Part shown: in pieces, positions 1-64,000 of the stretch
How positions within the stretch are numbered: position 1 is the first letter of the stretch
How the letters are laid out: the number at the start of each line of letters is the position of its first letter
Virus record (IMG/VR): IMGVR_UViG_3300023174_005338
Location: 1-64,000 of that record
Reading direction: 5' to 3' (one strand)
Length of the DNA: 64,000 bases
The notes under the pieces: generated by a model
Told to the model about the DNA's origin: nothing
Databases searched by the model: none
What the model saw: only the letters and a program-made list of their open reading frames with translations
Translations under genes and position numbers: made by a program

Positions 1-38
1 AGGCAACACATAGTAAACTTTAGAAAGGCAACTCAACT

Positions 39-1013
39 ATGGCATCATTAGCAGAAATTCGCGCAAGACTAGCCGCCAGCGAATCCAAACAAGGCGGAAA
101 CTCCACAGGCGGTGACAACTCGATTTATCCACATTGGAACATGGAAGAAGGCCAAAGTGCCACACTCCGTTTCTTGCCTGATGGTAATTCAAAAAACACA
201 TTCTTTTGGCAAGAACGCAGCATGATCCGCTTGCCATTCAATGGCATCAAAGGTGAAGCAGATTCTAAACAAGTCTACGTCCAAGTGCCATGCATGGAGA
301 TGTGGCAAGAGACCTGCCCAGTGCTGACAGAAGTTCGCACCTGGTTCAAGGACAAGAGTCTAGAAGACATGGGTCGCAAGTATTGGAAAAAACGCAGTTA
401 TATTTTCCAAGGTTTTGTTCGCGAGAATCCGCTTGCTGACGACAAGACTCCTGAAAACCCAATCCGCCGTTTCATCATTGGTCCTCAGATCTTTACACTT
501 ATCAAAGGCGCACTCATGGATCCAGAACTGGAAGAATTGCCAACAGACTTGATGCGTGGCCTGGACTTCCGTATCAGCAAGACCAGCAAAGGTGGTTTTG
601 CCGACTACAACAGTAGCAAGTGGGCACGCAAAGAATCGGCCTTGAACGAAGCCGAGCAAGCCGCAGTCGAAAAGCATGGCCTGTTTGATTTGAGCACATT
701 CTTGCCCAAGAAGCCAAGCGAAGCCGAAGTCCGGGTAATCAAAGAAATGTTTGAAGCGTCGGTGGATGGTCAGAGCTATGACACTGAACGTTGGGGTCAG
801 TATTTCCGTCCGGCAGGTGTGACAGCTTCTGCTGGTGCTGTTGCGGCAGATGAAGATACTCCAGCACCTGCAACCAAACCAGCTACAGCCGCAGCAAGTA
901 GTTTTGACGACGAGGATGCTCCAGCGGTAGCAAGTGCTCCGGTGGCCGCCAAGCCAACGACTCAAAAGGCCGAAGATATTTTGGCCATGATTCGTAGCCG
1001 TCAAAAGCAGTAA
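39..1013 (+). CDS. gp32: T4 gp32-like single-stranded DNA-binding protein
   Basis: LRFLPD, C...CP zinc-site remnant, KYWKKRSY, ADYNSSKW, acidic/Ala-rich C-tail; directly upstream of uvsX. Confidence 0.9.
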   Translation: MASLAEIRARLAASESKQGGNSTGGDNSIYPHWNMEEGQSATLRFLPDGNSKNTFFWQERSMIRLPFNGIKGEADSKQVYVQVPCMEMWQETCPVLTEVRTWFKDKSLEDMGRKYWKKRSYIFQGFVRENPLADDKTPENPIRRFIIGPQIFTLIKGALMDPELEELPTDLMRGLDFRISKTSKGGFADYNSSKWARKESALNEAEQAAVEKHGLFDLSTFLPKKPSEAEVRVIKEMFEASVDGQSYDTERWGQYFRPAGVTASAGAVAADEDTPAPATKPATAAASSFDDEDAPAVASAPVAAKPTTQKAEDILAMIRSRQKQ

Positions 1014-1834
1014 TGGAATTAACAGTTGTGCTGGGTGCCTCTAAGGAGGCATCTTTTGACATCCACTTAAATGACAACTCTTTTGTCCGCAAATGGACAA
1101 AAGAGTTACAGTGGTGCACAGAAAATTGTGAATTTAATCAACAAGAAGCATTTTGGTCGTTGTTAACATTAGATGAATCATCTAACATATTAACTAATGC
1201 TTGCTTGACCATTAATCAATATTTAAAAAATTTTATTGAAATTCGTAATGATTTAGCTAATCAACCACAGGAATATTTCAACTATCTACACACAAAATTT
1301 GAAACTTTAAGTGGTGAGTATGGAAAACCCACTCGATTGTTTGCATTGGCAAATACTGAATTAAAAACAGCCATACGAAATCTAAACTTTTTTATACATA
1401 GAGTAGAAACAAAACAAGACCCAGATGCTAACTTATACATAAGTTTTAATAAAGATCAATATAGACGACACCCTTTAGAACAGGACGACTACCAGTATGC
1501 AGAATATACGATACCGCCGGGAACATTATTTTTACATTATGTTGAATTAGGTAAAAATTTGTTTGACCTTTATAAAGATGGGTTAGATTTATCATATCCG
1601 GGATTTAAAAATTTACATTATTTTAGCGGTGAAGCAACACTTACACTGGCAGGCATTAATCAGTTTGATCACAAAGACTATATTAATTGGTTGACTAATC
1701 AGGGATTAGACCCGTATAATAAACACATGGGTCATGTAACAATCCCACTGGGCAATGTAATCGATATAGAAACCGTAAAAGACAAATTAAGTAAGTATAA
1801 ACATATTAACCAAATTTTAATTAAGGAAGACTAG
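1013..1834 (+). CDS. Hypothetical protein, paralog of 12407..13273 (NYLHxxFE / HRxE / YxExGK motifs)
   Basis: 273-aa ORF, visibly AT-richer than neighbours; shares several motif blocks with 12407..13273. Confidence 0.7.
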   Translation: MELTVVLGASKEASFDIHLNDNSFVRKWTKELQWCTENCEFNQQEAFWSLLTLDESSNILTNACLTINQYLKNFIEIRNDLANQPQEYFNYLHTKFETLSGEYGKPTRLFALANTELKTAIRNLNFFIHRVETKQDPDANLYISFNKDQYRRHPLEQDDYQYAEYTIPPGTLFLHYVELGKNLFDLYKDGLDLSYPGFKNLHYFSGEATLTLAGINQFDHKDYINWLTNQGLDPYNKHMGHVTIPLGNVIDIETVKDKLSKYKHINQILIKED

Positions 1835-1835
1835 C

Positions 1836-2894
1836 ATGGCAAAACCATTCGACGTAAGCAAGTTCCGCAAGGAAATCACCAAGAGTATTGATGGATTGTC
1901 CATCGGTTTCAACGATCCTACTGACTGGATCAGCACAGGCAACTTTGCACTAAACTATTTGATCTCAGGAGACTTCAACAAAGGTATTCCGCTGGGCAAG
2001 GTCACTGTGTTTGCCGGCGAGTCTGGTGCAGGCAAATCATACATCTGCTCAGGCAACATTGCCAGAAATGCACAAGAGCAAGGCATCTTTGTTGTGTTGA
2101 TTGACAGTGAAAACGCCCTAGACGAAGACTGGCTCAAAGCACTGGGTGTAGACACATCGGAAAGCAAACTGTTAAAATTAAGCATGGCCATGATCGACGA
2201 TGTGGCCAAAACCATCAGCACATTCATGGCCGACTATAAAGCCTTGCCTGATGGCGAGCGACCCAAGGTCATGTTTATCATTGACAGCTTGGGCATGTTG
2301 TTGACCCCTACTGATGTAAATCAGTTTGATGCCGGTGAAATGAAAGGTGACCTGGGTCGTAAACCCAAAGCTCTCACAGCACTTGTCCGTAACTGTGTCA
2401 ACATGTTTGGTAGTTACAATGTGGGCCTGGTATGTACCAATCATACCTATGCGTCACAGGACATGTTTGATCCCGATGACAAGATTTCAGGCGGCCAAGG
2501 CTTTATCTATGCAAGTTCTATTGTAGTTGCCATGAAGAAGATGAAACTCAAAGAAGACGAAGACGGCAACAAGATTTCGGAAGTCATGGGCATCCGTGCT
2601 GGCTGTAAGGTAATGAAAACACGCTATGCCAAACCTTTTGAAGGTGTGCAAGTCAAGATTCCTTATGAAACAGGTATGAATCCCTACAGCGGTCTGACAG
2701 ATCTGGCCGAAAAGAAAGGACTACTCAAGAAAGATGGTAATCGACTCATGTTTGTGACCAGCGATGGCGAGATCATCAAACAGTTCCGCAAGGCCTGGGA
2801 AAGCAACGAAGATGGTTGCTTGGACAAGGTCATGGCCGATTTTGCAAATCAGAAGGAAACGGTAAGTACTGAAGACACAATCACGGAGGAATAA
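1836..2894 (+). CDS. uvsX: UvsX/RecA-like recombinase
   Basis: ISTGNFALN, Walker A GESGAGKS, IDSE, Walker B IIDSLG, NHTY, SGGQG. Confidence 0.95.
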   Translation: MAKPFDVSKFRKEITKSIDGLSIGFNDPTDWISTGNFALNYLISGDFNKGIPLGKVTVFAGESGAGKSYICSGNIARNAQEQGIFVVLIDSENALDEDWLKALGVDTSESKLLKLSMAMIDDVAKTISTFMADYKALPDGERPKVMFIIDSLGMLLTPTDVNQFDAGEMKGDLGRKPKALTALVRNCVNMFGSYNVGLVCTNHTYASQDMFDPDDKISGGQGFIYASSIVVAMKKMKLKEDEDGNKISEVMGIRAGCKVMKTRYAKPFEGVQVKIPYETGMNPYSGLTDLAEKKGLLKKDGNRLMFVTSDGEIIKQFRKAWESNEDGCLDKVMADFANQKETVSTEDTITEE

Positions 2895-2897
2895 CGG

Positions 2898-3149
2898 ATG
2901 TCAGTGGAATTAAGCAAAGAAATTTGGGACGAACTCAAACGCTACGTAAACACAGTGGATCGTGACGAAGCGGCAGAAACCTTGGTCAGTGTGTTGATCG
3001 ACAACGACGCAGATGCCGATGAAATTAAAACAGCATTTAAAAGCGATACGGAAGTAAAACGTGCCTTGGCACACTATCTCAAAGATCATGAAGAAGAGGA
3101 AGAAGATTTCCAAGATGACGACGATGGTGATGATGACGAGGATTATTAA
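2898..3149 (+). CDS. Small acidic hypothetical protein
   Basis: 83 aa, GGAGG SD, D/E-rich tail, translationally coupled to uvsY. Confidence 0.7.
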   Translation: MSVELSKEIWDELKRYVNTVDRDEAAETLVSVLIDNDADADEIKTAFKSDTEVKRALAHYLKDHEEEEEDFQDDDDGDDDEDY

Positions 3150-3601
3150 TGTGGTATAGCAAGGTTGTAGCCAATCTTGGTGCTATTCCAGATTTTATAG
3201 CATATTACGAAACTGAGCTAGAATCAGCCAAGTTTGAATGCCGCATTGGTGGACTGGTGGAAAAAAATATCACGGCCTTGCCGGGCATCACCGAACACAG
3301 ATTCAATCAACTTCAAGAAATAGAAGCAGTGTTAAACTATCTCAACATACAACTGCGTAAGATCCGTCGCCGACACTTCCAAAAATATCTAGAAGGTTAT
3401 GCTCGTGCTTTGACCAGCAGAGATGCTGAAAAATATGTAGATGGCGAGGACGAAGTGATCGACTTCGAAACTATCATAAACGAAGTGGCCTTGTTGCGCA
3501 ATCGCTGGTTGGGCATTATGAAAGGGCTAGACACCAAACAGTGGCAAATGGGGCATGTGGTTAGGCTACGCACCGCCGGCATGGAAGACATACAAGTATG
3601 A
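3149..3601 (+). CDS. uvsY: UvsY recombination mediator
   Basis: Helical 150 aa with KYVDGEDE and KGLDTKQWQM; sits next to uvsX. Confidence 0.8.
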   Translation: MWYSKVVANLGAIPDFIAYYETELESAKFECRIGGLVEKNITALPGITEHRFNQLQEIEAVLNYLNIQLRKIRRRHFQKYLEGYARALTSRDAEKYVDGEDEVIDFETIINEVALLRNRWLGIMKGLDTKQWQMGHVVRLRTAGMEDIQV

Positions 3602-4353
3602 AATTTGTACATCCTGGCGATAGCCATGCACATAGTCTACAAACTCTGAACCAACTATATGAGTATGATGATTTCATGGCCAGCATTCGCAGCATGGTAG
3701 ATCTTGGTTGCGGATCGGGTGAGGACTTGATCTGGTGGGCCACTAGAACTACTCGAGATGACAAGCCTGAGCCCTTACACATCAGATGCACAGGCATAGA
3801 TCTGCAACCAAAAATACAGTTAGGTGCGCAATATCCAAACATTGCGATTACACCTGGCGATTTCGAACAACCCATAACACCTCACCCAGGCGGATTTGAT
3901 GTGCTATGGTGTCACGACGCATTTCAATATGCTTTGAATCCTGTACAAACTCTCAGCAATTGGTGGCACATTGCCAGTCCGGGCGCCATGCTGGCACTTG
4001 CCGTACCAATCTCACAACGCATACATCATCGACAACTGGCTTATGAATTGCCCAGTGGTTGCTATTATCATCATACCATGGTCAGCCTGATGTACATGCT
4101 GGCCACCGCAGGTTGGGACTGCGGCTCAGGTTTTTTCAAACAAACTGTTGGTGAACCCTGGATACATGCCGTGGTCTATCGTAGCCAACATCCACCCATT
4201 GATCCTCGCCAGGCTACTTGGCACCACTTGGTTGAACTGAATCTTTTACCAGAATCTGCGGCTGCAAGCATATATGCCCACAGTGCCTTGCGCCAGCAGG
4301 ATTTGATTGTGCCTTGGATTGATCATAGTCTGGCCAGCATGGCCACTTTGTAA
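3598..4353 (+). CDS. Class I SAM-dependent methyltransferase
   Basis: VDLGCGSG motif I, GID, FDVLWCHD, PGAML. Confidence 0.85.
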   Translation: MKFVHPGDSHAHSLQTLNQLYEYDDFMASIRSMVDLGCGSGEDLIWWATRTTRDDKPEPLHIRCTGIDLQPKIQLGAQYPNIAITPGDFEQPITPHPGGFDVLWCHDAFQYALNPVQTLSNWWHIASPGAMLALAVPISQRIHHRQLAYELPSGCYYHHTMVSLMYMLATAGWDCGSGFFKQTVGEPWIHAVVYRSQHPPIDPRQATWHHLVELNLLPESAAASIYAHSALRQQDLIVPWIDHSLASMATL

Positions 4354-4390
4354 ATTAGATCAGACAATTTATGGGCCTATAAATATCCAC

Positions 4391-5149
4391 ATGAATACTA
4401 TTGTGGTTGTATCAGGTGGGTTTGATCCCATACACTCTGGACACATAAAACTAATCAAAGAAGCACGAACTCTAGGCGATTATCTAATTGTGGGCATCAA
4501 CAGTGACGAATGGTTGGCCCGCAAAAAAGGCCGTGCATTCATGCCCTGGCAAGAGCGCCTGTGTGTGCTAAACAACCTGTCCATGGTAGACGAGGTTTAC
4601 ACCTTTGACGACGACGACGGCACTGCTTGTCATCTTTTACAACAGGTCCGCGCACACTATCCTGATGCACGCATTGTATTTGCCAACGGTGGTGATCGTA
4701 CTGCAAAAAATATTCCAGAAATGACAGTGCCTGACATAGAATTTGTGTTTGGCGTGGGCGGGTCGGACAAGTCCAATTCCAGTTCGTGGATACTTGAAGA
4801 GTGGCGAGCACCTAGAACACATCGTGTCTGGGGGTCCTACCGTGTGTTGTATGAAGCAGGCGCCGGAGTCAAGGTCAAAGAACTCACGGTAGAGCCTGGC
4901 CAACGACTCAGCATGCAACGCCATAAGTCGCGTGCTGAGCATTGGTTTGTGACCGAAGGTCAGGCCACAGTTTACACTATCAACAGGAAAAGCGACGCTG
5001 AACTCATGGGAGAATTTACCAAACATCAACACATACACATTGATCGTGAAGAATGGCATCAACTGTGCAACGAAACTGATCAACCTCTGCGGGTGGTAGA
5101 GATACAATATGGCGTGAATTGTGTAGAAGAAGACATAGAACGACTATGA
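4391..5149 (+). CDS. Cytidylyltransferase-like (HIGH) domain fused to a cupin (type II mannose-6-phosphate isomerase-like) domain
   Basis: SGGFDPIHSGH, GINSD, FANGGDR; C-terminal WGSY, LSMQRH..RAEHW, EIQYG..EEDIER. Start placed at ATG 4391 after TAAATA. Confidence 0.85.
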   Translation: MNTIVVVSGGFDPIHSGHIKLIKEARTLGDYLIVGINSDEWLARKKGRAFMPWQERLCVLNNLSMVDEVYTFDDDDGTACHLLQQVRAHYPDARIVFANGGDRTAKNIPEMTVPDIEFVFGVGGSDKSNSSSWILEEWRAPRTHRVWGSYRVLYEAGAGVKVKELTVEPGQRLSMQRHKSRAEHWFVTEGQATVYTINRKSDAELMGEFTKHQHIHIDREEWHQLCNETDQPLRVVEIQYGVNCVEEDIERL

Positions 5150-5829
5150 CACCAATTCCAATTTTTATCGGCTACGATCCCAGAGAAGCCATAGCATATC
5201 ATGTGTGCGTAAACAGCATCATCCGACATGCCACACAACCAGTGGCCATTGTGCCCGTGGCACTAAATCTGTTCCAAGACTACGAAGAAACACACGGCGA
5301 CAACAGCAATCATTTTGTGTACACCAGATTCCTAGTTCCACATCTCATGGGTTATCAAGGATGGGCCATATTCATCGATGGTGACATGGTGCTTAGAGAT
5401 GACATTGTCAAACTATGGAGCCTGCGTGAATATGACAAAGACGTCATGGTAGTCAAGCACGATTATAAAACAAGGATGGCAGAGAAATACATGGGCGCCA
5501 AAAACGAAGATTATCCCAGAAAGAATTGGTCCAGTGTGATCTTATGGAACTGCTCTAGTTGGCCCAACAGAAAACTCACACCGGACTTCGTTCAAAGTCA
5601 ACCCGGCAGTTACCTACACAGATTTTCGTGGTTGGATGACGCTCGCATTGGCGAACTGCCCATGGAATGGAATTGGTTGCCAGACGAACTTGGAGCCAAC
5701 GCTGATGCAAAACTTTTACATTACACCTTGGGCACACCTTGCTTCACTGAGTTTGCTGATACACCACAAGGCGAAGAGTGGCACAGAGAACGCATACTCA
5801 CCGAATACTGCCAACAAAGGATCTTATGA
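5146..5829 (+). CDS. GT-A fold glycosyltransferase (GT8-like)
   Basis: IFIGYDPRE, FVYTRFLVP, DGD (DxD), RKNWSSV, WNWL, LHYTLGTP. Confidence 0.85.
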   Translation: MTPIPIFIGYDPREAIAYHVCVNSIIRHATQPVAIVPVALNLFQDYEETHGDNSNHFVYTRFLVPHLMGYQGWAIFIDGDMVLRDDIVKLWSLREYDKDVMVVKHDYKTRMAEKYMGAKNEDYPRKNWSSVILWNCSSWPNRKLTPDFVQSQPGSYLHRFSWLDDARIGELPMEWNWLPDELGANADAKLLHYTLGTPCFTEFADTPQGEEWHRERILTEYCQQRIL

Positions 5830-6878
5830 CCTTGCCCATAGCCGTGGTCGAACGATGGCCCATGGAAGAATACAAGGTGCTGTACCCAGATCAGTGCATT
5901 GCGCTCAAGCACAGCGTGGCAGACACCTTGAAATTATACAATGAACTCCAACTGTTGCGACAGTTATTCCGGTTCGAAGATGACAAAGAGAGCAAACGTC
6001 TAGATAAAAATCTTGAACTGCTGATCAGAGAAAAAGAAGAACGGTATTTTAGACTGACCAAGTTTAGTGACTATCCAGCCATGACCATGGCTGCTTTCCC
6101 ACAAAGCAGTTTCATGACCAGTCACGATTATAAACGTGCCAAAGATGCAATCACAGATCCGATCTTGGTGCGTGGTATCAGCGCAGGCGCATACATCAAA
6201 CATGCTGAACAAAATGGCCGCGATTACTACTTTATGGAAACTGGTTATTTAGGTAACTATCGCAGCGAAAACAACAGAACTGGTAGAAAAATATATCACA
6301 GGATTGAAAAAAATGCCATGCAACAGCGTAGGTTTTTGGATGTGCCCGATGATCGGTGGCAAGCACTCTGCAGATACAATCCCGCACTGAGCTATCAAGG
6401 CTGGCGCAAAGATCCTGGATCAAAAATCCTGTTGATCATGAGCACAGAAAAACCTTTTCAGTTCTATGGTGCAGATAGAGACACTTGGATCAAAAACACC
6501 ATTGATACTATAAAACAACACACAGATCGACCCATAGTAATCAAGGACAAGCCCGGACGTGCTGAAAGAAACACCACAGACAACATATATGATATTCTGG
6601 AACAAGACATATGGGCCGTGGTCACTTACAACAGCATAGCAGCCGTAGAAGCCGTGCAGGTTGGTATTCCCAGCTTCAGTCTGGCTCCCACTGCAGCCAG
6701 TCTTGTCACCACCGACGATCTCAGTCTTATTGCTTGCCCGCCTCGAACCGATGAACAGGTGATCTACAAATGGTTGTGCAGTTTGGCCTATGGTCAATTC
6801 AGCATAGACGAAATCATAACCGGCCAAGCCTGGAATCTGGTACAAGAAAATGAGCACCGAACGACCTTTGATTATTAA
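5826..6878 (+). CDS. Capsular polysaccharide KpsS/KpsC-like GT-B protein
   Basis: ETGY, RPIVIKDKP, VVTYNSIAAVEAVQVGIP, W..LAYGQFS..EI..G.AW; paralog of 6850 and 9285. Confidence 0.65.
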   Translation: MTLPIAVVERWPMEEYKVLYPDQCIALKHSVADTLKLYNELQLLRQLFRFEDDKESKRLDKNLELLIREKEERYFRLTKFSDYPAMTMAAFPQSSFMTSHDYKRAKDAITDPILVRGISAGAYIKHAEQNGRDYYFMETGYLGNYRSENNRTGRKIYHRIEKNAMQQRRFLDVPDDRWQALCRYNPALSYQGWRKDPGSKILLIMSTEKPFQFYGADRDTWIKNTIDTIKQHTDRPIVIKDKPGRAERNTTDNIYDILEQDIWAVVTYNSIAAVEAVQVGIPSFSLAPTAASLVTTDDLSLIACPPRTDEQVIYKWLCSLAYGQFSIDEIITGQAWNLVQENEHRTTFDY

Positions 6879-7800
6879 AAGCTATCTCGGCAGTCTACCC
6901 AGACACATCAATGGCACCGAAAAGATCAACGCATTGACTTATTTTGCCGAAGGTGCTGCCAGGTGTGGAGATCAAGCCCAGGTAACACACAGCCAGACCT
7001 ACGAGGACTGTGATGTTGGTGCCATAATCGGCAATGCGTTTGATTCTAATCCCAGCAAAACCAAAATGGCACACTATCAGGTGCGCAAAATGGTTATGGA
7101 GACGCAACAACAACTGGGAAGATATTGGCTTAGTATCGATAGTAATGTGTTTATCTACAAAGATCCTGCAAATCCACAACGTTATCTGCGCTACAGCTTC
7201 AACGGTGTATTTCCTAAAACAGGAATATATTGCAATGAAACTCCTGGAGAGGAAAATTGGAACAACATCCGGCGGCATTACAACATGGATTTAAAACCTT
7301 GGCGGACCACAGGCAATCATATTCTTATCACATTACAACGTCCGTTGGGCTGGAGCATGCGTGGATTTGATTTGATGGCCTGGTTGCAGAACACAGTCAC
7401 ACAAATCAAACAACACAGTGATAGACCTATCTTGATAAGATGGCATCCTGGTGATTGGAAGGCTTATCCACGCTATGTGGAATTGTTGAAAAAACACAAT
7501 GTTACCATCAGTCCACAAGGACGACACATCATCCAAGACTTGGTCAACTGCTGGGCACTGGTATGTCATAACAGCACCCCCAGTGCTGTGGCACCCATAG
7601 AAGGTATTCCCAGTTTTATTACCGATGATCCAGGCTACAGCCAAGCAGGATCCATAGCCAACACTGATCTTAGTCAAATTGAAACACCGGTTATGCCTGA
7701 TCGTGAACACTGGATTAGACAACTAGCTCAATGCCATTGGAATTTTGAAGATCTCAGATCTGGTCGTTGTTGGGCACACATGAGACAATGGGTCAGATAG
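6850..7800 (+). CDS. Capsular polysaccharide KpsS-like GT-B protein
   Basis: RPILIRWHP, LVCHNSTPSAVAPIEGIP, REHWIRQLAQCHW..EDLRSG. Confidence 0.65.
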   Translation: MSTERPLIIKSYLGSLPRHINGTEKINALTYFAEGAARCGDQAQVTHSQTYEDCDVGAIIGNAFDSNPSKTKMAHYQVRKMVMETQQQLGRYWLSIDSNVFIYKDPANPQRYLRYSFNGVFPKTGIYCNETPGEENWNNIRRHYNMDLKPWRTTGNHILITLQRPLGWSMRGFDLMAWLQNTVTQIKQHSDRPILIRWHPGDWKAYPRYVELLKKHNVTISPQGRHIIQDLVNCWALVCHNSTPSAVAPIEGIPSFITDDPGYSQAGSIANTDLSQIETPVMPDREHWIRQLAQCHWNFEDLRSGRCWAHMRQWVR

Positions 7801-8483
7801 TGTTAGTGACAGTGTTATTGCCCACTCGTTGCCGTACATCATTGATCACACGCACAGTTGAATCATTGCTGAGTCTGGCCGATGATCCTGCACAGATTGA
7901 AATAGCAGTGGCCTACGATGAAGATGACGCCGAGAGCCATGATTTTTTTTCTTCTCCGGCCTGGGTCGACCTGGTCAGCAAATATGGCACCGCAACACAG
8001 GTGCACAAAACTCCAATCTGGGGATATGTTGAACTGCATAGATATTACAATTTACTGGCTCAACATGCTCGTGGCCAATGGCTGTTGATTTGGAACGATG
8101 ATGCCTTGATGAAATCCACTGGATGGGACAGTATGATCAAACGCGAGCAGGATCACATGGGCATGTTGCACATGATCACTGAAAACTATCGACCAAAATT
8201 CGCACTGTTTCCTTTGATTCCGCGAAAGTGGATTGACATTTTTGGATCGGTGAGTTTGTCAAACTCCAACGATTCTTGGATACATCACATCTGTCTGGAA
8301 GCCAATGCAATCAAACTGATTGATGCTGTGGTATTCCATGATCGCGCAGACCTCACAGGCAACAATCTGGATCAAACCTATCTAAATAGAACCAATCAAA
8401 AGAAACTTTACAAATCAGAAGCCATGCGTCGTCTCAGACACGAATGGGCACAACGACTCATTGAGTATCGCAAACGCCTATAG
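7788..8483 (+). CDS. GT2-family glycosyltransferase
   Basis: VLLPTRCR, VAYDEDD, YNLLA..ARG, WNDD; start uncertain (7767/7788/7801). Confidence 0.75.
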   Translation: MGQIVLVTVLLPTRCRTSLITRTVESLLSLADDPAQIEIAVAYDEDDAESHDFFSSPAWVDLVSKYGTATQVHKTPIWGYVELHRYYNLLAQHARGQWLLIWNDDALMKSTGWDSMIKREQDHMGMLHMITENYRPKFALFPLIPRKWIDIFGSVSLSNSNDSWIHHICLEANAIKLIDAVVFHDRADLTGNNLDQTYLNRTNQKKLYKSEAMRRLRHEWAQRLIEYRKRL

Positions 8484-9266
8484 ATATTTTTGTTGTTCTT
8501 GTTTGAATATAGCTAATTCTTTGCGTTTGCCTTTGGCCGACCATATTGCACTTTCGGGACGCATGGCCCAGTCAATGTAGCTCATGGGCAAGATTCCTTT
8601 GCGGTATTTGGGTACCAATTGATCTAAAACTACCTGATCCAGGAACCAGTAGATATCATTGCGTTCAATGTTTTCTCGCATGGCCTGGCCATAGGCCTGT
8701 AAAAAATCATGTGATCCTGTTTGTCCGTTAAACAAGATAGCCCCGGCTAGATGTGTGCCATCTTTGGGTTTTTCGTACAGGTAAAAATCACACTGTCCAA
8801 GATCAATGTTGAAAGTTGCACGAACCAGTCCATCTACATCAATTTCTAAACAGCGTTGTCCAGGTTGTAGAATTTCTGCCAATCTCACGAATCGCATGCA
8901 AGCAAAATAGGTTTGCCGGATCAATTTTATCAATTCGTCACGGCCGCCTACATGTCCCCTTTTCCACATTTGACGTTGACGATCATTGGCAAACTGTGTG
9001 CGATTTTGCCACTCAGTGGCGCAGTTTTCAAATTCCAAAGGATCAGTGATTTCCCAGGTGACACTGACTTGAGCATGTTGCTGACAATAAGCCAATTGTT
9101 CCTCGGTAGGATCATAGATGTGTATGTGAATGCCCAAGTTTGGGGTGTTTGCAAGTACGCTACGAATCAAAGCACGACCGTGGATGTCAAAATACACACG
9201 ATCTGCGGCTGCGTACACAAAAAATCCAGATTGATTGATAGTTCCTTGAATGGGAGATAGGTTCAT
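8478..9266 (-). CDS. GT-A fold glycosyltransferase-like protein
   Basis: YAAAD, RFVRL, DVD (DxD), LAG, WFLDQ, WSAKG; start set at ATG 9266 after the palindromic TAAATA. Confidence 0.7.
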   Translation of the reverse strand: MNLSPIQGTINQSGFFVYAAADRVYFDIHGRALIRSVLANTPNLGIHIHIYDPTEEQLAYCQQHAQVSVTWEITDPLEFENCATEWQNRTQFANDRQRQMWKRGHVGGRDELIKLIRQTYFACMRFVRLAEILQPGQRCLEIDVDGLVRATFNIDLGQCDFYLYEKPKDGTHLAGAILFNGQTGSHDFLQAYGQAMRENIERNDIYWFLDQVVLDQLVPKYRKGILPMSYIDWAMRPESAIWSAKGKRKELAIFKQEQQKYL

Positions 9267-9282
9267 GGTTAAATATTTAACC
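9267..9282. promoter_or_regulatory. Palindromic bidirectional late promoter GGTTAAATATTTAACC
   Basis: Perfect 16-bp palindrome with TAAATA on both strands, between divergent ATGs at 9266 and 9285. Confidence 0.7.
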
Positions 9283-9284
9283 TT

Positions 9285-10136
9285 ATGCGTGTGGCCTACT
9301 TTCCAAATCAGTGTGCTCAAAACAGCGGTCCTGTCGTGAAGGCCCTGCTGACCAGTTTGTACAACGCTGGGCACAAAGTTGTAGAAAATGATTTCGATGC
9401 TGATGCAGCCATCATATGGAGTGTGCTATGGTCCGGGCGCATGGCCGCCAATCAGGCAGTGTGGAGCCATTATAAAACACATAACAAACCATTGATTGTG
9501 GTTGATGTTGGGGCTCTTTATCGTGGCGAAACTTGGAAGATAGCCTTGAACTCAGTCACTTCCAATGGGTATTACGGGCACACAGAAAATCTAGATTGGG
9601 ACCGTCCAAGAAAATTGGGCATCAGTTTGGCCCTCAATTTCTCTAGAAATCCACGAATCGTGATAGCCGCACAACATGCCCGCAGTCTACAGACAGTGGG
9701 GTTGACCAGCATGGAAGGTTGGGTGATACAGCAGGTAGAACAGTTGCGCAAGGTCACAGACCGTCCTATCGTGGTACGCCCACATCCACGTAGTCCTTTG
9801 AACCGGTCCGGACTTGTGCATTTGCCCGCGGACGTGGTCATAGAACAACCAGCCCGAGTGGCCAATACCTATGACAGCTATAACTTGGCTTTTGAGTGTC
9901 ATGCCATGGTCAACCACAACTCGGGTCCGGGCATACAGGCGGCCTTGGCAGGAACCAGACCCATAGTAGATCGATCCAGCCTGGCCTATCCTGTGAGTAT
10001 AAAATTAGAAGACATTGAACAACCTTACACCGTGGACAGAGATCAGTGGCTGGTAGAAATTTGTCATACCGAATACACCGTGAATGAAATAAGTCGCGGC
10101 GTTTGGCTACAACGACTGGAATCACGTCTTGGATAA
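9285..10136 (+). CDS. Capsular polysaccharide KpsS-like GT-B protein
   Basis: RPIVVRPHP, MVNHNSGPGIQAALAG, RDQWLVEICHTEY..EISRG. Confidence 0.65.
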   Translation: MRVAYFPNQCAQNSGPVVKALLTSLYNAGHKVVENDFDADAAIIWSVLWSGRMAANQAVWSHYKTHNKPLIVVDVGALYRGETWKIALNSVTSNGYYGHTENLDWDRPRKLGISLALNFSRNPRIVIAAQHARSLQTVGLTSMEGWVIQQVEQLRKVTDRPIVVRPHPRSPLNRSGLVHLPADVVIEQPARVANTYDSYNLAFECHAMVNHNSGPGIQAALAGTRPIVDRSSLAYPVSIKLEDIEQPYTVDRDQWLVEICHTEYTVNEISRGVWLQRLESRLG

Positions 10137-10908
10137 AGCTACCAAACGAGCACACAAATTGGCACACCAGCAGACCACAGTCGTTGAGCCAATGATCACA
10201 GGACCCATAGATTGTGCTTGCGTGATTCACGGCAATGCCTATGACTGGAGCTATGTTGAACGCCTGTACAACATGCTGAGTCGCCACATTACCGCGGGCA
10301 TACGATTACATGTTTATACCGAAGCAGAAAGAACAGTACCTGCACCCATGATCAAGCACGAGCTGATACCGTGGCAACTGAAACGTGCCAATCGCGGATG
10401 GTGGTACAAGATGCAGCTGTTCAATACCCAACATCATTCAGGGCCCTTGCTGTATTTTGATCTGGACACTGTCATAGTCAGTAACATAGATTGGATTTGG
10501 CATCAGTCGCCCACACATTTCTGGACCGTGAGAGACTTCAAGTACTTGTGGCGTGCCAATCATGTGGGCATAAATTCCAGTGTCATGTGGTGGAATACCA
10601 AAAATTATCAGTATGTTTGGGACAGTTTTTGTGCGCAGGATCTGGACAACATGGTTCGACGCCATCACGGAGATCAGGACTTTTTGACTGCCACGATACC
10701 TCACAACCAGTGTAGATATCTGGATGTTAACCGAGTGCAAAGCTGGCGCTGGCAGTGCGTAGACGGCGGCTACGATTTTCGCCGCAAGCGTCACAGATCT
10801 ACAGGCACCGGCACACAGATCTTAAACAATGCCAGCATACTGGTATTTCACGGAAATCCAAAACCACATCAGGTCACAGATCAATTGATTTGCGAGCACT
10901 GGCAATAA
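10129..10908 (+). CDS. GT-A fold glycosyltransferase
   Basis: YVERLYNM, WWYKMQLF, YFDLD, NSSVMWW, GDQDF, FHGNPKP. Confidence 0.8.
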   Translation: MDKATKRAHKLAHQQTTVVEPMITGPIDCACVIHGNAYDWSYVERLYNMLSRHITAGIRLHVYTEAERTVPAPMIKHELIPWQLKRANRGWWYKMQLFNTQHHSGPLLYFDLDTVIVSNIDWIWHQSPTHFWTVRDFKYLWRANHVGINSSVMWWNTKNYQYVWDSFCAQDLDNMVRRHHGDQDFLTATIPHNQCRYLDVNRVQSWRWQCVDGGYDFRRKRHRSTGTGTQILNNASILVFHGNPKPHQVTDQLICEHWQ

Positions 10909-10931
10909 CCCTACTAAAAGTAGGGTTTTTT
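10907..10931 (+). terminator. Rho-independent terminator
   Basis: AACCCTACT-AAA-AGTAGGGTT stem followed by a T-run, at the end of the glycosylation island. Confidence 0.75.
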
Positions 10932-10936
10932 ATGGC

Positions 10937-10965
10937 TTGACCTCAAATTGCTCAGGTGCTATAAT
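10937..10965 (+). promoter_or_regulatory. Sigma70-type early promoter
   Basis: TTGACC-17-TATAAT with TGn extended -10. Confidence 0.75.
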
Positions 10966-11013
10966 AGTAACATAATGTAGTTTTTACGCAACACTTTTTG
11001 AGAAAGGCAAAGT

Positions 11014-11238
11014 ATGAATCAACATTTAAGAGCAACAGCAATGACCGCAGGCATGATGGCCATTGTGTTGGCAACCACAGCATTTTTCCATTTTTTAAGC
11101 ACAGTCGTTACCGCCGACATGGTTCCTACGATCGTGATTGGGTTGGGTATCACGTCTTGCGTTTTTCTTATATACACCGTTTTCCTGGCCCAAATACGCT
11201 ACGAAGACTCACTGAAAAGCATGGTTGACAAGAAATAA
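11014..11238 (+). CDS. Small two-TM membrane protein
   Basis: 74 aa with two hydrophobic segments; AAGG SD; follows promoter. Confidence 0.65.
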   Translation: MNQHLRATAMTAGMMAIVLATTAFFHFLSTVVTADMVPTIVIGLGITSCVFLIYTVFLAQIRYEDSLKSMVDKK

Positions 11239-11253
11239 CCAATTTAGTATAAT
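11225..11253 (+). promoter_or_regulatory. Consensus sigma70 promoter
   Basis: TTGACA-17-TATAAT. Confidence 0.8.
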
Positions 11254-11288
11254 AGTATTATTAAAACAATCAAGAAGGAGCTAGAAGT

Positions 11289-12308
11289 ATGTCAACTATT
11301 CTCGTTAAAAACGGATCATATCGCAATCAACCCGTGAACGGCATGATCTTTAATCTTGTCAAGGGTTTTCAAACTGGTGCCAAGGGAGGCTATGTGACAG
11401 TTCAAGCAGATGGCTATTTTGGCCCAGATGTTCCAGATGTGGTTCGAGTCAAAGTCGACAGCATTGAAGATGTAGAGTTTACCACTGAGTCAGTGACTGC
11501 TGATCGCCCGGTAGTGGTTCAGGCCCCAGAGGAGACTGATGATCAAGTCATGGATCGTATTGAACAACGATTTGACATCCTGGATCAAATGACCAAGGCC
11601 ACCATAGCCGGTGATGTTCGTGCCATGATCGTGGTTGGTCCTCCTGGAGTAGGCAAGAGCTATGGTGTGGAAAAACAACTGGAGAAGTCAGGTCTGTTTG
11701 ACAAGCTCAGTGGTCGCAAGATCAAGTATGAAGTGATCAAAGGTGCCATGACTCCCATCGGTCTCTACTGTACCTTGTACAAACATTCAGATCCCAACAA
11801 CGTGTTGGTGTTTGACGACTGTGACAGCGTGTTCCAAGATGACTTGAGTTTGAACATTCTCAAGGCCGCCCTGGATTCGGGCAAGAAGCGTAGGATCTAC
11901 TGGAACTCAGACTCGGCCATGTTGCGCAGAGAAGGTGTGCCTGACTGCTTTGACTTCAAAGGTGCCTGTATCTTCATCACTAATTTGCAGTTCAGCAATC
12001 TCAAAAGCAAGAAATTGCAAGACCATTTAGAGGCCTTACAAAGTCGTTGCCACTTCTTGGACCTGACTCTCAATACCATGCGTGATCGTTTCTTGCGTAT
12101 CAAGCAGATCTTCCGCCAAGGACAACTGTTCAATGACTATGATTTCAGCCCAGAACAAGGTGACGAGATCCTAAACTTCATGGATGCCAACAAGGACCGA
12201 CTCCGTGAAATGAGCCTGCGTATGGCCTTGAAGATTGCGGACTTGACCAAGGTCAGCGCCGACAACTGGAAGGCCTTGGCCGCAAGCACTTGCATGAAAA
12301 ACTCCTAA
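11289..12308 (+). CDS. Phage P-loop ATPase (AAA-like)
   Basis: Walker A GPPGVGKS, Walker B VFDDCD, IFITN, ALQSRC. Confidence 0.85.
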   Translation: MSTILVKNGSYRNQPVNGMIFNLVKGFQTGAKGGYVTVQADGYFGPDVPDVVRVKVDSIEDVEFTTESVTADRPVVVQAPEETDDQVMDRIEQRFDILDQMTKATIAGDVRAMIVVGPPGVGKSYGVEKQLEKSGLFDKLSGRKIKYEVIKGAMTPIGLYCTLYKHSDPNNVLVFDDCDSVFQDDLSLNILKAALDSGKKRRIYWNSDSAMLRREGVPDCFDFKGACIFITNLQFSNLKSKKLQDHLEALQSRCHFLDLTLNTMRDRFLRIKQIFRQGQLFNDYDFSPEQGDEILNFMDANKDRLREMSLRMALKIADLTKVSADNWKALAASTCMKNS

Positions 12309-12347
12309 TCGGTAGCTCCTGGGCAGTGGCAACACTGCCCATTTCAC

Positions 12348-12374
12348 AACAGGCACTTTGGTGCCTGTTTTTTT
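12348..12374 (+). terminator. Rho-independent terminator, preceded by a GCAA-tetraloop hairpin (12320-12341)
   Basis: AACAGGCAC-TTTG-GTGCCTGTT plus T-run. Confidence 0.8.
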
Positions 12375-12406
12375 GATCTTGAACAGTAAATATGTTACAC
12401 TAGCAC

Positions 12407-13273
12407 ATGATCTTGACCATTGATCTCAGAGATTTGTCACTAAAATTTCGGGTATTGAAAACGCCCATAGCCCAATTATGGATTGAACGCATGAATCAGA
12501 GACATTCGTGGCCCATGGATGATCCCAAAAGATTTTACGGATTTAATACCCAAGAACAAGATGAACGAATTGCCTTGGCAAAGATACAGGAATGCATACA
12601 AGGAATTAATGCCTGGCAGCCGTTGATTACTAGATCGTTGTCTACAGTTTACGATCAAGATACATTAAACTATCTACACAACGTTTTTGAACAGTGGCAC
12701 GGTTTGTTAGATCAACATCCGATGCATCCAGAATATGGTCTTATACCTTCGGAAGTAAGACAACATTTGGCCAATTTAAATGTTGATGTTCACAGGTGCG
12801 AAAGTGCAGCACGTGGCAATCGCGCTAGATTTGTTTGCACTTGGTTTGGCATGCCCAAGACCAAAACGTTGCCGGTAGAAGTCATGCACAAATATGGAAC
12901 CTTAAATCCCAAGTTTGGTAGCGTGTGTTTGAACTATGCTGAGGTCGGCAAAACTCTGGAGGACCTCACACAAGATCGTGATAACTACATCAGTAACGAT
13001 GCGTTTTTACCGTTCAACCACTATTCAGCAGACTTCAATGTTCGCATGCACGAGGAAACTGCGGATTGTGTTGCTGACAAATTGGTCAGGATGCAGGCAT
13101 ACTACAACAAACACAGAGAGTTTTTCTTTGATCAAGGCTTTACCACATTCCAGGATCCTAGACTGTTGCCTTTGCGTTTTCCAGTGGCCGAACTCGTTGA
13201 AACTCAACCTAGAGATCAGTTAATAGAAACGATTAAGCAACATCAATACATCACACAAGTTACCCTACAATGA
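12407..13273 (+). CDS. Hypothetical protein, paralog of 1013..1834
   Basis: LNYLHNVFE, LNVDVHRCE, LNYAEVGKTLEDL, HYS. Confidence 0.7.
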   Translation: MILTIDLRDLSLKFRVLKTPIAQLWIERMNQRHSWPMDDPKRFYGFNTQEQDERIALAKIQECIQGINAWQPLITRSLSTVYDQDTLNYLHNVFEQWHGLLDQHPMHPEYGLIPSEVRQHLANLNVDVHRCESAARGNRARFVCTWFGMPKTKTLPVEVMHKYGTLNPKFGSVCLNYAEVGKTLEDLTQDRDNYISNDAFLPFNHYSADFNVRMHEETADCVADKLVRMQAYYNKHREFFFDQGFTTFQDPRLLPLRFPVAELVETQPRDQLIETIKQHQYITQVTLQ

Positions 13274-14730
13274 GAACAGCCACAATCGTAATCCGAGACG
13301 AAGTAAACATCAAGATCGAAGGACTTGAACTTGATGCTCGCCGTAGTTTAGTAAATGCTTTCAAATATGATGTTCCTGGTGCTAGATACTTACCTGCGGT
13401 CAGACTAGGACGTTGGGACGGCAAAGTCAGCTATTTCCAATTAGGTGGTAGCACCTATGTAAACTTGTTACCTGAGATTATTCCTATCCTGGAAAAGTTT
13501 AACTATGACGTTGAGCTAGATGATCAACGTGATTACTCTACCACGTTTACTTTTGAACAAGTAACCGAACAAACGTTCAGTCATATTGAGTGGGGCAAAG
13601 GGCATCCCCTAGAAGGTCAGCCAATGGAACTGCGTGATTACCAAGTTGACATCATCAACAATTTTCTTGAGAACCCACAGTGTATCCAGGAGATTGCCAC
13701 AGGTGCCGGCAAGACAGTTATTACAGCCGCATTATCAAATGCCGTGGCCCCCTATGGTCGAACCATTGTTATTGTTCCTAACAAAAGTCTTGTAACGCAG
13801 ACAGAAAAAGATTACATCAACATGCAACAGGATGTGGGGGTTTACTTTGGTGATAGAAAGGAGTGGGGTCGTCAACATACTATTTGCACTTGGCAAAGTT
13901 TGAATGTGCTGTTAAAGAATACAAAAAATAGTGTAGGCGATGTTACTATTGGTGAGTTCCTTGAGGATGTGGTGTGTGTGATTGTGGACGAAGTACACAT
14001 GGCCAAGGCCGACGCACTCAAGAGCCTGCTCACAGGTGTAATGAGTCGCATACCTTTGCGTTGGGGACTCACAGGAACCATACCTAAAGAACTCTTTGAG
14101 TCGCAGGCATTGAAGTGTAGTCTTGGTCCGGTAATAGGTCGACTCAGCGCCAGTGAACTACAAAGCCAAGGTGTGCTGGCACAATGTCATGTAAACATTG
14201 TTCAACTGGTTGATCATGCAGAGTTTACCAACTATCAAAGCGAACTAAAGTTCTTGCTAGAAGAACCAGATAGGTTAGATACTATTGCCAACTTGATCCG
14301 GCAGGTCAATGAGACCGGTAACACACTGGTCCTGGTTGATCGAATTGCAGCCGGACAGGGCATTATAGAACGCCTGGGTGACAATGCAGTCATGGTAAGT
14401 GGCGCAACCAAAGCCAAGGACAGACAAGATGAATATGATGAAGTGGCTGATGCAACAGGCAAGATCATCGTGGCCACGTATGGCGTGGCTGCGGTGGGTA
14501 TCAATATACCTAGGATTTTCAATCTGGTTCTTGTGGAACCTGGCAAGAGTTTTGTGCGAGTGATACAAAGCATAGGACGTGGTATTCGCAAGGCCGAAGA
14601 CAAAGACCATGTGCAGATTTGGGACGTTACATCAACCTGTAGATTTGCCAAACGGCACTTGACCAAACGCAAACAGTTCTACCGAGAAGCCAACTATCCT
14701 TTCACACAAGAGAAACTAGAATGGAAATAA
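13270..14730 (+). CDS. uvsW: UvsW superfamily 2 DNA helicase
   Basis: WDGK, LRDYQ, ATGAGKT, DEVH, GLTGT, QSIGRGIR. Confidence 0.93.
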   Translation: MRTATIVIRDEVNIKIEGLELDARRSLVNAFKYDVPGARYLPAVRLGRWDGKVSYFQLGGSTYVNLLPEIIPILEKFNYDVELDDQRDYSTTFTFEQVTEQTFSHIEWGKGHPLEGQPMELRDYQVDIINNFLENPQCIQEIATGAGKTVITAALSNAVAPYGRTIVIVPNKSLVTQTEKDYINMQQDVGVYFGDRKEWGRQHTICTWQSLNVLLKNTKNSVGDVTIGEFLEDVVCVIVDEVHMAKADALKSLLTGVMSRIPLRWGLTGTIPKELFESQALKCSLGPVIGRLSASELQSQGVLAQCHVNIVQLVDHAEFTNYQSELKFLLEEPDRLDTIANLIRQVNETGNTLVLVDRIAAGQGIIERLGDNAVMVSGATKAKDRQDEYDEVADATGKIIVATYGVAAVGINIPRIFNLVLVEPGKSFVRVIQSIGRGIRKAEDKDHVQIWDVTSTCRFAKRHLTKRKQFYREANYPFTQEKLEWK

Positions 14731-14733
14731 AGG

Positions 14734-14761
14734 TTGCACTTGTGACAAAATATGTTATAAT
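14734..14761 (+). promoter_or_regulatory. Sigma70-type promoter
   Basis: TTGCAC-16-TATAAT with TGn. Confidence 0.55.
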
Positions 14762-14767
14762 CAATTT

Positions 14768-15268
14768 ATGAGAATACTAACACTGGACAACGAGCCATTT
14801 GAACTAGATCATCTTCCAGAGGAAGTTGATGACATGCGTTTTGCTATATTTGACAACAGCGATCCCAAAGATCCTGACTATCATTACATACCCTTGATCT
14901 TCCTAGAAAGCTTCACTGCGCCAGCCTTGGTGTTGCGTATAGGAGACCATAGGATCAAAATGCCAGTGGATTGGCAGATCCTGATCGGAGAACCTGACTT
15001 GGGCGACCTGGAAGTGTTGCCACTCACCAGCATAAACGATCGTGGATTCAAAGCCTTTCAGTTCAATCCACTCACGAGTTTTAGGCCCAGTTTCCTGGAT
15101 GTGGAAATCATCGATGTGTACCAAGAGGTCACCTGGTATTCTCCTAAACTAAAAAATGGCCAGATGCTGTGCGTGCCTGTAAGCGAAGGTGAGAAACCAG
15201 ACTGTGTGTACTTTGTCAAAGACATCAGTCGCAATTGTGAAGTGGTAAACTATAATCTGGCCTGGTAA
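14768..15268 (+). CDS. Conserved phage hypothetical protein
   Basis: 166-aa ORF with own promoter, coupled to next gene. Confidence 0.7.
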   Translation: MRILTLDNEPFELDHLPEEVDDMRFAIFDNSDPKDPDYHYIPLIFLESFTAPALVLRIGDHRIKMPVDWQILIGEPDLGDLEVLPLTSINDRGFKAFQFNPLTSFRPSFLDVEIIDVYQEVTWYSPKLKNGQMLCVPVSEGEKPDCVYFVKDISRNCEVVNYNLAW

Positions 15269-15714
15269 TGGACAAACTCAGTATACAAAATGAGATGACA
15301 CAGTTTGATAGAAAGAATCGAAAATTCTATGACGAACTCACCGACGAAGAACGTAAAAAGTTTAGTAACTATCTCATGATCCGCTGGGGCAGTGCTGTGC
15401 AAGGTTCGCAAGAACTGCAGGAGTTTTATTTGATTGCTACCAACGAAAGATTGAACAAACATTTCTTTGCTATCAATCGACATCCCCGATTGCAATGGTT
15501 ATCGGCTACCACAGTGAGTCCTGGTATGGGCTCACATAGACATCAGTGGATAGCTCCTAAGAAACGAGAAGCAGGAGCCACGGGTATTCGTAAACAGTTA
15601 TCAGAACTATACCCACATCTCAAGGATGATGAACTAGAGTTGATGGCCAAAATTACCACAAAGAAAGACATCGATGCTTATTTAAAAGCCGGTGGGCAAG
15701 AGGTCAAAAAATGA
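15268..15714 (+). CDS. Possible clamp-loader small subunit (gp62-like)
   Basis: Size, replication context, YLMIRWGS...N..LN...LQWL...QWI pattern. Confidence 0.45.
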   Translation: MDKLSIQNEMTQFDRKNRKFYDELTDEERKKFSNYLMIRWGSAVQGSQELQEFYLIATNERLNKHFFAINRHPRLQWLSATTVSPGMGSHRHQWIAPKKREAGATGIRKQLSELYPHLKDDELELMAKITTKKDIDAYLKAGGQEVKK

Positions 15715-16799
15715 TTAAGATTAATGCAACCCCAGACACATACGTTGCCAATTATATAATTTCACATCAACAATTACGAGACAATATACGACTTTATGAA
15801 ACTGGTGAAAATATTATCGATTTGCAGATTGGGCCCGGAGATATAGATTTTCATGATTCTGTTACTGGTGGTCCTCAGAACGATCTGTTACACCAGTGTG
15901 ATCAAGATATTGTTGCAGTATGGATTGAGGGTTTGCATTCGATCCTCGACGATATATCTATTTTTCCAAAAAATAAAAAATATATTTTTTTCTGCCCCTA
16001 TAGTTGGGATTGTGCCCTGTATCAGTTTCCATTCGAATATACAGTTGTAGAATGTAATTTTCACTGCTGGGATCGATTATTTTCGTATTTTAACCTTTAT
16101 AATTTCAATTTTTTTACTCCATTGCAGTATGAATTTGAGTCACCAAAACCCTATAAATTTTATGCACCTATAGGGGCGCGCCGTCCTGTAAGAAACATAT
16201 TTGTACAACATCTACTAGATAATATTGAGTTTGATGATTTTGTGCTTTCTTATCAAGGGCATAACCTAGGAAAAACTGATTATTATCGATTGGCAGTCGA
16301 AGACAGCAAAACCAACGGTCATTATGATTGTTTGAGCCCGTTTGCTGATTACGAAAAATACTATGTTGGGCTGGCCGAGCTGGTTCCAATAAAGACCATG
16401 AGTCAGGCTCGATTAACTTTGGTAGTAGAAACACAAATAAATTATTTAGGTAGTTTTTTTTACACTGAAAAAACAATGAAATGTATAGTGACCGGAACAC
16501 CTTTTGTGTGTTATGCAAACCAATATCATTTAAAAAATCTCAGAGAAAAAGTAGGGTTCCAAACCTATTCTTCACTGTGGGATGAATCATATGACAATAT
16601 CCAAGACCCCTACGAAAGATCTGTAGCCATAGTAAAGCTATTAAATCAACTACAAAATTTTGATTGGGAATCAGCCCGGCCGGAACTGTTGCGCATAGCT
16701 CAACATAACATGTACAATATATTTCAATTCCGAAACAAAGAACGGTCAATATTCATACAAAATTCAAACAATTTAAAAAAGTTTTTAGGTCGTGAGTGA
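15711..16799 (+). CDS. GT-B/GT10-like glycosyltransferase-like protein, paralog of 61405..62694
   Basis: LVVET..FYTEK...PF...GFQTY..WDESYD.I.D; AT-rich. Confidence 0.55.
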   Translation: MIKINATPDTYVANYIISHQQLRDNIRLYETGENIIDLQIGPGDIDFHDSVTGGPQNDLLHQCDQDIVAVWIEGLHSILDDISIFPKNKKYIFFCPYSWDCALYQFPFEYTVVECNFHCWDRLFSYFNLYNFNFFTPLQYEFESPKPYKFYAPIGARRPVRNIFVQHLLDNIEFDDFVLSYQGHNLGKTDYYRLAVEDSKTNGHYDCLSPFADYEKYYVGLAELVPIKTMSQARLTLVVETQINYLGSFFYTEKTMKCIVTGTPFVCYANQYHLKNLREKVGFQTYSSLWDESYDNIQDPYERSVAIVKLLNQLQNFDWESARPELLRIAQHNMYNIFQFRNKERSIFIQNSNNLKKFLGRE

Positions 16800-17475
16800 T
16801 TCCAAATATATCTGCCAGTATTGCAAGAAAGACTTTATCAAGGAGTCCAGTCTTGCGGTGCATTCATGCGAACCGCGTCGTCGTCGCATGGAAAAAGACG
16901 AAGCAGGTGTACGTTTAGGATTCCACGCATACCTAAGGTTTTATGAATTGACACAAGGTTCGGCAAAGTTAAAAACATTTGAAGACTTTGCCGATAGTCC
17001 GTACTACAAGGCCTTTGTAAAGTTTGGTAGGTACTGTGTGGACATCCGGGCTATAAATCCAGCACGGTTTGTTGAGTGGGTGTTGAAACAAAACAAGAAG
17101 ATTGATCACTGGGCCAAAGACACAGTGTATACAGAATATCTCATTGACTATCTGCGTGTGGAAAATGTCAACGATGCTCTGGCTCGGGCCATGGAGTTTG
17201 GCATAGACTGGTCAGAACAAAGTCAGCACCCAGCCGAAGATTGTCTGCGCTATGGCAACACCAATGCCATGGTCTATGCTGTAACTGCTGGCCGTGTCAG
17301 TCCTTGGATAGTGTATAACTGTGAATCAGGTCAGAAGTTTTTGAGTGAACTTGATGCTACACAAGTAGCCATGGTGTGGCCCTACATTGATAGTGAAGTG
17401 TGGATGAAAAAATTCTCAGACTATGTGGCTGATCAGGAATACGTCAAAGAGATGCTACAGAAAGCAGGTTGGTAA
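16792..17475 (+). CDS. Hypothetical protein with N-terminal zinc finger
   Basis: CQYC-x12-HSC. Confidence 0.7.
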   Translation: MSDSKYICQYCKKDFIKESSLAVHSCEPRRRRMEKDEAGVRLGFHAYLRFYELTQGSAKLKTFEDFADSPYYKAFVKFGRYCVDIRAINPARFVEWVLKQNKKIDHWAKDTVYTEYLIDYLRVENVNDALARAMEFGIDWSEQSQHPAEDCLRYGNTNAMVYAVTAGRVSPWIVYNCESGQKFLSELDATQVAMVWPYIDSEVWMKKFSDYVADQEYVKEMLQKAGW

Positions 17476-18053
17476 TGAGCGCAGACATTGATATTGACCT
17501 AGCCCATAGAGAACAATTATTAAAATTGATCCAAGCAACGCCAGCACGACAACTGTATCAAGGACAAGTGCGTAGACACAACAGCGGAGTATATCCAACT
17601 GACATGCCGTATGATCCTGTCAATGCCTGCGCGGCCATTGACTATGAAACCGCTGAACAGTTGGGATACTTCAAGATAGATCTACTCAACATGACAGTGT
17701 ATCAACTGATACAGGATCAAGCACATTATGATCGCATGCTGGTTGCTGATCCGCCATGGTCCAAATTGTGGACCGACAGTGAATGGGCCCAGCAACTAGT
17801 GCATGTGGGAAACTATACAGAATTGTTGAAAACCATGCGTCCTGACAGCATACCCAGGATGGCAGCATTTATCAGTATTATTCGTCCAGGCAAAACACAC
17901 TTGCAAAACCAACCCTGGGACCGGGTTTTTGCTTCAGTATGGGATGGCGACGACAGCCGCGGTTTTGTGTTCAAACAAAGCCATGCTGTCAGTTACGCAG
18001 CCTTGGTGGCCCTGCACATGAATCTACTCAACTCGTCGTACCAGAGTAATTGA
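17475..18053 (+). CDS. Miniature DnaE (Pol III alpha, family C)-like protein
   Basis: DIDID, HNSGV, GYFKIDLL, IIRPG, FKQSHAVSY match DnaE palm/finger motifs in only ~192 aa. Confidence 0.75.
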   Translation: MSADIDIDLAHREQLLKLIQATPARQLYQGQVRRHNSGVYPTDMPYDPVNACAAIDYETAEQLGYFKIDLLNMTVYQLIQDQAHYDRMLVADPPWSKLWTDSEWAQQLVHVGNYTELLKTMRPDSIPRMAAFISIIRPGKTHLQNQPWDRVFASVWDGDDSRGFVFKQSHAVSYAALVALHMNLLNSSYQSN

Positions 18054-18401
18054 TTTTCTCTTGCTTTTTTTGCGGCTTATTTCGCTGAGACTGCATATGG
18101 GCCCGTGTAGTATTTCCAGATCCTTGTTGGTAAAGGTGCGCAGATAAGGACGAAAAATGTCCCACTCGCCTTTTAAGAATATGTTGATAGGCACAGTTCT
18201 GTTGCTTTCCCACCACCACACATTGGCCAGTTCAAGGAATCTGCGTTTGATTTCTATGTCTTGGATCGCTCCAAAATCATAGATCGTGGTTATGGCATCG
18301 TCTTGATTTTGAATGATACCCACATATTCCGTGGTAGCATACACACACAAGGTGATAAACGGATATTTCTCCGCTAGTTGGGCAAAAAAGTCTGTGCTCA
18401 T
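18024..18401 (-). CDS. Conserved phage hypothetical protein
   Basis: 125-aa ORF; TAAATA on minus strand 10 nt upstream. Confidence 0.7.
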   Translation of the reverse strand: MSTDFFAQLAEKYPFITLCVYATTEYVGIIQNQDDAITTIYDFGAIQDIEIKRRFLELANVWWWESNRTVPINIFLKGEWDIFRPYLRTFTNKDLEILHGPICSLSEISRKKSKRKSITLVRRVE

Positions 18402-18462
18402 AAGTCTAGGATATTTACCAAACCCTTTTTGTACCCTGTGCAGATCACGCTAAATACTCTGT

Positions 18463-19608
18463 ATGTATTCAACCCAAGTCTATATCTATCAGCAGATCAC
18501 CAGAGTCCTGCTCATGGACACAGGTGCGGGCGAAACTTTTATCTATAGGTATGATCCTGTGTACGCAAAACAACTGACAATTAACAAAGGTGTAGACAAT
18601 GTGCTGTTGTTTGAATTTATCAATCAACAAGAAAAGCCTGTAAACATCACGGGTAGCACGTTCCTGTTCCGGGTGATCAGCACCGCCGGCGACGAATTAT
18701 TGCTGGAAAAACCCATGGTCACGTTGAATGCGGCCACCGGGCGTGCCAAGGTCACTTTGACCAGTGCTGAACTGCTGGAGGTCCTAGCACAGCCGGCCAA
18801 CTACAGCATACAACGCAGCAGTGGCAATCTGGTAGAAGCAGTGTTTACCAATGCACAGGCCGGCGCCCGTGCTCCTGCGAATATCGTAGACAGCATACTG
18901 CCACAGTATGTTCCAAGTGCACCACTCACAATACCCACTATCAAGCTCAGTGCTCAGGGCAGCCCAGATGGTATTGGGTGGACTCAATGGCCCAGCAATC
19001 CATATTATTCTGGAAATCCCAATGGTGGAAATTATTACAACAGTTTTTTAAACACTGAATATTTTAGTAGTTTTATTGAACCCACAAAAGGCATTACCAC
19101 AGTGCAGATGACCTTGGTAGGGTACACCGGCACAATCAAGGCACAGGCCGCAGAAAACTATCAAAGCATATTTTACAATGTCACAGAGAGTACTACCTAC
19201 TACGACGAAACCAGAACCATATACATGAACATTGTAGGATGGCATCCTATAATTAGATTGTGTTTCAACAACAGCATTTTTGCTGTGCCAGATCAACCTG
19301 GCACTCCGGCCATAGCCACAGCCATTACAGAAAACGGTGTGGTCACTGCCATCAACGTGGTCAACGGTGGAAATGGTTATCTGGCACCACCCAAGATCAA
19401 CATCATAGGCAGCGGTTCTGGAGCCACAGCCGAAGCCACCATCTCGGGTGGTGTGGTCACAGGTATCACAGTGACCAATGGCGGCAGTGGTTATTGGTAT
19501 CTACCCAATGCAGGTTCGACCAGCGTGGTCAGTCCTGCTCCTCCGTCGACATCCAGTGCTGCTGTGGTAATCAGCACCGGTTATGTGGTTGATCTATTGT
19601 ATAGATAA
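18463..19608 (+). CDS. Putative virion structural (baseplate/tail) protein
   Basis: Late TAAATA motif 6 nt upstream; repeated V.NGG.GY and ATA.A.I..GVVT.I motifs. Confidence 0.6.
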   Translation: MYSTQVYIYQQITRVLLMDTGAGETFIYRYDPVYAKQLTINKGVDNVLLFEFINQQEKPVNITGSTFLFRVISTAGDELLLEKPMVTLNAATGRAKVTLTSAELLEVLAQPANYSIQRSSGNLVEAVFTNAQAGARAPANIVDSILPQYVPSAPLTIPTIKLSAQGSPDGIGWTQWPSNPYYSGNPNGGNYYNSFLNTEYFSSFIEPTKGITTVQMTLVGYTGTIKAQAAENYQSIFYNVTESTTYYDETRTIYMNIVGWHPIIRLCFNNSIFAVPDQPGTPAIATAITENGVVTAINVVNGGNGYLAPPKINIIGSGSGATAEATISGGVVTGITVTNGGSGYWYLPNAGSTSVVSPAPPSTSSAAVVISTGYVVDLLYR

Positions 19609-19620
19609 TACCAAACACTG

Positions 19621-19649
19621 TTGAATTTTACCAAAAATCATGTTAAAAT
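19621..19649 (+). promoter_or_regulatory. Sigma70-type promoter
   Basis: TTGAAT-17-TAAAAT with TGn. Confidence 0.5.
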
Positions 19650-19655
19650 AACAAC

Positions 19656-20660
19656 ATGATCGATGTGATTTCTTACTTGCCCGCACGACGCAAGCCCAGT
19701 GCTTCGGGTTGGATCAGTTTCAATGCACCCTGCTGTATACACAACAGTGAAAGTGCGGATCGTCGCAGTAGGGGTGGTATCAAAACTTCAGATGCAGGGT
19801 GGAGTTATCACTGTTTCAACTGTGGCTACACTGCTAGTTTTATCTTAGGTCGCAATCTCAGTTTCAAGGCACGCAAGCTGATGTCATGGTTGGGGGTACC
19901 AGCAGAAGAAATAGAACGCATCAACTTAGAAAGTCTACGCCATCGTAGCATGGAAGGTCTACTTTCTGATCGTCAAAGGTTGAGCAATACCTTGCAAGGC
20001 ATAGAGTTTGAAGAACGTGACCTGCCACCAGCTGCAGAACTGGTCACTACAAAACATAATCTGCACTGGAATTACTTGCGTGGCCGTGCCGTACCAGAAA
20101 GCTATCCTGTGATGACTGTGTTAGAAAATGACAGTGTGCATTGGACACGTCCACAGGTCATAGTGCCATTTACCTATGACGATCGCGTGGTAGGTTACAG
20201 TAGCCGCATGCTGGACAATCGTCAGCCTCGGTACATACATGACACACAGCCTGGCTATGTGTTTGGCACAGACTTACAAGGTGCTGACTGGCGTTATGCC
20301 ATAGTGGTTGAAGGTGTGTTTGATGCACTTGGCATTGGAGGCTTGGCTGTGTTGCATGCCGAGATCAATGACGCACAGGTCAGACTCATACGCAGTCTAG
20401 ATCGTGAAGTCATAGTGGTACCTGATCAAGACGCGGCAGGCATGAAGTTAGTAGACCGTGCAGTAGAACTAGGCTGGAGTGTAAGCATGCCTGCATGGCC
20501 CGCGGATGTCAAAGATGTCAATGATGCTGTGATTCGTTGGGGAAAGGTAGCAACTTTGATAACTATCATGCAGTCCAGAGAAACCAGTAAAATTAAAATA
20601 GAACTAAGGAAGAAAGCACTCTTAAAAAGACTTAAACAATCAAAGATTGTAACTTCTTAA
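19656..20660 (+). CDS. gp61: DNA primase (gp61-like)
   Basis: Zn finger (PCC...HCFNC), TOPRIM VEGVFDA, PDQD, KDVND. Confidence 0.88.
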
Positions 20661-21261
20661 GTCTCCATGTTTCTTTTTGTTTTTCAATTTGTTCTGCTGA
20701 CCTTTTTCTTCCTTTCAAGGCCGCACTTACTTTAGCATTCCATTCTTTTGAGTGTTCAACTTTTTTAAGTGCCATTCGTCTTTTCTCTATGGTGTCTTTA
20801 GTTTGTTTTAGACCTGTGTGTGATATGCTATTCTTTTTCCTACGTTCTAAACTATGTTTTACCCCAGTGAGAGATTTCTGGATTTTTTCTTTTGTTTTTG
20901 TTGTTCTTGTTTTACCGCGGTTTGAATTGGCTCTTTTCAATTTGGTTTCTGCAGATTGAATAGCACCAATTGACCCTTCTCCGCCATCGGTACGGTTATG
21001 AAGAATTCCTGTATTGTTATTTTGCCTTCCATACCATCTTATTAATTTTCGTTCCAAAATAAATGCACCTATTTCAAGCAAGTCATGAGAAATAATTATA
21101 ATACGACCAGGCGGTGGAGTATGCACACCCTGATTGTTTTGTCTGTGCTGAATCCAAGCTCGTGGGCCAGAACCTTTACCTATATAATATGGTGTTCCAG
21201 AATTGCGTAGGTAGGCATACACATAAAAGCTATTGGGTGGAGATAATTTTGTAAATATCAT
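20632..21261 (-). mobile_element. Free-standing GIY-YIG homing endonuclease with NUMOD3 repeats
   Basis: FYVYAY...YYIGKG..R, ERKLI, N.TDGGEG, repeated (H/Q)S.ET..K.S..KG; antisense, AT-rich, between primase and helicase; AAGGAG SD before ATG 21261. Confidence 0.88.
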
Positions 21262-21328
21262 TGCTGGTGCTCCTTTCAAGCATTAGAGTAGTTGGACATT
21301 GGCGTGTCGCGAACTACACCTTTATTTA
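21262..21328 (-). promoter_or_regulatory. Late promoter plus structured leader of the endonuclease gene
   Basis: TAAATA (21328-21323); GTAGTT/AACTAC and GACA/TGTC hairpin; TGCT/AGCA hairpin over the SD. Confidence 0.55.
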
Positions 21329-21389
21329 GTCAATTGAGTTGTTTTGTCTATAGTATTCTGTTATACTCTTAAAATAGCTGATAGAAAAT

Positions 21390-22787
21390 ATGATTACAGA
21401 TTATAATTTGGCAGTGCAACGTCTCTTTTTAGAGATGATGATTTCTGACGCAGAATTGTTCGTCAGAGTTCAAAATATTTACAATCCCGAAAACTTTGAT
21501 CGCAGTCTGCGACCGGTTGCAGAATTTTTGAAACAACATTGTAATGAATATAAAACACTACCTACGCCAGAACAAATAAATGCCGCAACAGGAATCAAAC
21601 TTGAGCCAATACTTGATCTAAATGAAGGTCACTGTGATTGGGCGTTAAACACATTCGAAGGATTTACTCGACGTCAAGAACTAGAGCGGGCAATCTTGAA
21701 GTCAGCAGACCTGCTGGAAAAAGGTGAGTATGATCCTGTGGAGAAGTTGATCAAGGATGCGGTACAGATCAGCTTGACCAAGGACATGGGCACAGACTAC
21801 TGGTCTGATCCCAAAGCTCGTATCAACAAATACTTTAATAGCGGTGGACAAGTTTCAACAGGTTGGCCACAGATGGACAAGATCTTGTATGGTGGATTCA
21901 GCAGAGGCGAACTCAACATTTTTGCAGGTGGATCAGGTTCTGGTAAATCCTTGGTCATGATGAACATTGCTTTGAGCTGGTTGCAGGCTGGCTTGTCGGG
22001 GGTGTATATCAGTTTGGAACTCAGTGAAGAACTGTGTGCCCTGAGAACTGATGCCATGTTGGCCGGAATGAGCACCAAAGAAATACGCAAGGACATTGAT
22101 CAGACCGAGCTCAAGGTCAAACTTGTGAGCAAGAAAGCCGGACAATATCGTATCAAGGCCCTGCCGGCGCAAAGCAACATCAATGACATACGAAGCTACA
22201 TCAAAGAAGTACAAGTGCAAACAGGATTGAAAGTGGACTTTGTCATGTGTGATTACTTGGACTTGTTGATGCCTGTGAGCGCCAAGGTCAGTCCCAATGA
22301 TCTGTTTGTCAAAGACAAGTATGTTTCAGAAGAACTGCGTAACTTGGCCAAAGAGCTCAATGTGTTGTTTGTGACAGCCAGCCAGTTGAATAGATCGGCC
22401 GTGGAAGAAATTGAGTTCGACCACAGTCATATTTCGGGCGGTATCTCAAAGATCAACACAGCAGACAATGTGTTTGGCATCTTTACCAGCCGAGCCATGC
22501 GTGAACGTGGCAAGTATCAGATACAGTGTATGAAAAGTCGTAGTAGCACAGGTGTAGGACAAAAGATTGACTTGGACTACAACATTGAAACCATGCGTAT
22601 CACTGATCCAGGTGAAGAAGCAGGGCCAGTTAACTCTTTCAAGAAACCTGATATTTTAACCAGCATCAAAACACAAAGTCGTATGACCACACCTGCAGAA
22701 GAAGAAATTGTAGAATCTGGCAAAATAACCGCTGATGTTCAGAGCGCAAAACTAAAACAGTTGTTGGGAAAGATAAAGACCACATGA
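21390..22787 (+). CDS. gp41: gp41/DnaB-like replicative helicase
   Basis: STGW, GGSGSGKS, SLELSE, DYLDL, TASQLNR, KSR. Confidence 0.93.
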   Translation: MITDYNLAVQRLFLEMMISDAELFVRVQNIYNPENFDRSLRPVAEFLKQHCNEYKTLPTPEQINAATGIKLEPILDLNEGHCDWALNTFEGFTRRQELERAILKSADLLEKGEYDPVEKLIKDAVQISLTKDMGTDYWSDPKARINKYFNSGGQVSTGWPQMDKILYGGFSRGELNIFAGGSGSGKSLVMMNIALSWLQAGLSGVYISLELSEELCALRTDAMLAGMSTKEIRKDIDQTELKVKLVSKKAGQYRIKALPAQSNINDIRSYIKEVQVQTGLKVDFVMCDYLDLLMPVSAKVSPNDLFVKDKYVSEELRNLAKELNVLFVTASQLNRSAVEEIEFDHSHISGGISKINTADNVFGIFTSRAMRERGKYQIQCMKSRSSTGVGQKIDLDYNIETMRITDPGEEAGPVNSFKKPDILTSIKTQSRMTTPAEEEIVESGKITADVQSAKLKQLLGKIKTT

Positions 22788-23296
22788 ACCAACAAGCCTT
22801 GGATACTGCCATTCAACTCAGACCGGATTTATGGTCTATCAAAGAAATCTTGTTTGAGGATGAATTAAATTATCTGTTGTCTACCATTGAAAATGAAACA
22901 GATTGGATCAAAATTGATGGACAACAAACTCTCAACAGAGAACAAGTCGCTTGGAAACCGGATGGAATATGTGATTGGCTCTGGTGTAAGTTATCTGAAT
23001 TAGATTTTTCAAGACTTGGTTTAAAATTTCGCACTGCGATGATCTGGAAAGATCAAGCCAGGTATAAAATCGATAATCATTTTGACAACGATCAAGTCAC
23101 GGCTGCCATGCAAATTTATCTTAGCGAAGACCGTGCCGATCTAGGAACTTGGTTTGAAAATTCCGTGGAAATAGCTTTCAAACAAAATACCGGTTATATC
23201 ATGCATAATAGAAACAGATTGATCCATGGCATGAAGAAATCTGTGCCTGACAATTACTCACGCCTGAGTTTTTATGCTCTATTTGATCGCCTTTGA
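22784..23296 (+). CDS. 2OG-Fe(II) oxygenase-like protein
   Basis: HFD (HxD), MQIYL, GT.F, NTGY, distal HG, R.S. Confidence 0.65.
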   Translation: MNQQALDTAIQLRPDLWSIKEILFEDELNYLLSTIENETDWIKIDGQQTLNREQVAWKPDGICDWLWCKLSELDFSRLGLKFRTAMIWKDQARYKIDNHFDNDQVTAAMQIYLSEDRADLGTWFENSVEIAFKQNTGYIMHNRNRLIHGMKKSVPDNYSRLSFYALFDRL

Positions 23297-23320
23297 TCAC
23301 GACAAAAACAAAGGTTAAAA

Positions 23321-24331
23321 ATGATTGCGTATAAAGACATCAGAGATGTTCATTTAGAAATCTCTAGCCTTTGCAACGCCAGTTGTCCTTGGTGTCCTAG
23401 AACATTCTGGGGGTATCCCTACAACGGCGGGTATCCTGAAACCAATCTCAGTTTAACACAAGCACGACATATATTTCGCCCTGAGTTTTTACAACAGTTG
23501 ACCAGTATTCGTATCAACGGCAATTTTGGTGACATCGTTATGAATCCAGAAGGGCCGGCAATAGTAGACTATTTTTTCTCTCACAATCCAGACCTTGAAG
23601 TAACTATCAGTACCAATGGCGGTGCTAGAAACAAAGATTTTTGGACTAGACTGGCACATACACCAGCTACCGTGCAATTTTGTTTAGATGGGCTCAAGGA
23701 CACACATCATCTTTACCGACAAAACACACAATGGTCCACGGTTATTAAGAATGCCAAAGAATTTATCAGTGCAGGCGGATACGCTGTTTGGAGTATGATT
23801 CCATTTGATCACAATAGACATCAAATTGATGCCTGCAAAAAAATAAGCCAAGACCTAGGATTCAAAGAGTTTGAATTAAAAAATGATGGACGTGATACTG
23901 CGCCGGTGTTTAATCAGCATGGTCATTTAGTTCATGTCATGGGCAACTACACAGGTGAACTCAACTTTGAGACTTTGTTGCACAAGAAAAAAACAGACAC
24001 TGTTTTACTACAAGACATCACAACTAATCGAGTTCCTGCCGCATCTATCAGCTGTGAAACAAAAAATCTTAAATCCATTTATGTCTCAGCTGCTGGTGAT
24101 GTTAGCCCATGTTGCTACACAGGTTTTTATCCTAAGACATATGGTGCAGGACAATATCATCAAGCGGCCAATGCACAGTTGATTCCACTAATAGTTAAAA
24201 ACAATGCTTTAGAATACTCCTTGCAAGAATGCGTAGAATGGTTTAAATCTGTTGAAAAATCGTGGAAAATACCAAACTATGAGCAAGGACGTTTGATTAT
24301 TTGTGATGACAACTGTGGCCAAAACCAATAA
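23321..24331 (+). CDS. Radical SAM protein with C-terminal twitch/SPASM-like Cys cluster
   Basis: CNASCPWC (CxxxCxxC), STNG, LDG, SC...G.VSPCC, C..NC. Confidence 0.88.
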   Translation: MIAYKDIRDVHLEISSLCNASCPWCPRTFWGYPYNGGYPETNLSLTQARHIFRPEFLQQLTSIRINGNFGDIVMNPEGPAIVDYFFSHNPDLEVTISTNGGARNKDFWTRLAHTPATVQFCLDGLKDTHHLYRQNTQWSTVIKNAKEFISAGGYAVWSMIPFDHNRHQIDACKKISQDLGFKEFELKNDGRDTAPVFNQHGHLVHVMGNYTGELNFETLLHKKKTDTVLLQDITTNRVPAASISCETKNLKSIYVSAAGDVSPCCYTGFYPKTYGAGQYHQAANAQLIPLIVKNNALEYSLQECVEWFKSVEKSWKIPNYEQGRLIICDDNCGQNQ

Positions 24332-24355
24332 ATAATAAAAAGGTCCTGGCCCAAA

Positions 24356-24604
24356 ATGCAGAAAAAAACAAAAAGTCTATTAGAAGAATTAGATGCCATG
24401 TACATTCAGCGCGATCAGCGCCATGTCATAGAAAACCGTGCCAGCAACGTGATTGCCAGTGCCATACGTTTGATGGAGCAGATTGATGATTCTTATCCTG
24501 CTGAACAGGCAGAAAATCTCAAACGCAAATTGCTCAATGCTATAAATCAGCGTGATCCCAACAAGTTTACTCGAACAGTGAGACGCACCGATGCAAATTC
24601 ATGA
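24356..24604 (+). CDS. Conserved late hypothetical protein
   Basis: 82 aa, upstream TAAATA (~24329). Confidence 0.7.
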   Translation: MQKKTKSLLEELDAMYIQRDQRHVIENRASNVIASAIRLMEQIDDSYPAEQAENLKRKLLNAINQRDPNKFTRTVRRTDANS

Positions 24605-25313
24605 AATAACACAATGTAAGTTAGACGAAGGCTTGGGCAACTTGTTGGGCAAAGCTGCCGGCGGAATCGCCAAAGGAGCCAATTGGCTGGCACAGAAAAC
24701 ATCTCCTGTGGGCGATTTCAAACGTGCCTACACTGGATCAATGGCGTCGCAACAAACGGCCATGCTAGGGAAAAAAGTTGCTGACATCTGGGCTCGCTAT
24801 GATCAGCAACTACGAGCTGCCACACCTGATCCAACCCAGTATGCTGATCTATATCCCAAATCACTGGCAGCGTTTGTACAAAAAAATCTCCTGGGCGGTC
24901 AGTCTTTGTCCTATGCTACCAACAAACAACAAATCAACCAGCTTATCAGTGACATTACCAACAACAGAGACAATCCACAAAAGGTGGCACAAGGCATGGC
25001 CAAACTGGTGCAACAGGCCGCGGTCAGTCAACAAGATGTGAATCAGACACAAGGTCTGGCCAAGGTGGTCAGCGTGCAACCGGCTGTGATACAATACAGG
25101 AATGTCAACTATGCCATTGACAACAATGGTCAATGGGCCAATCAAACCACAGGTCGTGTGCCCGATGAAAGTTTCCAAGCATTCCTAGATCAGGAACTGA
25201 TCAAAGCTGGCGGATCAGCACCAACCGGATCTACTGTTGCGTCTGCTCCGTCGACATCGCCGCTGGGTCAGAATGTCAGACGTTCGACACGTAAACGTCC
25301 AGGTACAGTTTGA
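24591..25313 (+). CDS. Putative internal virion protein
   Basis: N-terminal MQIHEI...LDE/G leader resembling prohead-protease-processed proteins; Ala/Gln-rich. Confidence 0.5.
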   Translation: MQIHEITQCKLDEGLGNLLGKAAGGIAKGANWLAQKTSPVGDFKRAYTGSMASQQTAMLGKKVADIWARYDQQLRAATPDPTQYADLYPKSLAAFVQKNLLGGQSLSYATNKQQINQLISDITNNRDNPQKVAQGMAKLVQQAAVSQQDVNQTQGLAKVVSVQPAVIQYRNVNYAIDNNGQWANQTTGRVPDESFQAFLDQELIKAGGSAPTGSTVASAPSTSPLGQNVRRSTRKRPGTV

Positions 25314-27202
25314 TCATGCATTTGCTCGAAGGTGGCAACGTATTCAAAGATGCCGATGGTCGTGCCCTGACCCAACGCATAAATCAGACCGATGTCAAGC
25401 CAACTCTGGCCTGGTTAGAAGAATTGGTGCCAGGTCTGGATCTACAAAACAACACCTTGGGCAGCACTGGTATCCGAGACACCAGTGGTGATCTTGACAT
25501 TGCCGTAGACAGCAAGCAGGTTACCAAAGAACAGATGGTAGCCCAACTCACACGTTGGGCACAGAGCCACGGGTTCAAGCCCGAAGAATGGGTGCGCAAG
25601 TCAGGCACCGCGGTGCACTTCAAGACACCCATCAATGGTCGCCCTGATTCAGGATTTGTGCAAACCGACTTTATGTTTTTACAGAATGTGCCTTGGTCAA
25701 AGTTTGTGCTGGGCGCCATGCCCACAGATAGCCGATACAAAGGCCGTGAGCGCAACGTGCTGATCAACAGCATAGCTAAAAGCAAGGGCTACAAGTTGAA
25801 TCAAATCGCAGGCATACAACGCAGAGATGACCCCACAAATAAGGTAATAACCGACGATCCAGATCAAGTTGCCAAGATTCTTCTTAACAAAACAGCCACA
25901 CGGCAAGATTTGGCTAGTGTAGAAACCATATTACAAGCTCTCAGCACAGATCCTGAACGTGAAGCCAAGTTGGCCGACTTCCGTGAACACATGAAGCGCG
26001 AAGGCCTGCCATTTATGGAAAGCGAAACACCTGCAGTAACCGGATACACAGAAGTAAATTTCCTGGCCAAGTTGCGTGATCGTATTGTTAAACAAGGCAT
26101 GCAACCTTTGATTGAGCAGACTTTGATGGAAGCCGAAGCTCGTATACCACACATCGAAGATCTGGTGTTTGATCGTGGCACACGTGGCATCGAAGAAGCC
26201 ATGGCCATCATACGTGCAGCCGCCGAGGATACTAGAAAAACAACCACAGTCAAATGGGATGGCAAACCTGCCATTATCTGGGGTAGAGATGAACAGGGCG
26301 ATTTTGTACTCACAGACAAGAGTGGCTTTGGTGCCAAAGGATATCAAGGCCGTGCCACCAGCATGGCGCAACTGGCCGGTATCATGAGTCAGCGTAGCGG
26401 TGAACGCGGTGAGCTGATTGGCATATATCAAAAACTATGGCCCATGCTGGAAGCAGCTACACCTGAAAAGTTCCGAGGATACGTGCAGGGCGACCTGCTG
26501 TATACCGAAACTCCGCCCGAAGTGTCGGGCAACTATGAATTCAAACCCAACTTTGTGGAATATCGTATTCCGGTTTCCAGCAAGTTGGGACAGGCCATTG
26601 GAGCCAGTGAAGTGGGCATAGCCGTGCATACCCGATACAAAACTGCCGACGCCACAGCCGAACCCATAAGAAGTGCAAATCTAGATCCAGTGCCAGGCCT
26701 GCTGATCATTGAGCCCACGGTCAAAGACATCCGGAATGTCACACCCAACAAAAAACTCGTAGATCAACTGCGTGCAGTCATCAGCTCGCACGGTGCTGAC
26801 ATCAACAGCTTGTTCAATCCCGTCGAGCTCAGAGCCGCACAGCTCAGCGACTTGCCGGCGCTGTGCAAACGCTACATCAACAGCAGAATCACCACTGACT
26901 ATGAAAATCTCCTGCCGGACTTTGGTGCTTGGTTGCAGAAAAACGTAACTCCAAGAAAATACAACAACATAGTGGAATACCTGCAGAGCCCTAGAAGCAA
27001 CATGTCGGGCATCACAGCCGCATTCACAGCATTCTTGCTGTTGCATGAAATCAAGATGGACATGCTGGCGCAGCTGGATCGCCAACAGCCCGGACAAGAA
27101 GGCTGGGTCTTGGCCACCGATGCCGGTCGTGCCAAGTTGGTCAATCGCTTTGGGTTCAGTGCCGGAAATAGGATCTTAAACAACCCCAATTTGGTCACCT
27201 AA
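25310..27202 (+). CDS. Pol-beta-type nucleotidyltransferase fused to a KxDG ligase-like domain
   Basis: N: LGSTG..SGDLDIAVD..QTDF; C: HIEDL, TVKWDG, QGDLL, EGWVL, KLVNR; start 25310 (TTG) or 25316. Confidence 0.6.
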   Translation: MIMHLLEGGNVFKDADGRALTQRINQTDVKPTLAWLEELVPGLDLQNNTLGSTGIRDTSGDLDIAVDSKQVTKEQMVAQLTRWAQSHGFKPEEWVRKSGTAVHFKTPINGRPDSGFVQTDFMFLQNVPWSKFVLGAMPTDSRYKGRERNVLINSIAKSKGYKLNQIAGIQRRDDPTNKVITDDPDQVAKILLNKTATRQDLASVETILQALSTDPEREAKLADFREHMKREGLPFMESETPAVTGYTEVNFLAKLRDRIVKQGMQPLIEQTLMEAEARIPHIEDLVFDRGTRGIEEAMAIIRAAAEDTRKTTTVKWDGKPAIIWGRDEQGDFVLTDKSGFGAKGYQGRATSMAQLAGIMSQRSGERGELIGIYQKLWPMLEAATPEKFRGYVQGDLLYTETPPEVSGNYEFKPNFVEYRIPVSSKLGQAIGASEVGIAVHTRYKTADATAEPIRSANLDPVPGLLIIEPTVKDIRNVTPNKKLVDQLRAVISSHGADINSLFNPVELRAAQLSDLPALCKRYINSRITTDYENLLPDFGAWLQKNVTPRKYNNIVEYLQSPRSNMSGITAAFTAFLLLHEIKMDMLAQLDRQQPGQEGWVLATDAGRAKLVNRFGFSAGNRILNNPNLVT

Positions 27203-27223
27203 CTCCTGATTTTTACCAAAAGG

Positions 27224-27231
27224 TATAAATA
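27224..27231 (+). promoter_or_regulatory. T4-type late promoter TATAAATA
   Basis: Exact T4 late consensus upstream of an SD-led gene. Confidence 0.7.
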
Positions 27232-27271
27232 AAAGTAGGCCCATTGAGGCCATATATTAAGGAGATTTAAA

Positions 27272-27670
27272 ATGGCATTTATTACTAAAGTTTCTGGTGG
27301 CTCACAACCAGTATTTGCATCTGACGTATTAAACGGTCCAGTTGCTCAAGGTGCAAACATTGTTGCACAAGGTCCTGTTCAAGTAGCCGGTCCCAAGTTA
27401 GACTTTTACACTTTCACAGCTAACGCAACTCTAGTTGCTCAAGGTGGTGTAAATGGTTTTGTTGCCAACGTTATCCAAGCGTTGCAACAGACAACCACGG
27501 TTGCTATGTATCAAGTTCCAACAACAACAACCATTGCAGTTGCTACATATCCAGATGGCGCATTTGGTAACGTTGCTCTTGCTTTGGCTGCTGCGCAAGG
27601 TGCGAATGCTACAATCGGTATCAGCTCTGCCACTGGCACAGCTGCATTCACAAACTTGGATAATCTATAA
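27272..27670 (+). CDS. Probable highly expressed virion structural protein
   Basis: Late promoter, AAGGAG SD, strongly biased codons, Ala/Gly/Thr-rich, own terminator. Confidence 0.6.
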   Translation: MAFITKVSGGSQPVFASDVLNGPVAQGANIVAQGPVQVAGPKLDFYTFTANATLVAQGGVNGFVANVIQALQQTTTVAMYQVPTTTTIAVATYPDGAFGNVALALAAAQGANATIGISSATGTAAFTNLDNL

Positions 27671-27693
27671 TTAGTCAAATTTGTAACCACACT

Positions 27694-27716
27694 AAACCCG
27701 CTCCGGCGGGTTTTTT
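27694..27716 (+). terminator. Rho-independent terminator
   Basis: AAACCCGC-TCCG-GCGGGTTT plus T-run. Confidence 0.85.
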
Positions 27717-27758
27717 GTTGACTTTATTGATCATCGTGCTACAATAGTTAAATACATC

Positions 27759-28013
27759 ATGCAGGTCAGCAAAATCACAGAACTCACAGTGTTTGAAAGT
27801 CCCGACGGTGGACGCACGGTGTACGCTAGAAAACCCGGGGACTCCAAGCGAGAGTTGCATTGGCAAGATCCCAACCTGCAACAAGAGCTCAAAGAACTGG
27901 AACAACAAAAACGTTGGGTAGACATATTTTCAGCACGTCGAGACAATGTGGAACTGGATCGCCTGTGTGAACAGGTTGAAATTATCTATGAACTGGCCAG
28001 GAAGGACTCATGA
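27759..28013 (+). CDS. Hypothetical protein (ESPDGG.TVY family)
   Basis: 84 aa; TTGACT/TACAAT and TAAATA upstream. Confidence 0.7.
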   Translation: MQVSKITELTVFESPDGGRTVYARKPGDSKRELHWQDPNLQQELKELEQQKRWVDIFSARRDNVELDRLCEQVEIIYELARKDS

Positions 28014-28438
28014 GATTTGCCTGCCAGACCCTGTTTGATATCACGGCCACGGGTACCACGGGGCACTGCAAGTCTGTACGCATGCCTTACAGTGATGCGG
28101 CTGGACAGGTTATACGTGACCAAGTTACCTGGAATCGCAGCCGCAACCAACAACGCAACTGGGAGACCCTGCAACAGATCCTGAGCCTACGCACACAAAT
28201 CATGCAGATCACCGTGCCTGTGACCGACCAAACTGGCACACGCTGGATGTTTGAATTTGAAACTGACACAGCCGGAGCTTTTGGGCCCGACGAGGATGCC
28301 ACCGTGATTCTTCGCCAAGATGCTGCGGGTGTGCCCATGTTGGGAGAACTTGACAACAAGCCTGACCTAGACCCTTATCTAGTGACCACTGGCCCGCGTC
28401 AGAATATCTGGTTTGCCTCTGTAGGCATAAATACATAA
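28010..28438 (+). CDS. Hypothetical protein
   Basis: 142-aa coupled ORF. Confidence 0.65.
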   Translation: MRFACQTLFDITATGTTGHCKSVRMPYSDAAGQVIRDQVTWNRSRNQQRNWETLQQILSLRTQIMQITVPVTDQTGTRWMFEFETDTAGAFGPDEDATVILRQDAAGVPMLGELDNKPDLDPYLVTTGPRQNIWFASVGINT

Positions 28439-28450
28439 TGGAGACACAGC

Positions 28451-28714
28451 ATGGTTGAGCCCACTGACATAGAAAAGAAAAGTCTGGAAGCACACGTGGA
28501 ACTTTGTGCTGAACGCTACAATGCCCTGGAAAACAGACTGGATCACGTGGACGCCAAGATCTCCAGTCTGTCTGATGTGATTCGCGAAGTGCATGACATG
28601 GTTCAACGCATGAGCGAAAAACGCACAGATCAACTCATTGGCTGGGGCGTGGGCCTGATAGGCGCTCTGTCAGCCACTGTGATATATCTGGTCACACACT
28701 ACGTATTGAAATGA
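28451..28714 (+). CDS. Coiled-coil protein with C-terminal TM helix (holin/hemolysin-like topology)
   Basis: LEAHVELCAERY..LE.RL coiled coil plus hydrophobic C-terminus. Confidence 0.55.
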   Translation: MVEPTDIEKKSLEAHVELCAERYNALENRLDHVDAKISSLSDVIREVHDMVQRMSEKRTDQLIGWGVGLIGALSATVIYLVTHYVLK

Positions 28715-29208
28715 TCAGCGAACGTGAAGTAGAACGGGTATTCCGCCAGGAATTCCGAGATCTCATGCCCAATGTGATCTGGCAAAACGACGACGGCGTG
28801 TACGAAGTTTTTGGACGCTACAGGATACAGCCGGAATCTCGAGGATTCCGGGTGTTTTGTAGTGCCACAGATGTGGGTGTGTTTGCCACCACAAGAACAG
28901 CACTCAGCTGGTGCATAGCCGACAAAAATCAGGCCTACAACACAGCCCGAGAACTTTTGACCACTGACAACAAGTTGGCCGCGCTGACTGCCGACATAGC
29001 CACCCGTGCTGGCATAGGTGATCGCAGCCGAGATCCTGCGCTACGTGAAATCATTTTAACCAAGCTGGAAAGCAAGATCATACACAAAAAACACCTGGAA
29101 AATCAGCTGACCAAATATGTGAACTGGGCTAAATATTCGCAACAACGAGGATTTGAAGATGAAACTGCAAGAACTGGCCGTGGCCAACCCAATAAAACAA
29201 GCCGCTAA
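28711..29208 (+). CDS. Hypothetical protein
   Basis: 165-aa coupled ORF. Confidence 0.65.
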   Translation: MISEREVERVFRQEFRDLMPNVIWQNDDGVYEVFGRYRIQPESRGFRVFCSATDVGVFATTRTALSWCIADKNQAYNTARELLTTDNKLAALTADIATRAGIGDRSRDPALREIILTKLESKIIHKKHLENQLTKYVNWAKYSQQRGFEDETARTGRGQPNKTSR

Positions 29209-30016
29209 GGTATTTGAAAGTTACTTTGGACAAGGCGTCAACTTTGGTGATCTGACCTCTCAACAGGCCAGCCACATGCTGAAACGTGTGCGGAGCATGA
29301 TTGCCGAACACCGCAGAACTCCAGAATTCCATAGTAGCGAGCAAAATCCTGCCTATTTGAAACTGGTGGTCATGGAACAGGCCTTGGCCGCCACAGCTTC
29401 AGCACCACAGCAAACTCCTCAGCAAGCACAAGCCGCTATGACTCTTAAACGTCAGCAAGATCAGCGTGCCCTAGACGACGAAGACAAACAATTAACACAA
29501 CAGGCTCAGGCTATCACAGCCAGAAAAGCTGCCATACAAAAACAAAAAGCCATGTTGGAAGGACGTCGCAGTCTCAAACAACGTCTCAAAGAAGCTAGTG
29601 AAGTCCAACAAGCTCAGGTAGTGTTGGCCAGCCAAGACATGGTTGACCAAGTACAGGGCATGAGCGAAGACATCAGCGCCATGCAATTCAAAGACCTTCC
29701 AGCCTTGGTGGATCAGATCAAGAACGAAGTTGGTGTGGATCAGGCCATGCAGTTCAACACAGATGCCACAGCAGCCTTGAGTGGACTGTTGCAAAATCTG
29801 CAAACAGCCAAGACACAACTGGAAGCAGCCTTGGGAGTGGTCACAGGACAAGCTCCAATAGTACCCGGTGCTGACATGACCGCAGGAATGGCACCTGCTG
29901 GCGAAATGCCAGCTGAGTTACCAGCACCTGGCGAAGAAGAAATTGATGTCACTGATGTAGACATTGAAGAACCTGTTACAGAACCTGCTTCTACTCTGGG
30001 TCGTGCTCGCAGATAA
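29159..30016 (+). CDS. Putative prohead core/scaffold-like or internal protein
   Basis: MKLQEL leader, coiled coil, LKE/ASE site, acidic Pro-rich tail. Confidence 0.5.
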   Translation: MKLQELAVANPIKQAAKVFESYFGQGVNFGDLTSQQASHMLKRVRSMIAEHRRTPEFHSSEQNPAYLKLVVMEQALAATASAPQQTPQQAQAAMTLKRQQDQRALDDEDKQLTQQAQAITARKAAIQKQKAMLEGRRSLKQRLKEASEVQQAQVVLASQDMVDQVQGMSEDISAMQFKDLPALVDQIKNEVGVDQAMQFNTDATAALSGLLQNLQTAKTQLEAALGVVTGQAPIVPGADMTAGMAPAGEMPAELPAPGEEEIDVTDVDIEEPVTEPASTLGRARR

Positions 30017-30363
30017 TGTTGATCCGTGAGTTTGCTCTAGACAAAAACGTCAACGACCCGGTCAAGCTCCTGGCCCTGGCCACCTTTCTCAAAGACCGTG
30101 CCCAAGATGAAAATGCACAGGCACAAATCAGTCAGGATGCTTTTATTGAAGCTGCCAAAAGTCTTGATATTACGATAACTCCAGAAAGCCTGGCTGAACT
30201 TATTTCAAAAGATCCACTTAAAAATGTGCTAGAACCCCTGGAGCCCAATTCTGGCGTGGTCAGATTCAAAGGCAACACCGAAGAGGTCACAGGTATGACG
30301 GTGGATCAAGCTCGTGCTGTGGTAGATGCCAATGCCAAGTCCGCAATGCGGCGCCGCCAATAA
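30016..30363 (+). CDS. Hypothetical (putative head-associated) protein
   Basis: MLIREF leader, 115 aa. Confidence 0.6.
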   Translation: MLIREFALDKNVNDPVKLLALATFLKDRAQDENAQAQISQDAFIEAAKSLDITITPESLAELISKDPLKNVLEPLEPNSGVVRFKGNTEEVTGMTVDQARAVVDANAKSAMRRRQ

Positions 30364-30419
30364 CCAAAATCAGTTGTAAATACCTAGGCAGTGTGTTACA
30401 ATAACTCAAGGAGTGTGAA

Positions 30420-30803
30420 ATGGCCTATTCTGAAAAAGTAATCGATCATTATGAAAACCCACGCAATGTGGGCAAGATGGACGTGGGCGATGTCAATGTA
30501 GGTACCGGCATGGTTGGTGCGCCGGCCTGCGGTGATGTAATGAAACTACAAATTCGAGTAGAAGATGGAATCATACAAGATGCGAAATTTAAGACTTACG
30601 GTTGCGGCTCTGCTATTGCGTCGAGTTCGTTGCTCACGGAATGGGTCAAGGGTAAAACTCTGGAGCAAGCAGGAGCGATTAAGAACTCACAGATTGCAGA
30701 AGAGCTCGCATTACCGCCGGTCAAGATCCATTGCTCGATCCTGGCTGAGGACGCGATCAAAGCTGCTATCGAAGATTACAAGAGAAAACATCTAGATGAT
30801 TGA
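30420..30803 (+). CDS. iscU: Fe-S cluster scaffold IscU
   Basis: MAYSEKVIDHYENPRNVG, APACGD, YGCGSAIASS, LPPVKIHCS. Confidence 0.97.
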   Translation: MAYSEKVIDHYENPRNVGKMDVGDVNVGTGMVGAPACGDVMKLQIRVEDGIIQDAKFKTYGCGSAIASSSLLTEWVKGKTLEQAGAIKNSQIAEELALPPVKIHCSILAEDAIKAAIEDYKRKHLDD

Positions 30804-31116
30804 AGTAACTGATGCAGCCAGTAAGAAAATCCAACAGAATCTTGCTCGTAGAGGCAACGGTATTGGCATACGCATAGGAACTAGAACCACGGGTTGTTCG
30901 GGTCTGGCCTATGTGTTAGAATATGTAGACCAACCAGCTGACACTGATCAGGTATTTGAGGCTGACAAATTTAAAATTGTAGTAGATCCCAAGAGTTTGC
31001 CTATTGTGGACGGCATCACGGTGGATTATGTGCGTCAAGGACTCAACGAAGGCTTTGAATTTATTAACCAAAAAGAACGAGACCGCTGTGGGTGCGGGGA
31101 AAGTTTCCGAGTCTAA
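30796..31116 (+). CDS. iscA: Fe-S assembly A-type carrier IscA
   Basis: GCSGLAY and CGCGESF. Confidence 0.95.
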   Translation: MIEVTDAASKKIQQNLARRGNGIGIRIGTRTTGCSGLAYVLEYVDQPADTDQVFEADKFKIVVDPKSLPIVDGITVDYVRQGLNEGFEFINQKERDRCGCGESFRV

Positions 31117-31117
31117 T

Positions 31118-31828
31118 TTGTACAATCCACGATTTGATTATCAACCCTTGAACCGGGTCACCGAAGACGGCCGCAGGCTTTATGATACTCCAGGCGGCAA
31201 GTTGCCCAGTGTCACTACAATCCTAGAAAAAACCAAGCCCGAAGAAAAGAAACAAGCACTCCAAGAGTGGCGCAATCGTGTGGGGCATGCACAGGCACAG
31301 GCCATAACCACAGAAGCTGCCAATCGTGGCACTAGAATGCACACCTATCTTGAGCACTATGTAAAAACAGGCGAGTTGAAAGAACAAGGATCAAATCCGT
31401 TTGGCTGGGCCAGCCATGCCATGGCACAAACTGTGATTGAAGATGGGCTCAAAAATGTCACGGAGTTTTGGGGAGTAGAAATACCCTTGTATTTTCCCAA
31501 ACTGTATGCTGGAACCAGCGATGGCGCAGGAATACATCTCCGTGAGGAAAGTATTCTAGACTACAAGCAAACAAATAAACCCAAGCGTAGAGAATGGATT
31601 GAAGATTACTTTCTACAACTAGCAGCCTATGCTCTTGCACACAACGAAGTATATGGTACAAATATTCGCAGGGGTGTAGTGCTGATGTGCGTGAAACCTC
31701 CAGTGGACACCCAGGGGCGTCCCACAGCCCGCCCAGAATATCAGGAATTTGTGTTGGAAACTGCGGATTTTGACCATTGGGCTGACGCATGGTGGCGCAG
31801 ACTTGAGCAATACTACCTGCTGACCTAA
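31118..31828 (+). CDS. PD-(D/E)XK exonuclease
   Basis: LPSVTTIL, RGT.MH, E, AGTSD, DYKQ, QLAAYA; start placed at TTG 31118. Confidence 0.85.
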   Translation: MYNPRFDYQPLNRVTEDGRRLYDTPGGKLPSVTTILEKTKPEEKKQALQEWRNRVGHAQAQAITTEAANRGTRMHTYLEHYVKTGELKEQGSNPFGWASHAMAQTVIEDGLKNVTEFWGVEIPLYFPKLYAGTSDGAGIHLREESILDYKQTNKPKRREWIEDYFLQLAAYALAHNEVYGTNIRRGVVLMCVKPPVDTQGRPTARPEYQEFVLETADFDHWADAWWRRLEQYYLLT

Positions 31829-31865
31829 ACAGCTAAATACTGGATAGAATTCAAGGACAACTCAA

Positions 31866-33458
31866 GTGGCCATTGTACAAATATCACAGATAACAAACCG
31901 AAAAGGTTTACAAGAAAATCTACCACAACTAGCTGGTGCAGAACTGGGCTGGAGTGTTGATACTAGGCAATTGTACATCGGCAATGGTACCTTGGAAGAA
32001 GGTGCTCCTGTAATTGGTAATACTGAGATACTGACAGAATTCTCGGACATCCTAAATTTTACCAATACCTATACCTACAAAGGCGAAGCAGCCGGCTACA
32101 CAGTACAAACAGGACCAACTGCTGGCACACCTGTCACACAGAGTTTGCAGTCATGGCTGGATCAGTTTGCCACGGTCAAAGATTTTGGCGCCACTGGCGA
32201 TGGAGTTACCGACGATACTGCGGCCATTAATCGCGCCCTGTATCAGCTGTTTTGCAGAGAAGTCAATCCACAAATACGTCGCAGTCTATTCTTTCCAGCT
32301 GGGGTGTATCGTGTGACCAGTGCCATCAAGATTCCGCCATATGCCACCTTGTATGGCGAAGGCAACGACAATTCTGTGATAGCCATGGATGATGGCGTGG
32401 CCGACTATGTGGCCCGCACTGCAGACAGTTTACAAAATATTGGAGTCAACATTGGTGATGCTGGAGCCACTGCTCCAGAATACATCACCATTACCAACAT
32501 GGGATTCACACACTCCGATCCTGAACAAGATGTGTTCCTAGTACAAGACGCCACCAACTGTCGCTTTCAAAATGTAGGATTCCGTGGCACATCAACCACG
32601 GCCGACTTAGATTCTGATGCAAATGGATCTATTGGTGTGAGTTTTGCCAGCACCAGTGCCTTGGTCTGTGAACAGATCACCTTTGATGGTTGCGTGTTTA
32701 GTGGACTGGTCTGGGGTATCAACACCAACCAGCAAACCAAGGCTGTGACCATCACGACCTCACTGTTTGATACCTTGTATCGAGGCATTGTGTTGGGCAC
32801 GGCCGCAGTGACCAACGGTGGGCCCACTGGCACTCGCATCATAGGCAACATGTTTGACAACATCTATGCAGAAGGCATCATATTTGGCTCCAATCTTGTG
32901 TTGGCCATCAATGCCAGCGGTCACAACATTTTCTATGATGTGGGCAATCATTTTACAGGTGCTACTGGCACACCGGCCACCAGCATCATCAGCATACAAA
33001 GCAACAACAATGTCAGCATCAGTGACCTGTTTGCCAGAACAGATGCATTTGCCACTGCCTATCCTAGAATTGATCTCAACAACACTGTGAGCATAGCCAC
33101 CACCAATGGCGGCCAGTTGGCCATGGGCTCATACACACGCGAAAGTGGCGGCACTGCCACATTGACCGACAATGACACAGGCACAGTATTTGATCTTGAT
33201 GCTACCGTAATCCGTGCATTCAGCGTAAATTATACCATTGTACGGAATTTTTCATATCGTACTGGCACCATCATGGTGGCATCTGATGTGGGTGATTCCA
33301 GTTTAGGAATCAGCAGCAGTGATGACTATGTAGAAAACAACAATACCGGTATTACTTTAACAGTTGATCAAGCAGGTGATACAGTCAGTCTGACCTACTC
33401 TGCTACCAATGCTGGCACCAATGCCACAATGACCTATAGTATCACGTACCTAGCTTGA
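31866..33458 (+). CDS. Tailspike/fibre: Mtd_N-like head-binding domain plus pectate-lyase-like beta-helix
   Basis: ELGWSVDTRQLYIGNG; VKDFGATGDGVTDDTAAI; FFPAGVY. Confidence 0.8.
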   Translation: MAIVQISQITNRKGLQENLPQLAGAELGWSVDTRQLYIGNGTLEEGAPVIGNTEILTEFSDILNFTNTYTYKGEAAGYTVQTGPTAGTPVTQSLQSWLDQFATVKDFGATGDGVTDDTAAINRALYQLFCREVNPQIRRSLFFPAGVYRVTSAIKIPPYATLYGEGNDNSVIAMDDGVADYVARTADSLQNIGVNIGDAGATAPEYITITNMGFTHSDPEQDVFLVQDATNCRFQNVGFRGTSTTADLDSDANGSIGVSFASTSALVCEQITFDGCVFSGLVWGINTNQQTKAVTITTSLFDTLYRGIVLGTAAVTNGGPTGTRIIGNMFDNIYAEGIIFGSNLVLAINASGHNIFYDVGNHFTGATGTPATSIISIQSNNNVSISDLFARTDAFATAYPRIDLNNTVSIATTNGGQLAMGSYTRESGGTATLTDNDTGTVFDLDATVIRAFSVNYTIVRNFSYRTGTIMVASDVGDSSLGISSSDDYVENNNTGITLTVDQAGDTVSLTYSATNAGTNATMTYSITYLA

Positions 33459-33871
33459 TCTGGCCTGCCACATTTTCTGCCCGGCTGGAGAGCTGGAATC
33501 TCCTGCGTGACCAATGTCAAAATCTTCCTGCACAAACCGCTCTTGAAGACATCAATGCCTGGTGGTTTCGGGCACCCTGGCGACCTTACTACCTACACTG
33601 GGATGATCAACTAACTTGGCCCGATCCCTGGCAACTTTTGAGCGATGACATCTACTGTGAACTTGCAAGAGGCCTAGGAATCCTGTATACTATTACTTTG
33701 CTAGACCGTGCAGATTTGGCACCGGCCGAATTGGTTTTGACCCAAGATGATGTGAATTTAGTCCTGGTAGCCAAAGAAAAATATATACTTAATTGGGCCG
33801 CTGACACGGTAGTAAATACCATCCAAGCAACAACGATCAAACGGCAATACCAGCAACACCAAATAGCATAG
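33455..33871 (+). CDS. Hypothetical protein, possibly transglutaminase-like fold
   Basis: IN.WW...WPDPWQLL..YC...YT...LVLV..YILN. Confidence 0.55.
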   Translation: MIWPATFSARLESWNLLRDQCQNLPAQTALEDINAWWFRAPWRPYYLHWDDQLTWPDPWQLLSDDIYCELARGLGILYTITLLDRADLAPAELVLTQDDVNLVLVAKEKYILNWAADTVVNTIQATTIKRQYQQHQIA

Positions 33872-33898
33872 CAATAAAACAATTTAGAACGAGAGAAA

Positions 33899-36226
33899 AT
33901 GACGCAGATCACAGTTGTAAAAAGAAGCGGACGCAAAGAGCCACTACAGATTGACAAGTGGCAGGCACAGGTTGCCAAAGTCTGTCAAGGCATCGCTGAC
34001 GTAAGTCAGAGCATGATAGAAATCAAAGCTCAGTTGCATTTTTATGATGGTATTACCACCAAAGAGATTGATGGTATCACCTTGCGTGCCATTGTGGACT
34101 TGATTGATGTAGAAGCAAATCCTGATGTGGGCCACACCAACTATCAATTTGTGGCTGGCAAGCAAAGACTCAGCATGTTGAGAAAAGATGTGTATGGTAG
34201 CTATACTCCTCCGCATTTGTATGACATAGTAAAAAAGAATGTAGCCACTGGTCTTTACACCGCGGATTTGTTGGAATGGTACACTGAAGAAGACTGGAAT
34301 CGCATGAACGACATGATCGATCATGAAAAAGACGAACAGTATAGTTACGCAGCCATTGAACAGTTGATTGAAAAATATTTGGTACGCAATCGTGCCACCA
34401 AGGAAATCTATGAGACGCCGCAGGTCAGATACATGGTGGCAGCGGCCACGGTGTTTCACGAAGAAGAACCCAACACTGCAAGGATGCGTTACATCAAAGA
34501 ATATTATAATTGTGCCAGTGATGGCCTGTTCACTCTGGCTACACCTGTGTTGGCTGGTCTAGGTACTCCCACCAAACAATTTAGTTCCTGTGTTCTTATT
34601 CGCGCCGACGACGATCTGGACAGTATATTTGCTTCAGGAGAAATGATGGCCAAGTATGCGGCCAAGCGTGCCGGCATTGGCCTGGAGGTTGGTCGTTTGC
34701 GTCCACTAGGTGCCGCCATTCGCGGTGGTGAAGTCATGCACACTGGCATGATTCCATTCTTGAAAAAATGGTTTGGAGATTTGCGTAGTTGTAGTCAAGG
34801 AGGTATTCGTAATGCAAGTGCTACTGTGTTCTATCCTATCTGGCATTATCAATTTGATGATCTCATCGTGCTCAAAAACAATCAAGGCACTGAAGAAACA
34901 CGAGTCCGACACATGGATTACGGAGTGGTGTTATCATCGTTCTTTTGGCGGCGTTTTAAGAACAAGGAATCGATTACGTTCTTTGATCCTAACGAAGTGC
35001 CAGACCTGTATGAAGCATTTTACAAAGACACAGCGAGATTTGAAGAGTTGTATGTCAAATATGAAAAAAGAAAAGACCTTCGCAAGAAGGTAATCGCGGC
35101 CGAAGAAGTATTCAAAGGTGGTATATTAAAGGAGAGAACTGACACAGGTCGTATCTACTTGGTGTTTATTGACAATGTTATAAACCAGGGACCTTTTGAT
35201 CCTGAGTATCATGCCATCTATCAAAGTAACCTCTGCTGTGAAATCTTGTTGCCCACCAAGCCATTCAAACGACTTGACGACGATGCTGGGCGTATTGCCT
35301 TGTGCACCTTGGGCAGCATCAACTGGGGTGCGTTCCGCAATCCTGAAGACATGCGCAGGGCCTGCCGTATACTGCAACGCAGTCTATGTAACATACTTGA
35401 CTATCAAGACTATTTAAGCATCCAGAGCATGCTGAGCAACCAAGAGATCCAACCCTTGGGCATTGGTATCACTAACCTAGCATACTGGCACGCAAAACGC
35501 GGCCTGCTGTACGGTGAGAAAGATGCCTTGCAAGAAGTCAAGTCGTGGATGGAACATCAAGCCTACTACTTGACAGAAGCCACAGTGGAGTTGGCCAAAG
35601 AACGTGGACCATGCAGTCACAGCGGTCTTACACGTTATGGTCAAGGCGAGTTTCCATGGGAGCGTCGCGCCCGGGCGGTCAACGAATTGGCCAACTTCCG
35701 GCCAGAACTTGATTGGGAATCACTGCGTGAGAAGATGAAGATCCATGGTGTGCGCAATGCCACACTCATGGCAGTGGCTCCGGTTGAGTCGTCATCGGTT
35801 GTGATCAACTCAACCAATGGCATCGAAATGCCCATGAGTTTGATCACGGTCAAAGAATCCAAAGCAGGAAGTTTGATCCAAGTGGCTCCCGAATACAACA
35901 AGTTGAAGAACCGATATCAACTCATGTGGGAACAACGAGACTGTGCAAATTACTTGAAGACAGCAGCTGTGATTGCTGCCTACGTGGATCAAAGTATCAG
36001 CACAAACACATTCTACAATCCTGCACACTTTGCGGATCGCAAGGTGCCAACTACCTTGATCGCCACCAACCTCATGCAGGCACATCGTTGGGGACTGAAA
36101 ACATTCTACTACAGCCTGATCAACAAACAAGGATCAAAAGGTCAAGACGAAGCACCACAGGTCTTGCACACACAAGAACCCGACAGCGACCTCTTAGAGG
36201 AAGATTGTCTGGCCTGCAAATTATAA
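33899..36226 (+). CDS. nrdA: Class Ia ribonucleotide reductase alpha subunit
   Basis: ATP cone VVKRSG, FSSCV, SNLCCEI, LCTL, TFYY, C-terminal CLAC. Confidence 0.97.
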   Translation: MTQITVVKRSGRKEPLQIDKWQAQVAKVCQGIADVSQSMIEIKAQLHFYDGITTKEIDGITLRAIVDLIDVEANPDVGHTNYQFVAGKQRLSMLRKDVYGSYTPPHLYDIVKKNVATGLYTADLLEWYTEEDWNRMNDMIDHEKDEQYSYAAIEQLIEKYLVRNRATKEIYETPQVRYMVAAATVFHEEEPNTARMRYIKEYYNCASDGLFTLATPVLAGLGTPTKQFSSCVLIRADDDLDSIFASGEMMAKYAAKRAGIGLEVGRLRPLGAAIRGGEVMHTGMIPFLKKWFGDLRSCSQGGIRNASATVFYPIWHYQFDDLIVLKNNQGTEETRVRHMDYGVVLSSFFWRRFKNKESITFFDPNEVPDLYEAFYKDTARFEELYVKYEKRKDLRKKVIAAEEVFKGGILKERTDTGRIYLVFIDNVINQGPFDPEYHAIYQSNLCCEILLPTKPFKRLDDDAGRIALCTLGSINWGAFRNPEDMRRACRILQRSLCNILDYQDYLSIQSMLSNQEIQPLGIGITNLAYWHAKRGLLYGEKDALQEVKSWMEHQAYYLTEATVELAKERGPCSHSGLTRYGQGEFPWERRARAVNELANFRPELDWESLREKMKIHGVRNATLMAVAPVESSSVVINSTNGIEMPMSLITVKESKAGSLIQVAPEYNKLKNRYQLMWEQRDCANYLKTAAVIAAYVDQSISTNTFYNPAHFADRKVPTTLIATNLMQAHRWGLKTFYYSLINKQGSKGQDEAPQVLHTQEPDSDLLEEDCLACKL

Positions 36227-36236
36227 AGAGAACATC

Positions 36237-37337
36237 ATGAGCCAAGCACAATACAATTTACGCACACGAACAGATTACCTTAACCGCAAGATGTTTTTGG
36301 ATCCTGCAGGTCCGGTGACCATACAACGCTTTGAAGAAGTCAAATACAACAAAATTGTAAAGTTTGAACAAGAAGCCCGAGGATTCTTTTGGGTACCCGA
36401 AGAGATCAGTCTAACCAAAGATGCCGGAGACTTTAAAGAAGCCAGTGACACAGTGCGTCATATCTTTACCAGCAATCTGTTGCGTCAAACGGCCCTTGAT
36501 AGCCTGCAAGGGCGCGGCCCCACACAGGTATTCACGCCTGTGGTCAGCATTCCAGAACTAGAAGCACTGATGTACAACTGGGGATTCTTTGAAACCAACA
36601 TCCACAGCCGTAGTTACAGCCACATCATACGCAACATCTACAATGTGCCCAAGGAAGAGTTCAACAAGATCCATAACACCGCAGAAATTGTGGACATGGC
36701 ATCGACCATTGGACTTTATTACGATCGTCTACACATGATCAACTGCCGCAAAGAGTTGCAGGAAGAGTTCGATGAGTACGAACACATCCGGGCCATATGG
36801 CTGGCACTCAATGCCAGTTATGGTCTAGAGGCCTTTCGTTTTATGGTCAGCTTTGCCACCAGCTTGGCCATGGTTGAGAATCGAATATTCATCGGCAACG
36901 GCAATATTATACAACTGATCTTACAAGACGAGATCCTGCACAAGGACTGGACTGCTTGGATCATCAACCAAGTGGTCAAAGAAGACCCAAGATTTGCCCG
37001 AGCCAAACAGGAATGTGAAGCCGAAGTGTATGCCATGTATCAAGATGTGATCCGTGAAGAAAAAGCCTGGGCTGATTACCTGTTCAAGAAAGGGCCAGTG
37101 ATTGGCCTCAATGCCAACATTCTGCGTGATTTTGTGGACTATACCGCAGTTGCAGCACTCAAAGAAATTGGTGTCAAATATCAAGGTGTGGCTCCCAAGA
37201 CCACTCCTATACCTTGGTTCAACAAGCATGTGAACACTTCAAACAAACAAACAGCGTTGCAAGAAAATGAAAGCACCAACTATGTAATTGGAGCTATGAG
37301 TGACACCATTGACTACAACGCATTACCCAGCTTATAA
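36237..37337 (+). CDS. nrdB: Class Ia ribonucleotide reductase beta subunit
   Basis: FFWVPEE, LDSLQ, ETNIHSRSY, EAFRF, DEILH. Confidence 0.97.
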   Translation: MSQAQYNLRTRTDYLNRKMFLDPAGPVTIQRFEEVKYNKIVKFEQEARGFFWVPEEISLTKDAGDFKEASDTVRHIFTSNLLRQTALDSLQGRGPTQVFTPVVSIPELEALMYNWGFFETNIHSRSYSHIIRNIYNVPKEEFNKIHNTAEIVDMASTIGLYYDRLHMINCRKELQEEFDEYEHIRAIWLALNASYGLEAFRFMVSFATSLAMVENRIFIGNGNIIQLILQDEILHKDWTAWIINQVVKEDPRFARAKQECEAEVYAMYQDVIREEKAWADYLFKKGPVIGLNANILRDFVDYTAVAALKEIGVKYQGVAPKTTPIPWFNKHVNTSNKQTALQENESTNYVIGAMSDTIDYNALPSL

Positions 37338-37357
37338 TAACAATCAAGGAGACGAAT

Positions 37358-37582
37358 ATGAAAGCCATAGTATGGAGCAAAAACGCCTGTCCATTTTGTG
37401 ATCAGGCCAAAAATTTACTCAAGTTGAAAGGTATCGAGTTTGAAGAACGCAACATCAGCACAGATTGGACACGTGAACAGTTGCTGGAAGCGGTACCCGA
37501 TGCCCGCACGGTACCGCAGATATTTTTAGACAAGCAGTTGATCGGCGGGTTTACAGAATTACGCAAACATTTACAAGGATAA
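37358..37582 (+). CDS. Glutaredoxin
   Basis: CPFC, TVPQIF, IGGF. Confidence 0.93.
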   Translation: MKAIVWSKNACPFCDQAKNLLKLKGIEFEERNISTDWTREQLLEAVPDARTVPQIFLDKQLIGGFTELRKHLQG

Positions 37583-37583
37583 C

Positions 37584-37886
37584 ATGAAAGTAGAATTAGA
37601 TCAGGTTTACACAATGAAAATTGCCAATGGTGACGAACTGGTGGCAAAAATCACCGCAGAGAATGACACGAGTTTTACTGTGACACGCCCACTCACAGTG
37701 GTACCCGGGCGCGAAGGCATACAGATGATTTTTAGTCTTTTTACATCAAACCCTGACAAATCTGTGACTATAAATAAAGCACAAGTAGCCCTGATTGCAC
37801 CAGCACGTGACGAAGTGCAAGACAGCTATGTAGAAGCCACAACCGGTATCAAACCGGTAAGAAACAGCAAAATACTTATGGGATAG
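37584..37886 (+). CDS. Hypothetical protein (Sm-like fold typical of T4-like phages)
   Basis: K..NGDELVA...P pattern, C-terminal Y...TTGI. Confidence 0.6.
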   Translation: MKVELDQVYTMKIANGDELVAKITAENDTSFTVTRPLTVVPGREGIQMIFSLFTSNPDKSVTINKAQVALIAPARDEVQDSYVEATTGIKPVRNSKILMG

Positions 37887-37889
37887 GCC

Positions 37890-38177
37890 ATGCCAGCAGT
37901 ACAACGAGTAGGTGATCAAAACAGCGCCGGTGGAGTCATACTCAATGGCGACAGCTCGGTGTTGGTAAATGGACGAGCTGTGGCTGTTCAAGGAGCATCG
38001 GTCAGCGCCCATCCTTGTTGTGGACGCAGAGGTTGCCCTCCTACACATTGTAATGCAAAAACCCAGGCCAGTGGCGGCGCAGTGTTGGTCAACGGTATAC
38101 CTTTGATACTGGGCGGTGATGTGGACACCTGTGGTCATGCGAGAACTGGTGGCAGCAACAATGTCACGGTGAATTGA
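37890..38177 (+). CDS. PAAR spike-tip protein (gp5.4-like)
   Basis: PAVQRVGD, VLVNG repeats, H/C zinc ligands, CGH..TGGS.NV. Confidence 0.88.
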   Translation: MPAVQRVGDQNSAGGVILNGDSSVLVNGRAVAVQGASVSAHPCCGRRGCPPTHCNAKTQASGGAVLVNGIPLILGGDVDTCGHARTGGSNNVTVN

Positions 38178-39124
38178 TCGTGTCCGACGGACAACTCACA
38201 GCTCTACAACTCAATGCCGCTGCTGGTTTATTGCAGAATCAAGGCATTGCAATCAATGCCAATCTGGTCACTGCCATATCGGACTACGAAAACACAGCTC
38301 TGCTGACACCATTTCTAGACACAGTCAGCAGTGGTAATATCACTGCCAATGTGGTTGCGGATCTTGAAACCCTGGCGGCCAACACCTGTGCTGCTTTCAG
38401 CAACAGTGTGCCCACAGACTACAGTGCGCTGGGCAACCAACTATCCACAGTGGTTGTGGCACAGGCCGTAAGAGACATCTGCGGCAACAATGTCAGCAAC
38501 ATAGCCCAGGCAGTGAATCAGGCACAAGGTTATGCATCACAGACCACGGTATTTGTCAACAGTGCAGTCAACAGTCAAACTTATCTGGGCAATACCTTTA
38601 CCAACATCAACAACATGATCACTGGTGACGTGACCACCATTAACCTGGCCACTCAGGCCTTTGGTGAGGATCTTGCGGCGTTGGGACGCTTGATCAACCT
38701 GGCAGATTTAAACAACTTTGGCAGCCCCTTAGCCTTGGTGCGACAGGTTTATGCCATTGCAGGTGCTGTTCCTGTGTTGTCCGTGGCCTTCGTTGAAGCC
38801 GGCATTGATCAGGAAGTGGTTGTTAATCTCAGCAATCCTACCATCACAGTGGTAGACAGTGCTCAACGTCTTATGTATCAGGCCATGACACAGATCACTG
38901 GCACGAATCTAGCGCAGATCTTGACGGTGCTCCAGGTCACCACCGTCGGCATAAACACCATGGCTGACCTGCTGAATCCTTTCAAGTTGTTCCCCAACAG
39001 TTTTCTCAGCATGACTGCACCTACAGCACAAGGTCCTCGTGCCATTTATGTCAATGCCCAGGGCGAAATCAACACCGACCTGATTCAGCAGTTGCCACCC
39101 TATGTGATCAGTAGCTTGATATGA
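38174..39124 (+). CDS. Putative baseplate/tail structural protein
   Basis: Follows PAAR; Ala/Asn/Thr-rich. Confidence 0.5.
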   Translation: MIVSDGQLTALQLNAAAGLLQNQGIAINANLVTAISDYENTALLTPFLDTVSSGNITANVVADLETLAANTCAAFSNSVPTDYSALGNQLSTVVVAQAVRDICGNNVSNIAQAVNQAQGYASQTTVFVNSAVNSQTYLGNTFTNINNMITGDVTTINLATQAFGEDLAALGRLINLADLNNFGSPLALVRQVYAIAGAVPVLSVAFVEAGIDQEVVVNLSNPTITVVDSAQRLMYQAMTQITGTNLAQILTVLQVTTVGINTMADLLNPFKLFPNSFLSMTAPTAQGPRAIYVNAQGEINTDLIQQLPPYVISSLI

Positions 39125-40116
39125 TAGCCTACGACCGACTCAGCCAAATAATACCCAGCGATCAAGCTCTGGCTGCTAAAGCCATGTCAGTGGCTCTGCA
39201 ACAGATCAGCGGAATCACCAACATGACCTTGCCGGTGCTGGCCAATGTGGTAGTGGGTCAACAAACCACCAACAATCTTACACTCATAGCCAACCTCACC
39301 CAGGCAGTGCCTGCTTCGGTCAGCACCTATCTGGCTAACATTGGAGGTGCCAATGGACGTCCAGTGGGTGTGTGTGATGTGCTGGGCATAGCAGCAGGAT
39401 ATCTGGTCACCGACGGATTCCAGAACACAGTGTCTACTCTGGCCAATACCAATGTGACCACACTGACAACCATATATCAGACCATGAACAACGTGGTCAC
39501 TGGCATCTACGGCGATACCAGTGCTGGTCCAGTGATCATACCCGGCGGACAACCAGCTGCTGGTACCTACACAGCCGTCACGGATGGCATGGGCAATGTG
39601 CTGACACCAGCCGCAGACGCGGCCATCACAGGTGCTGGTGGTGACACTCCGCCCACCGGCCCTGGATTGATTCCTGTGGCCCAGACTGAAATAGCCAATA
39701 TCGTGACCACGAGCACCGCACAGGTCACGGTGCTGAACAGCACTTTTTCATCTATAGCAGCACAGGTCCAACAAGAACTGACTCTGCAGACTGCTGCCGG
39801 TATAGACTTTGGCAATCTCATAGCTGTGAACAATCCCACGGTGTATGGTTTGGTCTACAACTTGCCCACATATGGTCAAGAAATTGAACAAGGCGGTTTG
39901 GCCCAGTTTTGGGAAGGTGTGGCCAACATCAGTACATTTACCGGGCAGGCCGTGGTGGCTGTGCTGAGAGAAGGACAAAACCGGACCTTGTTGAACAATG
40001 CCGGCATACAAACCAATGCTCTGGTGCCGGACACTGCGGATCCTCCACAGGATCCAGCCAATCTTATACCAGCCACATATACCGAAAGTGCCGCCGCAAA
40101 TCTGGTGATCAAATAG
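39121..40116 (+). CDS. Putative baseplate/tail structural protein
   Basis: Coupled to previous gene; similar composition. Confidence 0.5.
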   Translation: MIAYDRLSQIIPSDQALAAKAMSVALQQISGITNMTLPVLANVVVGQQTTNNLTLIANLTQAVPASVSTYLANIGGANGRPVGVCDVLGIAAGYLVTDGFQNTVSTLANTNVTTLTTIYQTMNNVVTGIYGDTSAGPVIIPGGQPAAGTYTAVTDGMGNVLTPAADAAITGAGGDTPPTGPGLIPVAQTEIANIVTTSTAQVTVLNSTFSSIAAQVQQELTLQTAAGIDFGNLIAVNNPTVYGLVYNLPTYGQEIEQGGLAQFWEGVANISTFTGQAVVAVLREGQNRTLLNNAGIQTNALVPDTADPPQDPANLIPATYTESAAANLVIK

Positions 40117-40216
40117 CACCAATTTAGCCAAAAAAATCAACTAGATTCATGGGCAAGGCGTTAAATATACAGCACTGTAAAAAAGTGCAAATTTCAAACT
40201 TTCGAAAGGAAATACC

Positions 40217-40399
40217 ATGAAAGCATTACTCGCAATCGTAGCATCCGTGTTCGCACTTTCCGCTGTTGCTCAAGCTCCTGCCAAGAAGGAAGAAGCCAAG
40301 CCAGCCGCCGCCGCTCCTGCCAAGAAGGAAGAAGCAAAGAAAGCTGAAGCTCCAAAAGCTGATGCAAAGAAAGACGAAAAGAAAGACGCTAAGAAGTAA
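40217..40399 (+). CDS. Small secreted Lys/Ala/Glu-rich low-complexity protein
   Basis: Signal peptide MKALLAIVASVFALSAVA; APAKKEEAK repeated; own TAAATA promoter and terminator. Confidence 0.75.
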   Translation: MKALLAIVASVFALSAVAQAPAKKEEAKPAAAAPAKKEEAKKAEAPKADAKKDEKKDAKK

Positions 40400-40424
40400 A
40401 AATCTGTTTGCGCAGTTGAACAGT

Positions 40425-40449
40425 AACCCTGCCTTGTGCAGGGTTTTTT
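40425..40449 (+). terminator. Rho-independent terminator
   Basis: AACCCTGC-CTTGT-GCAGGGTT plus T-run. Confidence 0.85.
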
Positions 40450-40453
40450 ATGG

Positions 40454-40482
40454 TTGACCAAAAACTCTCCTTTTTGTATAAT
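40454..40482 (+). promoter_or_regulatory. Sigma70-type early promoter
   Basis: TTGACC-17-TATAAT. Confidence 0.75.
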
Positions 40483-40513
40483 AGCAGTATAGTTAATCAA
40501 AAGGAGCCACAGT

Positions 40514-40669
40514 ATGTCTAAGAAACATTTTGAACTACTCGCCAAATATATCAACTCGATCATGGATCCCCATGCTCGTCTCCAGGCTGCGATTGCAGTA
40601 GCGTCGGCCTGTAAAGAAGCAAATCAGAGATTCGATCAGGACCGTTTCTTTTCGGCCTGTAACATATAG
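40514..40669 (+). CDS. Small early protein (51 aa, not in ORF track)
   Basis: AAGGAG SD; MSKKHFELLA...NQRFDQDRFFSAC. Confidence 0.7.
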   Translation: MSKKHFELLAKYINSIMDPHARLQAAIAVASACKEANQRFDQDRFFSACNI

Positions 40670-40738
40670 AGTAATCTCCGACCCGGCGCCAACCAGGGTA
40701 GGTTAGTGAACACTAACCCGTAAATCCTAAGTCCGGGA

Positions 40739-41122
40739 CAATGGTTGACCAAACTAATTAACGGTATATGAGAGAATACTTACTAAGCGAATCGGCACAA
40801 AAAATCTTGGCATTGCACAGGAGTCCTGAATTCCAACAGATGGATTTCAGTGATCAATTGGATTTGAGAACCTTGGACAACGAACTATTAGAGTTGGCGA
40901 GATATTTTGAAAGTCTTGATGAAATCAATGACATCTATAAGGAAATGTGTCATGATTTTTTTTATCGAATGTTTACAACCTGTGACCGCGATGACTCCAT
41001 AGCCTATTTTAGATTGGCGGTAGCTGATTACCGTTTGCATGTTTGGGCCGAAAGTAGTGTGGATGAATTTGTGTACAAGATACAGCCACGTGTAGACCGT
41101 TTATGTGGCAATGGTTGACCAA
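40739..41122 (+). repeat. 14-bp direct repeat CAATGGTTGACCAA flanking ORF 40768..41118
   Basis: Copies at 40739-40752 and 41109-41122, each containing the -35 box. Confidence 0.75.
40768..41118 (+). CDS. Hypothetical protein
   Basis: 116-aa ORF between direct repeats. Confidence 0.55.
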   Translation: MREYLLSESAQKILALHRSPEFQQMDFSDQLDLRTLDNELLELARYFESLDEINDIYKEMCHDFFYRMFTTCDRDDSIAYFRLAVADYRLHVWAESSVDEFVYKIQPRVDRLCGNG

Positions 41123-41143
41123 TAATGACAAATCGGTTATAAT
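41115..41143 (+). promoter_or_regulatory. Sigma70-type early promoter
   Basis: TTGACC-17-TATAAT. Confidence 0.75.
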
Positions 41144-41172
41144 ATATGTATAGTGAAAAATTAGGAGCAACA

Positions 41173-41439
41173 ATGTATATAGGAATGTTAGAACCCACAG
41201 AACAAGAAAAAATCGTTCAGGCCTTGCGTGGCGAACAATTTGATCGCAAACTTCACGGTGCCTTGTTTGATCGTGGCAGTGCAGATTCATATTACGGTCG
41301 TCCCCGCGATCCGCATTACTGGCCCGAAGGCACAGGGCATGGTCAACGAGTCACTGAACTCAATGAAGCTGAAATTGAGGAGTACCTAGCCGGTTACGAC
41401 TACAACGAGCAGTATGGCGACAAAAAAAGCTGGGATTGA
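41173..41439 (+). CDS. Early hypothetical protein (HG..FDRGSADSYYGR family)
   Basis: AGGAG SD before ATG 41173. Confidence 0.7.
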   Translation: MYIGMLEPTEQEKIVQALRGEQFDRKLHGALFDRGSADSYYGRPRDPHYWPEGTGHGQRVTELNEAEIEEYLAGYDYNEQYGDKKSWD

Positions 41440-41464
41440 CCAAAAAAGGCCCATTTGTTATAAT
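41436..41464 (+). promoter_or_regulatory. Sigma70-type early promoter
   Basis: TTGACC-17-TATAAT. Confidence 0.75.
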
Positions 41465-41492
41465 AGTATTATAAACAATAAAGGAGCATAGC

Positions 41493-41804
41493 ATGGCACA
41501 CAGCGATTTTGCAGAGTTAACAGTAGACGACTTGCAGAGCTATTACAGCGACTTTCACAAGGATTTCCACGGTTGGCGTCCACGTGGTGCCACACCTGAG
41601 CAGTGGCGTGATCGTGGCTACTTGGTAGCCCAGATCAACGGTATCCATGACGCACTGGATGCCATGAAGAAGACCGAATCAGGCCGTGCAGAATTACGTC
41701 GGGCGGGTTGGGTCGTTGAAGACGAACCCGAAGTGATTGATCCAATGGAATATGCTGAATGGTCAGCCGATCTGGATGCAGAGTTTTATGGGGAGCGAGT
41801 ATAA
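41493..41804 (+). CDS. Early hypothetical protein (YSD.HKD.HG.RPR family)
   Basis: AAGGAG SD. Confidence 0.7.
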   Translation: MAHSDFAELTVDDLQSYYSDFHKDFHGWRPRGATPEQWRDRGYLVAQINGIHDALDAMKKTESGRAELRRAGWVVEDEPEVIDPMEYAEWSADLDAEFYGERV

Positions 41805-41956
41805 TGGGATTCTACAAAGACATCGAAATAGAAATTATGTCCTGGCAGGCTCGTGGTCGTAGCCAGGATGAAACTTATATCTATTTCAAAGATTATGTGA
41901 CCCAGGAAGATGTGGCCCGTATCTTTGCCAGAGACTGTGATGAGGAGACAGTGTGA
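41804..41956 (+). CDS. Small hypothetical protein
   Basis: TAATG coupling, GGAG SD. Confidence 0.55.
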   Translation: MGFYKDIEIEIMSWQARGRSQDETYIYFKDYVTQEDVARIFARDCDEETV

Positions 41957-42082
41957 CCGAACAGCAGATTCGCGAGATTGCCAGACAAGCTGGATTCCAT
42001 ATCATAGACAGTGCTATCTGGCGCGAATTGGCCAAGAGATTTATCGCAGACCTGCTGAAACAGATTGAACAGGAGAAGAACC

Positions 42083-42301
42083 GTGTTTGAAGATGATTAT
42101 GAAGAACAGCCAAGTGCCAATCGCAAACGCCAGATCATGGGCAATATCAAAATGACCTTGACCCGTGATCAGATCATGACCTTTGTGGGCGGCTTGCACG
42201 AAACACAGATGGAACTGATTGAAGCTGTGGTCAGCAGTCGTGAACGTCAAGGCTTTCCCGAAGCCACAGCCGCAATCAAACGCATCATGGAGATGAAATG
42301 A
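42083..42301 (+). CDS. Small hypothetical protein
   Basis: AGGAG SD then GTG 42083. Confidence 0.55.
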   Translation: MFEDDYEEQPSANRKRQIMGNIKMTLTRDQIMTFVGGLHETQMELIEAVVSSRERQGFPEATAAIKRIMEMK

Positions 42302-42474
42302 CCCGCGATCTAACACCTTTCAAGTTATGGTTGCAACGCATGTACATGGATCACAAAGACGAAGCCAACGCCTATGGTTTTCCTACCTGTGATGCCGCAA
42401 CTTATTTCCGCATGTACAAATATTGGCTCAAAAGAGAATACCGTCATCAACAGCAAACCGCCGCTGAACTATGA
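42298..42474 (+). CDS. Small hypothetical protein (58 aa, not in track)
   Basis: ATGA coupling at both ends; MTRDLTPFKLWL...YKYWLKREY. Confidence 0.6.
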   Translation: MTRDLTPFKLWLQRMYMDHKDEANAYGFPTCDAATYFRMYKYWLKREYRHQQQTAAEL

Positions 42475-42746
42475 GACAGTTATTTTTTGTTGCTGTGGTG
42501 TTGTTGGTTGGCTGTGCTTCACAACCCACCAAGCCCGGCTATGACATTTCAGATTTTGACAATCTACGACCCGACTGTGGTCAGGCACAGTCACAGGTGA
42601 TGTACCTAAGGTCACGCATCGACGAGTTCCATGCCTACTTTGGTTCAAGACCCGATCAACTCACCCAACCTTATCGTCAATACTACACTCGTTTGAAAAA
42701 TAACCTATGGAGTCTAAGAGCATCATGCTCCGCACTACAGCGTTGA
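42471..42746 (+). CDS. Lipoprotein
   Basis: Lipobox LVGC. Confidence 0.7.
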   Translation: MRQLFFVAVVLLVGCASQPTKPGYDISDFDNLRPDCGQAQSQVMYLRSRIDEFHAYFGSRPDQLTQPYRQYYTRLKNNLWSLRASCSALQR

Positions 42747-43288
42747 TCTTGGGGTTGGCCGTGACCAACTCTGTCATGGCCCAGTGCTATGTGCGTCAGG
42801 CCATGACCACGCAACAACAAGCCAGCATTGCCAGGATCACTGATGTGCAGAATCTGGCTGTGCCGGTATCAAACACCCACCACAAGTGCATAGTCACATT
42901 CAGGGCCTTGATCGACGGAGAATGGATTTCGGGCGAGGGTGAAAAGACTGCACCCAGAACAGTCGCCGAAGCCGAGCTATGCCGCCAGGCCATGGATTCT
43001 GGACGGGTACAGGTTCTGAGTCGAACTACAGCCAAAAATCTCACTGTGGAGACCAACATGGTCTGCGACGAGCGTCCAGAAATACAGGTCCGTAATGTTC
43101 GCATTGGCGACACTGTGCGTGAAAGCGAAGTGCGACCGCATCCAAACTTTCCCAAGACCTTTAGATATCTTGGTGCCCAGTGCCGTTGGTTCATTGAGCC
43201 CACATATCGCAAACAGGATCTTGGACAGTATCAAGGCATCATATGCTTGTCGCATGGTTCACAATGGCGTGTAGTTGACAAATGGTAG
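42725..43288 (+). CDS. Secreted Cys-containing protein
   Basis: Signal peptide ending VMA/QC; six Cys. Confidence 0.65.
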   Translation: MLRTTALILGLAVTNSVMAQCYVRQAMTTQQQASIARITDVQNLAVPVSNTHHKCIVTFRALIDGEWISGEGEKTAPRTVAEAELCRQAMDSGRVQVLSRTTAKNLTVETNMVCDERPEIQVRNVRIGDTVRESEVRPHPNFPKTFRYLGAQCRWFIEPTYRKQDLGQYQGIICLSHGSQWRVVDKW

Positions 43289-43303
43289 CATTTGTGCTAT
43301 ACT
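43275..43303 (+). promoter_or_regulatory. Sigma70-type promoter
   Basis: TTGACA-17-TATACT with TGn. Confidence 0.75.
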
Positions 43304-43335
43304 TTATTAATCGCAACTCTAAGAAGAGGTAGGAA

Positions 43336-44058
43336 ATGAAAAAATTAGCAATCGTAACCGGTATCACTTTGGCCTTGAGTGCATGTAGCTCAACGCCAAA
43401 CTACAGTAAACAATTCAGTGCAGACAATGGACTCCAGTCGGCACAAATGGCGTCGGCCATCCGAGAAGCACCGGCTTGGATGAGCAAGTTGCCCAAGGCC
43501 GCCGGGTATGTGTTTGAAAACGGCACTGCCACCAGTGGAGACTTTGCGTTCGCCGACATCAAGGCCAAGAGCATGGCCTACGCCAAGATTTGCACAGCCG
43601 CCGGAGGCAAAGTACGTAGCCAGGTCAAAATGTTTAGAAGTGACAGCGGAGACTCCAGCACTGATCAAAGCGAAATGGCCCTGCGTAGCATGTGCCCCGA
43701 CGTGGACATCACTGGTGTAGAAACTGTGGAAATGAAACATGTGTCCGAAGGTAATCGTATCCGTACCTATGTGTTGGTAGCCCTGCCCATAGGTGACAAG
43801 AATGTCATGAAGTCGGCCAAGGATGCTGCGGCTCGTGCGCCTGAAGCATTCCGAGAATTAGACGACGTGACCAAAGAACAAAACCGGGCACCAGCCACAG
43901 ATAAAAAGTCTGAAACAATCAGTGTAGTGGGCCCAGATGGTACTACTCAAAACATTGGACTGGTCCAAGTTGACAACGAAGAATACAAGGCACGCAGAGC
44001 CGAGGCCTTGAAGAAACCGGGTGCTGTAATTGGACAATATACTGTGCAAGCCAACTAA
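43336..44058 (+). CDS. Lipoprotein (LPP20-like)
   Basis: Lipobox LSAC; P.WM, GTATS.D..A..KA, YVLVALP. Confidence 0.7.
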   Translation: MKKLAIVTGITLALSACSSTPNYSKQFSADNGLQSAQMASAIREAPAWMSKLPKAAGYVFENGTATSGDFAFADIKAKSMAYAKICTAAGGKVRSQVKMFRSDSGDSSTDQSEMALRSMCPDVDITGVETVEMKHVSEGNRIRTYVLVALPIGDKNVMKSAKDAAARAPEAFRELDDVTKEQNRAPATDKKSETISVVGPDGTTQNIGLVQVDNEEYKARRAEALKKPGAVIGQYTVQAN

Positions 44059-44095
44059 TCTATCAACATTTGTATTGACCGGGAGCTAGTAAATA

Positions 44096-45460
44096 ATGAT
44101 AGACATGCAAGATGTCAAATTCCAAGGATTAAAATTGGCCGCAGACTGGATCCGCGATCTCGAAAGCAGTGACAGCAGAATACACAAAGAGAAGGTGATC
44201 GAAAAGGCACTCATGGCTGCCAAGCTGGGCAGTGCCAATGCTCAATGTTTCTTGTTCAACTGCTATGAAGCCTACAACCCCTTCCATGTGTTTGGTGTGC
44301 GTCAAGTGCCAGAGACCGATGGATTGACCGGCAGGCCTAACCCTTGGCCGGCATTCTGGGGCCTGTTAGAAAGTTTGCGGACCCGAAGTGTCACAGGACA
44401 TGATGCTCGTGATGCCATTATATCCATGAGTGAGCAGTTTGACTCAGAAGAGTGGAATGGCTTGTGCCGCAGAGTCATCATCAAAGACCTACGCTGTGGT
44501 ATTAGTGAAAAGACACTCAACAAGGTGCTGGGCAAGACTGAATGGAAAATACCGGTGTTCACCTGCCAGTTGGCCACAGACAGCAATGATCATGCCAACA
44601 AGATGAAGGGCATCAAACGTATCGAGTGCAAGCTGGATGGTGTGCGTGTGCTGGCCTTGTGCACCAAGAACCGTGTGACCTTGTACAGTCGCAATGGCAA
44701 GATCTTTGAAAACTTTCCTGATATCCAAGAACAACTGAACCGAATTAAACATCGTATCAGTTTAGAAACCAAAGGACCATTTGTGTTGGATGGTGAAATC
44801 GTGGGCGAGAGTTTCCAGGCCTTGATGAAACAGGCACAACGCAAAGACAATGTCCGGACCAAGGACATGACCTACTACATCTTTGATGTGATTCCCTTGG
44901 CGGACTTTGAACGTGGATTCTGGAATGCACAGCAACACAAACGAACTCTACTGTTAGATGTCAATAAACAAGAGATTGAAGCCGAACCAAATCTTAGACT
45001 CATGCCAGGCATGGACGTGGATCTCAGCACTGCCGAAGGACAAGATGTTATGCGCAGATTTGCCGAGGATGCCGTGGCCCAAGGCTTCGAAGGTATCATG
45101 ATTAAATCGGTAGATGCACCCTACGAATGTAAAAGGTCGAGTTTCTGGATGAAATGGAAACCTGTGATGACCGTGGACTTAAATATTGTAGGATTTGAAG
45201 AAGGCACAGGTCGCAACTTGGGCCGGTTGGGTGCTATAATATGCGAAGGAGTAGACAATGATCGTAATATTCGTGTTAATGTGGGCAGTGGCCTTTCCGA
45301 TGCTGATCGTGATGAATATTGGCATTCCCGAGATGACCTACTTGGCCGAGTGGTTGAGGTTGCGGCAGATGCTGTCACCCAAAATCAAGATGGAACCTAT
45401 AGTTTAAGGTTCCCCCGCTTTGTACGATTCCGCGGATTTGAACAAGGAGAGAAACTGTGA
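44096..45460 (+). CDS. lig: ATP-dependent DNA ligase
   Basis: KLDGVR, SRNG, LDGE, FD, EGIMIK, WMKWK, SLRFPRF. Confidence 0.95.
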   Translation: MIDMQDVKFQGLKLAADWIRDLESSDSRIHKEKVIEKALMAAKLGSANAQCFLFNCYEAYNPFHVFGVRQVPETDGLTGRPNPWPAFWGLLESLRTRSVTGHDARDAIISMSEQFDSEEWNGLCRRVIIKDLRCGISEKTLNKVLGKTEWKIPVFTCQLATDSNDHANKMKGIKRIECKLDGVRVLALCTKNRVTLYSRNGKIFENFPDIQEQLNRIKHRISLETKGPFVLDGEIVGESFQALMKQAQRKDNVRTKDMTYYIFDVIPLADFERGFWNAQQHKRTLLLDVNKQEIEAEPNLRLMPGMDVDLSTAEGQDVMRRFAEDAVAQGFEGIMIKSVDAPYECKRSSFWMKWKPVMTVDLNIVGFEEGTGRNLGRLGAIICEGVDNDRNIRVNVGSGLSDADRDEYWHSRDDLLGRVVEVAADAVTQNQDGTYSLRFPRFVRFRGFEQGEKL

Positions 45461-45682
45461 TGTTTGATCAATATGTGAAAATGTTTGATTTGGTGCCTTG
45501 GATAGATGCCTGGTTGATTGAGGCCGTGACCATTATCTTTGGGGCCTTGTTGGTTGGTTATATCGTGACCAAAGCAGTGACAAGATTCAATGGAGATGAA
45601 CAATGATACACCCTCGAGAATGGATCCATTATATAAAATGGCGCATTGAAAAAGCCCTGAAACGCATTAGACAGTTCATGGC

Positions 45683-45892
45683 ATGAGCGGATATGATTTT
45701 CCTAGCATGGCTCATGCTGCATCCAATACCATAACCTGCTTGGCCGGCGGTGCAGAAATGTTGCGAGTCAGCCCCGAAGGATTTTGGGTGCGTGGTGTCC
45801 GAGTCGATCAGGATGACCGCGAAGCCGAGACAGTGTATAATGCATTCAAGGCCTGGATGACCTGGGCGCAATTAAACAAAGATTACAAGTAA
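45683..45892 (+). CDS. Small hypothetical protein
   Basis: 69-aa coupled ORF, preceded by two tiny coupled ORFs (45460..45606, 45603..45686). Confidence 0.55.
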   Translation: MSGYDFPSMAHAASNTITCLAGGAEMLRVSPEGFWVRGVRVDQDDREAETVYNAFKAWMTWAQLNKDYK

Positions 45893-45901
45893 GGAACTAG
45901 C

Positions 45902-47086
45902 ATGGCAACCAAAGAAGAACAGCAACAACTCATAGACACACTCAAGTTTACACCCAGAACCTACAAGATTTCAATGTGGGGCTATGGTGGTGAAAAGGTC
46001 ATGGGCACCGTGGATCCCAAGGTCTGGGACTACTGCATGGAGCACCAGGTTGATCTCAGTGACATAGCCTGGAACTATGATGCCTGTGAAGAAATGGACC
46101 TGGACGAAGACATGCTACCATTCACTCCAGGATCGTGGTACGAATGCGACAGCATGGCACACGTCAACGGTGTGAGCCGCAACGCCGGACACATACAGAT
46201 CGAAGATGAAAATGGGAATAGTGTGTTTGAAAAACAGCTGGAAGACTGCGATGGCGCCCAAGACAGTCCTGAGTGGTGTTGCGATGATGAAACCTACATT
46301 GGTCAGCGCAAGAAAGGTGAAGTGGTGTTCGTTGGAAGCAGCAACGAAAAAGGCACTTTCTTTGAAGGCGACATTGAACTACGAGCACCGTTTGACATCA
46401 CCAAACTGGAATTGCACTATGAAGAAGTGGATGGCGAAGAGATCGTCAACAGTGTGTACTACGATGGCGATGAGATCGACAACAACGGCGGCAGCACCGA
46501 CGGTAAGAGTTCTGACTTTATCATGGTTCGCCTCACCGATGACGAAGGCAATTTTGAACGCTACGAACCCGAAGAAAAAGACTGGGGTCATCCTGAATAT
46601 GGTACCAGCCCCAGCGACTGGGAAAAGAGTTCTAATTTCAAATTCAAAAAACAAAAACCCACCATTCCGGGATATTATAGTTGCAACTATGGATTCGGCA
46701 GCACCTATGGTAGCCTGTACTGGGATGGCAAGAACTTTGGTGAATGGGAATACGGCAAGTTCCATGCCAAAGACGATGATGGCATAGTATCATGGCAGGG
46801 CTACAACTGGGACACAAGCTCATGGGTCAATCAACCTCCCGAGCCACCCAGCCTGATCTGCGACAACAAAAAATGTGGTTGGGTAGGCAGCAGTGATGAT
46901 CGTCGTGAAGATGAAGAATACAACAGCCATTGCCCCAACTGCGATGGCACAGAGTTTTCGTGGATTGACTATGATCCAGACACAGCCACGGGTCGTAAGA
47001 ATCGTGCTAAGTACTGCCGTGAATGGGATCCAAAGGTGGCATTCGAAAGAATCTCAGTTCCAGAATTGGAGGAGCAAGCACAATGA
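45902..47086 (+). CDS. Acidic hypothetical protein with C-terminal zinc ribbon
   Basis: 394 aa; CDNKKC...CPNC. Confidence 0.7.
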   Translation: MATKEEQQQLIDTLKFTPRTYKISMWGYGGEKVMGTVDPKVWDYCMEHQVDLSDIAWNYDACEEMDLDEDMLPFTPGSWYECDSMAHVNGVSRNAGHIQIEDENGNSVFEKQLEDCDGAQDSPEWCCDDETYIGQRKKGEVVFVGSSNEKGTFFEGDIELRAPFDITKLELHYEEVDGEEIVNSVYYDGDEIDNNGGSTDGKSSDFIMVRLTDDEGNFERYEPEEKDWGHPEYGTSPSDWEKSSNFKFKKQKPTIPGYYSCNYGFGSTYGSLYWDGKNFGEWEYGKFHAKDDDGIVSWQGYNWDTSSWVNQPPEPPSLICDNKKCGWVGSSDDRREDEEYNSHCPNCDGTEFSWIDYDPDTATGRKNRAKYCREWDPKVAFERISVPELEEQAQ

Positions 47087-47331
47087 TGCCAAAACCAGAA
47101 GTAGCAGGTCGATGCGGATGCGGTCGTAGCCCAACAGGAAAATGTTGTGGTTGGCATGCCTTGACCGAAGATGCCTACAAACAAAAATTAGCCGAGTATG
47201 AGGATGCCGAACAGCAAAAACAACGGCAGGATGACCTAGAAACCTATCGTGATCAAGCCATGAGTTTATGGTTTGACAACGGCGGTTCGTGTACTGGAGT
47301 CAAAGGTCCAGGCACACCCAATATCAATTAA
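47083..47331 (+). CDS. CDGSH-type [2Fe-2S] protein
   Basis: CGCGRSPTGKCCGWH matches C-x-C-x2-S-x4-C-x-G-x-H. Confidence 0.7.
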   Translation: MMPKPEVAGRCGCGRSPTGKCCGWHALTEDAYKQKLAEYEDAEQQKQRQDDLETYRDQAMSLWFDNGGSCTGVKGPGTPNIN

Positions 47332-47340
47332 GGAGAAGCA

Positions 47341-48009
47341 ATGAATACCTATGCAAGTGTGAGTGATATCAACAACCGAATGATTTCGGTCTACAACAAC
47401 ATGTTCTTGGCCGTGGTCAACAGCATGTTGGTCAGTTTATTGGTGGCTTCAAGTCCGGGACTCATGGCATTCCTGTTCACTGGTATCATGAAGTGGGTGG
47501 TGATTTTTGCACCACTGGTGATGATCTTGGCCATGACCTGGATCATGGAAAAAGCCACCTACGGCGAAGCACGAGGCATGCTACATATCTTCGCGGCTTT
47601 GATGGGACTCAGCATGAGCACCATATTCATCACGTTTACTACCACCAGTATAGTCACTGCTTTCATGGGCGCAGCCATTTTGTTTGGTACCATGAGCTTG
47701 TGGGGATACTTTACCAAGAAAAGCCTGGAAGGTTGGGGCAGTTTCTTGATGGTGGGTGTGATTGCAGTGGTGATCGCCAGCATCGTCAATGTGTTCTTGG
47801 GTAATTCGACCCTGGCCATGGTTGTATCGGCAGTGGCCATCATTGTGTTCTTGGGTCTCACTGCCTATGACACACAACGCATACGTCAAGAGGTCAGCAT
47901 TCTTGAACCTGATTCAAAGGCCGAGATCCTGGGTGCCTTGAGCCTGTACATGAACTTCATCAACATTTTTGTCAGCCTGTTGCAACTGTTTGGCAATCGT
48001 GATGATTAA
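47341..48009 (+). CDS. BAX inhibitor-1/YccA family membrane protein
   Basis: Seven TM segments; GLTAYDTQRI; ALSLYMNFINIF. Confidence 0.92.
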   Translation: MNTYASVSDINNRMISVYNNMFLAVVNSMLVSLLVASSPGLMAFLFTGIMKWVVIFAPLVMILAMTWIMEKATYGEARGMLHIFAALMGLSMSTIFITFTTTSIVTAFMGAAILFGTMSLWGYFTKKSLEGWGSFLMVGVIAVVIASIVNVFLGNSTLAMVVSAVAIIVFLGLTAYDTQRIRQEVSILEPDSKAEILGALSLYMNFINIFVSLLQLFGNRDD

Positions 48010-48120
48010 AAGATTCCGGATCTGGTTGGCTAGAAAAATATTAGGCAACTATTGCTCTTGTTATAAAATGGGATATCATGTATTATGTGATTATACCAAA
48101 CATCAAATAGGCAAGAAATC

Positions 48121-48351
48121 GTGAACCCTATTAATCTACTAACCTCGGCCATTGATAGCCTCTGGTGGTGGACCTATGGTATTATTGCCGGTTGGGGGCT
48201 GACTTTCACTCTGGTTGTAACGGCCTTGATCATCTTGTTGATCAGGACCATTAATCTACAACGCAGAGTGGATAGATTAGAAAATCGTATTATAACCAAC
48301 GAACGAGAGTTCAACTTATTTTCCAAAACATGGCCAGGCAAGAAGCAGTAG
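48121..48351 (+). CDS. Small membrane protein
   Basis: TM helix plus coiled coil. Confidence 0.5.
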   Translation: MNPINLLTSAIDSLWWWTYGIIAGWGLTFTLVVTALIILLIRTINLQRRVDRLENRIITNEREFNLFSKTWPGKKQ

Positions 48352-48509
48352 ACTCTCATCAATGTTCGGTCTGTAGTTGCGACTACACCGATGACGAAGG
48401 TGGCATCCAAGGTTATTTTGGTATCCTGCCAGTGAGCTTTTGTCCCACCTGCTTCTCGTGCATGTGCGACATGGCCAGCCAGTTCATCCAACCAGAAGAC
48501 ACAGAATAA
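48330..48509 (+). CDS. Small zinc-finger protein (59 aa, not in track)
   Basis: CSVC...FCPTC. Confidence 0.6.
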   Translation: MARQEAVDSHQCSVCSCDYTDDEGGIQGYFGILPVSFCPTCFSCMCDMASQFIQPEDTE

Positions 48510-48519
48510 ATATTTGATT

Positions 48520-50118
48520 ATGTGGTTTGGCATACTCACTCTCGCAACCGCACTGATCATATCAGTCAGTGCCGCTTATTACAGCATACTTGGTCTCACA
48601 GCCATATTTGCCGCGGCCTTCTGGCCCATAGTGATCTTGGGTAGCAGCCTGGAAGTGGGCAAGATAGTAAGCACCCTGTGGTTGCACAAGTATTGGCACA
48701 GGGCAGAAATGCAGTACAAGATATATCTCAGTGCGGCCGTGGCCATACTCATGGTCTTGACCAGCATGGGTGTGTTTGGCTTCTTGAGCAAGGCACACTT
48801 GGATCAAGTCGTGCCGTCGGGCGACATACAGGCCCAGGTGCAGATCTATGATGACAAGATCAAGACACAGCGTGACAACATAGAAGCCGCCAGAAAGGCT
48901 CTGCGCCAGATGGACGAAGCCGTGGATCAGACCATGAGTCGTAGCAGTAGCGAACAAGGAGCAGACAAAGCTGCCAACCTGCGCCGCAGCCAGGCCCGTG
49001 AACGTGGCAATCTACAGAACGACATTTCACGAGCACAGAGTGAGATCACCAAACTACAAGAACAACGAGCACCCATAGCCAGCCAGGCTCGCCAGATTGA
49101 AGCCGAAGTGGGTCCTATCAAATACATTGCCGCACTCATATATGGTGACAATCCTGATGCCAATCTGTTAGAAAAAGCAGTTCGCTGGATGATCATACTG
49201 ATTGTCATAGTGTTTGATCCACTAGCCCTGACCCTGTTGCTGGCCGCTACCAAGACCTTTGAATGGGAACGTGAAAATAAACTCAAGGACACGCATGAGG
49301 ATCCAGATCCAGATGTAGGATCTTGGTTTGATCGAGCCCGCGAGCGTGCCAGATTCTGGGACCAACAACAAAAAGAAAAACCAACTCCATGGCCATTTCC
49401 CCGACAGTTTGAAGGCATACGATCAGGTCAAGGCCAATGGATGCAGACCGGTCCTGAACTTGATGTCCCCGACGAGCAAGAACCTGTCAAATCTCAACCT
49501 ACTGTAAAACAATCTGTGTTGGCCGGTCTAGACAGCATGTGGGCCCGTGCCAAAAAACTGGCACGGCGAGATTCCGAAGCCGAACATGCACCATTAGACA
49601 CATCTGCGAACAAGCCATTGCCAACCCCAGTTGCAGAAGAGGACAACGACACATCAGAAAAGTTTGCTGAACGTGCATGGAAATCTGAAAATCCCAACGA
49701 CACTCTCAAACGCCAACGAGATCTATTGGACGCTGGCCTGATCGCAGAACTACCTTGGAATGAAGACCGATTTCAGACTCAGGTTTTGGGTCAACAAAGA
49801 ATTCAAGCCGACAATGTGCCCACTGGTGCCACCGGCGAAGTGCGAGGGTTTGGTACCAGTTTTCCGGCTGATGCCAAAAAAGGTGACATGTTTCTAAGAG
49901 TGGATCGCTTGCCCAGTGGACTTTACAAGTACAACGGCACCATGTGGATCGAGGTAGACAAATCCTTGAGCGACAGCCATGCCTGGGACGATGCCTACAT
50001 TGACCACCTCATAGCCAAGATAGGATCTGGCGAATATGATCCTGACTTGCTGAGTGATGCCGAACGTGATCGTATTGAGGCCAAACTAAAAACTGATCCT
50101 TCGTCGGGCTTGGCATGA
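48520..50118 (+). CDS. Membrane-anchored coiled-coil protein
   Basis: Three N-terminal TMs, coiled coil, EVGPIKYIA, further TM, long C-tail with FP...GD.FLR.D..P motif. Confidence 0.75.
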   Translation: MWFGILTLATALIISVSAAYYSILGLTAIFAAAFWPIVILGSSLEVGKIVSTLWLHKYWHRAEMQYKIYLSAAVAILMVLTSMGVFGFLSKAHLDQVVPSGDIQAQVQIYDDKIKTQRDNIEAARKALRQMDEAVDQTMSRSSSEQGADKAANLRRSQARERGNLQNDISRAQSEITKLQEQRAPIASQARQIEAEVGPIKYIAALIYGDNPDANLLEKAVRWMIILIVIVFDPLALTLLLAATKTFEWERENKLKDTHEDPDPDVGSWFDRARERARFWDQQQKEKPTPWPFPRQFEGIRSGQGQWMQTGPELDVPDEQEPVKSQPTVKQSVLAGLDSMWARAKKLARRDSEAEHAPLDTSANKPLPTPVAEEDNDTSEKFAERAWKSENPNDTLKRQRDLLDAGLIAELPWNEDRFQTQVLGQQRIQADNVPTGATGEVRGFGTSFPADAKKGDMFLRVDRLPSGLYKYNGTMWIEVDKSLSDSHAWDDAYIDHLIAKIGSGEYDPDLLSDAERDRIEAKLKTDPSSGLA

Positions 50119-51314
50119 CAAACAAAATTGAACACTGTAGTTTTTGCGACAAACACAAGGATCTGGTTGGCAAATTGATTGTGAGTCAGGCAGTGGCCAT
50201 ATGCAACGAATGTGTGGCCTTGTGTGACAATTTGTTGAAAGACGTCAAACCCTCTACAAAATCCAAATTTAAACAGATTGGTGTGTTGGATCCCTTGGAC
50301 ATATTGATGTACCTTGATGAATACGTGATTGGACAAGATCAAGCCAAACGAGTGCTGGCAGTTGCCATTGCCAATCACTATAAGCGTATCAGCCGACCTG
50401 GCACAGATCTACAAAAGGTCAACATAATGATGCTTGGTCCCACCGGTACCGGAAAAACTTTGTTGGCTCGCACAGTGGCTCGATATTTGCAAGTGCCATT
50501 CGTGATTGCAGATGCAACTTGTTTGACCGAAGCAGGTTATGTAGGCGATGATGTAGAAAGCATGATAGCCAGATTATACACTGCTGCCAATGGAGATGTA
50601 GAAGCCTGTCAGCGTGGCATTGTGTTCCTGGATGAAATAGACAAAATTGCTAGAAAAGGCGAAAGTGCCACAGTCAGCCGAGATGTCAGTGGCGAGGGCG
50701 TGCAACAGGCTTTGCTCAAACTGATTGAAGGCACCCGTTGTAGGATTCCAGCACAAGGCTCTAGAAAAAATTCTGGCACAGAAATGATTGAAATAGACAC
50801 TGCCAATATTCTGTTTATAGCCAGTGGTGCATTTGTGGGTCTGGAGAGAATCATACAGAATCGAGTACAAGGCACTGCCATGGGATTTGGTGCACAGCTT
50901 GACCGCGCCATTGAATCAACCATGGAGAAAATTATACCCGACGATCTGGTCAGATATGGCATGATTCCAGAATTCGTGGGCAGATTTGGTAGTTGTGTGA
51001 ATTTACATGATCTTGACAAGTCTCAGTTGATCAATATATTGACACAGGTCCGGGGAAACTTTGTCAAACAGTATCAATGGCTGTTTGAAGAAGACGGAGT
51101 TGAACTCAACTTTGATGCAGAAAGTCTGGATATCATTGCCGAACGCACACTGAAAAGCCGAACTGGTGCACGTGGCCTGCATAGCGAACTTGAACGAGTG
51201 TTGTTGCCGCACATGTTTGATTTGCCACGCTATCGACGTCAAAATATACTGGCCGTCACGATCAATAAAACCCAGGTAAATACACCCATGACACTGGCAC
51301 AGGAAAATTCGTGA
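50115..51314 (+). CDS. clpX: ClpX unfoldase
   Basis: Zinc-binding [38 protein letters not shown] loop, TGARGL. Confidence 0.95.
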
Positions 51315-51532
51315 GAGAGTACAAGAGATCGGTAGTTGTCAAGGACGACAACGTGGAACGTGCTCTGCGCAAGTTCAAGAAAAAGATACAGGAATCCGGA
51401 CTCTTGGATGAACTGCGAGGTCGCGAAACCTACGAAAAACCCACCACTGAACGCAAACGCAAAAAAGGTGCGGCCCGTGCCCGCTGGCGCAAACGGCTGA
51501 GAGATCAGCAGTTGCCCAAAAAACTCTACTGA
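51311..51532 (+). CDS. rpsU: Ribosomal protein bS21
   Basis: [13 protein letters not shown]...[15 protein letters not shown]. Confidence 0.93.
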
Positions 51533-51533
51533 T

Positions 51534-51758
51534 GTGTTTGTAGAATTTGCATTGCCGCAGGACGAAAGCTACGGGTTCGTTTTAAATCTCGTTCGTCTTG
51601 ACATTGTAGATTGGGCAACTCGCTACAACATTCCTTACACACAAAAAACAATAAAATATACGCATAGACTGGCCTTTGACCAAGACCGTTTCTATACTGT
51701 GTTTGCCACGACTTGGAATAGCAAATTTGATTATCGACTCATTGACAGACGGTGGTAA
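51534..51758 (+). CDS. Hypothetical protein
   Basis: 74-aa ORF filling the gap. Confidence 0.55.
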   Translation: MFVEFALPQDESYGFVLNLVRLDIVDWATRYNIPYTQKTIKYTHRLAFDQDRFYTVFATTWNSKFDYRLIDRRW

Positions 51759-51772
51759 ATGTGTTATAAATA
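51742..51772 (+). promoter_or_regulatory. Overlapping sigma70 (TTGACA-17-TATAAA) and late (TATAAATA) promoters for hsp20
   Basis: Both motifs read directly. Confidence 0.65.
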
Positions 51773-51776
51773 TATT

Positions 51777-51837
51777 ATGTAGATGCCGATGGTCGGGTCT
51801 ACATAATGTCACTTGCTTATTAAAGGAGAAAACAATG
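51777..51837 (+). promoter_or_regulatory. ROSE-like RNA thermometer 5' leader
   Basis: Hairpin ATGTAGA..TCTACAT, then TTGCT-TATTAA-AGGAG pairing with the SD of hsp20. Confidence 0.6.
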
Positions 51838-52275
51838 ACAAAAATCACAGCTCTGGACCTCAGTCCATTTTATCGCAACTCAATTGGTGTAGATCGTTTG
51901 TTTGGTCGTATCATGGACCAGATTGATCATGCCAGCACCAACAACTATCCACCCTACAACATACTCAAGACCGGCGAAGATACCTTTGAAATACAGGTAG
52001 CAGTAGCAGGCTTTGGCCAAGGTGAGATTGATGTTGCTGTCAAAGACGGCGAACTTGTTATCACAGGTGAAAAACAACCCGAAGCCATGTTGGTAGGTAC
52101 TGAGTACCTACATCAAGGTATCAGTGCTCGTCGTTTTATACGCACATTTACCATGGCCGATTACGTAGAAGTAGTCTCAGCCGAGTGCAAAGACGGTATC
52201 CTTACAGTGTGTTTAGAACGCCGTGTGCCCGAGGCCATGAAGCCAAAGACCATTGCGATCACCTACGCAAACTAG
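51835..52275 (+). CDS. Small heat-shock protein Hsp20 (IbpA-like)
   Basis: IGVDRLF, YPPYNI, AVAGF, YLHQGIS.R.F.R.F, DGIL. Confidence 0.95.
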   Translation: MTKITALDLSPFYRNSIGVDRLFGRIMDQIDHASTNNYPPYNILKTGEDTFEIQVAVAGFGQGEIDVAVKDGELVITGEKQPEAMLVGTEYLHQGISARRFIRTFTMADYVEVVSAECKDGILTVCLERRVPEAMKPKTIAITYAN

Positions 52276-52333
52276 TATAATGTAGTAAATACAGTGGAGG
52301 GCATGGGCTCTCCACTACTAACAAGGATCCACG

Positions 52334-52642
52334 ATGTCGCAAGCTGGCACAGTCACAAAAACAAAAATCAATCACGACATGGCAGAACCACCCATGTTCA
52401 AGGTCATTTATCTCAACGACAATGCCACACCCATGGACTTTGTGATAGAAACACTGATAGACAGTTTCAACTACAATCAACAGACAGCAGTGCAGATCAC
52501 ACATGATATACATGAAGCAGGAAGTGCGGTAGTAGCTGTGCTTCCTTATGAAATAGCTGAACAAAAAGGCATAGAAGTCACAGTGCAAGCTCGCAGCAAC
52601 AACTATCCTTTACAGGTCAAACTGGAACCTGAAACAGTCTAA
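52334..52642 (+). CDS. clpS: ClpS N-degron adaptor
   Basis: PPMFKVIYLNDNATPMDFV, IHEAG, EIAEQK, YPL. Confidence 0.92.
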   Translation: MSQAGTVTKTKINHDMAEPPMFKVIYLNDNATPMDFVIETLIDSFNYNQQTAVQITHDIHEAGSAVVAVLPYEIAEQKGIEVTVQARSNNYPLQVKLEPETV

Positions 52643-53434
52643 TCAAATTTCTATCACTATTCTTTGTGGGTAATAAGCCTGTTGACACCACGTAGTGTGG
52701 CCACGTCCACGAGGATTGCTAACATATCTGATTCCGTTCAGATCTCGATCCACAGGTCTATGATAGTGCCCAAAACACCAGGTGTGTATTTTGTTTTCCG
52801 TATCTTTGCTCAGCACGCCAGAGATGTAACTATTGCCCATGCCGTTGTATCTCCAGTTGCCTATCAAGTCCGGATCATGTGACACAATCCAAGGAGCAGG
52901 CACAGTATGGCTGACTATGACCATGGCTCTTACTTCTCTGTGTGTTTGCAGTTTGCGTACACTGTTGATCATGTAAGCGGCATCATTGTAGGCCACTCCT
53001 GTTATGTTCGTGGCTGCGGCATTGTCTATTCCATGATGATCTTGTATGGCCTGCACACTGGATTCTACATCCATGCTGGGATCAAAATCATAGGTCCACC
53101 AACCATTGGTTCCTAACAGAGCCACGCCGTTGATTATGATCACATTGTCCTGCATGTAAACTACATTTTTTATGTGTTTGAGATCTGCGTCCAGATCCTT
53201 GTAACTGGCTCCCAGATCATCAAGATAATCTTTGTGTTCTTCGTTGCCGTCCACATAAAACACACCACCTGGATAACATTGACCAAGATGATCCAAAGTA
53301 TCCAACAAGCGTTCGCGGTTGCGGGCCACATCTCCGGCAACCACACAATAAGGACTGGTGGCCTGTCCGGCCCAGTCAAATGTATTCCAGGTTTCCACGT
53401 GTAGATCAGAAATTAAATCAAAGGCAAATTGCAT
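52643..53434 (-). CDS. Calcineurin-like metallophosphoesterase
   Basis: SDLH, AGDV, GNEEH (variant of GNH), SH, GHYH, NPRG. Confidence 0.85.
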   Translation of the reverse strand: MQFAFDLISDLHVETWNTFDWAGQATSPYCVVAGDVARNRERLLDTLDHLGQCYPGGVFYVDGNEEHKDYLDDLGASYKDLDADLKHIKNVVYMQDNVIIINGVALLGTNGWWTYDFDPSMDVESSVQAIQDHHGIDNAAATNITGVAYNDAAYMINSVRKLQTHREVRAMVIVSHTVPAPWIVSHDPDLIGNWRYNGMGNSYISGVLSKDTENKIHTWCFGHYHRPVDRDLNGIRYVSNPRGRGHTTWCQQAYYPQRIVIEI

Positions 53435-53460
53435 GATAACTATTTACAGAGGATTTGATC

Positions 53461-53811
53461 ATGAACATTATATTCAAAGAAAATTTACCAGCCACCGAGC
53501 AAAAATACACAGTGTTGGATCTGGATACTTTTGCCTTGCCCGACGGGTCATTGCACACTGCCTGTTGCGTGATTGAAAACATACCCATCGTTGAACTGGC
53601 AAGCACTGAAAATTTGAAAGAACTTCATGACAACTTGATCAAAAATTATGCCTTGAAAAACTGGAACTATTGTGAACAGGCCATAGAACATCTCATGGGC
53701 AAATGGGGCGGTGAGGTAGACAGTTTTTATGCTGAATTAAAAACACGCATAGGTCGGTTAAAAACACAGGATCTAGACGATAGTTGGAGCCCGGTTATAC
53801 CAAAAAGCTAA
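53461..53811 (+). CDS. Stand-alone homologue of the adenylyl cyclase C-terminal tail
   Basis: YTVLDLD...LH..LI..Y...NW...FY..L..RI...DDSW aligns by eye with the C-terminus of 58795..60810. Confidence 0.6.
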   Translation: MNIIFKENLPATEQKYTVLDLDTFALPDGSLHTACCVIENIPIVELASTENLKELHDNLIKNYALKNWNYCEQAIEHLMGKWGGEVDSFYAELKTRIGRLKTQDLDDSWSPVIPKS

Positions 53812-53859
53812 TCTAGATAAATACCCACATAACAACAAGACTCTAAAAAGGAGCTAAAA

Positions 53860-54138
53860 GTGGGTGAATTTTTCAAGCTAGTCGCAGAACTAGGATTTCC
53901 AATAGCGGCAGCAATCGCAGCCGGATACTTTGTATTTCTCACATTGAAGTTTATTCTTGCTGGTGTAACCAGCAGTGTAAAAGGCATGGCCGGCATCATC
54001 GGCGCCTTGGACAAGCGTGTGGCCACCATGAATCATGATGTTATGCGCATTGACACAAAAGTTTCGCATGCGCTGGGTCTACAACCTGACTTGGATCGCA
54101 TAGCTCGAGCTGAACAAAGTGACGCCAGGAGAGACTAA
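53860..54138 (+). CDS. YvrJ/holin-like membrane protein
   Basis: GFPIAAA.G.F TM plus coiled coil; paralog of 54761. Confidence 0.7.
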   Translation: MGEFFKLVAELGFPIAAAIAAGYFVFLTLKFILAGVTSSVKGMAGIIGALDKRVATMNHDVMRIDTKVSHALGLQPDLDRIARAEQSDARRD

Positions 54139-54279
54139 TGAACACTCAAGAGCGCTGGAACTACATTGCCAACAATGAAGAAATTATTCGTCAATACATG
54201 GCCATGCACGATGAAGAAGTCAAAACTCGTCAGCTGGTAAAGTTTTTAGACAAACAACCACCCCGACCAGAGGCACCCG

Positions 54280-54474
54280 ATGAGATACTATGATTACGAG
54301 TGGGATCTGGAACCCAATAGAATTCTACTAGATGCTGAACTCAATGTAGATGCATTGGGCTGGAAAGCCGGCGATTATTTTAAAGTTGCCAATGTTAATG
54401 GTCGTGCCATGTTGGTCAAAGTAGATCCACTGGAAAAATTTTTAAGAGACGGAGTTGGCAATGAAAAGATATGA
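54280..54474 (+). CDS. Small hypothetical protein
   Basis: LGWKAGD motif (AbrB-like); flanked by further small ORFs 54138..54293 and 54461..54583. Confidence 0.55.
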   Translation: MRYYDYEWDLEPNRILLDAELNVDALGWKAGDYFKVANVNGRAMLVKVDPLEKFLRDGVGNEKI

Positions 54475-54573
54475 TCCTTATCGTTTACCAATCAAACAAA
54501 TCTGGACCGACGGGGATTTGGCCAAGTTTGCCATGATAGCATTTGTAGCTGGTATTGTTGTGGGCGTAGTAGC

Positions 54574-54759
54574 ATGCCTTTAGAAGTAACCTACGCATTC
54601 ATTGGTTTTATCCTGGGCGGATCAGCCTTGATCGTCAGCCTGTATGTTTGGCTGACCCTAGATGAAGCATTGGAAAATGGCCGGGACTGGATCAAGCTCA
54701 ATCAAGAGTTAAGACAAAAAATTGAAAGCATGGAACGATCAACACCAGGAAAGAGATAA
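54574..54759 (+). CDS. Small membrane protein
   Basis: TM plus coiled coil. Confidence 0.5.
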   Translation: MPLEVTYAFIGFILGGSALIVSLYVWLTLDEALENGRDWIKLNQELRQKIESMERSTPGKR

Positions 54760-54760
54760 C

Positions 54761-55039
54761 ATGGATATTGTAACCTTAATCAACAAATACGGATTTCCCA
54801 TAGTGGCCGCTGGCGGCATGGGCTACTTGATTTTCTACGTGTGGAAATGGGCTACCACTGAAATCAAACCTGTGCTCAGTGAAGCCAACACCACCTTGAT
54901 TGCCCTGATAGATCGTATCCGCATGCTGGACAACGACCTGATCCGTCTCAATCAAAAGGTCAATGTGACCCTGCACCTGCGTGGCCGTAGCATCGAGCAT
55001 GAACGCCTGGCTCAAGACGAAATCATCAACAAGTCGTAA
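54761..55039 (+). CDS. YvrJ/holin-like membrane protein
   Basis: YGFPIVAAGGMGY; LIDRIRMLDNDLIR. Confidence 0.7.
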   Translation: MDIVTLINKYGFPIVAAGGMGYLIFYVWKWATTEIKPVLSEANTTLIALIDRIRMLDNDLIRLNQKVNVTLHLRGRSIEHERLAQDEIINKS

Positions 55040-55090
55040 AACCATCACTTAATAGCAGTATATTTCTAGTAAATACTACCAGGAGCTAGA

Positions 55091-55531
55091 ATGAAAAAAA
55101 TAATAATAAGTGTTCTGGCCAGCGTCGCTACATCCACGGTCAGCGCACAACTGGTACATCAGTTTAACTCGCCATCCTTTTCAGGATCGGGCTACAGCAG
55201 CCATGTCTTGACCATCGAGCAACTGGAAGCCACACGCCGTAAAGCCATAGCTGATGCACAAAAAGCCGCACAGGAAAAGGCCGAACGCGATGCCAAAAAT
55301 ACCAACTTGGCCAAGTTCTTGGTCAACGTGGAAAGTCGTATCTACGCACAACTTTCAAAACAGTTGGCAGATGCCATGTTTGCCGAAGGCGGTGCCAACT
55401 CTGGCAGTTTTGATTTCCAAGGCACCAACATCAGTTATGTGAAAACTGGCACAGATGTGACCTTGACCATCATTGAGGCCAACGGAAACAGGACCGAAAT
55501 CACTGTGCCCTTGTCGAGTTTTAGTTTCTGA
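55091..55531 (+). CDS. csgF: Curli assembly CsgF-like protein
   Basis: Signal peptide, LVHQFNSPSFSG (cf. F..PSFGG), RI..QLS, G..TEI.VP; directly upstream of csgG. Confidence 0.8.
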   Translation: MKKIIISVLASVATSTVSAQLVHQFNSPSFSGSGYSSHVLTIEQLEATRRKAIADAQKAAQEKAERDAKNTNLAKFLVNVESRIYAQLSKQLADAMFAEGGANSGSFDFQGTNISYVKTGTDVTLTIIEANGNRTEITVPLSSFSF

Positions 55532-56592
55532 TGCGTAGACTACTCCTAATCCTTCTTGTTGCTGTGTTGCCTGGCTGTGCTTACATACACATGGAAGTGG
55601 CACAGGAAGAGCCTGTGAAAGTCACGCCCAAACAAAATCTCATGGATCAGTTGCCGGTGTTGGATGGACCGCCCATGACCGTGGCTGTGTACGGATTCAG
55701 AGATCTCACTGGACAGAACAAACCCAATGACAGACTGGCCTTGTTCTCAAAGGCTGTGACACAAGGTGCTGAAGTGTTCTTGATCAAGAGCCTGCAAGAT
55801 TCCAAGAACTGGTTCCGTGTGGTAGAACGTGTGGGCCTGGACAACTTGATCAAAGAACGACAGCTGATCCGCAATCAGCGTGAAGTGTATGAAGGCAAGG
55901 AAGCCAAACCACTCAAGCCTTTGACTGTGGCTGGTATCTTGTTGGAAGGTGGTATTATTGGCTATGATTCAAACATCAGGTCAGGCGGTAATGGTGCCAG
56001 ATTCCTGGGCATAGGTGGTAGCCAGCAGTATCGTGTGGACGAAGTTACTGTAAGTCTTAGATTGATCTCAATCAGTTCAGGTGAGGTCCTGATGACCAAT
56101 GCTGTGACCAAGACCATATACTCAACAGCACACAATGTGGGCGTGTTGAGATTTGTGGATGCTGGAACCAAAGCCCTGGAGTTGGAGAATGGCCAAGCTC
56201 TGAACGAGCCCACTACCTATGCTGTGCGTGTGGCCATTGAACAGGCAGTGTATGAACTGATCACAGAAGGCCAGAAAAAAGGCCTATGGAGTTACAAGCG
56301 TGCTGAGGAGAAACAAAATGATGTCAAGCCTGCTGCAACAAATGCGCCGCCTGCAACAACAAGCGGCACAGAGACAAAAACAGAAACCGCAAAAACCGCC
56401 GCAGTCACAGTAATGCGGCTGCGCGAAGCATCATACATTTATCGCGATCCAGATGAACGCAGTCAACGCACCTGGATGCTGAAGGAAAACACAGATTTGA
56501 CTGTGACACCAGGCCAGAACGGCTGGGTTGCAGTGCAAGACTCAGCCGGTCGTCGGGGCTGGGTCAAAAGCGACAGGTTAATTCAGCCATGA
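55531..56592 (+). CDS. csgG: Curli secretion pore CsgG with C-terminal SH3b-like domain
   Basis: Lipobox LPGC; VAVYGFRDLTGQ.K, AVTQG, WFRVVER.GL.NL..ERQLIR, EGGIIGYD; tail GWV.V....GRRGWV. Confidence 0.92.
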   Translation: MRRLLLILLVAVLPGCAYIHMEVAQEEPVKVTPKQNLMDQLPVLDGPPMTVAVYGFRDLTGQNKPNDRLALFSKAVTQGAEVFLIKSLQDSKNWFRVVERVGLDNLIKERQLIRNQREVYEGKEAKPLKPLTVAGILLEGGIIGYDSNIRSGGNGARFLGIGGSQQYRVDEVTVSLRLISISSGEVLMTNAVTKTIYSTAHNVGVLRFVDAGTKALELENGQALNEPTTYAVRVAIEQAVYELITEGQKKGLWSYKRAEEKQNDVKPAATNAPPATTSGTETKTETAKTAAVTVMRLREASYIYRDPDERSQRTWMLKENTDLTVTPGQNGWVAVQDSAGRRGWVKSDRLIQP

Positions 56593-56698
56593 ATGCCTGT
56601 AAATATGTAAATGCGGCAATCGCATATTATAATAATAAGGTCGCAAAGACCAAGGAGCTGGTTGGAGAATAATAAAAACAAATCCAACCTGAAACAAG

Positions 56699-57325
56699 AT
56701 GGAAAAGAGAACGACAGGCATTGGCGGATTGTCGAGAAAATTATCCGCAATTCTGATGACAGCTGCGATGTGGTCATTGGGTGCTCAGGCTAACGAAGTT
56801 TATATTGAACAGGTAGGTAGCGGTTCGACCATAAACATCACGCAACAGGGCACAGACAATCGTATCGGTGACAGCACCACTCCGGCCTACATAGGATCGG
56901 GATCAAACACAGTGACCATAGATCAGATTGGTTCGACCAACACTCTGGACATGGTGGTCAACGGTGCCGGCACAGATGTGATAGTTACAACCACCGGTGA
57001 CAACAACACTCAAACTATCAACTGTGGAACCACAACATCAGCTGGCTGTAGCGGCAGTTATATCAAACAACAAGTCACTGGAGATTCGAACACTGTGACT
57101 CAGAATCTGGGGTCGGGTGCCAATCATACCAGTGAAATCAATGTGACCGGTGATAGTAACACAGTGACTCACACCAGCACAGCCACAGGTACCACTTCGG
57201 CCAATATTACTGTGACGGGCAATACCAACACAGTGGGCGTTACTCAATCAGGAATGTTGAACAAGAGTGTCACAGTTACCAGCACTGGCAATAGCAATAA
57301 CATTAGCATTACTCAGTCTGACTAG
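56699..57325 (+). CDS. Curlin-like repeat protein (CsgA/CsgB-like)
   Basis: Signal peptide ending AQA; repeated I.Q.G..N and TG.SN.V beta-arc units. Confidence 0.75.
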   Translation: MEKRTTGIGGLSRKLSAILMTAAMWSLGAQANEVYIEQVGSGSTINITQQGTDNRIGDSTTPAYIGSGSNTVTIDQIGSTNTLDMVVNGAGTDVIVTTTGDNNTQTINCGTTTSAGCSGSYIKQQVTGDSNTVTQNLGSGANHTSEINVTGDSNTVTHTSTATGTTSANITVTGNTNTVGVTQSGMLNKSVTVTSTGNSNNISITQSD

Positions 57326-58346
57326 TTGGGCCTCAGTGGGTCGCGTGGTTGAACAGACCGGCCCCACTGAAATAGTGCGCAACAAAAAGAGTCTGAGCAG
57401 TAGTGTGAATACTCCTGTGGAGATGCTGGACACCATTGTCACAGCTCGAGCCAAGGCCAAGCTGGAGTTTGTGGACAAGACCACGGTCAACATCACTGAA
57501 CAAAGCAAGATACTCATAGACGATTTCGTGTATGATCCCAAAGCCGGATCAGGCAAGCTGGCCATGAAGATGGTACAAGGCACTGCCAGATATGCGTCAG
57601 GTCAGATAGCCAAGAACTCACCACAGAATGTAAACATAACCACACCCACTGCTGCTGTGGCCGTGCGTGGCACAGACTTTTCCATGACCGTGGATGAACT
57701 GGGTCGTAGCCTTATCATGTTGTTGCCCAGTTGCGATGCTAAAAGTTGTGTGACTGGATCAATCAGTGTCAGCAACGATGCTGGTCTAGTCATTTTAGAT
57801 GTGGCCTATCAAGTCACGGTGGTGGCCAGCTTGTCAGCACCGCCCACAGCACCCACGGTGATACAGATTGATGCCAACAACATCAACAACATGTTGATCG
57901 TGGCACCCCCACCAGCAGTGCGTGAAGCCCTACAACATATACAACAAACAGCCTTGGACATTAATTTTTTAAACAAGGATCTGCTGAAGTTTGATGAACT
58001 GGATGTGAACTATCTTGAAAAGTTCAAAAGATTGGATGTGAACTTTTTGGATTTGGATTTCTTGGTCAATTTGTTGGATCTCAGCAACAAGCAGTTGAGT
58101 GCCAGCCTAGATGCCATGAGTCGTGAAGCCAGCCTGTTACCGGCCTATGATCCTAACTCTGGACTAAGGTATTTTTTCAACGAAGATGAAAGCAAGGTCA
58201 CTGTGAGACTAAACACAGGGCACATGGCCGAAGTCACTGTGGGCGTAGAACATGATGCTGTGGTGACTATAAATCAAGCAGGATGGGCAGTTACACAACA
58301 GATCAACCGTGGCGGAACCAGTATAATTAATATTATACAACGATAA
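57267..58346 (+). CDS. FecR-domain periplasmic protein
   Basis: Signal peptide; D.I.T, F.D.T.V.I.EQS...ID.FVYDP, G..RY.SG, TPTA...VRGTDF. Confidence 0.88.
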   Translation: MSQLPALAIAITLALLSLTSWASVGRVVEQTGPTEIVRNKKSLSSSVNTPVEMLDTIVTARAKAKLEFVDKTTVNITEQSKILIDDFVYDPKAGSGKLAMKMVQGTARYASGQIAKNSPQNVNITTPTAAVAVRGTDFSMTVDELGRSLIMLLPSCDAKSCVTGSISVSNDAGLVILDVAYQVTVVASLSAPPTAPTVIQIDANNINNMLIVAPPPAVREALQHIQQTALDINFLNKDLLKFDELDVNYLEKFKRLDVNFLDLDFLVNLLDLSNKQLSASLDAMSREASLLPAYDPNSGLRYFFNEDESKVTVRLNTGHMAEVTVGVEHDAVVTINQAGWAVTQQINRGGTSIINIIQR

Positions 58347-58356
58347 GGAGATAATA

Positions 58357-58521
58357 ATGGAAGGAACCACAATCAAGACTCTGGCTGAATATATTGCCAA
58401 ATTGAATCGTGACAATGCTGAATTCTTGAAAGAATACGAAAACGATCAATTTGATACCAATGGCGTTGAACAAGATCACATAGAAACATTCTGGCCACCC
58501 AATGAGCACCCCCGCACCTAA
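58357..58521 (+). CDS. Small acidic protein (54 aa, not in track)
   Basis: AAGGAG SD; MEGTTIKTLAEYIAKL... Confidence 0.55.
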   Translation: MEGTTIKTLAEYIAKLNRDNAEFLKEYENDQFDTNGVEQDHIETFWPPNEHPRT

Positions 58522-58666
58522 TTCTCCAGCACCTTGGTGTTGTTGGCCTGGTTGCACTCGACCTGCACAGATCTACGAAAATAGAAATATCAAAGGAGTA
58601 ACATCATATCTTAAAACCTGTGGCAAACACTGGTTACCAGGTGTTCACTCCAGAGCTAATCCATAA
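58502..58666 (+). CDS. Small Cys/His (zinc-binding-like) protein (54 aa, not in track)
   Basis: CCWPGC...TCGKH. Confidence 0.45.
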   Translation: MSTPAPNSPAPWCCWPGCTRPAQIYENRNIKGVTSYLKTCGKHWLPGVHSRANP

Positions 58667-58704
58667 TGTGCGTGTTGATCTTATCCAAGCTCAACCAGTA
58701 AATA

Positions 58705-58776
58705 CTGTGTCGATATAAAAACTATAAGGAATCGACCCAGCTACATATTCAAAAGCCCCCGCGAGGGGCTTTTTTT
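58705..58776 (+). ncRNA. Candidate small RNA
   Basis: TAAATA at 58699-58704, GTCGAT/ATCGAC hairpin with A-rich AAGGA loop, then terminator; no ORF. Confidence 0.45.
58751..58776 (+). terminator. Rho-independent terminator
   Basis: AAAAGCCCC-CGCGA-GGGGCTTTT plus T-run. Confidence 0.85.
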
Positions 58777-58794
58777 ATCTAAGTTAAATATAAC

Positions 58795-60810
58795 ATGCTG
58801 AAAAAAATCCTAACTAGCCCCTGGACTGCTCTAATAACATTGGCAGTTATAGTAGCAATACGCATAGCGGATCCTGCATTTGTAGAAAGTGTTCGCTTGC
58901 GTTATTTTGATACCTTGGTGACCAGCAAGCCCGCAGAAGTCACAGGTGTTCATGTTGTAAATATTGATGAAAAGGCTTTAGAACGATATGGTCAGTTTCC
59001 CTTCGCCAGAAATGTATATGCTGGCATCATCCAAGATCTTTATCGCCGCAACGCTGGTCTTGTTGTTTTTAATATTCTTACTCCTGATCGCGATCGCATG
59101 GGTCGCGATGCGGCGTATGTGGCGGCGTTGCAAAAACATGCTACGGTTCTTCCAAGCATAGGCAGCACAGCGACTCGTAACCAACCTAGGAATCCCGGAA
59201 GTGCGGTGATCGGTCCCCTGGATACTAACAATTTTGTGACCTATCCTGGAATCATTGCCAACATACCTGCTGTGGAACGTGCGGCCATAGGCGTAGGTAT
59301 CACTAACACCTTGCCCGAGATAGATGGTGTGGTACGTAGAATGCCCATGGTAGTGGCTGTTGATGGTAAGTTATATCCCAGTCTGGCCATGGAAGTCATG
59401 CGTGTGGCCGCAGGTGACTCGACTTTCCAAGTCAAAGTAAATGAACAGGGCGTGGAAAAAATGCGTATTCCACAGTTTGGCCCAGTGAGTACAGATAGCC
59501 TCAGCAGGATCTGGATTGACTGGAGCCTGACTCCAGAACGTCACGGCTTAACCGACTTGCCCCAGGACTTTGATGGCGAGATAGTTATTGTGGGAGTCAG
59601 TGCCGCAGGCCTGTCCAATCCTGTGGCCACCAGCCTGGGTGAGATGTTGCCACAAGACTTGCAAGCCGCTGTGATATCAACAGTGATAGCCAACAAGATC
59701 AGACCAGCTATTACTCGTCCTGACTGGGCAGATGGTGCAGAGATAATCACCTTGGTCGTGCTTGCGGTGACATTGATATTTTTAGGGAGATGGACCTATG
59801 TTGGTATTGCTGGCAGTGTTGTTGTCATTGGTATTTGTGTTTGGGTTCCTGGTGCTTTGTACTCGAGCCATGCTTGGCTCACTGACGTCACTTTGGTTGT
59901 TGGGGGTCTTGTTGCTGTGCTTCTGCATGCTTATGGAGTACGGTTTGTATCAGAGTATCTTGCTAAACAACAAATAAAGAAACAGTTTGGCACCTACTTG
60001 AGTCCGGCCATGGTCGAGAAACTTCAGAAGAATCCAGAACTGCTGAAGTTGGGCGGTGAAAGCAGAGAGTTGAGTATCATGTTCACTGATGTGCGTGGCT
60101 TTACTACCATCAGCGAACACTACGGTGCCGACGTTCAAGGACTGACCAAGATCATGAACAGATATATGACAGCCATGACCGCCAAAATCATAGAGAACGA
60201 AGGTACCTTGGACAAGTACATAGGTGATGCACAGATGGCATTTTGGAATGCACCCTTGGATGACGCTGATCATGCTGTCAATGCTGTGCGTACTGCTTTA
60301 CAAATGATGGAGAGTTTGGATGAGTTCAATCGTGAAATCAGTGCAGAAGGCATTCCGCCTTTTGGCATGGGCCTTGGCATCAATACTGGTACCGTGGTCG
60401 TTGGTAATATGGGCAGCGATCAGCGTTTTGATTACACCTGCCTTGGTGACAGCGTTAATCTGGCGAGCCGACTCGAAGGCCAGTCAAAACCTTATGGCGT
60501 TCGCATCATACTGGGACCGCGTACTAGTGAGCTTGTCAGAGATTCCTACCCAGTTGCGGAACTAGACTGCATAGCAGTAAAAGGCAAGACCGAAGGCGTC
60601 CGCATATATACACTGGCAGAAGAAACACAGTTGCACAAAGATTTTATCACCTTGTATTACGCTGGCGAATGGAAACAAGCACAGGCCTTGATTCCAGGAT
60701 GCATCAAAGCCTGCCCAGAACTGGAGGCATATTATGGGGCCATGGATGAACGACTTGCGGCAGGTAAGCCAGATGACTGGATGGGAACCTATAAGGCTAC
60801 ATCTAAATGA
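58795..60810 (+). CDS. CHASE2-domain class III adenylyl cyclase
   Basis: N-terminal TM; CHASE2 (VVNIDE..L..YGQFP..R, DGVVRR.P); three TMs; FTDVRGFT, DKYIGD, GINTG, DYT.LGD.VNLASRLE. Confidence 0.93.
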   Translation: MLKKILTSPWTALITLAVIVAIRIADPAFVESVRLRYFDTLVTSKPAEVTGVHVVNIDEKALERYGQFPFARNVYAGIIQDLYRRNAGLVVFNILTPDRDRMGRDAAYVAALQKHATVLPSIGSTATRNQPRNPGSAVIGPLDTNNFVTYPGIIANIPAVERAAIGVGITNTLPEIDGVVRRMPMVVAVDGKLYPSLAMEVMRVAAGDSTFQVKVNEQGVEKMRIPQFGPVSTDSLSRIWIDWSLTPERHGLTDLPQDFDGEIVIVGVSAAGLSNPVATSLGEMLPQDLQAAVISTVIANKIRPAITRPDWADGAEIITLVVLAVTLIFLGRWTYVGIAGSVVVIGICVWVPGALYSSHAWLTDVTLVVGGLVAVLLHAYGVRFVSEYLAKQQIKKQFGTYLSPAMVEKLQKNPELLKLGGESRELSIMFTDVRGFTTISEHYGADVQGLTKIMNRYMTAMTAKIIENEGTLDKYIGDAQMAFWNAPLDDADHAVNAVRTALQMMESLDEFNREISAEGIPPFGMGLGINTGTVVVGNMGSDQRFDYTCLGDSVNLASRLEGQSKPYGVRIILGPRTSELVRDSYPVAELDCIAVKGKTEGVRIYTLAEETQLHKDFITLYYAGEWKQAQALIPGCIKACPELEAYYGAMDERLAAGKPDDWMGTYKATSK

Positions 60811-60959
60811 TTATGTCAATTGGTGGGTGGACTGTGCCACCTGGACTTATTTAAACTTGTGGTTCTTGCCACATCGCATGCCAGGGTTGCATTCGGACGT
60901 GGATAAATTTGTAAGCCAATTTACTCTAAATGGAATCAAGGCCTCAAATATCTGCCGAC

Positions 60960-61397
60960 CTAGTTGACAGGTATTCTCAGTCTAAAGCCAATGGCACTGG
61001 CACCTGTGCTGTCAACCCTAGGCAAAATCAAGGTACAGGCCCACTTATAACAGGCTTCAGGAAAGGCCATGGGCAACACTGCGGCACGTTGGTATCCAGT
61101 GACGGCACCCACAGCAATGCCAATATCCCAACCATCCTTTTTATAAACCGCATAACGACCATAGGCATAGGTGCTGCCACTGTATTCTGAATTGCGGTAC
61201 CAGCCTCCGGCTACAGATATCCTGTCGGTGATACCTTGCTCTAGTCCAGCACCCCAGTTGAAACCATTGTATCCAGACCGGTCATGGACACTGATGCCAT
61301 TGACCTGTACATAGGTTTGAGCCGACAAACTATTTGCAACGACAAAAAACAACACACCCAAACAGTATTTTGAATTGTATAGAATTTTTTTTATCAT
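60960..61397 (-). CDS. PagP-like outer-membrane beta-barrel
   Basis: Signal peptide; S.H.R..YN..NWG.G, Y.NS, G.VTGY, P. Confidence 0.55.
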   Translation of the reverse strand: MIKKILYNSKYCLGVLFFVVANSLSAQTYVQVNGISVHDRSGYNGFNWGAGLEQGITDRISVAGGWYRNSEYSGSTYAYGRYAVYKKDGWDIGIAVGAVTGYQRAAVLPMAFPEACYKWACTLILPRVDSTGASAIGFRLRIPVN

Positions 61398-61404
61398 GTA
61401 GAAA

Positions 61405-62694
61405 TTACTTTTTATCAAAATTATCAACAAAGTGTTGCATTATTTTAGGAAGGTTAGTAGTCGACCAATAATGTTGTAGTTCTGGCATCTTTTGTAGTTC
61501 AGCGAATCTGACAATTTCTTTTTCAAAGTCTGGATACATTTTAAGAGTGTCAAAAGCACAATCAAAGTTTTGCTTTAACTCATCTATCACAAAATTAAAA
61601 AAATTTTCACTAAAAAAATGTGTTTGATTATGAAGAACTATCTGTTCTATCTGTTGCATTTTACTGAATTTTTCTTCGGGGCTCCAGGCATTTATGGTTT
61701 TCATCAGCTGTATTATGGTCAGCATACGATCATAGGGATCCTCAATGCTGTCATAGCTTTCGTCCCAAACCAAGTCAAAGGTCTTGAATCCATATTCTTT
61801 CAAATACTGCAAACTGCCATGTGTGGCAACTAATATAAAAGGTTGACCGCATGCTATAGGACGTAGAATTTTTTCAGTCAAGTGTAATCGATCGTCATCG
61901 AACAAGGTTTCCAACACCACTTCGATTTCAGTGCAGTTATAATCTCTTGAATCAAAATCTCCACTGGCCGTAGACAAAGCAGTGGTCTTGGGCACATGAT
62001 GCTCCAGCACATGTTCTGGTCGCCAAACAGGATTATGAAAGTTATAGTCAGAGTAGTGTATATCTGTGTCGGAATCCACAGGGTTACAGTGGGTCAGGCA
62101 TTGATCAACCAGTTGATGCGTGATCAGTAGATCCGTAAATTTCAGTCTATATTCTCTGGTGCCGGTCCAGGCGCGATTGTATATTAAAAATTTCTTTTTG
62201 CTATTTTTCTTAAAAACTTCGTGTTGCGCATATCTAAACCAATCTCTAGCTATGATTGCATGACTCCAGTAGTAGACCGACAACAATTGACTTTGATGAT
62301 TGGCCGGAGGCTCGAGATATTTTTCTAAATTTTTTGACCTGCGTTCACTGTGCAGTAACAGGCTTTTACCAAATAAATTTTTTCGAAAATTTATGTTAAA
62401 GGCAGGTTTGGCCAAGTTCAGATCATTTAAAATTTGCACCAGTTTTGCGGGTAAAATATCGTCTGATTTTTGTTGTTGATTCAATCGTTCATAATCTAGT
62501 GCTTCTTGGTCGTGGCAAAAAACAATTGGCCATAAAAAATTTGCCAAAAAAGATTCATGTTCTCTCAATGGCAACAATTGATCAATATTTTTTGCACCAT
62601 CTGGATAAAAACGATAAATTAATACACGCCCATCATAGCTGTGACAGGCAATATTGTCAATAAAATGATACAGACTATCTAATGGAACACTCAT
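61405..62694 (-). CDS. GT-B/GT10-like glycosyltransferase-like protein, paralog of 15711..16799
   Basis: VVLET..LTEK..RPI..GQPF..L..YGFKTF..WDESYD.IED. Confidence 0.6.
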   Translation of the reverse strand: MSVPLDSLYHFIDNIACHSYDGRVLIYRFYPDGAKNIDQLLPLREHESFLANFLWPIVFCHDQEALDYERLNQQQKSDDILPAKLVQILNDLNLAKPAFNINFRKNLFGKSLLLHSERRSKNLEKYLEPPANHQSQLLSVYYWSHAIIARDWFRYAQHEVFKKNSKKKFLIYNRAWTGTREYRLKFTDLLITHQLVDQCLTHCNPVDSDTDIHYSDYNFHNPVWRPEHVLEHHVPKTTALSTASGDFDSRDYNCTEIEVVLETLFDDDRLHLTEKILRPIACGQPFILVATHGSLQYLKEYGFKTFDLVWDESYDSIEDPYDRMLTIIQLMKTINAWSPEEKFSKMQQIEQIVLHNQTHFFSENFFNFVIDELKQNFDCAFDTLKMYPDFEKEIVRFAELQKMPELQHYWSTTNLPKIMQHFVDNFDKK

Positions 62695-62723
62695 AGCAGA
62701 TTATATATTTACTTGAATGATCA

Positions 62724-63254
62724 ATGTCAAATAAAAATTACTACCTACACAAGTACCAATTGTATCCTTTTTGGGATGATGAATACCAACGACTGAACTA
62801 TGTGAATGAATCATTCAACGATGCCGATCAACTACAGGACTGGCAACAGCTGGGTTACGGTTGCAAGTTTACCGGAGACATGTGTGACATGCGTGATCCG
62901 CAACCGATCTGGAATCAGAGATTTATTGACATATTTTCCGGACAAGGATGGCATGATGTTGGTACCAGCTACTACCGAATGGGCACAGGTACAGTGTTGC
63001 CCACACATCAGGATCGTTATGTCAAATACATTTCCTTGTTTGGTCTGCAGGGTCGAGAACACACCATACGTAGAGCCATTGTATTCCTGGAAGACTGGCA
63101 ACAGGGGCACTATGCTGAATATAAAGGTCGGCCCTATGTAAATTGGCGTGCCGGAGCTGTCATAGAATGGACCTATGACACACCACACATGGCGGCTAAT
63201 CTAGGGCCAACTCCAAGATACACCTTGCAAATAACTGGACATGTACCTGATTAA
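62724..63254 (+). CDS. 2OG-Fe(II) oxygenase/cupin-like hydroxylase
   Basis: LPTHQD (HxD), PHMAAN, RYTLQITG. Confidence 0.7.
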   Translation: MSNKNYYLHKYQLYPFWDDEYQRLNYVNESFNDADQLQDWQQLGYGCKFTGDMCDMRDPQPIWNQRFIDIFSGQGWHDVGTSYYRMGTGTVLPTHQDRYVKYISLFGLQGREHTIRRAIVFLEDWQQGHYAEYKGRPYVNWRAGAVIEWTYDTPHMAANLGPTPRYTLQITGHVPD

Positions 63255-64000
63255 TACCTGTAACGAATGGGACCCACTGGAAACTGTAGTAGTGGGTTCG
63301 GCCACCGCGGCCAATTGGCCCTCATCTGATCCGGTATTTGCCGAAGAAGGTCAAAAAACAACCTGGACTGAAACACCTGTGCCACAAGGTCCAGTGCCCA
63401 AATTCATTGTTGATCAAGCCAACAGAGAATTAGACACACTGAGTGAGACCTTGTTACGATATGGCGCCACTGTACATAGACCTCGTCCCATGGACTTTGT
63501 AGAAGAAAAAGGCCTGTACAACTATTGCCCCAGAGACCGACTTTTGGTTTGGGGCAACACCGTGGTTGATGTCAACATGATGTATCCTTGTCGCAATCAA
63601 GAAATTACAAATTATTATCGTGTGTTATCACAGGCTCGAACTATACTGACTATGCCTAGAGATAGTGGCATGGTCCTGGATGCAGCCAATGTGTGTAGAT
63701 TGGGCGATACTTGGTTGTTCCTGGAATCGGCTTCGGGCAATCGTGCAGCCTATGAGTGGCTGTGCGAAAAATTTCCTCAAGTGAACATTGAACTGTGCAA
63801 CTTTTATTCGGGAGTTCATATTGACTCAACCATAGTGCCGTTGCGCGAAGGTTTGGTCATGCTCAACGCCAGTCGTGTCAACAAAGACAACTGTCCTCGA
63901 GCATTTGACTATTGGGAAAAGATCTGGGTCACCGACGACATGATAGTAGCGCACGATTTTTACCAATATCCCTATGCAAGCAAATGGATAGCCATGAACA
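63241..64000 (+). CDS. Amidinotransferase (glycine/inosamine-phosphate amidinotransferase family), truncated by window end; not in track
   Basis: Own translation: NEWDPLETVVVG, YCPRD, DAAN, HIDST. Confidence 0.85.
   Translation, partial: MYLINTCNEWDPLETVVVGSATAANWPSSDPVFAEEGQKTTWTETPVPQGPVPKFIVDQANRELDTLSETLLRYGATVHRPRPMDFVEEKGLYNYCPRDRLLVWGNTVVDVNMMYPCRNQEITNYYRVLSQARTILTMPRDSGMVLDAANVCRLGDTWLFLESASGNRAAYEWLCEKFPQVNIELCNFYSGVHIDSTIVPLREGLVMLNASRVNKDNCPRAFDYWEKIWVTDDMIVAHDFYQYPYASKWIAMN

What the first reader, a model, noticed from the sequence alone, without database searches (positions are those of the whole stretch)
52643..60810. Candidate phage-encoded trans-envelope cAMP signalling system: CsgF/CsgG-curlin-FecR-CHASE2 cyclase plus phosphoesterase
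Seen: a contiguous, late-promoter-driven block encoding an outer-membrane CsgG pore with an extra SH3b-like tail, CsgF, a single curlin-like protein, a periplasmic FecR protein and an inner-membrane CHASE2 class III cyclase. The cyclase keeps both metal Asp residues, the adenine-specifying Lys/Thr pair and the Asn/Arg. Upstream are two holin-like paralogs, a free copy of the cyclase tail and a metallophosphoesterase. Known: CsgF/CsgG genes have been reported in some aquatic myophages, and FecR + CHASE2-cyclase modules act in bacterial surface sensing. Inference: with no CsgE/CsgC and only one curlin, this looks less like biofilm fibre export and more like an outside-in relay (pore/curlin, then FecR, then CHASE2, then cAMP, reset by the phosphoesterase). 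It could let the infected cell sense superinfection or surfaces and tune lysis timing or host CRP-type regulons.
Basis: partly seen in the sequence, partly recalled or inferred. Interest (0 to 1): 0.9.

Follow-up and report, generated by a model that had tools for sequence, protein, structure and literature searches.

The report
Phage curli module with cAMP sensor
A giant aquatic phage carries a gene cassette for a curli-type outer-membrane pore and fibre subunit, next to a membrane sensor that makes cAMP; the cassette was described in ocean phages in 2022, so this is a new member with some new details, not a new kind of system.

Summary
Two paralogous 92-aa membrane proteins lie upstream.

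The cassette is conserved. It is in most of 80 related viral contigs, in Pelagibacter phage HTVC008M, in Methylophilales phage Melnitz and in a Lake Baikal phage.

It is not new. Wittmers et al. 2022 (PMC9599517) described this viral T8SS + FecR + adenylate cyclase module.

The reading "signalling rather than fibre export" is only partly supported.
- For a relay: the FecR N-domain co-varies with the CHASE2 sensor. The nearest bacterial cyclases often sit directly after giant FecR-headed adhesins.
- Against demoting fibres: relatives carry a second, lectin-fused curlin.
- The phosphoesterase is an unrelated jumbo-phage backbone gene.
- "Holin-like" has only a weak 19-residue match, and the published "histidine kinase" label finds no support. 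The exact T4 late-promoter consensus is absent.
- A strong terminator separates the cyclase from the csg genes.

Verdict: a new member of a known, functionally untested module. The most likely function is adhesive curli display coupled to periplasm-to-cAMP sensing.

The parts
53455..53811 (+). 118-aa protein homologous to the C-terminal ~110 residues of the module's cyclases (free 'cyclase tail'). Accessory: found in 17 of 82 loci.
   Evidence: BLASTP to relatives' cyclase C-termini, best E 4e-8 over residues 2-112; E 0.007 to its own cyclase; tblastn hits to the tails of 4 bacterial cyclases; no Pfam hit.
53860..54138 (+). TMa: 92-aa single-pass membrane protein with a C-terminal helical region. 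Core module member (phrog_18771); by position it is the 'HK' of the 2022 paper.
   Evidence: phrog_18771 E 2.5e-35; one hydrophobic segment at residues 7-25; 2091 homologous protein clusters in metagenomes, none with a functional name (one carries an evidently spurious JGI label); no Pfam or NCBIfam hit even at E<=1; no invariant His.
54138..54759 (+). Small ORFs (51, 64 and 61 aa) inserted between the two TM paralogs. Not conserved as a set; function unknown.
   Evidence: ORF list; sequence; no Pfam hits. The Lake Baikal relative has one 56-63-aa ORF at this place.
54761..55039 (+). TMb: paralog of TMa. The ORF opens at 54722 (TTG), but the alignment of 57 homologs points to ATG 54761, giving 92 aa.
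   Evidence: phrog_18771 E 1.9e-32; 28% identity to TMa, E 2e-11; homolog alignment.
55091..55531 (+). CsgF with a signal peptide.
   Evidence: Pfam CsgF E 3.4e-15; phrog_35372 E 1.6e-49; N-terminal hydrophobic segment.
55531..56592 (+). CsgG outer-membrane lipoprotein pore (residues 1-265), Thr/Ala-rich linker and C-terminal SH3b domain (residues 303-350, nt 56437-56580).
   Evidence: Pfam CsgG E 9e-55 and SH3_4 E 1.8e-7; end-to-end alignment to E. coli CsgG, E 1.4e-51, with the lipobox Cys and the Phe of the constriction loop aligned; SH3b tails also in L004, L005, L048, L069 and L082.
56699..57325 (+). Curlin-repeat protein (208 aa) with a signal peptide and a ~21-23-residue repeat period. 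The only curlin gene in the window.
   Evidence: Pfam Curlin_rpt E 3.3e-9; weak CsgA/CsgB NCBIfam hits; repeat period from autocorrelation; tblastn of seven relatives' curlin-repeat proteins (mostly second, lectin-fused copies) and the window's own curlin hits only this gene.
57267..58346 (+). Secreted FecR-fold protein. Signal peptide; beta-rich FecR domain (residues 25-200); low-confidence Leu/Asp-rich linker (205-295); small six-strand C-terminal domain (300-358).
   Evidence: Pfam FecR E 1.6e-12; AlphaFold model with mean pLDDT 77; Foldseek matches to PupR 6ovk and BDI_1681 4m0h (E 1.5e-4) and to 5ix9 (E 5e-3); the C-terminal domain alone has no PDB match.
58357..58666 (+). Two overlapping 54-aa ORFs occupying the slot where most relatives have the second (often lectin-fused) curlin gene.
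   Evidence: ORF list; sequence; no Pfam hits; slot content in relatives.
58751..58773 (+). Intrinsic terminator (9-bp G+C-rich stem followed by a T run) immediately upstream of the cyclase gene.
   Evidence: Terminator scan; sequence.
58795..60810 (+). Receptor adenylate cyclase: TM1, periplasmic CHASE2 (residues 15-326), three TM segments (312-377), class IIIb catalytic domain (424-607) and a C-terminal tail (610-671).
   Evidence: Pfam CHASE2 E 1.5e-35 and Guanylate_cyc E 2.1e-21; alignment to CyaB 3r5g and others; residues D432, K474, D478, T548, N555 and R559; hydropathy.
52643..53434 (-). Metallophosphoesterase. A neighbour, not judged part of the module.
   Evidence: phrog_1649 E 2.6e-22; only weak TIGR03729 and no CpdA match; present in 8 of 82 loci; homologs lie in E. 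coli, Salmonella, Agrobacterium and Sinorhizobium phages (those listed are 348-490 kb jumbo genomes) that were not hit by the cyclase, CsgG, FecR or TMa searches.

Best explanation
This is a member of the viral type VIII secretion (curli) + FecR + adenylate cyclase module already known from marine pelagiphages. Here it sits in a 337-kb T4-like phage contig.

Proposed mechanism. During infection the phage gives its host an outer-membrane CsgG/CsgF pore. Curlin-repeat subunits are exported through it and form adhesive amyloid-type fibres on the cell surface. In most relatives a lectin-headed subunit is exported too; that gene is missing in this window. The secreted FecR-fold protein acts in the periplasm as the adaptor between this apparatus and the CHASE2 sensor domain of the inner-membrane cyclase. 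The state of the pore, fibre or periplasm is thereby converted into cytoplasmic cAMP.

Shown: the gene content, the conservation of the set, intact catalytic residues, and FecR/CHASE2 co-variation.

Inferred: fibre formation, the FecR-CHASE2 and FecR-T8SS contacts, the signal, and what cAMP then controls. The likely target is a host CRP-type regulator, because no cNMP-binding gene was found near any viral module.

The two 92-aa membrane proteins are obligatory members of unknown role.
For: - Domains and residues.
- Conservation: 533 confirmed viral relatives of the cyclase. In 50,697 phage records the TM protein, FecR, CsgG and the full-length CHASE2 cyclase occur only in the same six records, Melnitz x4 and HTVC008M x2; three other records match only part of the catalytic domain. 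The module is also in Lake Baikal phage MG198570.
- Export reading: second curlin-repeat proteins carry signal peptides and PA14/GLEYA or F5/8-type-C lectin domains. The CsgG lipobox and the constriction Phe are conserved.
- Sensor coupling: the Spearman correlation of pairwise distances between FecR-N and CHASE2 is 0.53. The partial Mantel r is 0.49 (p 0.001) after controlling for CsgG, CsgF, TMa and the catalytic domain. CHASE2 versus its own catalytic domain is only 0.13. The sensor half travels with FecR and CsgG while the catalytic half is swapped, e.g. in L067 CHASE2 is 80%, FecR-N 77% and CsgG 83% identical but the catalytic domain only 44%.
- Bacterial relatives: FecR-domain ORFs lie near 22 of 78 closest bacterial CHASE2 cyclases. 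Nine of them lie directly upstream on the same strand (gap of 110 bp or less). The eight directly upstream Bradyrhizobium/Methylobacterium ORFs are 1225-2098 aa; the two scanned (L097, L119) pair an N-terminal FecR domain with cadherin/Ig-type domains, and a third FecR protein 5.7 kb from its cyclase (L113) carries RTX repeats.
- Fold: the FecR model matches PupR-type periplasmic signalling domains. Part of it matches 5ix9, the periplasmic retention plug of an RTX adhesin (PMC5550230).
- Published: the module is expressed in ocean metatranscriptomes (PMC9599517). FecR + CHASE2 pairs are known in S. meliloti and Burkholderia.
Against: - No fibres have been seen. Buchholz et al. saw no clumping of Melnitz-infected cells (PMC9004378).
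- The coupling is not obligatory. The cyclase is often absent from podophage modules (PMC9599517).
- In this window a strong terminator precedes the cyclase. In the closest relative, L004, the csg block is inverted relative to the cyclase, so they are separate transcription units.
- In some loci unrelated genes split the module (L062).
- Co-variation can be inflated by linkage and shared recombination history.
- The similarity of the FecR C-terminus to curlin repeats is weak (hhalign P 0.006, probability 6%) and the fold search does not support it.
- The window lacks the lectin-curlin gene.
- No cAMP receptor was identified.
Confidence: 0.45

Rival explanations
1. Two independent functions that merely share a hypervariable island. 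The T8SS genes make fibres or an open pore for aggregation, superinfection exclusion or uptake. Separately, the FecR/CHASE2 cyclase raises host cAMP in response to some unrelated periplasmic cue, to reprogram CRP-type regulons.
For: - FecR + CHASE2 cyclase pairs exist in bacteria with no csg genes nearby: 0 of 80 loci had CsgG, CsgF, curlin or TM hits.
- Terminator before the cyclase.
- Inverted or split arrangements in L004 and L062.
- The cyclase is often missing in podophage modules.
- The region is a known hypervariable island (PMC7029224).
Against: - All parts co-occur across podo-, myo- and jumbo-size phages in marine and freshwater samples.
- FecR always lies inside the csg gene order, between the curlin genes.
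- FecR persists in podophage modules that lack the cyclase, which ties it to the T8SS as well.
- FecR-C co-varies with CsgF (partial r 0.37) and FecR-N with CsgG (partial r 0.21).
Confidence: 0.25
2. The module is a pure outside-in relay: pore/curlin as antenna, then FecR, then CHASE2, then cAMP, reset by the phosphoesterase. It tunes lysis timing through the holin-like pair, and fibre building is not its purpose.
For: - The relay direction (periplasmic sensor to cytoplasmic cyclase) is inherent in the domain order.
- FecR-CHASE2 co-variation.
- Bacterial adhesin-FecR + CHASE2 cyclase synteny.
- This window has only one curlin.
Against: - Lectin-curlin fusions and two curlins in most relatives.
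- The phosphoesterase is not a module member and has no cyclic-nucleotide phosphodiesterase signature.
- The holin assignment rests on 19 residues. No endolysin or spanin was identified in the block by the domain scans.
- Absence of CsgE/CsgC is the alphaproteobacterial norm.
Confidence: 0.15
3. The CsgG/CsgF complex is repurposed as an ungated outer-membrane channel, acting like a pinholin or secretin or as a route for macromolecule uptake. The curlin-repeat proteins are not secreted as fibres. This is the proposal of Buchholz 2022 and Zaragoza-Solas 2020.
For: - No CsgE gate is encoded.
- The constriction-loop residues Tyr and Asn of E. coli CsgG are replaced; only the Phe is kept.
- No clumping was seen in Melnitz cultures.
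Against: - It does not explain the conserved signal-peptide-bearing curlin and lectin-curlin genes, CsgF, FecR or the cyclase.
- An outer-membrane pore alone does not depolarise the inner membrane. This point rests on established knowledge, not on a test here.
Confidence: 0.1

Closest known systems
Viral T8SS (curli) module with FecR and adenylate cyclase of pelagiphages (Wittmers et al. 2022, PMC9599517; HTVC008M gp011-019; Melnitz gp97-104)
   Same: Same gene set and order: two small membrane proteins, csgF, csgG, curlin, FecR, then the CHASE2 cyclase. Identity to the window is 37% for the cyclase and 47-51% for CsgG; the locus survey gives 38-40% for FecR and 44-58% for TMa (36-47% and 44-58%).
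   Different: - The window is the first 64 kb of a 337-kb contig, not a ~140-kb pelagimyophage or a podophage.
- CsgG carries an SH3b tail.
- The second curlin gene is replaced by two small ORFs and a terminator.
- Three small ORFs are inserted between the TM paralogs.
- A free 'cyclase tail' gene lies upstream.
Alphaproteobacterial-type curli/T8SS operons (csgG, csgF, csgA/B without csgC, csgD, csgE)
   Same: CsgG, CsgF and curlin-repeat subunits with Sec signals, and no CsgE, CsgC or CsgD. An alphaproteobacterial origin was inferred in PMC9599517.
   Different: None of the 80 closest bacterial cyclase loci holds csg genes near FecR and the CHASE2 cyclase. The TM pair has no homolog in those loci and no non-viral source name among the 120 best of its 2091 homolog clusters.
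Bacterial FecR-domain protein + CHASE2 sensor pairs (S. meliloti SMc02177 next to cyaD1; Burkholderia BiofilmReg LysM-FecR + CHASE2 histidine kinase)
   Same: A periplasmic FecR-domain protein is encoded next to a CHASE2 receptor, and in S. meliloti the output is cAMP. The pairing is seen again here in 22 of 78 bacterial loci.
   Different: - In bacteria there is no T8SS alongside.
- In Bradyrhizobium and Methylobacterium the eight directly upstream FecR ORFs are 1225-2098 aa, and the two scanned carry cadherin/Ig-type adhesin domains.
- In S. meliloti the FecR-domain gene was not needed for plant-signal perception (PMC5498481).
LapA/MpIBP-type RTX adhesins with a periplasmic retention module
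   Same: Part of the phage FecR-fold model superposes on the MpIBP RIN plug 5ix9 (TM-score 0.74 normalised to the target, rmsd 0.9 A over 61 columns, E 5e-3). The logic is similar: a periplasmic domain is tied to a surface adhesin through an outer-membrane pore.
   Different: - The secretion route differs (T1SS/TolC versus T8SS/CsgG).
- Signalling there runs inside-out through c-di-GMP, LapD and LapG, not outside-in to cAMP.
- There is no sequence-level match.
- No tether through CsgG has been shown.
FecA-FecR-FecI cell-surface signalling
   Same: The periplasmic FecR-type fold matches PupR and BDI_1681 (E 1.5e-4).
   Different: No cytoplasmic anti-sigma domain and no membrane anchor beyond a signal peptide. 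No ECF sigma factor or TonB-dependent transducer appears among the block's ORFs that were scanned. An 'iron regulator' reading is therefore not supported.

Membership tests
Curli / type VIII secretion system | CsgG-family outer-membrane lipoprotein with a lipobox Cys and a channel constriction loop | tested here: met
   Pfam CsgG E 9e-55. NCBIfam CsgG 186 bits, but below the 505-bit equivalog cut-off. Alignment to E. coli CsgG over residues 1-276 with the lipobox Cys and the loop Phe aligned; the Tyr and Asn of the loop are replaced.
Curli / type VIII secretion system | CsgF partner protein | tested here: met
   Pfam CsgF E 3.4e-15, above the cut-off. No sequence match to solved E. coli CsgF at E<=0.01.
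Curli / type VIII secretion system | Secreted curlin-repeat subunit(s) | tested here: met
   Curlin_rpt E 3.3e-9; signal peptide and ~22-residue periodicity. There is only one such gene in the window.
Curli / type VIII secretion system | Formation of extracellular amyloid fibres | not testable with these tools
   Needs Congo red/ThT binding, EM or cryo-ET of expressing or infected cells.
Viral T8SS-FecR-AC module (Wittmers 2022) | Gene order: small 'HK' gene(s), csgF, csgG, csgA/B, FecR, (csgA/B), AC | tested here: met
   Window order matches HTVC008M and Melnitz and most of 80 viral loci. The second csgA/B gene is absent here.
Histidine kinase (published label for the small upstream genes) | HisKA/DHp with an invariant phospho-accepting His, and a HATPase domain | tested here: not met
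   The proteins are 92 aa. No Pfam or NCBIfam hit even at E<=1. The His at TMa position 59 is present in 36 of 51 sequences (Asn 12, Ala 3), and TMb has no conserved His.
Holins | Membership of a holin family, and a lysis-cassette context | tested here: inconclusive
   Only a 19-residue match of TMb to phrog_4898 (E 8e-4). No endolysin or spanin was identified in the block by the domain scans. Each protein has one moderately hydrophobic segment.
Class III (IIIb) adenylate cyclase | Two metal Asp, a substrate-specifying Lys + Thr/Asp pair, and transition-state Asn and Arg | tested here: met
   D432, K474, D478, T548, N555 and R559. Family-wide the pattern is DKDTNR in 45 of 78, DKDDSR in 31 and DKDSNR in 2. 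Enzymatic activity was not tested.
CHASE2 receptors | An extracytoplasmic CHASE2 domain between TM1 and a three-TM bundle, followed by a cytoplasmic output domain | tested here: met
   Pfam CHASE2 E 1.5e-35, residues 15-326. Hydrophobic segments at 4-22, 312-330, 340-358 and 359-377.
FecR-type anti-sigma regulators | N-terminal cytoplasmic anti-sigma domain, a TM helix, a periplasmic FecR domain, and partner ECF sigma and TonB-dependent transducer | tested here: not met
   Only the periplasmic fold is present. The N-terminus is a signal peptide. No sigma factor or transducer appears among the block's ORFs that were scanned.
Cyclic-nucleotide phosphodiesterase (CpdA-type) as module member | A specific family match, and co-occurrence with the cyclase | tested here: not met
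   Only weak TIGR03729 and no CpdA match. Present in 8 of 82 loci. Homologs are in phages that were not hit by the module-gene searches.

The most novel reading that the evidence does not exclude
The FecR-fold protein is a periplasmic retention or tether element, related in fold to the retention plug of RTX adhesins. It would physically connect the surface fibre or CsgG pore to the CHASE2 domain. The phage would thereby install a contact- or load-sensing adhesin whose engagement is reported as cAMP, for example on contact with neighbouring cells, particles or superinfecting phages. The same adhesin-FecR-CHASE2 cyclase logic would then operate in Bradyrhizobium-type bacteria as an unrecognised surface-sensing pathway.
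Probability: 0.2. Interest if true: 0.8.

Novelty: new member of a known kind. Interest (0 to 1): 0.45.

Why it matters
The module is abundant. Published estimates put viral curli proteins at about 0.1% of assembled viral proteins in the global ocean virome. Here the cyclase had 533 confirmed viral relatives and the small membrane protein had 2091 homologous clusters. It gives infected cells a surface structure and a second-messenger source that hosts such as SAR11 and OM43 lack. No experiment has yet addressed what it does.

This window extends the module to a 337-kb T4-like phage. Together with the Lake Baikal phage, it also extends it to freshwater relatives.

- the CHASE2 identity of the cyclase and its co-variation with FecR;
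- lectin-fused curlins in relatives;
- the lack of support for the 'histidine kinase' label;
- the adhesin-FecR-cyclase arrangement in Alphaproteobacteria.

Tried and rejected
- Near-identical DNA in cultured phages: none.
- T4 late-promoter consensus TATAAATA in the block: absent. The pattern CTAGWTAAATA was not informative.
- Histidine-kinase identity of the TM pair: rejected.
- Phosphoesterase as a cAMP 'reset' enzyme: rejected on family match and co-occurrence.
- FecR C-terminal domain as a curlin repeat: only weak profile similarity and no structural match, so left open.
- FecR C-terminal domain as the part matching the RTX-adhesin plug 5ix9: rejected. The isolated domain does not match, so the match lies in the N-terminal FecR fold.
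- Sequence-profile search of FecR against PDB: nothing meaningful.
- Bacterial operons combining csg genes with FecR and the cyclase: none among the 80 closest cyclase loci.
- cNMP-binding (PROSITE-pattern) proteins in the window and in all viral loci: none. A few lie near bacterial cyclases. This is a weak negative.
- tRNAs to infer the host: none in the window.
- The loci that seemed to have the cyclase without csg genes (L057, L058, L062, L064, L068, L075): in L062 this is explained by inserted unrelated genes that push the csg part beyond or to the edge of the 8-kb flank. The other five were not resolved.

Full report
WHAT IS THERE

The block 52643-60810 holds, on the + strand:
- a 118-aa ORF (53455-53811);
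- a 92-aa membrane protein, TMa (53860-54138);
- three small ORFs;
- TMb, a paralog of TMa (ORF 54722-55039; probable start 54761);
- csgF (55091-55531);
- csgG with a C-terminal SH3b domain (55531-56592);
- one curlin-repeat gene (56699-57325);
- a secreted FecR-domain gene (57267-58346);
- two 54-aa ORFs, then a strong intrinsic terminator (58751-58773);
- a CHASE2 + class III cyclase gene (58795-60810).

A metallophosphoesterase lies on the - strand at 52643-53434. These calls rest.

CsgG aligns over its whole core with E. coli CsgG, including the lipobox Cys and the Phe of the constriction loop. The cyclase has D432, K474, D478, T548, N555 and R559 at the six canonical class III positions, judged against solved cyclases such as CyaB. 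Its hydropathy profile is that of a CHASE2 receptor: one TM segment, the periplasmic domain, then three TM segments.

WHERE THE OBSERVATION NEEDS CORRECTING

- The exact T4 late-promoter consensus TATAAATA is not in the block. A shorter TAAATA core does precede TMa, csgF, the curlin gene and the cyclase gene. It is strongly enriched in non-coding DNA of the window (13 of 28 occurrences in 6.7% of the sequence, p 8.5e-9). A T4-like late promoter is plausible but not shown.
- The terminator in front of the cyclase means the cyclase is its own transcription unit. So does the inverted csg block in the closest relative, L004.
- 'Holin-like' rests on a 19-residue match.
- The 'free copy of the cyclase tail' is real. 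The 118-aa protein aligns over residues 2-112 with the last ~110 residues of relatives' cyclases (E 4e-8). The match to its own cyclase is weak.

CONTEXT

The window is the first 64 kb of a 337,119-bp IMG/VR contig. It carries T4-type replication genes: a UvsX-like recombinase, a DnaB/gp41-like helicase, nrdAB and a DNA ligase. The block is flanked by genes for an AAA ATPase, Hsp20 and ClpS upstream, and by a PagP-like gene downstream.

CONSERVATION

A scan of viral contigs with a three-sequence cyclase alignment gave 533 confirmed relatives, of which 80 loci were kept. Among these 80 loci plus the Melnitz and HTVC008M loci (82 in all), tblastn finds CsgG in 61, CsgF in 58, curlin in 67, FecR in 64, TMa in 65, TMb in 67 and a second curlin-like gene in 54. 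Most misses are contigs that end near the cyclase. In L062 the module is split open by inserted genes: an LpxH-like phosphoesterase, a porin, a UDP-glucose dehydrogenase and a peroxiredoxin.

In 50,697 phage records, TMa, FecR, CsgG and the full-length CHASE2 cyclase are found only in the same six records, Melnitz x4 and HTVC008M x2, and in the same order. Three other records match only part of the cyclase catalytic domain, and a 1.5-kb Salmonella phage fragment also matches CsgG. Lake Baikal phage MG198570 carries the whole set next to gp32, gp59 and a gp33-like late coactivator. The result that would have refuted the finding, non-co-occurrence, is therefore not obtained.

ALREADY KNOWN

csgF and csgG in pelagimyophages were reported in 2013-2020 (PMC7029224) and in Melnitz in 2022 (PMC9004378). 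Wittmers et al. 2022 (PMC9599517) explicitly described the full module in podo- and myoviral pelagiphages: 'HK' (one or two), CsgF, CsgG, CsgA/B, FecR, a second CsgA/B and an adenylate cyclase. They inferred an alphaproteobacterial origin and cross-family transfer, and showed expression in metatranscriptomes. They proposed superinfection defence, sibling capture or import as functions. It is the only paper in the library that combines phage, CsgG, FecR and adenylate cyclase. It does not mention CHASE2, lectin domains or jumbo phages.

1. The small 'HK' proteins are not detectably histidine kinases. They are 92 aa with one hydrophobic segment. They have no Pfam or NCBIfam hit even at E<=1 and no invariant His. 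They are the most conserved parts of the module: commonly 65-84% identical to the window in about half of the loci and 41-60% in the rest, versus roughly 45-58% for the CsgG core in most loci. They have 2091 homologous clusters in metagenomes, none with a functional name.

2. In relatives the second curlin-repeat protein is commonly a fusion. It has a signal peptide, then a PA14/GLEYA or F5/8-type-C (discoidin) lectin domain, then curlin repeats. This argues for export and adhesion. The window has lost this gene.

3. The cyclase catalytic domain comes in two types: DKDTNR in 45 of 78 (including the window) and DKDDSR in 31 of 78 (including Melnitz). Both metal Asp, the Lys and the Arg are invariant. 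The type is uncoupled from the lineage of the CHASE2 half. In L067, for example, CHASE2 is 80% identical to the window but the catalytic domain only 44%; L014 shows 57% versus 85%.

4. Pairwise-distance analysis over 50 loci shows that the FecR N-domain co-varies best with CHASE2 (Spearman 0.53). The partial Mantel r is 0.49 (p 0.001) after controlling for CsgG, CsgF, TMa and the catalytic domain. CHASE2 correlates only 0.13 with its own catalytic domain. Linkage may contribute, but CHASE2 is physically closer to the catalytic domain than to FecR.

5. The closest bacterial cyclases are 31-38% identical and mostly alphaproteobacterial. None of the 80 loci has csg or TM-pair genes nearby, while 22 of 78 have a FecR-domain ORF. 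Nine of those lie directly upstream on the same strand. The eight in Bradyrhizobium and Methylobacterium are 1225-2098 aa. The two of these that were scanned (L097, L119) have an N-terminal FecR domain followed by cadherin-like/Big_9 or Ig-like adhesin domains. A third FecR protein, 5.7 kb from its cyclase (L113), carries RTX repeats.

6. The AlphaFold model of the phage FecR protein (mean pLDDT 77) has a confident FecR-fold domain, a low-confidence Leu/Asp-rich linker and a small C-terminal beta domain. Foldseek matches PupR and BDI_1681 (E 1.5e-4). It also matches 5ix9, the periplasmic retention plug of the RTX adhesin MpIBP, with E 5e-3 and rmsd 0.9 A over 61 columns. The C-terminal domain alone matches nothing. 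Its resemblance to the last curlin repeats is weak.

7. The phosphoesterase has no cyclic-nucleotide phosphodiesterase signature. It accompanies the module in 8 of 82 loci. Its homologs are in 36 records of E. coli, Salmonella, Agrobacterium and Sinorhizobium phages (those listed are 348-490 kb jumbo genomes), none hit by the module-gene searches.

8. No cNMP-binding pattern was found in the window or in any viral locus. Several occur next to bacterial cyclases.

MECHANISM

Most likely (confidence 0.45), the module is a curli-type adhesive fibre system joined to a periplasm-to-cAMP sensor. CsgG/CsgF export the curlin-repeat subunits. The FecR-fold protein is the periplasmic adaptor to the CHASE2 domain. 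The cyclase then makes cAMP, which presumably acts through a host receptor.

Shown: gene content, conservation, intact catalytic residues and FecR/CHASE2 co-variation.

Inferred: fibres, physical contacts, the nature of the signal and the target of cAMP.

Rivals:
- two independent functions co-located in a hypervariable island (0.25);
- an ungated pore for lysis or uptake (0.10).

VERDICT

The finding is a new member of a known, functionally untested module. Its particular features are a 337-kb T4-like phage context, an SH3b-tailed CsgG, loss of the second curlin, and a separately transcribed cyclase.

Interest is moderate (0.45). The most novel reading still open is a phage-installed contact-sensing adhesin tethered through a FecR-fold domain to a CHASE2 cyclase, with a bacterial counterpart. 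I give it a probability of about 0.2; it would be of high interest if true.

Noticed in passing
window 50115-52642: A proteostasis-type gene cluster lies directly upstream of the block: an AAA ATPase/protease-like gene (50115-51314), Hsp20 (51676-52275) and a ClpS-like adaptor (52334-52642). Hsp20 and ClpS sit beside the module in 18 and 11 of the 82 loci. A link to handling amyloid-prone subunits is conceivable but untested.
   Followed up: partly
window 60960-61430 (-): A PagP-like lipid A acylation gene (phrog_3600, E 7e-16) lies just downstream of the cyclase. It is another envelope-modifying gene, present in only 3 of the related loci.
   Followed up: partly
L006, L035, L062, L002 (HTVC008M gp018), L054, L059: Second curlin-repeat proteins are fused to PA14/GLEYA or F5/8-type-C (discoidin) lectin domains and have signal peptides. 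The papers read do not mention this.
   Followed up: yes
viral cyclases of L001-L082 (alignment): There are two catalytic-domain types, DKDTNR and DKDDSR; in the second the transition-state Asn is replaced by Ser. They are exchanged independently of the CHASE2 sensor half, which suggests recombination at the membrane/catalytic junction.
   Followed up: yes
L084, L095, L096, L097, L101, L105, L119, L121 (Bradyrhizobium, Methylobacterium): Giant (1225-2098 aa) ORFs with a FecR-domain match end 19-110 bp upstream of the CHASE2 adenylate cyclase, on the same strand. In the two scanned with Pfam (L097, L119) the FecR domain is N-terminal and is followed by cadherin/Ig-type adhesin domains. This may be an undescribed adhesin-linked cAMP sensing pair in bacteria.
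   Followed up: partly
L035 5921-7945: A 674-aa protein with an autotransporter beta-domain is inserted between the lectin-curlin gene and the cyclase in one relative.
   Followed up: no
L062 1242-7535: The module is split by inserted genes: a 682-aa protein with no Pfam hit, an LpxH-like metallophosphoesterase, a phosphate-selective porin O/P, a UDP-glucose dehydrogenase fragment and a peroxiredoxin. Downstream of the cyclase lie a radical SAM gene and a D-Ala-D-Ala carboxypeptidase. The island collects envelope-related genes.
   Followed up: partly
window 51765-51772: One of only four exact T4-type late-promoter consensus sequences (TATAAATA) in the window. It lies inside the listed ORF 51676-52275 (Hsp20). 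The homology to Hsp20 begins at residue 66, so the real start may be downstream of the motif.
   Followed up: no
window 54461-54759: The small ORFs between the two TM paralogs include hydrophobic, probably membrane-spanning peptides, e.g. the 61-aa ORF 54574-54759. The Lake Baikal relative has a single 56-63-aa ORF in the same place.
   Followed up: no
L005, L048, L069, L082, L004 (CsgG genes): SH3b tails on CsgG recur in a minority of relatives. Many other CsgG homologs carry 40-110-residue C-terminal extensions with no recognisable domain.
   Followed up: partly

What the first reader, a model, noticed from the sequence alone, without database searches (positions are those of the whole stretch)
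53461..53811. Free-standing copy of the cyclase C-terminal tail, divergent from the phosphoesterase
The 116-aa ORF (KYTVLDLDTF...LHDNLIKNYALKNW...VDSFYAELKTRI...DDSWSPV) aligns by eye with the last ~90 aa of the cyclase (YPVAELDCI...LHKDFITLYYAGEW...LEAYYGAMDERL...PDDWMG) but has no catalytic core. It could be a dominant-negative or adaptor subunit regulating cyclase dimers, or a link to the phosphoesterase.
Basis: partly seen in the sequence, partly recalled or inferred. Interest (0 to 1): 0.7.

Follow-up and report, generated by a model that had tools for sequence, protein, structure and literature searches.

The report
Stand-alone cyclase C-terminal module in phage
A 116-residue gene of a 337-kb freshwater jumbo phage is a true but ancient, non-catalytic copy of the last ~110 residues of CHASE2-type adenylate cyclases; it is kept under selection in nearly all relatives, most of which have no cyclase, so it is a re-used protein module and not a dedicated regulator of the neighbouring cyclase.

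Summary
The ORF is real (53461..53811, +, ATG, RBS-like AGAGGA 8 nt upstream). Its likeness to the cyclase tail (58795..60810) is weak pairwise (24% id, E=0.006) but decisive with profiles. Against the phage cyclases, hhalign gives 97.9% probability, E=5e-13. Against an independent bacteria-only profile it gives 99.5%, E=1.6e-22 over 115 columns. In the phage's own 337 kb the ORF profile hits only itself and the cyclase C-terminus (E=2e-6). Structure searches also return cyclase C-termini.

The ORF matches strands beta6-beta8 of the catalytic domain plus a TPR-like helical tail that many bacterial CHASE2 cyclases share. It has none of the catalytic residues. It is a selected gene (dN/dS about 0.16; 299 clusters at 50% identity).

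Only 1 of 5 near-complete relatives carrying the ORF has a cyclase, and a full-length cyclase lies in 7 of 44 loci. The cyclase belongs to an optional curli (T8SS)-FecR-cyclase cassette already described in pelagiphages. The phosphoesterase is also dispensable (37 of 44 loci). The constant neighbours are Hsp20 and ClpS (44 of 44).

Best reading: an exapted, non-catalytic binding module whose partner is unknown.

The parts
53461..53811 (+). SMALL: 116-aa free-standing homologue of the C-terminal module (beta6-alpha5-beta7-beta8 plus TPR-like helical tail) of CHASE2-type class III cyclases; coordinates include the stop codon
53447..53452 (+). Shine-Dalgarno-like AGAGGA, 8 nt upstream of the ATG, inside the 26-nt spacer between the divergent start codons
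   Evidence: read directly from the sequence
60502..60810 (+). C-terminal module of the cyclase that is homologous to SMALL (P0002 residues ~570-671): last strands of the catalytic domain plus the tail that ends ...DDWMGTYKATSK
   Evidence: profile hit 60502-60783, E=2e-6
58795..60810 (+). CHASE2 + class III cyclase (671 aa) with the catalytic residues intact; last gene of the optional T8SS-FecR-cyclase cassette (context)
55091..58346 (+). CsgF, CsgG (with a C-terminal SH3 domain), curlin-repeat protein and FecR-like protein: the rest of the viral T8SS module (context, optional among relatives)
52643..53434 (-). Calcineurin-like metallophosphoesterase (263 aa, phrog_1649), divergent neighbour; present in 37 of 44 loci (context)
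51829..52642 (+). Hsp20 and ClpS genes, the invariant upstream neighbours of SMALL on the same strand (44 of 44 loci; also in the most divergent relatives)

Best explanation
SMALL is an old, exapted copy of the 3' end of a CHASE2-type class III adenylate cyclase gene. It encodes only the C-terminal structural module: strands beta6-beta8 of the catalytic domain and the TPR-like helical tail that many bacterial CHASE2 cyclases carry beyond Pfam PF00211.

It lacks every catalytic element (both metal-binding Asp, the substrate Lys, the Asn/Arg pair and the KGK loop), so it cannot make cyclic nucleotides.

It is a selected, near-core gene of a lineage of ~300-350-kb freshwater jumbo phages. It always lies just downstream of Hsp20-ClpS and does not depend on the optional curli/FecR/cyclase cassette or on the phosphoesterase.

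Shown: homology, loss of catalysis, purifying selection, distribution and synteny.

Inferred: it acts as a non-catalytic protein-binding module that keeps the surface of the cyclase tail. D22, H56, Y63, W68, Y90, R96 and W109 match residues conserved in the cyclases. The strongly conserved but poorly modelled N-terminal strand MNIIF could serve for strand pairing. The module would therefore engage whatever the cyclase tail normally engages, either a host protein or a host cyclase, and not the phage's own cyclase. The partner is unknown.

Rough odds: identity and non-catalytic status above 0.9; 'binding module that works independently of the phage cyclase' about 0.6; 'its target lies in host cyclic-nucleotide signalling' about 0.25.
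For: Homology: by sequence and profile; by fold and features.

The tail is ancestral in bacteria: Alphaproteobacteria/Micavibrio, Desulfovibrionaceae, Bdellovibrionales, Acidobacteriota and Verrucomicrobia cyclases end in ...PP.DWDGV....K.

No catalysis: the cyclase alignment has FTD, DKYIGD, VNLASR and VKGK conserved. SMALL begins after these and has PDG in place of KGK. None of 61 family members matches PF00211.

Selected gene: dN/dS median 0.157 over 45 pairs; 443 clusters at 90% identity and 299 at 50%, nearly all 100-135 aa.

Independence from the cyclase: PF00211 present in 5 of 20 whole records and in 1 of 5 that are at least 90% complete; a cyclase hit in 9 of 44 loci, of which 7 are full-length genes and 2 are the L007/L008 deletion remnant.

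Near-core status and synteny: Hsp20 and ClpS in 44 of 44 loci; SMALL in 69 of 73 ClpS-anchored loci; the same order in relatives of ~30-35% identity.

Fold: beta-hairpin plus three helices, helices at pLDDT ~90; the helical part resembles TPR-like hairpins (weak).
Against: No direct evidence of any binding partner. The one complex prediction (cyclase dimer plus SMALL) gave no answer. The TPR-like assignment is within noise for helical folds, and no Pfam TPR model matches. Residues shared with the cyclases may be purely structural, for example docking the tail onto the hairpin, and need not mark a shared binding surface. Constant synteny with Hsp20/ClpS could reflect descent in one phage lineage and not function, or it could point to a proteostasis role unrelated to cyclases. 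No expression data exist: the phage was found only in DNA metagenomes.
Confidence: 0.6

Rival explanations
1. One reading: SMALL is a dedicated dominant-negative or adaptor subunit that regulates dimers of the phage's own CHASE2 cyclase.
For: True homology to the cyclase C-terminus. Where the cyclase is present it lies 5-9 kb downstream of SMALL, mostly on the same strand.
Against: Most relatives with SMALL have no cyclase: 4 of 5 near-complete genomes, including a 100%-complete DTR record, and only 7 of 44 loci carry a full cyclase. SMALL is less like the co-resident cyclase clade than like other cyclase lineages. It lacks the parts that form the class III dimer interface (inference from known structures). 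The cyclase belongs to a mobile T8SS module.
Confidence: 0.08
2. SMALL is a partner or regulatory subunit of the divergently transcribed metallophosphoesterase, for example of a cyclic-nucleotide phosphodiesterase.
For: The start codons are 26 nt apart. The phosphoesterase is present in 37 of 44 SMALL loci and in all 73 close ClpS-anchored loci. Class III cNMP phosphodiesterases are calcineurin-like metallophosphoesterases (general knowledge).
Against: SMALL persists without the phosphoesterase in 7 of 44 loci, where it directly follows ClpS. In a divergent relative the slot holds an unrelated 307-aa gene. Four loci keep the phosphoesterase but have replaced SMALL. The phosphoesterase matches only generic families. 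No binding test was run.
Confidence: 0.1
3. SMALL works in the phage's proteostasis cluster (ClpX, Hsp20, ClpS), for example as an adaptor, a substrate or a modulator of ClpS, with its cyclase ancestry irrelevant to its present role.
For: Hsp20 and ClpS are upstream on the same strand in 44 of 44 loci. SMALL abuts ClpS whenever the phosphoesterase is absent. The order holds in relatives of ~30-35% identity.
Against: All loci belong to one phage lineage, so the synteny may be inherited and not functional. Accessory genes (phosphoesterase, homing-endonuclease-like ORFs, the 307-aa gene) insert freely between ClpS and SMALL. There is no sequence or fold link to known Clp adaptors.
Confidence: 0.17
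4. SMALL is a decaying remnant of a deleted cyclase gene, or the likeness is chance.
For: Deletion remnants do arise: L007 and L008 carry a 122-aa in-frame fusion of cyclase residues 1-~64 to the tail.
Against: dN/dS is about 0.16, length and start are conserved, and there are 299 clusters at 50% identity. The profile E-value is 1.6e-22 against independent bacterial data, and only two hits occur in the 337-kb genome.
Confidence: 0.02

Closest known systems
C-terminal region of bacterial and viral CHASE2-type class III adenylate cyclases (PF05226 + PF00211 plus an undescribed tail)
   Same: Homologous over ~110 residues: beta6 (IIFG ~ IILG), beta7 (YTVLELDTF ~ F..ELD..VKGK region), beta8, then H..L..Y...W..A/C..(F/Y)Y....R and a terminal ..DW..V..K. 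The same secondary-structure order is predicted in both.
   Different: Free-standing. It has no CHASE2 sensor, no membrane helices, no catalytic core and no KGK loop, and it has an 8-12-residue longer hairpin region. It also has a different distribution: near-core in the phage lineage, whereas the cyclase is optional.
Viral T8SS (curli) module CsgF-CsgG-CsgA/B-FecR-adenylate cyclase of pelagiphages (PMC9599517)
   Same: The window's genes at 55091-60810 have the same content and order. SMALL sits at the edge of the slot where this module is inserted.
   Different: SMALL is not part of the module. It is present in most relatives that lack the module, and that paper does not mention it in the passages read.
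Single TPR-like helical hairpins used as protein-binding modules (e.g. SRP72, BamD, NrfG, Sti1 TPR2B)
   Same: Helices 48-108 superpose at Z 6.6-8.4. The Y..G/N.W..A/C pattern resembles the TPR signature (own reading).
   Different: The Z values are within the noise the tool gives for helical folds, no Pfam TPR model matches, and an N-terminal beta-hairpin is attached.
In-frame deletion derivative of the cyclase in L007/L008 (122 aa)
   Same: A natural free-standing protein that retains the cyclase tail. It shows that deletions can generate tail-only products in these phages.
   Different: It is recent (82% identical to the cyclase N-terminus), keeps the first membrane helix, lacks the beta6-beta8 strands and is seen in only two contigs. 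SMALL is ancient, soluble and widespread.

Membership tests
Class III nucleotidyl cyclase catalytic domain (PF00211) | Complete catalytic fold recognised by the family model | tested here: not met
   No PF00211 match for P0001 or for any of 61 family members at E<=1. SMALL aligns only to about the last 40 residues of the domain.
Class III nucleotidyl cyclase catalytic domain (PF00211) | Catalytic residues: two metal-binding Asp, substrate Lys, transition-state Asn/Arg, phosphate-binding KGK loop | tested here: not met
   These are conserved in the cyclase alignment. SMALL starts after the Asn/Arg helix and has PDG where the cyclases have KGK.
Class III nucleotidyl cyclase catalytic domain (PF00211) | Common descent with the domain's C-terminal strands beta6-beta8 | tested here: met
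   hhalign 97.9-99.5%, E=5e-13 to 1.6e-22, with the alignment starting at beta6. Fold hits to cyclase C-termini.
CHASE2-cyclase C-terminal tail (undescribed extension beyond PF00211) | Motifs H..(M/L)L..YR...W..A, ..Y..Y..R., and a terminal ..DW.GV....K, directly after beta8 | tested here: met
   SMALL has LH..LI..Y....W..C, DSFY.....RI and DSW.PVI.K in the same order and register. The tail-only comparison gives 96.9%, E=1.5e-10.
Viral T8SS-FecR-cyclase module | Co-occurrence with CsgF/CsgG/curlin/FecR/cyclase | tested here: not met
   The module is present next to SMALL in a minority of loci: CsgF 11, CsgG 9 and cyclase 9 of 44. PF00211 is present in 1 of 5 near-complete genomes.
Tetratricopeptide repeat (TPR) | Match to TPR sequence models, or a clear structural match of a helix-turn-helix repeat | tested here: inconclusive
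   No Pfam TPR hit. VIA-align Z is 6.6-8.4 to TPR proteins, inside the noise range. A TPR cluster scored 0.81 by language-model features.
Known anti-phage defence or anti-defence proteins | Match to PADLOC models | tested here: not met
   Only two marginal hits (AbiEi and a type I specificity subunit, E=0.0036, 14-15 bits), judged to be chance.
Functional protein-coding gene (as against a remnant) | Purifying selection, conserved length and conserved start | tested here: met
   dN/dS median 0.157 and a conserved M[NH]IIF[GK] start. 109 of the 121 closest sequences are exactly 116 aa.

The most novel reading that the evidence does not exclude
SMALL is a phage-made mimic of the C-terminal module of class III cyclases. 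It docks onto host cyclases or onto the partner of their tails and so rewires or blocks host cyclic-nucleotide signalling during infection, whether cAMP control of surface structures or a cyclase-based defence. That would be a new class of small 'enzyme-fragment decoy' proteins, and it would also reveal what the undescribed tail of bacterial CHASE2 cyclases does.
Probability: 0.15. Interest if true: 0.8.

Novelty: new variant of a known kind. Interest (0 to 1): 0.5.

Why it matters
The work defines an undescribed family of small phage proteins: 299 clusters at 50% identity, with no Pfam, PHROG or NCBIfam model. The family arose by re-use of a fragment of a signalling enzyme. It also draws attention to a conserved but uncharacterised C-terminal tail on many bacterial CHASE2 adenylate cyclases. 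If the free-standing module still binds what the tail binds, it gives a simple handle, a 116-residue soluble protein, for finding the tail's partner and function. It would also be an example of a phage using an enzyme fragment as a decoy. Finally, the work corrects an attractive but wrong inference: the cyclase next door belongs to a separate, mobile curli module.

Tried and rejected
- Complex prediction of the cyclase (residues 400-671, two copies, 55-row alignment) with SMALL gave 'no answer' (score 0.00). It is neither support nor evidence against binding.
- AlphaFold2 of cyclase 400-671 with a shallow 16-row alignment gave a poor model (pLDDT 58), so it was not used for fold searches. Only its secondary-structure order and the confident tail helices were noted.
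- Foldseek against the PDB gave no match at E<=0.001.
- Sequence search of solved structures with the SMALL profile and with cyclase 560-671 found nothing credible: Dicer-2 and others at E about 0.3, and no hit at all, respectively.
- Pfam, PHROGs and NCBIfam have no model for SMALL. The PADLOC hits are marginal and were rejected.
- tblastn of SMALL against 50,697 deposited phage genomes found no match. DNA search found only a 94-bp weak hit to Methylophilales phage Melnitz, in the gene downstream of SMALL.
- The search for related loci with the diverse alignment A2 failed because no conserved stretch was available. The closer alignment A1 was used instead.
- The sigma-70 promoter and terminator scan around the junction was uninformative.
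- No RNA run holds the phage, so transcription could not be tested and read laying was not used.
- 'Recent tandem duplicate of the neighbouring cyclase 3' end' was considered and rejected.
- 'Family contaminated by truncated cyclase gene calls' was considered and rejected.

Full report
**1. What is there**

The window is the first 64 kb of a complete, terminally repeated 337,119-bp virus record. The phage is found only in freshwater and lake DNA metagenomes. The ORF at 53461..53811 (+) encodes 116 residues from an ATG, and an AGAGGA lies 8 nt upstream.

The metallophosphoesterase (52643..53434, minus strand; phrog_1649, weak Metallophos_2) is divergent from it. The two start codons are 26 nt apart, and the phosphoesterase stop codon abuts the stop codon of ClpS.

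The 'cyclase' is the 671-residue ORF at 58795..60810. It has CHASE2 at residues 15-326 and PF00211 at 424-607, leaving a 64-residue tail outside any Pfam model.

**2. Is the likeness real?**

Pairwise it is marginal: BLASTP gives 24% identity over 89 residues, E=0.006. With shallow profiles (Neff about 2 on both sides), hhalign gave the same alignment at P=1.3e-3. None of 200 column-shuffled controls reached the real score of 24.0 (mean 12.0, sd 3.0, max 23.7).

A full-database profile search then showed that the small ORF has its own broad family. It comprises 299 clusters at 50% identity, and all of the best 150 are short, free-standing proteins. With 137 of these (Neff 5.3) the comparison became decisive:
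- Against phage cyclase residues 420-671: 97.9% probability, E=4.8e-13, ORF residues 2-114 against cyclase ~570-667.
- Against the tail alone: 96.9%, E=1.5e-10.
- Against an independent profile made only from 68 bacterial cyclase C-termini: 99.5%, E=1.6e-22 over 115 columns.

Further support:
- Run over all six frames of the phage's own 337 kb, the ORF profile hits exactly two places at E<=10. These are the ORF itself (E=5.9e-43) and cyclase 60502-60783 (E=2e-6).
- Plain tblastn of cyclase residues 565-670 hits the orthologous small ORF in six other phages at E=3-5e-4.
- None of 61 family members matches PF00211, so the family is not made of truncated cyclase gene calls.
- The AlphaFold2 model (pLDDT 76; hairpin at 15-25 and 31-42; helices at 43-64, 68-78 and 85-100) retrieves C-termini of CHASE2/PF00211 proteins. 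In AFDB clusters these are hit residues 368-474 of 479 (probability 0.96) and 288-386 of 388 (probability 0.98). In the ESM Atlas the TM-score is 0.58.
- Language-model features give the same lead.

**3. What the module is**

The aligned part starts at strand beta6 of the catalytic domain (MNIIFG against RIILG). It runs through beta7 (KYTVLELDTF against SYPVAELDCI) and beta8, and then through the helical tail.

The tail is not peculiar to the phage. CHASE2-type cyclases of Alphaproteobacteria (Micavibrio and others), Desulfovibrionaceae, Bdellovibrionales, Acidobacteriota and Verrucomicrobia carry it, ending ...PP.DWDGV....K. No curated family and no solved structure covers it.

Residues conserved in both families are D22, H56, Y63, W68, Y90, R96 and W109 in SMALL numbering. 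They correspond to D192, H215, Y222, W227, Y248, R254 and W263 of the cyclase fragment.

All catalytic elements lie upstream of the point where SMALL begins, and the KGK loop is PDG in SMALL. SMALL therefore cannot be a cyclase. The helices resemble TPR-like hairpins, but only at a level the tool itself calls noise for helical folds.

**4. Is it a working gene?**

Yes. The evidence is:
- dN/dS has a median of 0.157 over 45 pairs.
- The length is almost fixed: 109 of the 121 closest sequences have 116 residues.
- The start M[NH]IIF[GK] is conserved.
- There are 443 clusters at 90% identity, on contigs of up to 348 kb.

**5. Distribution and neighbours**

Forty-four viral loci with SMALL were fetched. 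Gene content around SMALL was as follows:

| Neighbour | Loci of 44 |
|---|---|
| Hsp20, upstream, same strand | 44 |
| ClpS, upstream, same strand | 44 |
| ClpX | 36 |
| Ribosomal protein S21 | 32 |
| Phosphoesterase | 37 |

Where the phosphoesterase is absent, SMALL usually follows ClpS directly. Downstream of SMALL is a variable slot. It holds the CsgF-CsgG-curlin-FecR-cyclase cassette in only a minority of loci: a full cyclase in 7, and any cyclase hit in 9.

Whole-record searches for PF00211 found a cyclase in 5 of 20 records. Among records at least 90% complete it was 1 of 5, and a 100%-complete DTR genome of 328 kb has SMALL but no cyclase.

Anchoring on ClpS instead, 69 of 73 loci with enough downstream sequence have SMALL. 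In the other four it is replaced by an unrelated 184-residue membrane protein, while the phosphoesterase stays.

The most divergent SMALL relatives (~30-35% identity) still show S21-Hsp20-ClpS-[one gene]-SMALL. The intervening gene can be an unrelated 307-residue protein on the same strand.

The SMALL profile scores Micavibrio-type and some phage-like cyclase tails at 60-66 bits, but the window's own cyclase clade at only 27-48 bits. SMALL is therefore not a recent duplicate of its neighbour.

The cassette itself is the viral T8SS (curli) module with FecR and adenylate cyclase that has been described in marine pelagiphages. That paper infers an alphaproteobacterial origin and transfer as a block (PMC9599517; Pfam confirmation).

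**6. How such a gene can arise**

L007 and L008 carry a 122-residue in-frame deletion product of the cyclase. It joins residues 1-~64 (first membrane helix and the start of CHASE2, 82% identical) directly to the tail. This is a recent, independent example of a tail-only derivative in the same genomic slot. It makes an origin of SMALL by truncation of an ancestral cyclase gene plausible, but this is inference.

**7. Mechanism**

Shown: a non-catalytic, selected, near-core small protein that is homologous to the cyclase C-terminal module and is independent of the phage cyclase and of the phosphoesterase.

Inferred: it is a protein-binding module that keeps the conserved surface of the cyclase tail. 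The invariant hydrophobic N-terminal strand is modelled with low confidence (pLDDT 52-63), which would fit strand pairing with a partner or with a second copy.

Candidate targets are host proteins that recognise cyclase tails, or host class III cyclases (about 0.25). The alternative is the adjacent proteostasis set of ClpS and Hsp20 (about 0.17). A dedicated role on the phage's own cyclase (about 0.08) or on the phosphoesterase (about 0.10) is disfavoured by the distribution. The only complex prediction allowed (cyclase dimer plus SMALL) returned no answer and is not used as evidence.

**8. Comparison, novelty and verdict**

SMALL works like, and descends from, the C-terminal module of CHASE2-type class III cyclases. 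It fails membership of PF00211 as an enzyme: there is no model match and no catalytic residues. It is not part of the T8SS module.

I know of no description of a free-standing version of this module, and two literature searches on CHASE2 adenylate cyclases in phages and on jumbo-phage cyclase/curli genes returned none. I rate it a new variant of a known kind, with interest 0.5. The homology is solid and the family is large and unannotated, but the function remains inferred.

Noticed in passing
window 55091-60810: A complete viral T8SS (curli) module sits in a 337-kb freshwater jumbo phage: CsgF, CsgG, a curlin-repeat protein, a FecR-like protein and a CHASE2 adenylate cyclase. This gene set was described for marine pelagiphages of much smaller genome size (PMC9599517). 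Here the CsgG homologue carries an extra C-terminal bacterial SH3 domain (residues 303-350).
   Followed up: partly
L007 6895-7263 (and L008 4012-4377): A 122-aa in-frame internal-deletion derivative of the cyclase joins the N-terminal membrane helix and the start of CHASE2 directly to the C-terminal tail. It lies in the slot downstream of SMALL.
   Followed up: partly
window 47341-52642: A cluster of host-like housekeeping genes in the phage: a Bax1-I family membrane protein (47341-48009), ClpX (50115-51314), ribosomal protein S21 (51311-51532), Hsp20 (about 51829-52275) and ClpS (52334-52642). The gene order is conserved across relatives.
   Followed up: partly
L007 5054-5667 (minus strand): Two overlapping ORFs with GIY-YIG/NUMOD-like motifs (by eye) are inserted between the phosphoesterase and SMALL. 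They suggest a homing endonuclease and show that this junction is an insertion hot spot.
   Followed up: no
L139 5218-5772; L145 5144-5698 (also L146, L149): In four close relatives SMALL is replaced by an unrelated 184-aa protein with predicted membrane helices, while the phosphoesterase is retained.
   Followed up: partly
L051, L052, L053: Cyclases 68-71% identical to the phage's lie on contigs binned as Chitinophagales/Bacteroidetes MAGs. This is either phage DNA mis-binned or a hint to the host. The tails of L052 and L053 are among the best matches to SMALL (63-66 bits); L052 has CWHGELNNYY against SMALL's GKWGGELDSFY.
   Followed up: no
window 53860-55039: A run of very small ORFs (51-92 aa), some with hydrophobic stretches (by eye), lies between SMALL and CsgF. 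In other phages some of them lie, inverted, on the far side of the cyclase (L022, L029, L037, L044), as if they belong to the mobile cassette.
   Followed up: no
window 56699-57325 and 57267-58346: The curlin-repeat ORF and the listed GTG start of the FecR-like ORF overlap by 59 nt, so the true FecR start is probably further downstream.
   Followed up: no

What the first reader, a model, noticed from the sequence alone, without database searches (positions are those of the whole stretch)
58699..58776. Candidate ~70-nt late small RNA embedded in the signalling locus
It has its own TAAATA motif, immediately followed by a GTCGAT/ATCGAC stem with the loop ATAAAAACTATAAGGA and then a strong terminator; there is no ORF. 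The cyclase has a separate TAAATA after the terminator, so this unit appears self-contained. A loop-exposed ANGGA is the CsrA/RsmA recognition motif and A-rich loops bind Hfq, so it may act as a sponge.
Basis: partly seen in the sequence, partly recalled or inferred. Interest (0 to 1): 0.6.

Follow-up and report, generated by a model that had tools for sequence, protein, structure and literature searches.

The report
Conserved small RNA candidate in phage
A 337-kb freshwater T4-like phage carries, just upstream of its cyclase gene, a roughly 68-base non-coding unit (late-promoter motif, hairpin, terminator) that 14 other related phage sequences also keep, with compensating base changes, so it is a credible new phage small RNA, though no RNA data exist and the proposed CsrA-sponge role does not hold up.

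Summary
TAAATA is at 58699-58704. The GTCGAT/ATCGAC stem is at 58709-14 and 58731-36, with a 16-nt A-rich loop. A strong intrinsic terminator lies at 58751-58776. There is no ORF, and a second TAAATA sits 4 nt before the cyclase ATG.

The window is the first 64 kb of a 337-kb freshwater T4-like phage that has a gp55 homologue. Genome-wide, TAAATA is the most enriched hexamer upstream of genes (11.7-fold). It precedes portal, sheath and baseplate genes, so it is the late-promoter motif.

The unit is single-copy here, and 14 other distinct phage sequences carry it. TAAATA is invariant. Hairpin 1 starts at the 5th base after it and covaries (4 of 6 pairs changed on both sides, 94% paired). Every copy has a terminator. 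All 14 copies folded give 65-74 nt two-hairpin RNAs.

In some relatives the unit lies between convergent genes or up to 1.1 kb from the cyclase, so it is not a cyclase leader. The loop GGA is missing in 6 of the 14 aligned copies, so CsrA titration is not a conserved property. The A-rich loop with 3-nt periodicity and the U-tail fit Hfq binding, which is untested.

No RNA-seq run holds this DNA, so expression is inferred.

The parts
58667..58698 (+). Semi-conserved upstream block (TGTGCGTG...ATCTTAT type box), held at a fixed 23-24 nt from TAAATA in all homologues. Role unexplained.
   Evidence: Alignment A1 and upstream sequences. No such box lies upstream of the other TAAATA sites of the genome.
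58699..58704 (+). P1: TAAATA, the core of a T4-type late-promoter motif. Invariant in all 15 copies of the unit.
   Evidence: Genome-wide enrichment upstream of ORFs. Precedes portal, sheath, baseplate and adaptor genes. gp55 homologue in the genome.
58709..58736 (+). Hairpin 1: a 6-bp stem (58709-14 / 58731-36) closing a 16-nt A-rich loop (58715-30). Its first G is the 5th base after TAAATA, which is the inferred transcription start.
   Evidence: Fold. Covariation: 4 of 6 pairs changed on both sides, 94% of cells paired, slid controls 23-47%. The A58731G variant, common in lake metagenomes, keeps a U-G pair.
58737..58750 (+). Single-stranded A/U-rich linker between the two hairpins.
   Evidence: Unpaired in the MFE folds of 12 of the 14 homologues; it is partly paired in L117 and L146. 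Partly conserved (...ATTYAA before the terminator).
58751..58776 (+). Intrinsic terminator: GCCCC/GGGGC stem extended by A-U pairs, 5-nt loop, T7 run.
   Evidence: Present in every homologue with a different sequence but kept pairing (6 of 8 pairs changed on both sides).
58785..58790 (+). P2: second TAAATA, 4 nt before the cyclase ATG (58795). This is the cyclase's own late promoter, of the leaderless type.
   Evidence: TAAATA-N4-start is the sharpest spacing peak in the genome (9 ORFs). Conserved in relatives with and without the unit.
58795..60810 (+). CHASE2 adenylate/guanylate cyclase gene. A neighbour, not part of the RNA.
   Evidence: Pfam CHASE2 1.5e-35 and Guanylate_cyc 2.1e-21.

Best explanation
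The interval 58699-58776 is an independent, conserved small-RNA gene of a freshwater T4-like jumbo phage.

Inferred mechanism:
1. Late in infection the phage's gp55-type holoenzyme recognises TAAATA (P1).
2. Transcription starts about 5-6 nt downstream, at G58709 or U58710, which is the first base of hairpin 1.
3. Transcription stops at the intrinsic terminator around 58773-58777. The product is a 65-70 nt RNA made of a 5'-terminal hairpin with a 16-nt A-rich apical loop, a 14-nt A/U-rich single-stranded linker, a terminator hairpin and a U-tail.
4. The base-paired 5' end and the terminator should make the RNA stable.

The conserved surface is the loop. It has invariant A at every third position, in an AAN-AAN-YAY-AAN pattern. 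Together with the U-tail, this most resembles the Hfq distal-face plus proximal-face contacts of class II enterobacterial sRNAs. The likeliest action is therefore in trans, as a chaperone-bound regulator or competitor in the infected cell. It does not control the cyclase in cis.

Shown here: the sequence anatomy, conservation, covariation, single-copy status and independence from the cyclase.
Inferred: promoter use, the 5' end, timing, and any protein partner or target.
For: Late-promoter system:
- TAAATA is the most enriched hexamer upstream of ORFs in the genome.
- It precedes portal, tail sheath, baseplate wedge and adaptor genes.
- A gp55 homologue is present (E = 2e-7).

The unit is rare and single-copy:
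- Only 2 of 164 TAAATA sites are followed within 130 nt by a terminator.
- The covariance model finds one copy in 337 kb.

Conservation:
- 14 other distinct copies occur in metagenomic phage contigs whose cyclase is about 58-92% identical.
- TAAATA is invariant while its flanks vary.

Structure:
- Helix 1 has 4 of 6 pairs changed on both sides.
- Over the whole structure, 92.9% of cells are paired against 73.9% in shuffles (0 of 500 shuffles reach the observed value) and 23-47% in slid controls. RNAalifold on plain MAFFT alignments predicts the same structure.
- U-G pairs on the + strand (8 of 14 at the loop-closing pair, plus internal ones in L009 and L105) would be A-C mismatches on the other strand, so the fold belongs to the + strand RNA.

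Selection:
- The segment from TAAATA to the end of hairpin 1 is 0.55-0.92 identical to the window. Four-fold degenerate sites of the adjacent cyclase are only 0.37-0.50 identical in 10 of 12 comparisons (0.65 and 0.81 in the two closest relatives).
- All 14 aligned copies are predicted to give 65-74 nt RNAs. The same two-hairpin fold appears in all but the most divergent copy, L146, where the terminator is not recovered.

Independence from the cyclase:
- In L105 and L107 the unit sits between convergent genes, about 1.1 kb from the cyclase. It is 745 nt away in L113 and about 250 nt away in L118 and L146.
- Wherever a co-directional gene follows, that gene has its own TAAATA after the terminator.
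- In lake-metagenome contigs, two joints have homology to the window resuming at 58698 and 58699, the start of TAAATA.
Against: - There is no transcript evidence. No public RNA run holds this DNA, and only DNA contigs could be laid on it.
- The start site is inferred. In T4 the box spans -13 to -6 (PMC2988020), which puts +1 at the 6th base after the motif. The N4-ATG peak in this genome suggests the 5th base.
- The covariance-model alignment is fitted to the structure, the sequences are related, and there are only 15 of them.
- The unit is dispensable. A relative with 87% cyclase identity (L003, a 236-kb contig, 68% complete) and a 328-kb relative lack it.
- A conserved block upstream of TAAATA (58667-58698) is unexplained. 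It could mean that the functional RNA begins further upstream.
- No target was found in the phage genome.
- The host, and whether it has Hfq, is unknown.
Confidence: 0.58

Rival explanations
1. The hairpin and terminator are the 3' untranslated end of the upstream curli/FecR/small-ORF operon. They would act as a stabilising or processing structure plus terminator. TAAATA would be conserved for another reason, for example as an A/U-rich RNase E site. Any short RNA would then be a processing product.
For: - The unit always follows the FecR-(small ORF or curlin-like) block in the same orientation, so upstream transcripts must run through it to the same terminator.
- About 30 nt upstream of TAAATA are also conserved, at fixed spacing, and other TAAATA sites show nothing similar.
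- 3'-UTR-derived sRNAs are well known (established knowledge).
Against: - TAAATA is invariant in 15 of 15 copies while neighbouring bases vary, and it is this genome's late-promoter motif.
- Helix 1 begins at the position where the genome's spacing data place the start.
- The upstream gene differs between relatives (Zn-finger-like ORF2, ORF1, or a curlin-like gene) while the unit stays the same.
- This rival differs mainly in how the RNA is made. The same RNA species would result.
Confidence: 0.2
2. The unit is a cis-acting leader of the cyclase. P1 transcripts would stop at the terminator unless an antiterminator or a signal lets them read into the cyclase, as with lambda pR'-tR' (6S RNA) or Stx-phage StxS, or as in an attenuator or riboswitch.
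For: - In 9 of the 15 distinct copies (8 listed, plus L186) the unit lies immediately upstream of the cyclase.
- A late promoter followed closely by a terminator is the pR'-tR' layout. StxS shows that such a by-product can act as an sRNA (PMC7547250).
Against: - The cyclase keeps its own TAAATA-N4-ATG after the terminator, as do relatives without the unit.
- In L105 and L107 the terminator faces a convergent gene. In L113, L118 and L146 other genes intervene.
- No conserved alternative (antiterminator) pairing exists. The GGGTC/GACCC repeat occurs in only one subgroup (sequences).
- There is no Rfam riboswitch or leader above threshold.
Confidence: 0.07
3. The unit is a relic or a recombination cassette. 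It could be an orphaned late promoter, leader and Shine-Dalgarno (AAGGA) of a lost gene. Or it could be a PeSL-like promoter/stem-loop module that serves gene shuffling rather than making a functional RNA.
For: - TAAATA followed about 21 nt later by AAGGA looks like the genome's usual late leader of 17-24 nt with GGA/GGAG.
- The site is a hot spot of gene-content change. Melnitz and HTVC008M carry a 338-441 aa gene here, and metagenome contigs show joints at 58351>58699, 58596>58698 and 58499>58795.
- PeSLs are composite promoter plus stem-loop cassettes in T4-type phages (PMC2839356).
Against: - Compensatory changes in helix 1, and slower evolution than synonymous sites, indicate selection on structure.
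- The AAGGA is replaced in 6 of 14 copies, and no copy has a start codon after it.
- The unit is single-copy per genome. It has no sigma-70 -35/-10 and no downstream SD and ATG before the terminator, unlike PeSLs.
Confidence: 0.08
4. The unit is a CsrA/RsmA sponge: the loop-exposed ANGGA titrates the host's CsrA.
For: - AAGGA lies in the loop in the window and 7 relatives.
- Four of these (L103, L123, L105, L107) also have a second GGA in the linker.
Against: - The window has one GGA. Six of the 14 aligned copies have none in the loop.
- Known sponges carry many GGA loops (established knowledge).
- The phage encodes no CsrA, and the host is unknown.
Confidence: 0.03

Closest known systems
Hfq-dependent bacterial sRNAs, especially class II (ChiX/MgrR type), and 3'-UTR sRNAs with an internal promoter (DapZ/MicL type)
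   Same: - Size of about 70 nt, an intrinsic terminator with a U-tail of at least 6, and an A/U-rich stretch before the terminator.
- An A-rich single-stranded segment with triplet periodicity, like ARN motifs.
- A position at the 3' end of an operon, with its own promoter.
   Different: - It is phage-encoded and driven by a T4-type late motif.
- The A-rich segment is presented in a hairpin loop.
- No Hfq binding, target or host is known.
- There is no sequence or Rfam match.
Lambda 6S RNA / StxS (late-promoter-proximal terminated transcript; PMC7547250)
   Same: A short RNA defined by a phage late promoter and a nearby intrinsic terminator, upstream of late-expressed accessory genes.
   Different: - The phage is a lytic T4-type phage with a gp55-type promoter, and no Q/qut system is evident.
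- The downstream gene has its own promoter.
- The unit also occurs between convergent genes, so read-through is not its purpose.
CsrB/CsrC/RsmY/RsmZ CsrA sponges
   Same: A GGA in a hairpin loop in the window and its nearest relatives.
   Different: One GGA (at most two) instead of many, and not conserved across the family.
PeSL promoter/stem-loop cassettes of T4-type phages (PMC2839356, PMC4122927)
   Same: A composite promoter plus stem-loop/terminator intergenic module in a T4-type phage, at a site of insertion and deletion between relatives.
   Different: - Single-copy and orthologous rather than a dispersed repeat.
- A late TAAATA rather than a sigma-70 -35/-10.
- The promoter lies upstream of the terminator, with no gene between them.

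Membership tests
T4-type late transcription unit | A -10-like TATAAATA-type box with no -35 element, used in front of virion genes | tested here: met
   The 6-nt core TAAATA is the top upstream hexamer. No upstream conservation is seen at generic sites. It precedes portal, sheath, baseplate and adaptor genes. Only the 6-nt core is present at P1, not the full 8-mer.
T4-type late transcription unit | Phage-encoded gp55 late sigma factor | tested here: met
   T4 gp55 matches G000:272100-272414, E = 2.2e-7, 31% identity over residues 11-116.
T4-type late transcription unit | Mapped RNA 5' end about 6 nt downstream of the box, appearing late in infection | not testable with these tools
   No RNA run holds the DNA. 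The start is inferred from the TAAATA-N4-ATG peak and the T4 box position (PMC2988020).
CsrA-sequestering sRNA (CsrB/RsmZ type) | Multiple GGA motifs, mostly in hairpin loops | tested here: not met
   There is one GGA in the window's unit. The loop GGA is absent in 6 of 14 aligned copies, and at most two GGA occur, in four relatives.
CsrA-sequestering sRNA (CsrB/RsmZ type) | CsrA present in the infected cell and bound by the RNA | not testable with these tools
   The host is unknown. The phage itself encodes no CsrA.
Hfq-dependent sRNA | Rho-independent terminator with a 3' U-tail of at least 6 | tested here: met
   T7 run at 58770-58776. T-runs of at least 6 in all 14 aligned copies.
Hfq-dependent sRNA | Single-stranded ARN/AAN repeats (distal face) or a U-rich site next to the terminator | tested here: inconclusive
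   The loop has invariant A at positions 7, 10, 13 and 16, with AAN triplets interrupted by a YAY triplet. The linker ends in ATTYAA. This is a resemblance only.
Hfq-dependent sRNA | Binding to Hfq and Hfq-dependent stability or regulation | not testable with these tools
   The phage has no Hfq gene, and the host is unknown.
Late-promoter-proximal terminated transcript with antitermination (lambda 6S / StxS) | Downstream late genes depend on read-through of the terminator | tested here: not met
   The cyclase has its own TAAATA-N4-ATG. The unit lies between convergent genes in L105 and L107.
PeSL regulatory cassette | Many dispersed near-identical copies with a sigma-70-like promoter, ending in the SD and ATG of the next gene | tested here: not met
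   One copy in 337 kb. There is no strong sigma-70-like site on the + strand at 58600-58700, and no start codon before the terminator.
Any Rfam 15 family (riboswitch, leader, sRNA) | Score at or above the family's gathering threshold | tested here: not met
   No hit in the window at gathering thresholds. The best sub-threshold hit is 22 bits against a 55-bit cut-off, driven by the terminator.

The most novel reading that the evidence does not exclude
This is the founding member of an undescribed family of late-expressed sRNAs in freshwater T4-like jumbo phages. The family would be inherited together with the phage's curli/FecR/CHASE2-cyclase signalling module. Its 5' hairpin would present an AAN-periodic loop that captures a host RNA chaperone (Hfq-like) or a host mRNA. 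The phage would thereby couple post-transcriptional takeover to its cyclic-nucleotide and surface-fibre programme late in infection.
Probability: 0.18. Interest if true: 0.7.

Novelty: new member of a known kind. Interest (0 to 1): 0.5.

Why it matters
Very few regulatory RNAs are known from lytic T4-type phages, and none from the pelagimyophage-like phages of abundant freshwater and marine bacteria. An earlier study could not even predict their middle and late promoters (PMC7029224).

This locus provides three things:
1. A working late-promoter motif for such a genome, TAAATA, with two characteristic spacings to the start codon.
2. A compact, comparatively validated RNA candidate with defined ends that can be probed directly.
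3. A covariance model that already recovers 15 distinct copies.

If the RNA is expressed, it would be a tractable example of a virulent environmental phage using an sRNA alongside a cyclic-nucleotide/curli module.

Tried and rejected
- Nucleotide similarity to GenBank phages gave no match, in near mode for 57000-61000 and in distant mode for 58300-58900.
- An exact 16-mer search in IMG/VR (TAAATA plus 10 nt) gave 19 hits. Only L009 is homologous. The others, including the look-alike promoter-leader in L084, are chance matches.
- Rfam found nothing at gathering or permissive thresholds. There are no tRNA or tmRNA genes.
- Micro-ORF idea: the frame after TAAATA is open in several copies. It has no start codon, one copy begins with TAG, and 2-nt loop indels shift the frame. 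Rejected.
- Antiterminator or riboswitch idea: repeated GGGTC/GACCC arms that could swap partners occur in only one subgroup. Rejected as a general mechanism.
- Search for targets in the phage genome by complementarity: 3 perfect 11-mers and scattered 9-10-mers, no more than chance, none at conserved start regions. A TTRTAGTT scan was also uninformative.
- The phage encodes no CsrA or Hfq.
- Other copies elsewhere in the genome: only weak promoter/terminator-like hits at E = 0.03 and 0.65. Inspection showed ordinary terminators.
- Search for the unit elsewhere in relatives that lack it next to the cyclase: none in L003's 236-kb contig or L014's 328-kb contig. Three other contigs were not held.
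- RNA evidence: no RNA run was listed. Laying four DNA runs gave variants and joints only.
- The upstream box as a CRP-like site: only a TGTG-type half-site is conserved. Left unexplained.

Full report
**The observation.**
- TAAATA lies at 58699-58704.
- The stem GTCGAT/ATCGAC lies at 58709-14 and 58731-36, around a 16-nt A-rich loop that contains AAGGA.
- A/U-rich single-stranded linker at 58737-58750.
- The terminator has a GCCCC/GGGGC stem extended by A-U pairs and a T7 run at 58770-58776.
- A second TAAATA at 58785-58790 sits 4 nt before the ATG of a 671-aa CHASE2 adenylate/guanylate cyclase.

No start-codon ORF lies in 58667-58794. The MFE fold gives exactly the two hairpins (-22.2 kcal/mol, z = -3.65). 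Most of that energy comes from the terminator, and a 6-bp stem alone would not be remarkable.

**Context.**
The window is bases 1-64000 of a 337,119-bp virus record with direct terminal repeats, from a freshwater lake metagenome. It is a T4-type phage. It encodes a UvsW-like helicase, a gp41-type helicase, RNR, ligase and ClpX, portal, sheath and baseplate wedge proteins, and a gp55 homologue.

Its cyclase is 37% identical to those of Methylophilales phage Melnitz and Pelagibacter phage HTVC008M. In those phages the same CsgF-CsgG-curlin-FecR-x-cyclase order is found (the curli cluster is described in PMC7029224). Where they carry a 338-441 aa gene between FecR and the cyclase, this phage has three things instead:
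- ORF1 at 58357-58521.
- ORF2, Cys-rich, at 58502-58666.
- The non-coding unit.

**Is TAAATA a promoter motif here?**
Overall counts match base composition (28 on the + strand against about 30 expected). The placement, however, is far from random. TAAATA is the most enriched hexamer within 80 nt upstream of ORFs in the whole genome (76 of 355 ORFs, 11.7-fold).

The distance from the motif to the start codon is bimodal:
- A sharp peak at 4 nt (9 ORFs, including the cyclase), which suggests leaderless late mRNAs.
- A broad peak at 17-24 nt with GGA/GGAG.

Genes behind the motif include portal, tail sheath, baseplate wedge, head-tail adaptor and other virion proteins. Generic sites show no upstream conservation, as in T4, where the late promoter is only a -10-like box (PMC7892883, PMC2988020).

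In T4 the 8-bp box spans -13 to -6 (PMC2988020), so +1 would be the 6th base after it. The N4-ATG peak here argues for the 5th base. Either way the start falls on G58709 or U58710, the first bases of hairpin 1. This is an inference, not a mapped end.

**Relatives.**
Cyclase-guided retrieval from IMG/VR and JGI metagenomes, followed by a covariance model built from eight copies, found 15 distinct copies in all. They are the window, L103, L161, L123, L009, L105, L107, L109, L112, L113, L117, L118, L044, L146 and L186. All come from phages whose cyclase is about 58-92% identical.

The unit is single-copy in this genome. It is absent from many relatives, including L003 (87% cyclase identity). It is therefore an accessory element.

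**What is conserved.**
- TAAATA is invariant, while the four bases after it and the bases before it vary.
- A G-C pair opens helix 1 at the 5th base after the motif in all 14 aligned copies.
- Helix 1 changes from GTCGAT/ATCGAC to GTCAGT/GCTGAC, GTCAGC/GCTGAC and GCNGGC/GCCNNC types. Four of its 6 pairs are changed on both sides, and 94% of cells are paired.
- For the whole structure, 92.9% of cells pair, against 73.9% in shuffles (0 of 500 reach it) and 23-47% when partners are slid by 1-3 columns.
- RNAalifold on plain MAFFT alignments predicts the same helices, so the result does not depend only on the model-fitted alignment.
- Frequent U-G pairs would be A-C mismatches on the opposite strand, which points to a + strand RNA.
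- The A58731G variant, which dominates in one lake metagenome, turns the closing U-A into U-G.
- The terminator differs in sequence everywhere but keeps its pairing and a T-run.
- Predicted RNAs are 65-74 nt. The same two-hairpin fold is recovered in all but the most divergent copy, L146.
- Identity of the promoter-hairpin segment to the window is 0.55-0.92. Four-fold degenerate sites in the neighbouring cyclase are only 0.37-0.50 identical in 10 of 12 comparisons. The segment is therefore under purifying selection.

**The loop.**
It is 16-18 nt, almost free of G, with invariant A at positions 1, 6?/7, 10, 12?/13 and 16. In practice this is an AAN-AAN-YAY-AAN pattern with 3-nt periodicity.

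The others read AACAA, AACGA or AACCA. A CsrA-binding GGA is therefore not a conserved feature, and the AAGGA is not a relic Shine-Dalgarno either. No copy has a start codon behind it, and 2-nt indels in the loop break any reading frame.

The A-periodic loop, the A/U-rich linker and the U-tail resemble the distal-face plus proximal-face Hfq contacts of class II sRNAs. That is a resemblance drawn from established knowledge and was not tested. The phage encodes neither Hfq nor CsrA, and the host is unknown.

**Independence from the cyclase.**
- In 9 of the 15 distinct copies (8, plus L186) the unit directly precedes the cyclase, which then always has its own TAAATA-N4-ATG.
- In L118 and L146 a small co-directional gene with its own TAAATA and SD intervenes.
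- In L113 the gap is 745 nt.
- In L105 and L107 the unit lies between convergent genes, about 1.1 kb from the cyclase, and the reverse gene ends inside it.

A promoter conserved where only about 70 nt can be transcribed from it argues for a self-contained RNA gene. It argues against a leader or attenuator of the lambda pR'-tR'/StxS kind (PMC7547250).

Only one other TAAATA in 337 kb is followed by a terminator within 130 nt, so this layout is not a by-product of genome compaction. It is also not a PeSL cassette (PMC2839356). It is single-copy, it lacks a sigma-70 promoter, and it has no downstream SD and ATG before the terminator. The site is nevertheless a hot spot of gene-content change, with joints 58351>58699, 58596>58698 and 58499>58795 in lake contigs.

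**Remaining doubts.**
- No RNA data exist, so expression, timing and ends are inferred.
- A block of about 30 nt upstream of TAAATA (58667-58698) is conserved at fixed spacing, and other TAAATA sites show nothing similar. It could be a regulator site for P1, or a sign that the functional RNA is cut from the operon's 3' UTR. The same short RNA could arise by either route.
- No target could be found in the phage genome.

**Verdict.**
The interpretation as a self-contained late small RNA is supported by comparative evidence (confidence about 0.6). The CsrA-sponge mechanism is not supported. An Hfq-type interaction remains possible but untested. This is a new member of a known kind (phage-encoded sRNA) and has no counterpart in Rfam.

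Noticed in passing
window 27749-27761 and 58785-58797; also G000 98592, 148340, 155921, 159535(-), 320610, 324440: TAAATA lies exactly 4 nt before the start codon of 9 ORFs, with 5-7 nt for 9 more. This suggests that many late mRNAs of this phage are leaderless or nearly so. A second class has 17-24 nt leaders with GGA/GGAG.
   Followed up: partly
window 58357-58521 and 58502-58666: Two overlapping 54-aa ORFs replace the second curlin-repeat gene of Melnitz and HTVC008M. ORF1 ends in a conserved ETFWPP motif. ORF2 is Cys-rich (CC..C...C..H, zinc-finger-like). Relatives have them singly, in the other order, or fused (L110, L123, L007). Neither matches a Pfam family.
   Followed up: partly
window 58667-58698: A semi-conserved box (TGTGCGTG / GTGTATACGCA types, followed by a T-rich stretch) lies at a fixed 23-24 nt upstream of P1 in all copies of the unit. 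It is absent from other TAAATA sites. Its function is unexplained.
   Followed up: partly
window 55091-58346: A curli-type module (CsgF, CsgG with a C-terminal SH3, a curlin-repeat protein, and a FecR-domain protein) has its own TAAATA sites at 55070 and 56600. The whole curli/FecR/cyclase locus therefore looks late-expressed.
   Followed up: partly
window 57200-60200 (lake metagenome contigs): There is high microdiversity, with hundreds of related contigs in one lake run. The joints 58351>58699, 58596>58698 and 58499>58795 show that strains differ by presence or absence of ORF1, ORF2 and the RNA unit.
   Followed up: partly
G000:C1:336893-336953 (outside the window): This is the only other TAAATA followed by a terminator-like hairpin within 130 nt. 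It lies just after a virion structural gene near the right genome end, and it contains GTGTATAC/GTGTATGCGC, which resembles the upstream box of the unit.
   Followed up: no
L003 7297-10011 versus 4001-6013: In this close relative the CsgG-curlin-FecR-ORF1 block lies downstream of the cyclase and is inverted. ORF1 is followed by TAAATA, an SD and a membrane-protein gene instead of the RNA unit.
   Followed up: partly
G000:C1:272100-272414 (outside the window): A gp55 (late sigma) homologue lies inside a roughly 300-aa ORF that itself has a TAAATA 19 nt upstream.
   Followed up: partly
whole record G000: At 337 kb with terminal repeats, this phage is more than twice the size of the cultured relatives Melnitz (141 kb) and HTVC008M (147 kb) that share the curli/cyclase module. 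Several related contigs are 236-357 kb.
   Followed up: no
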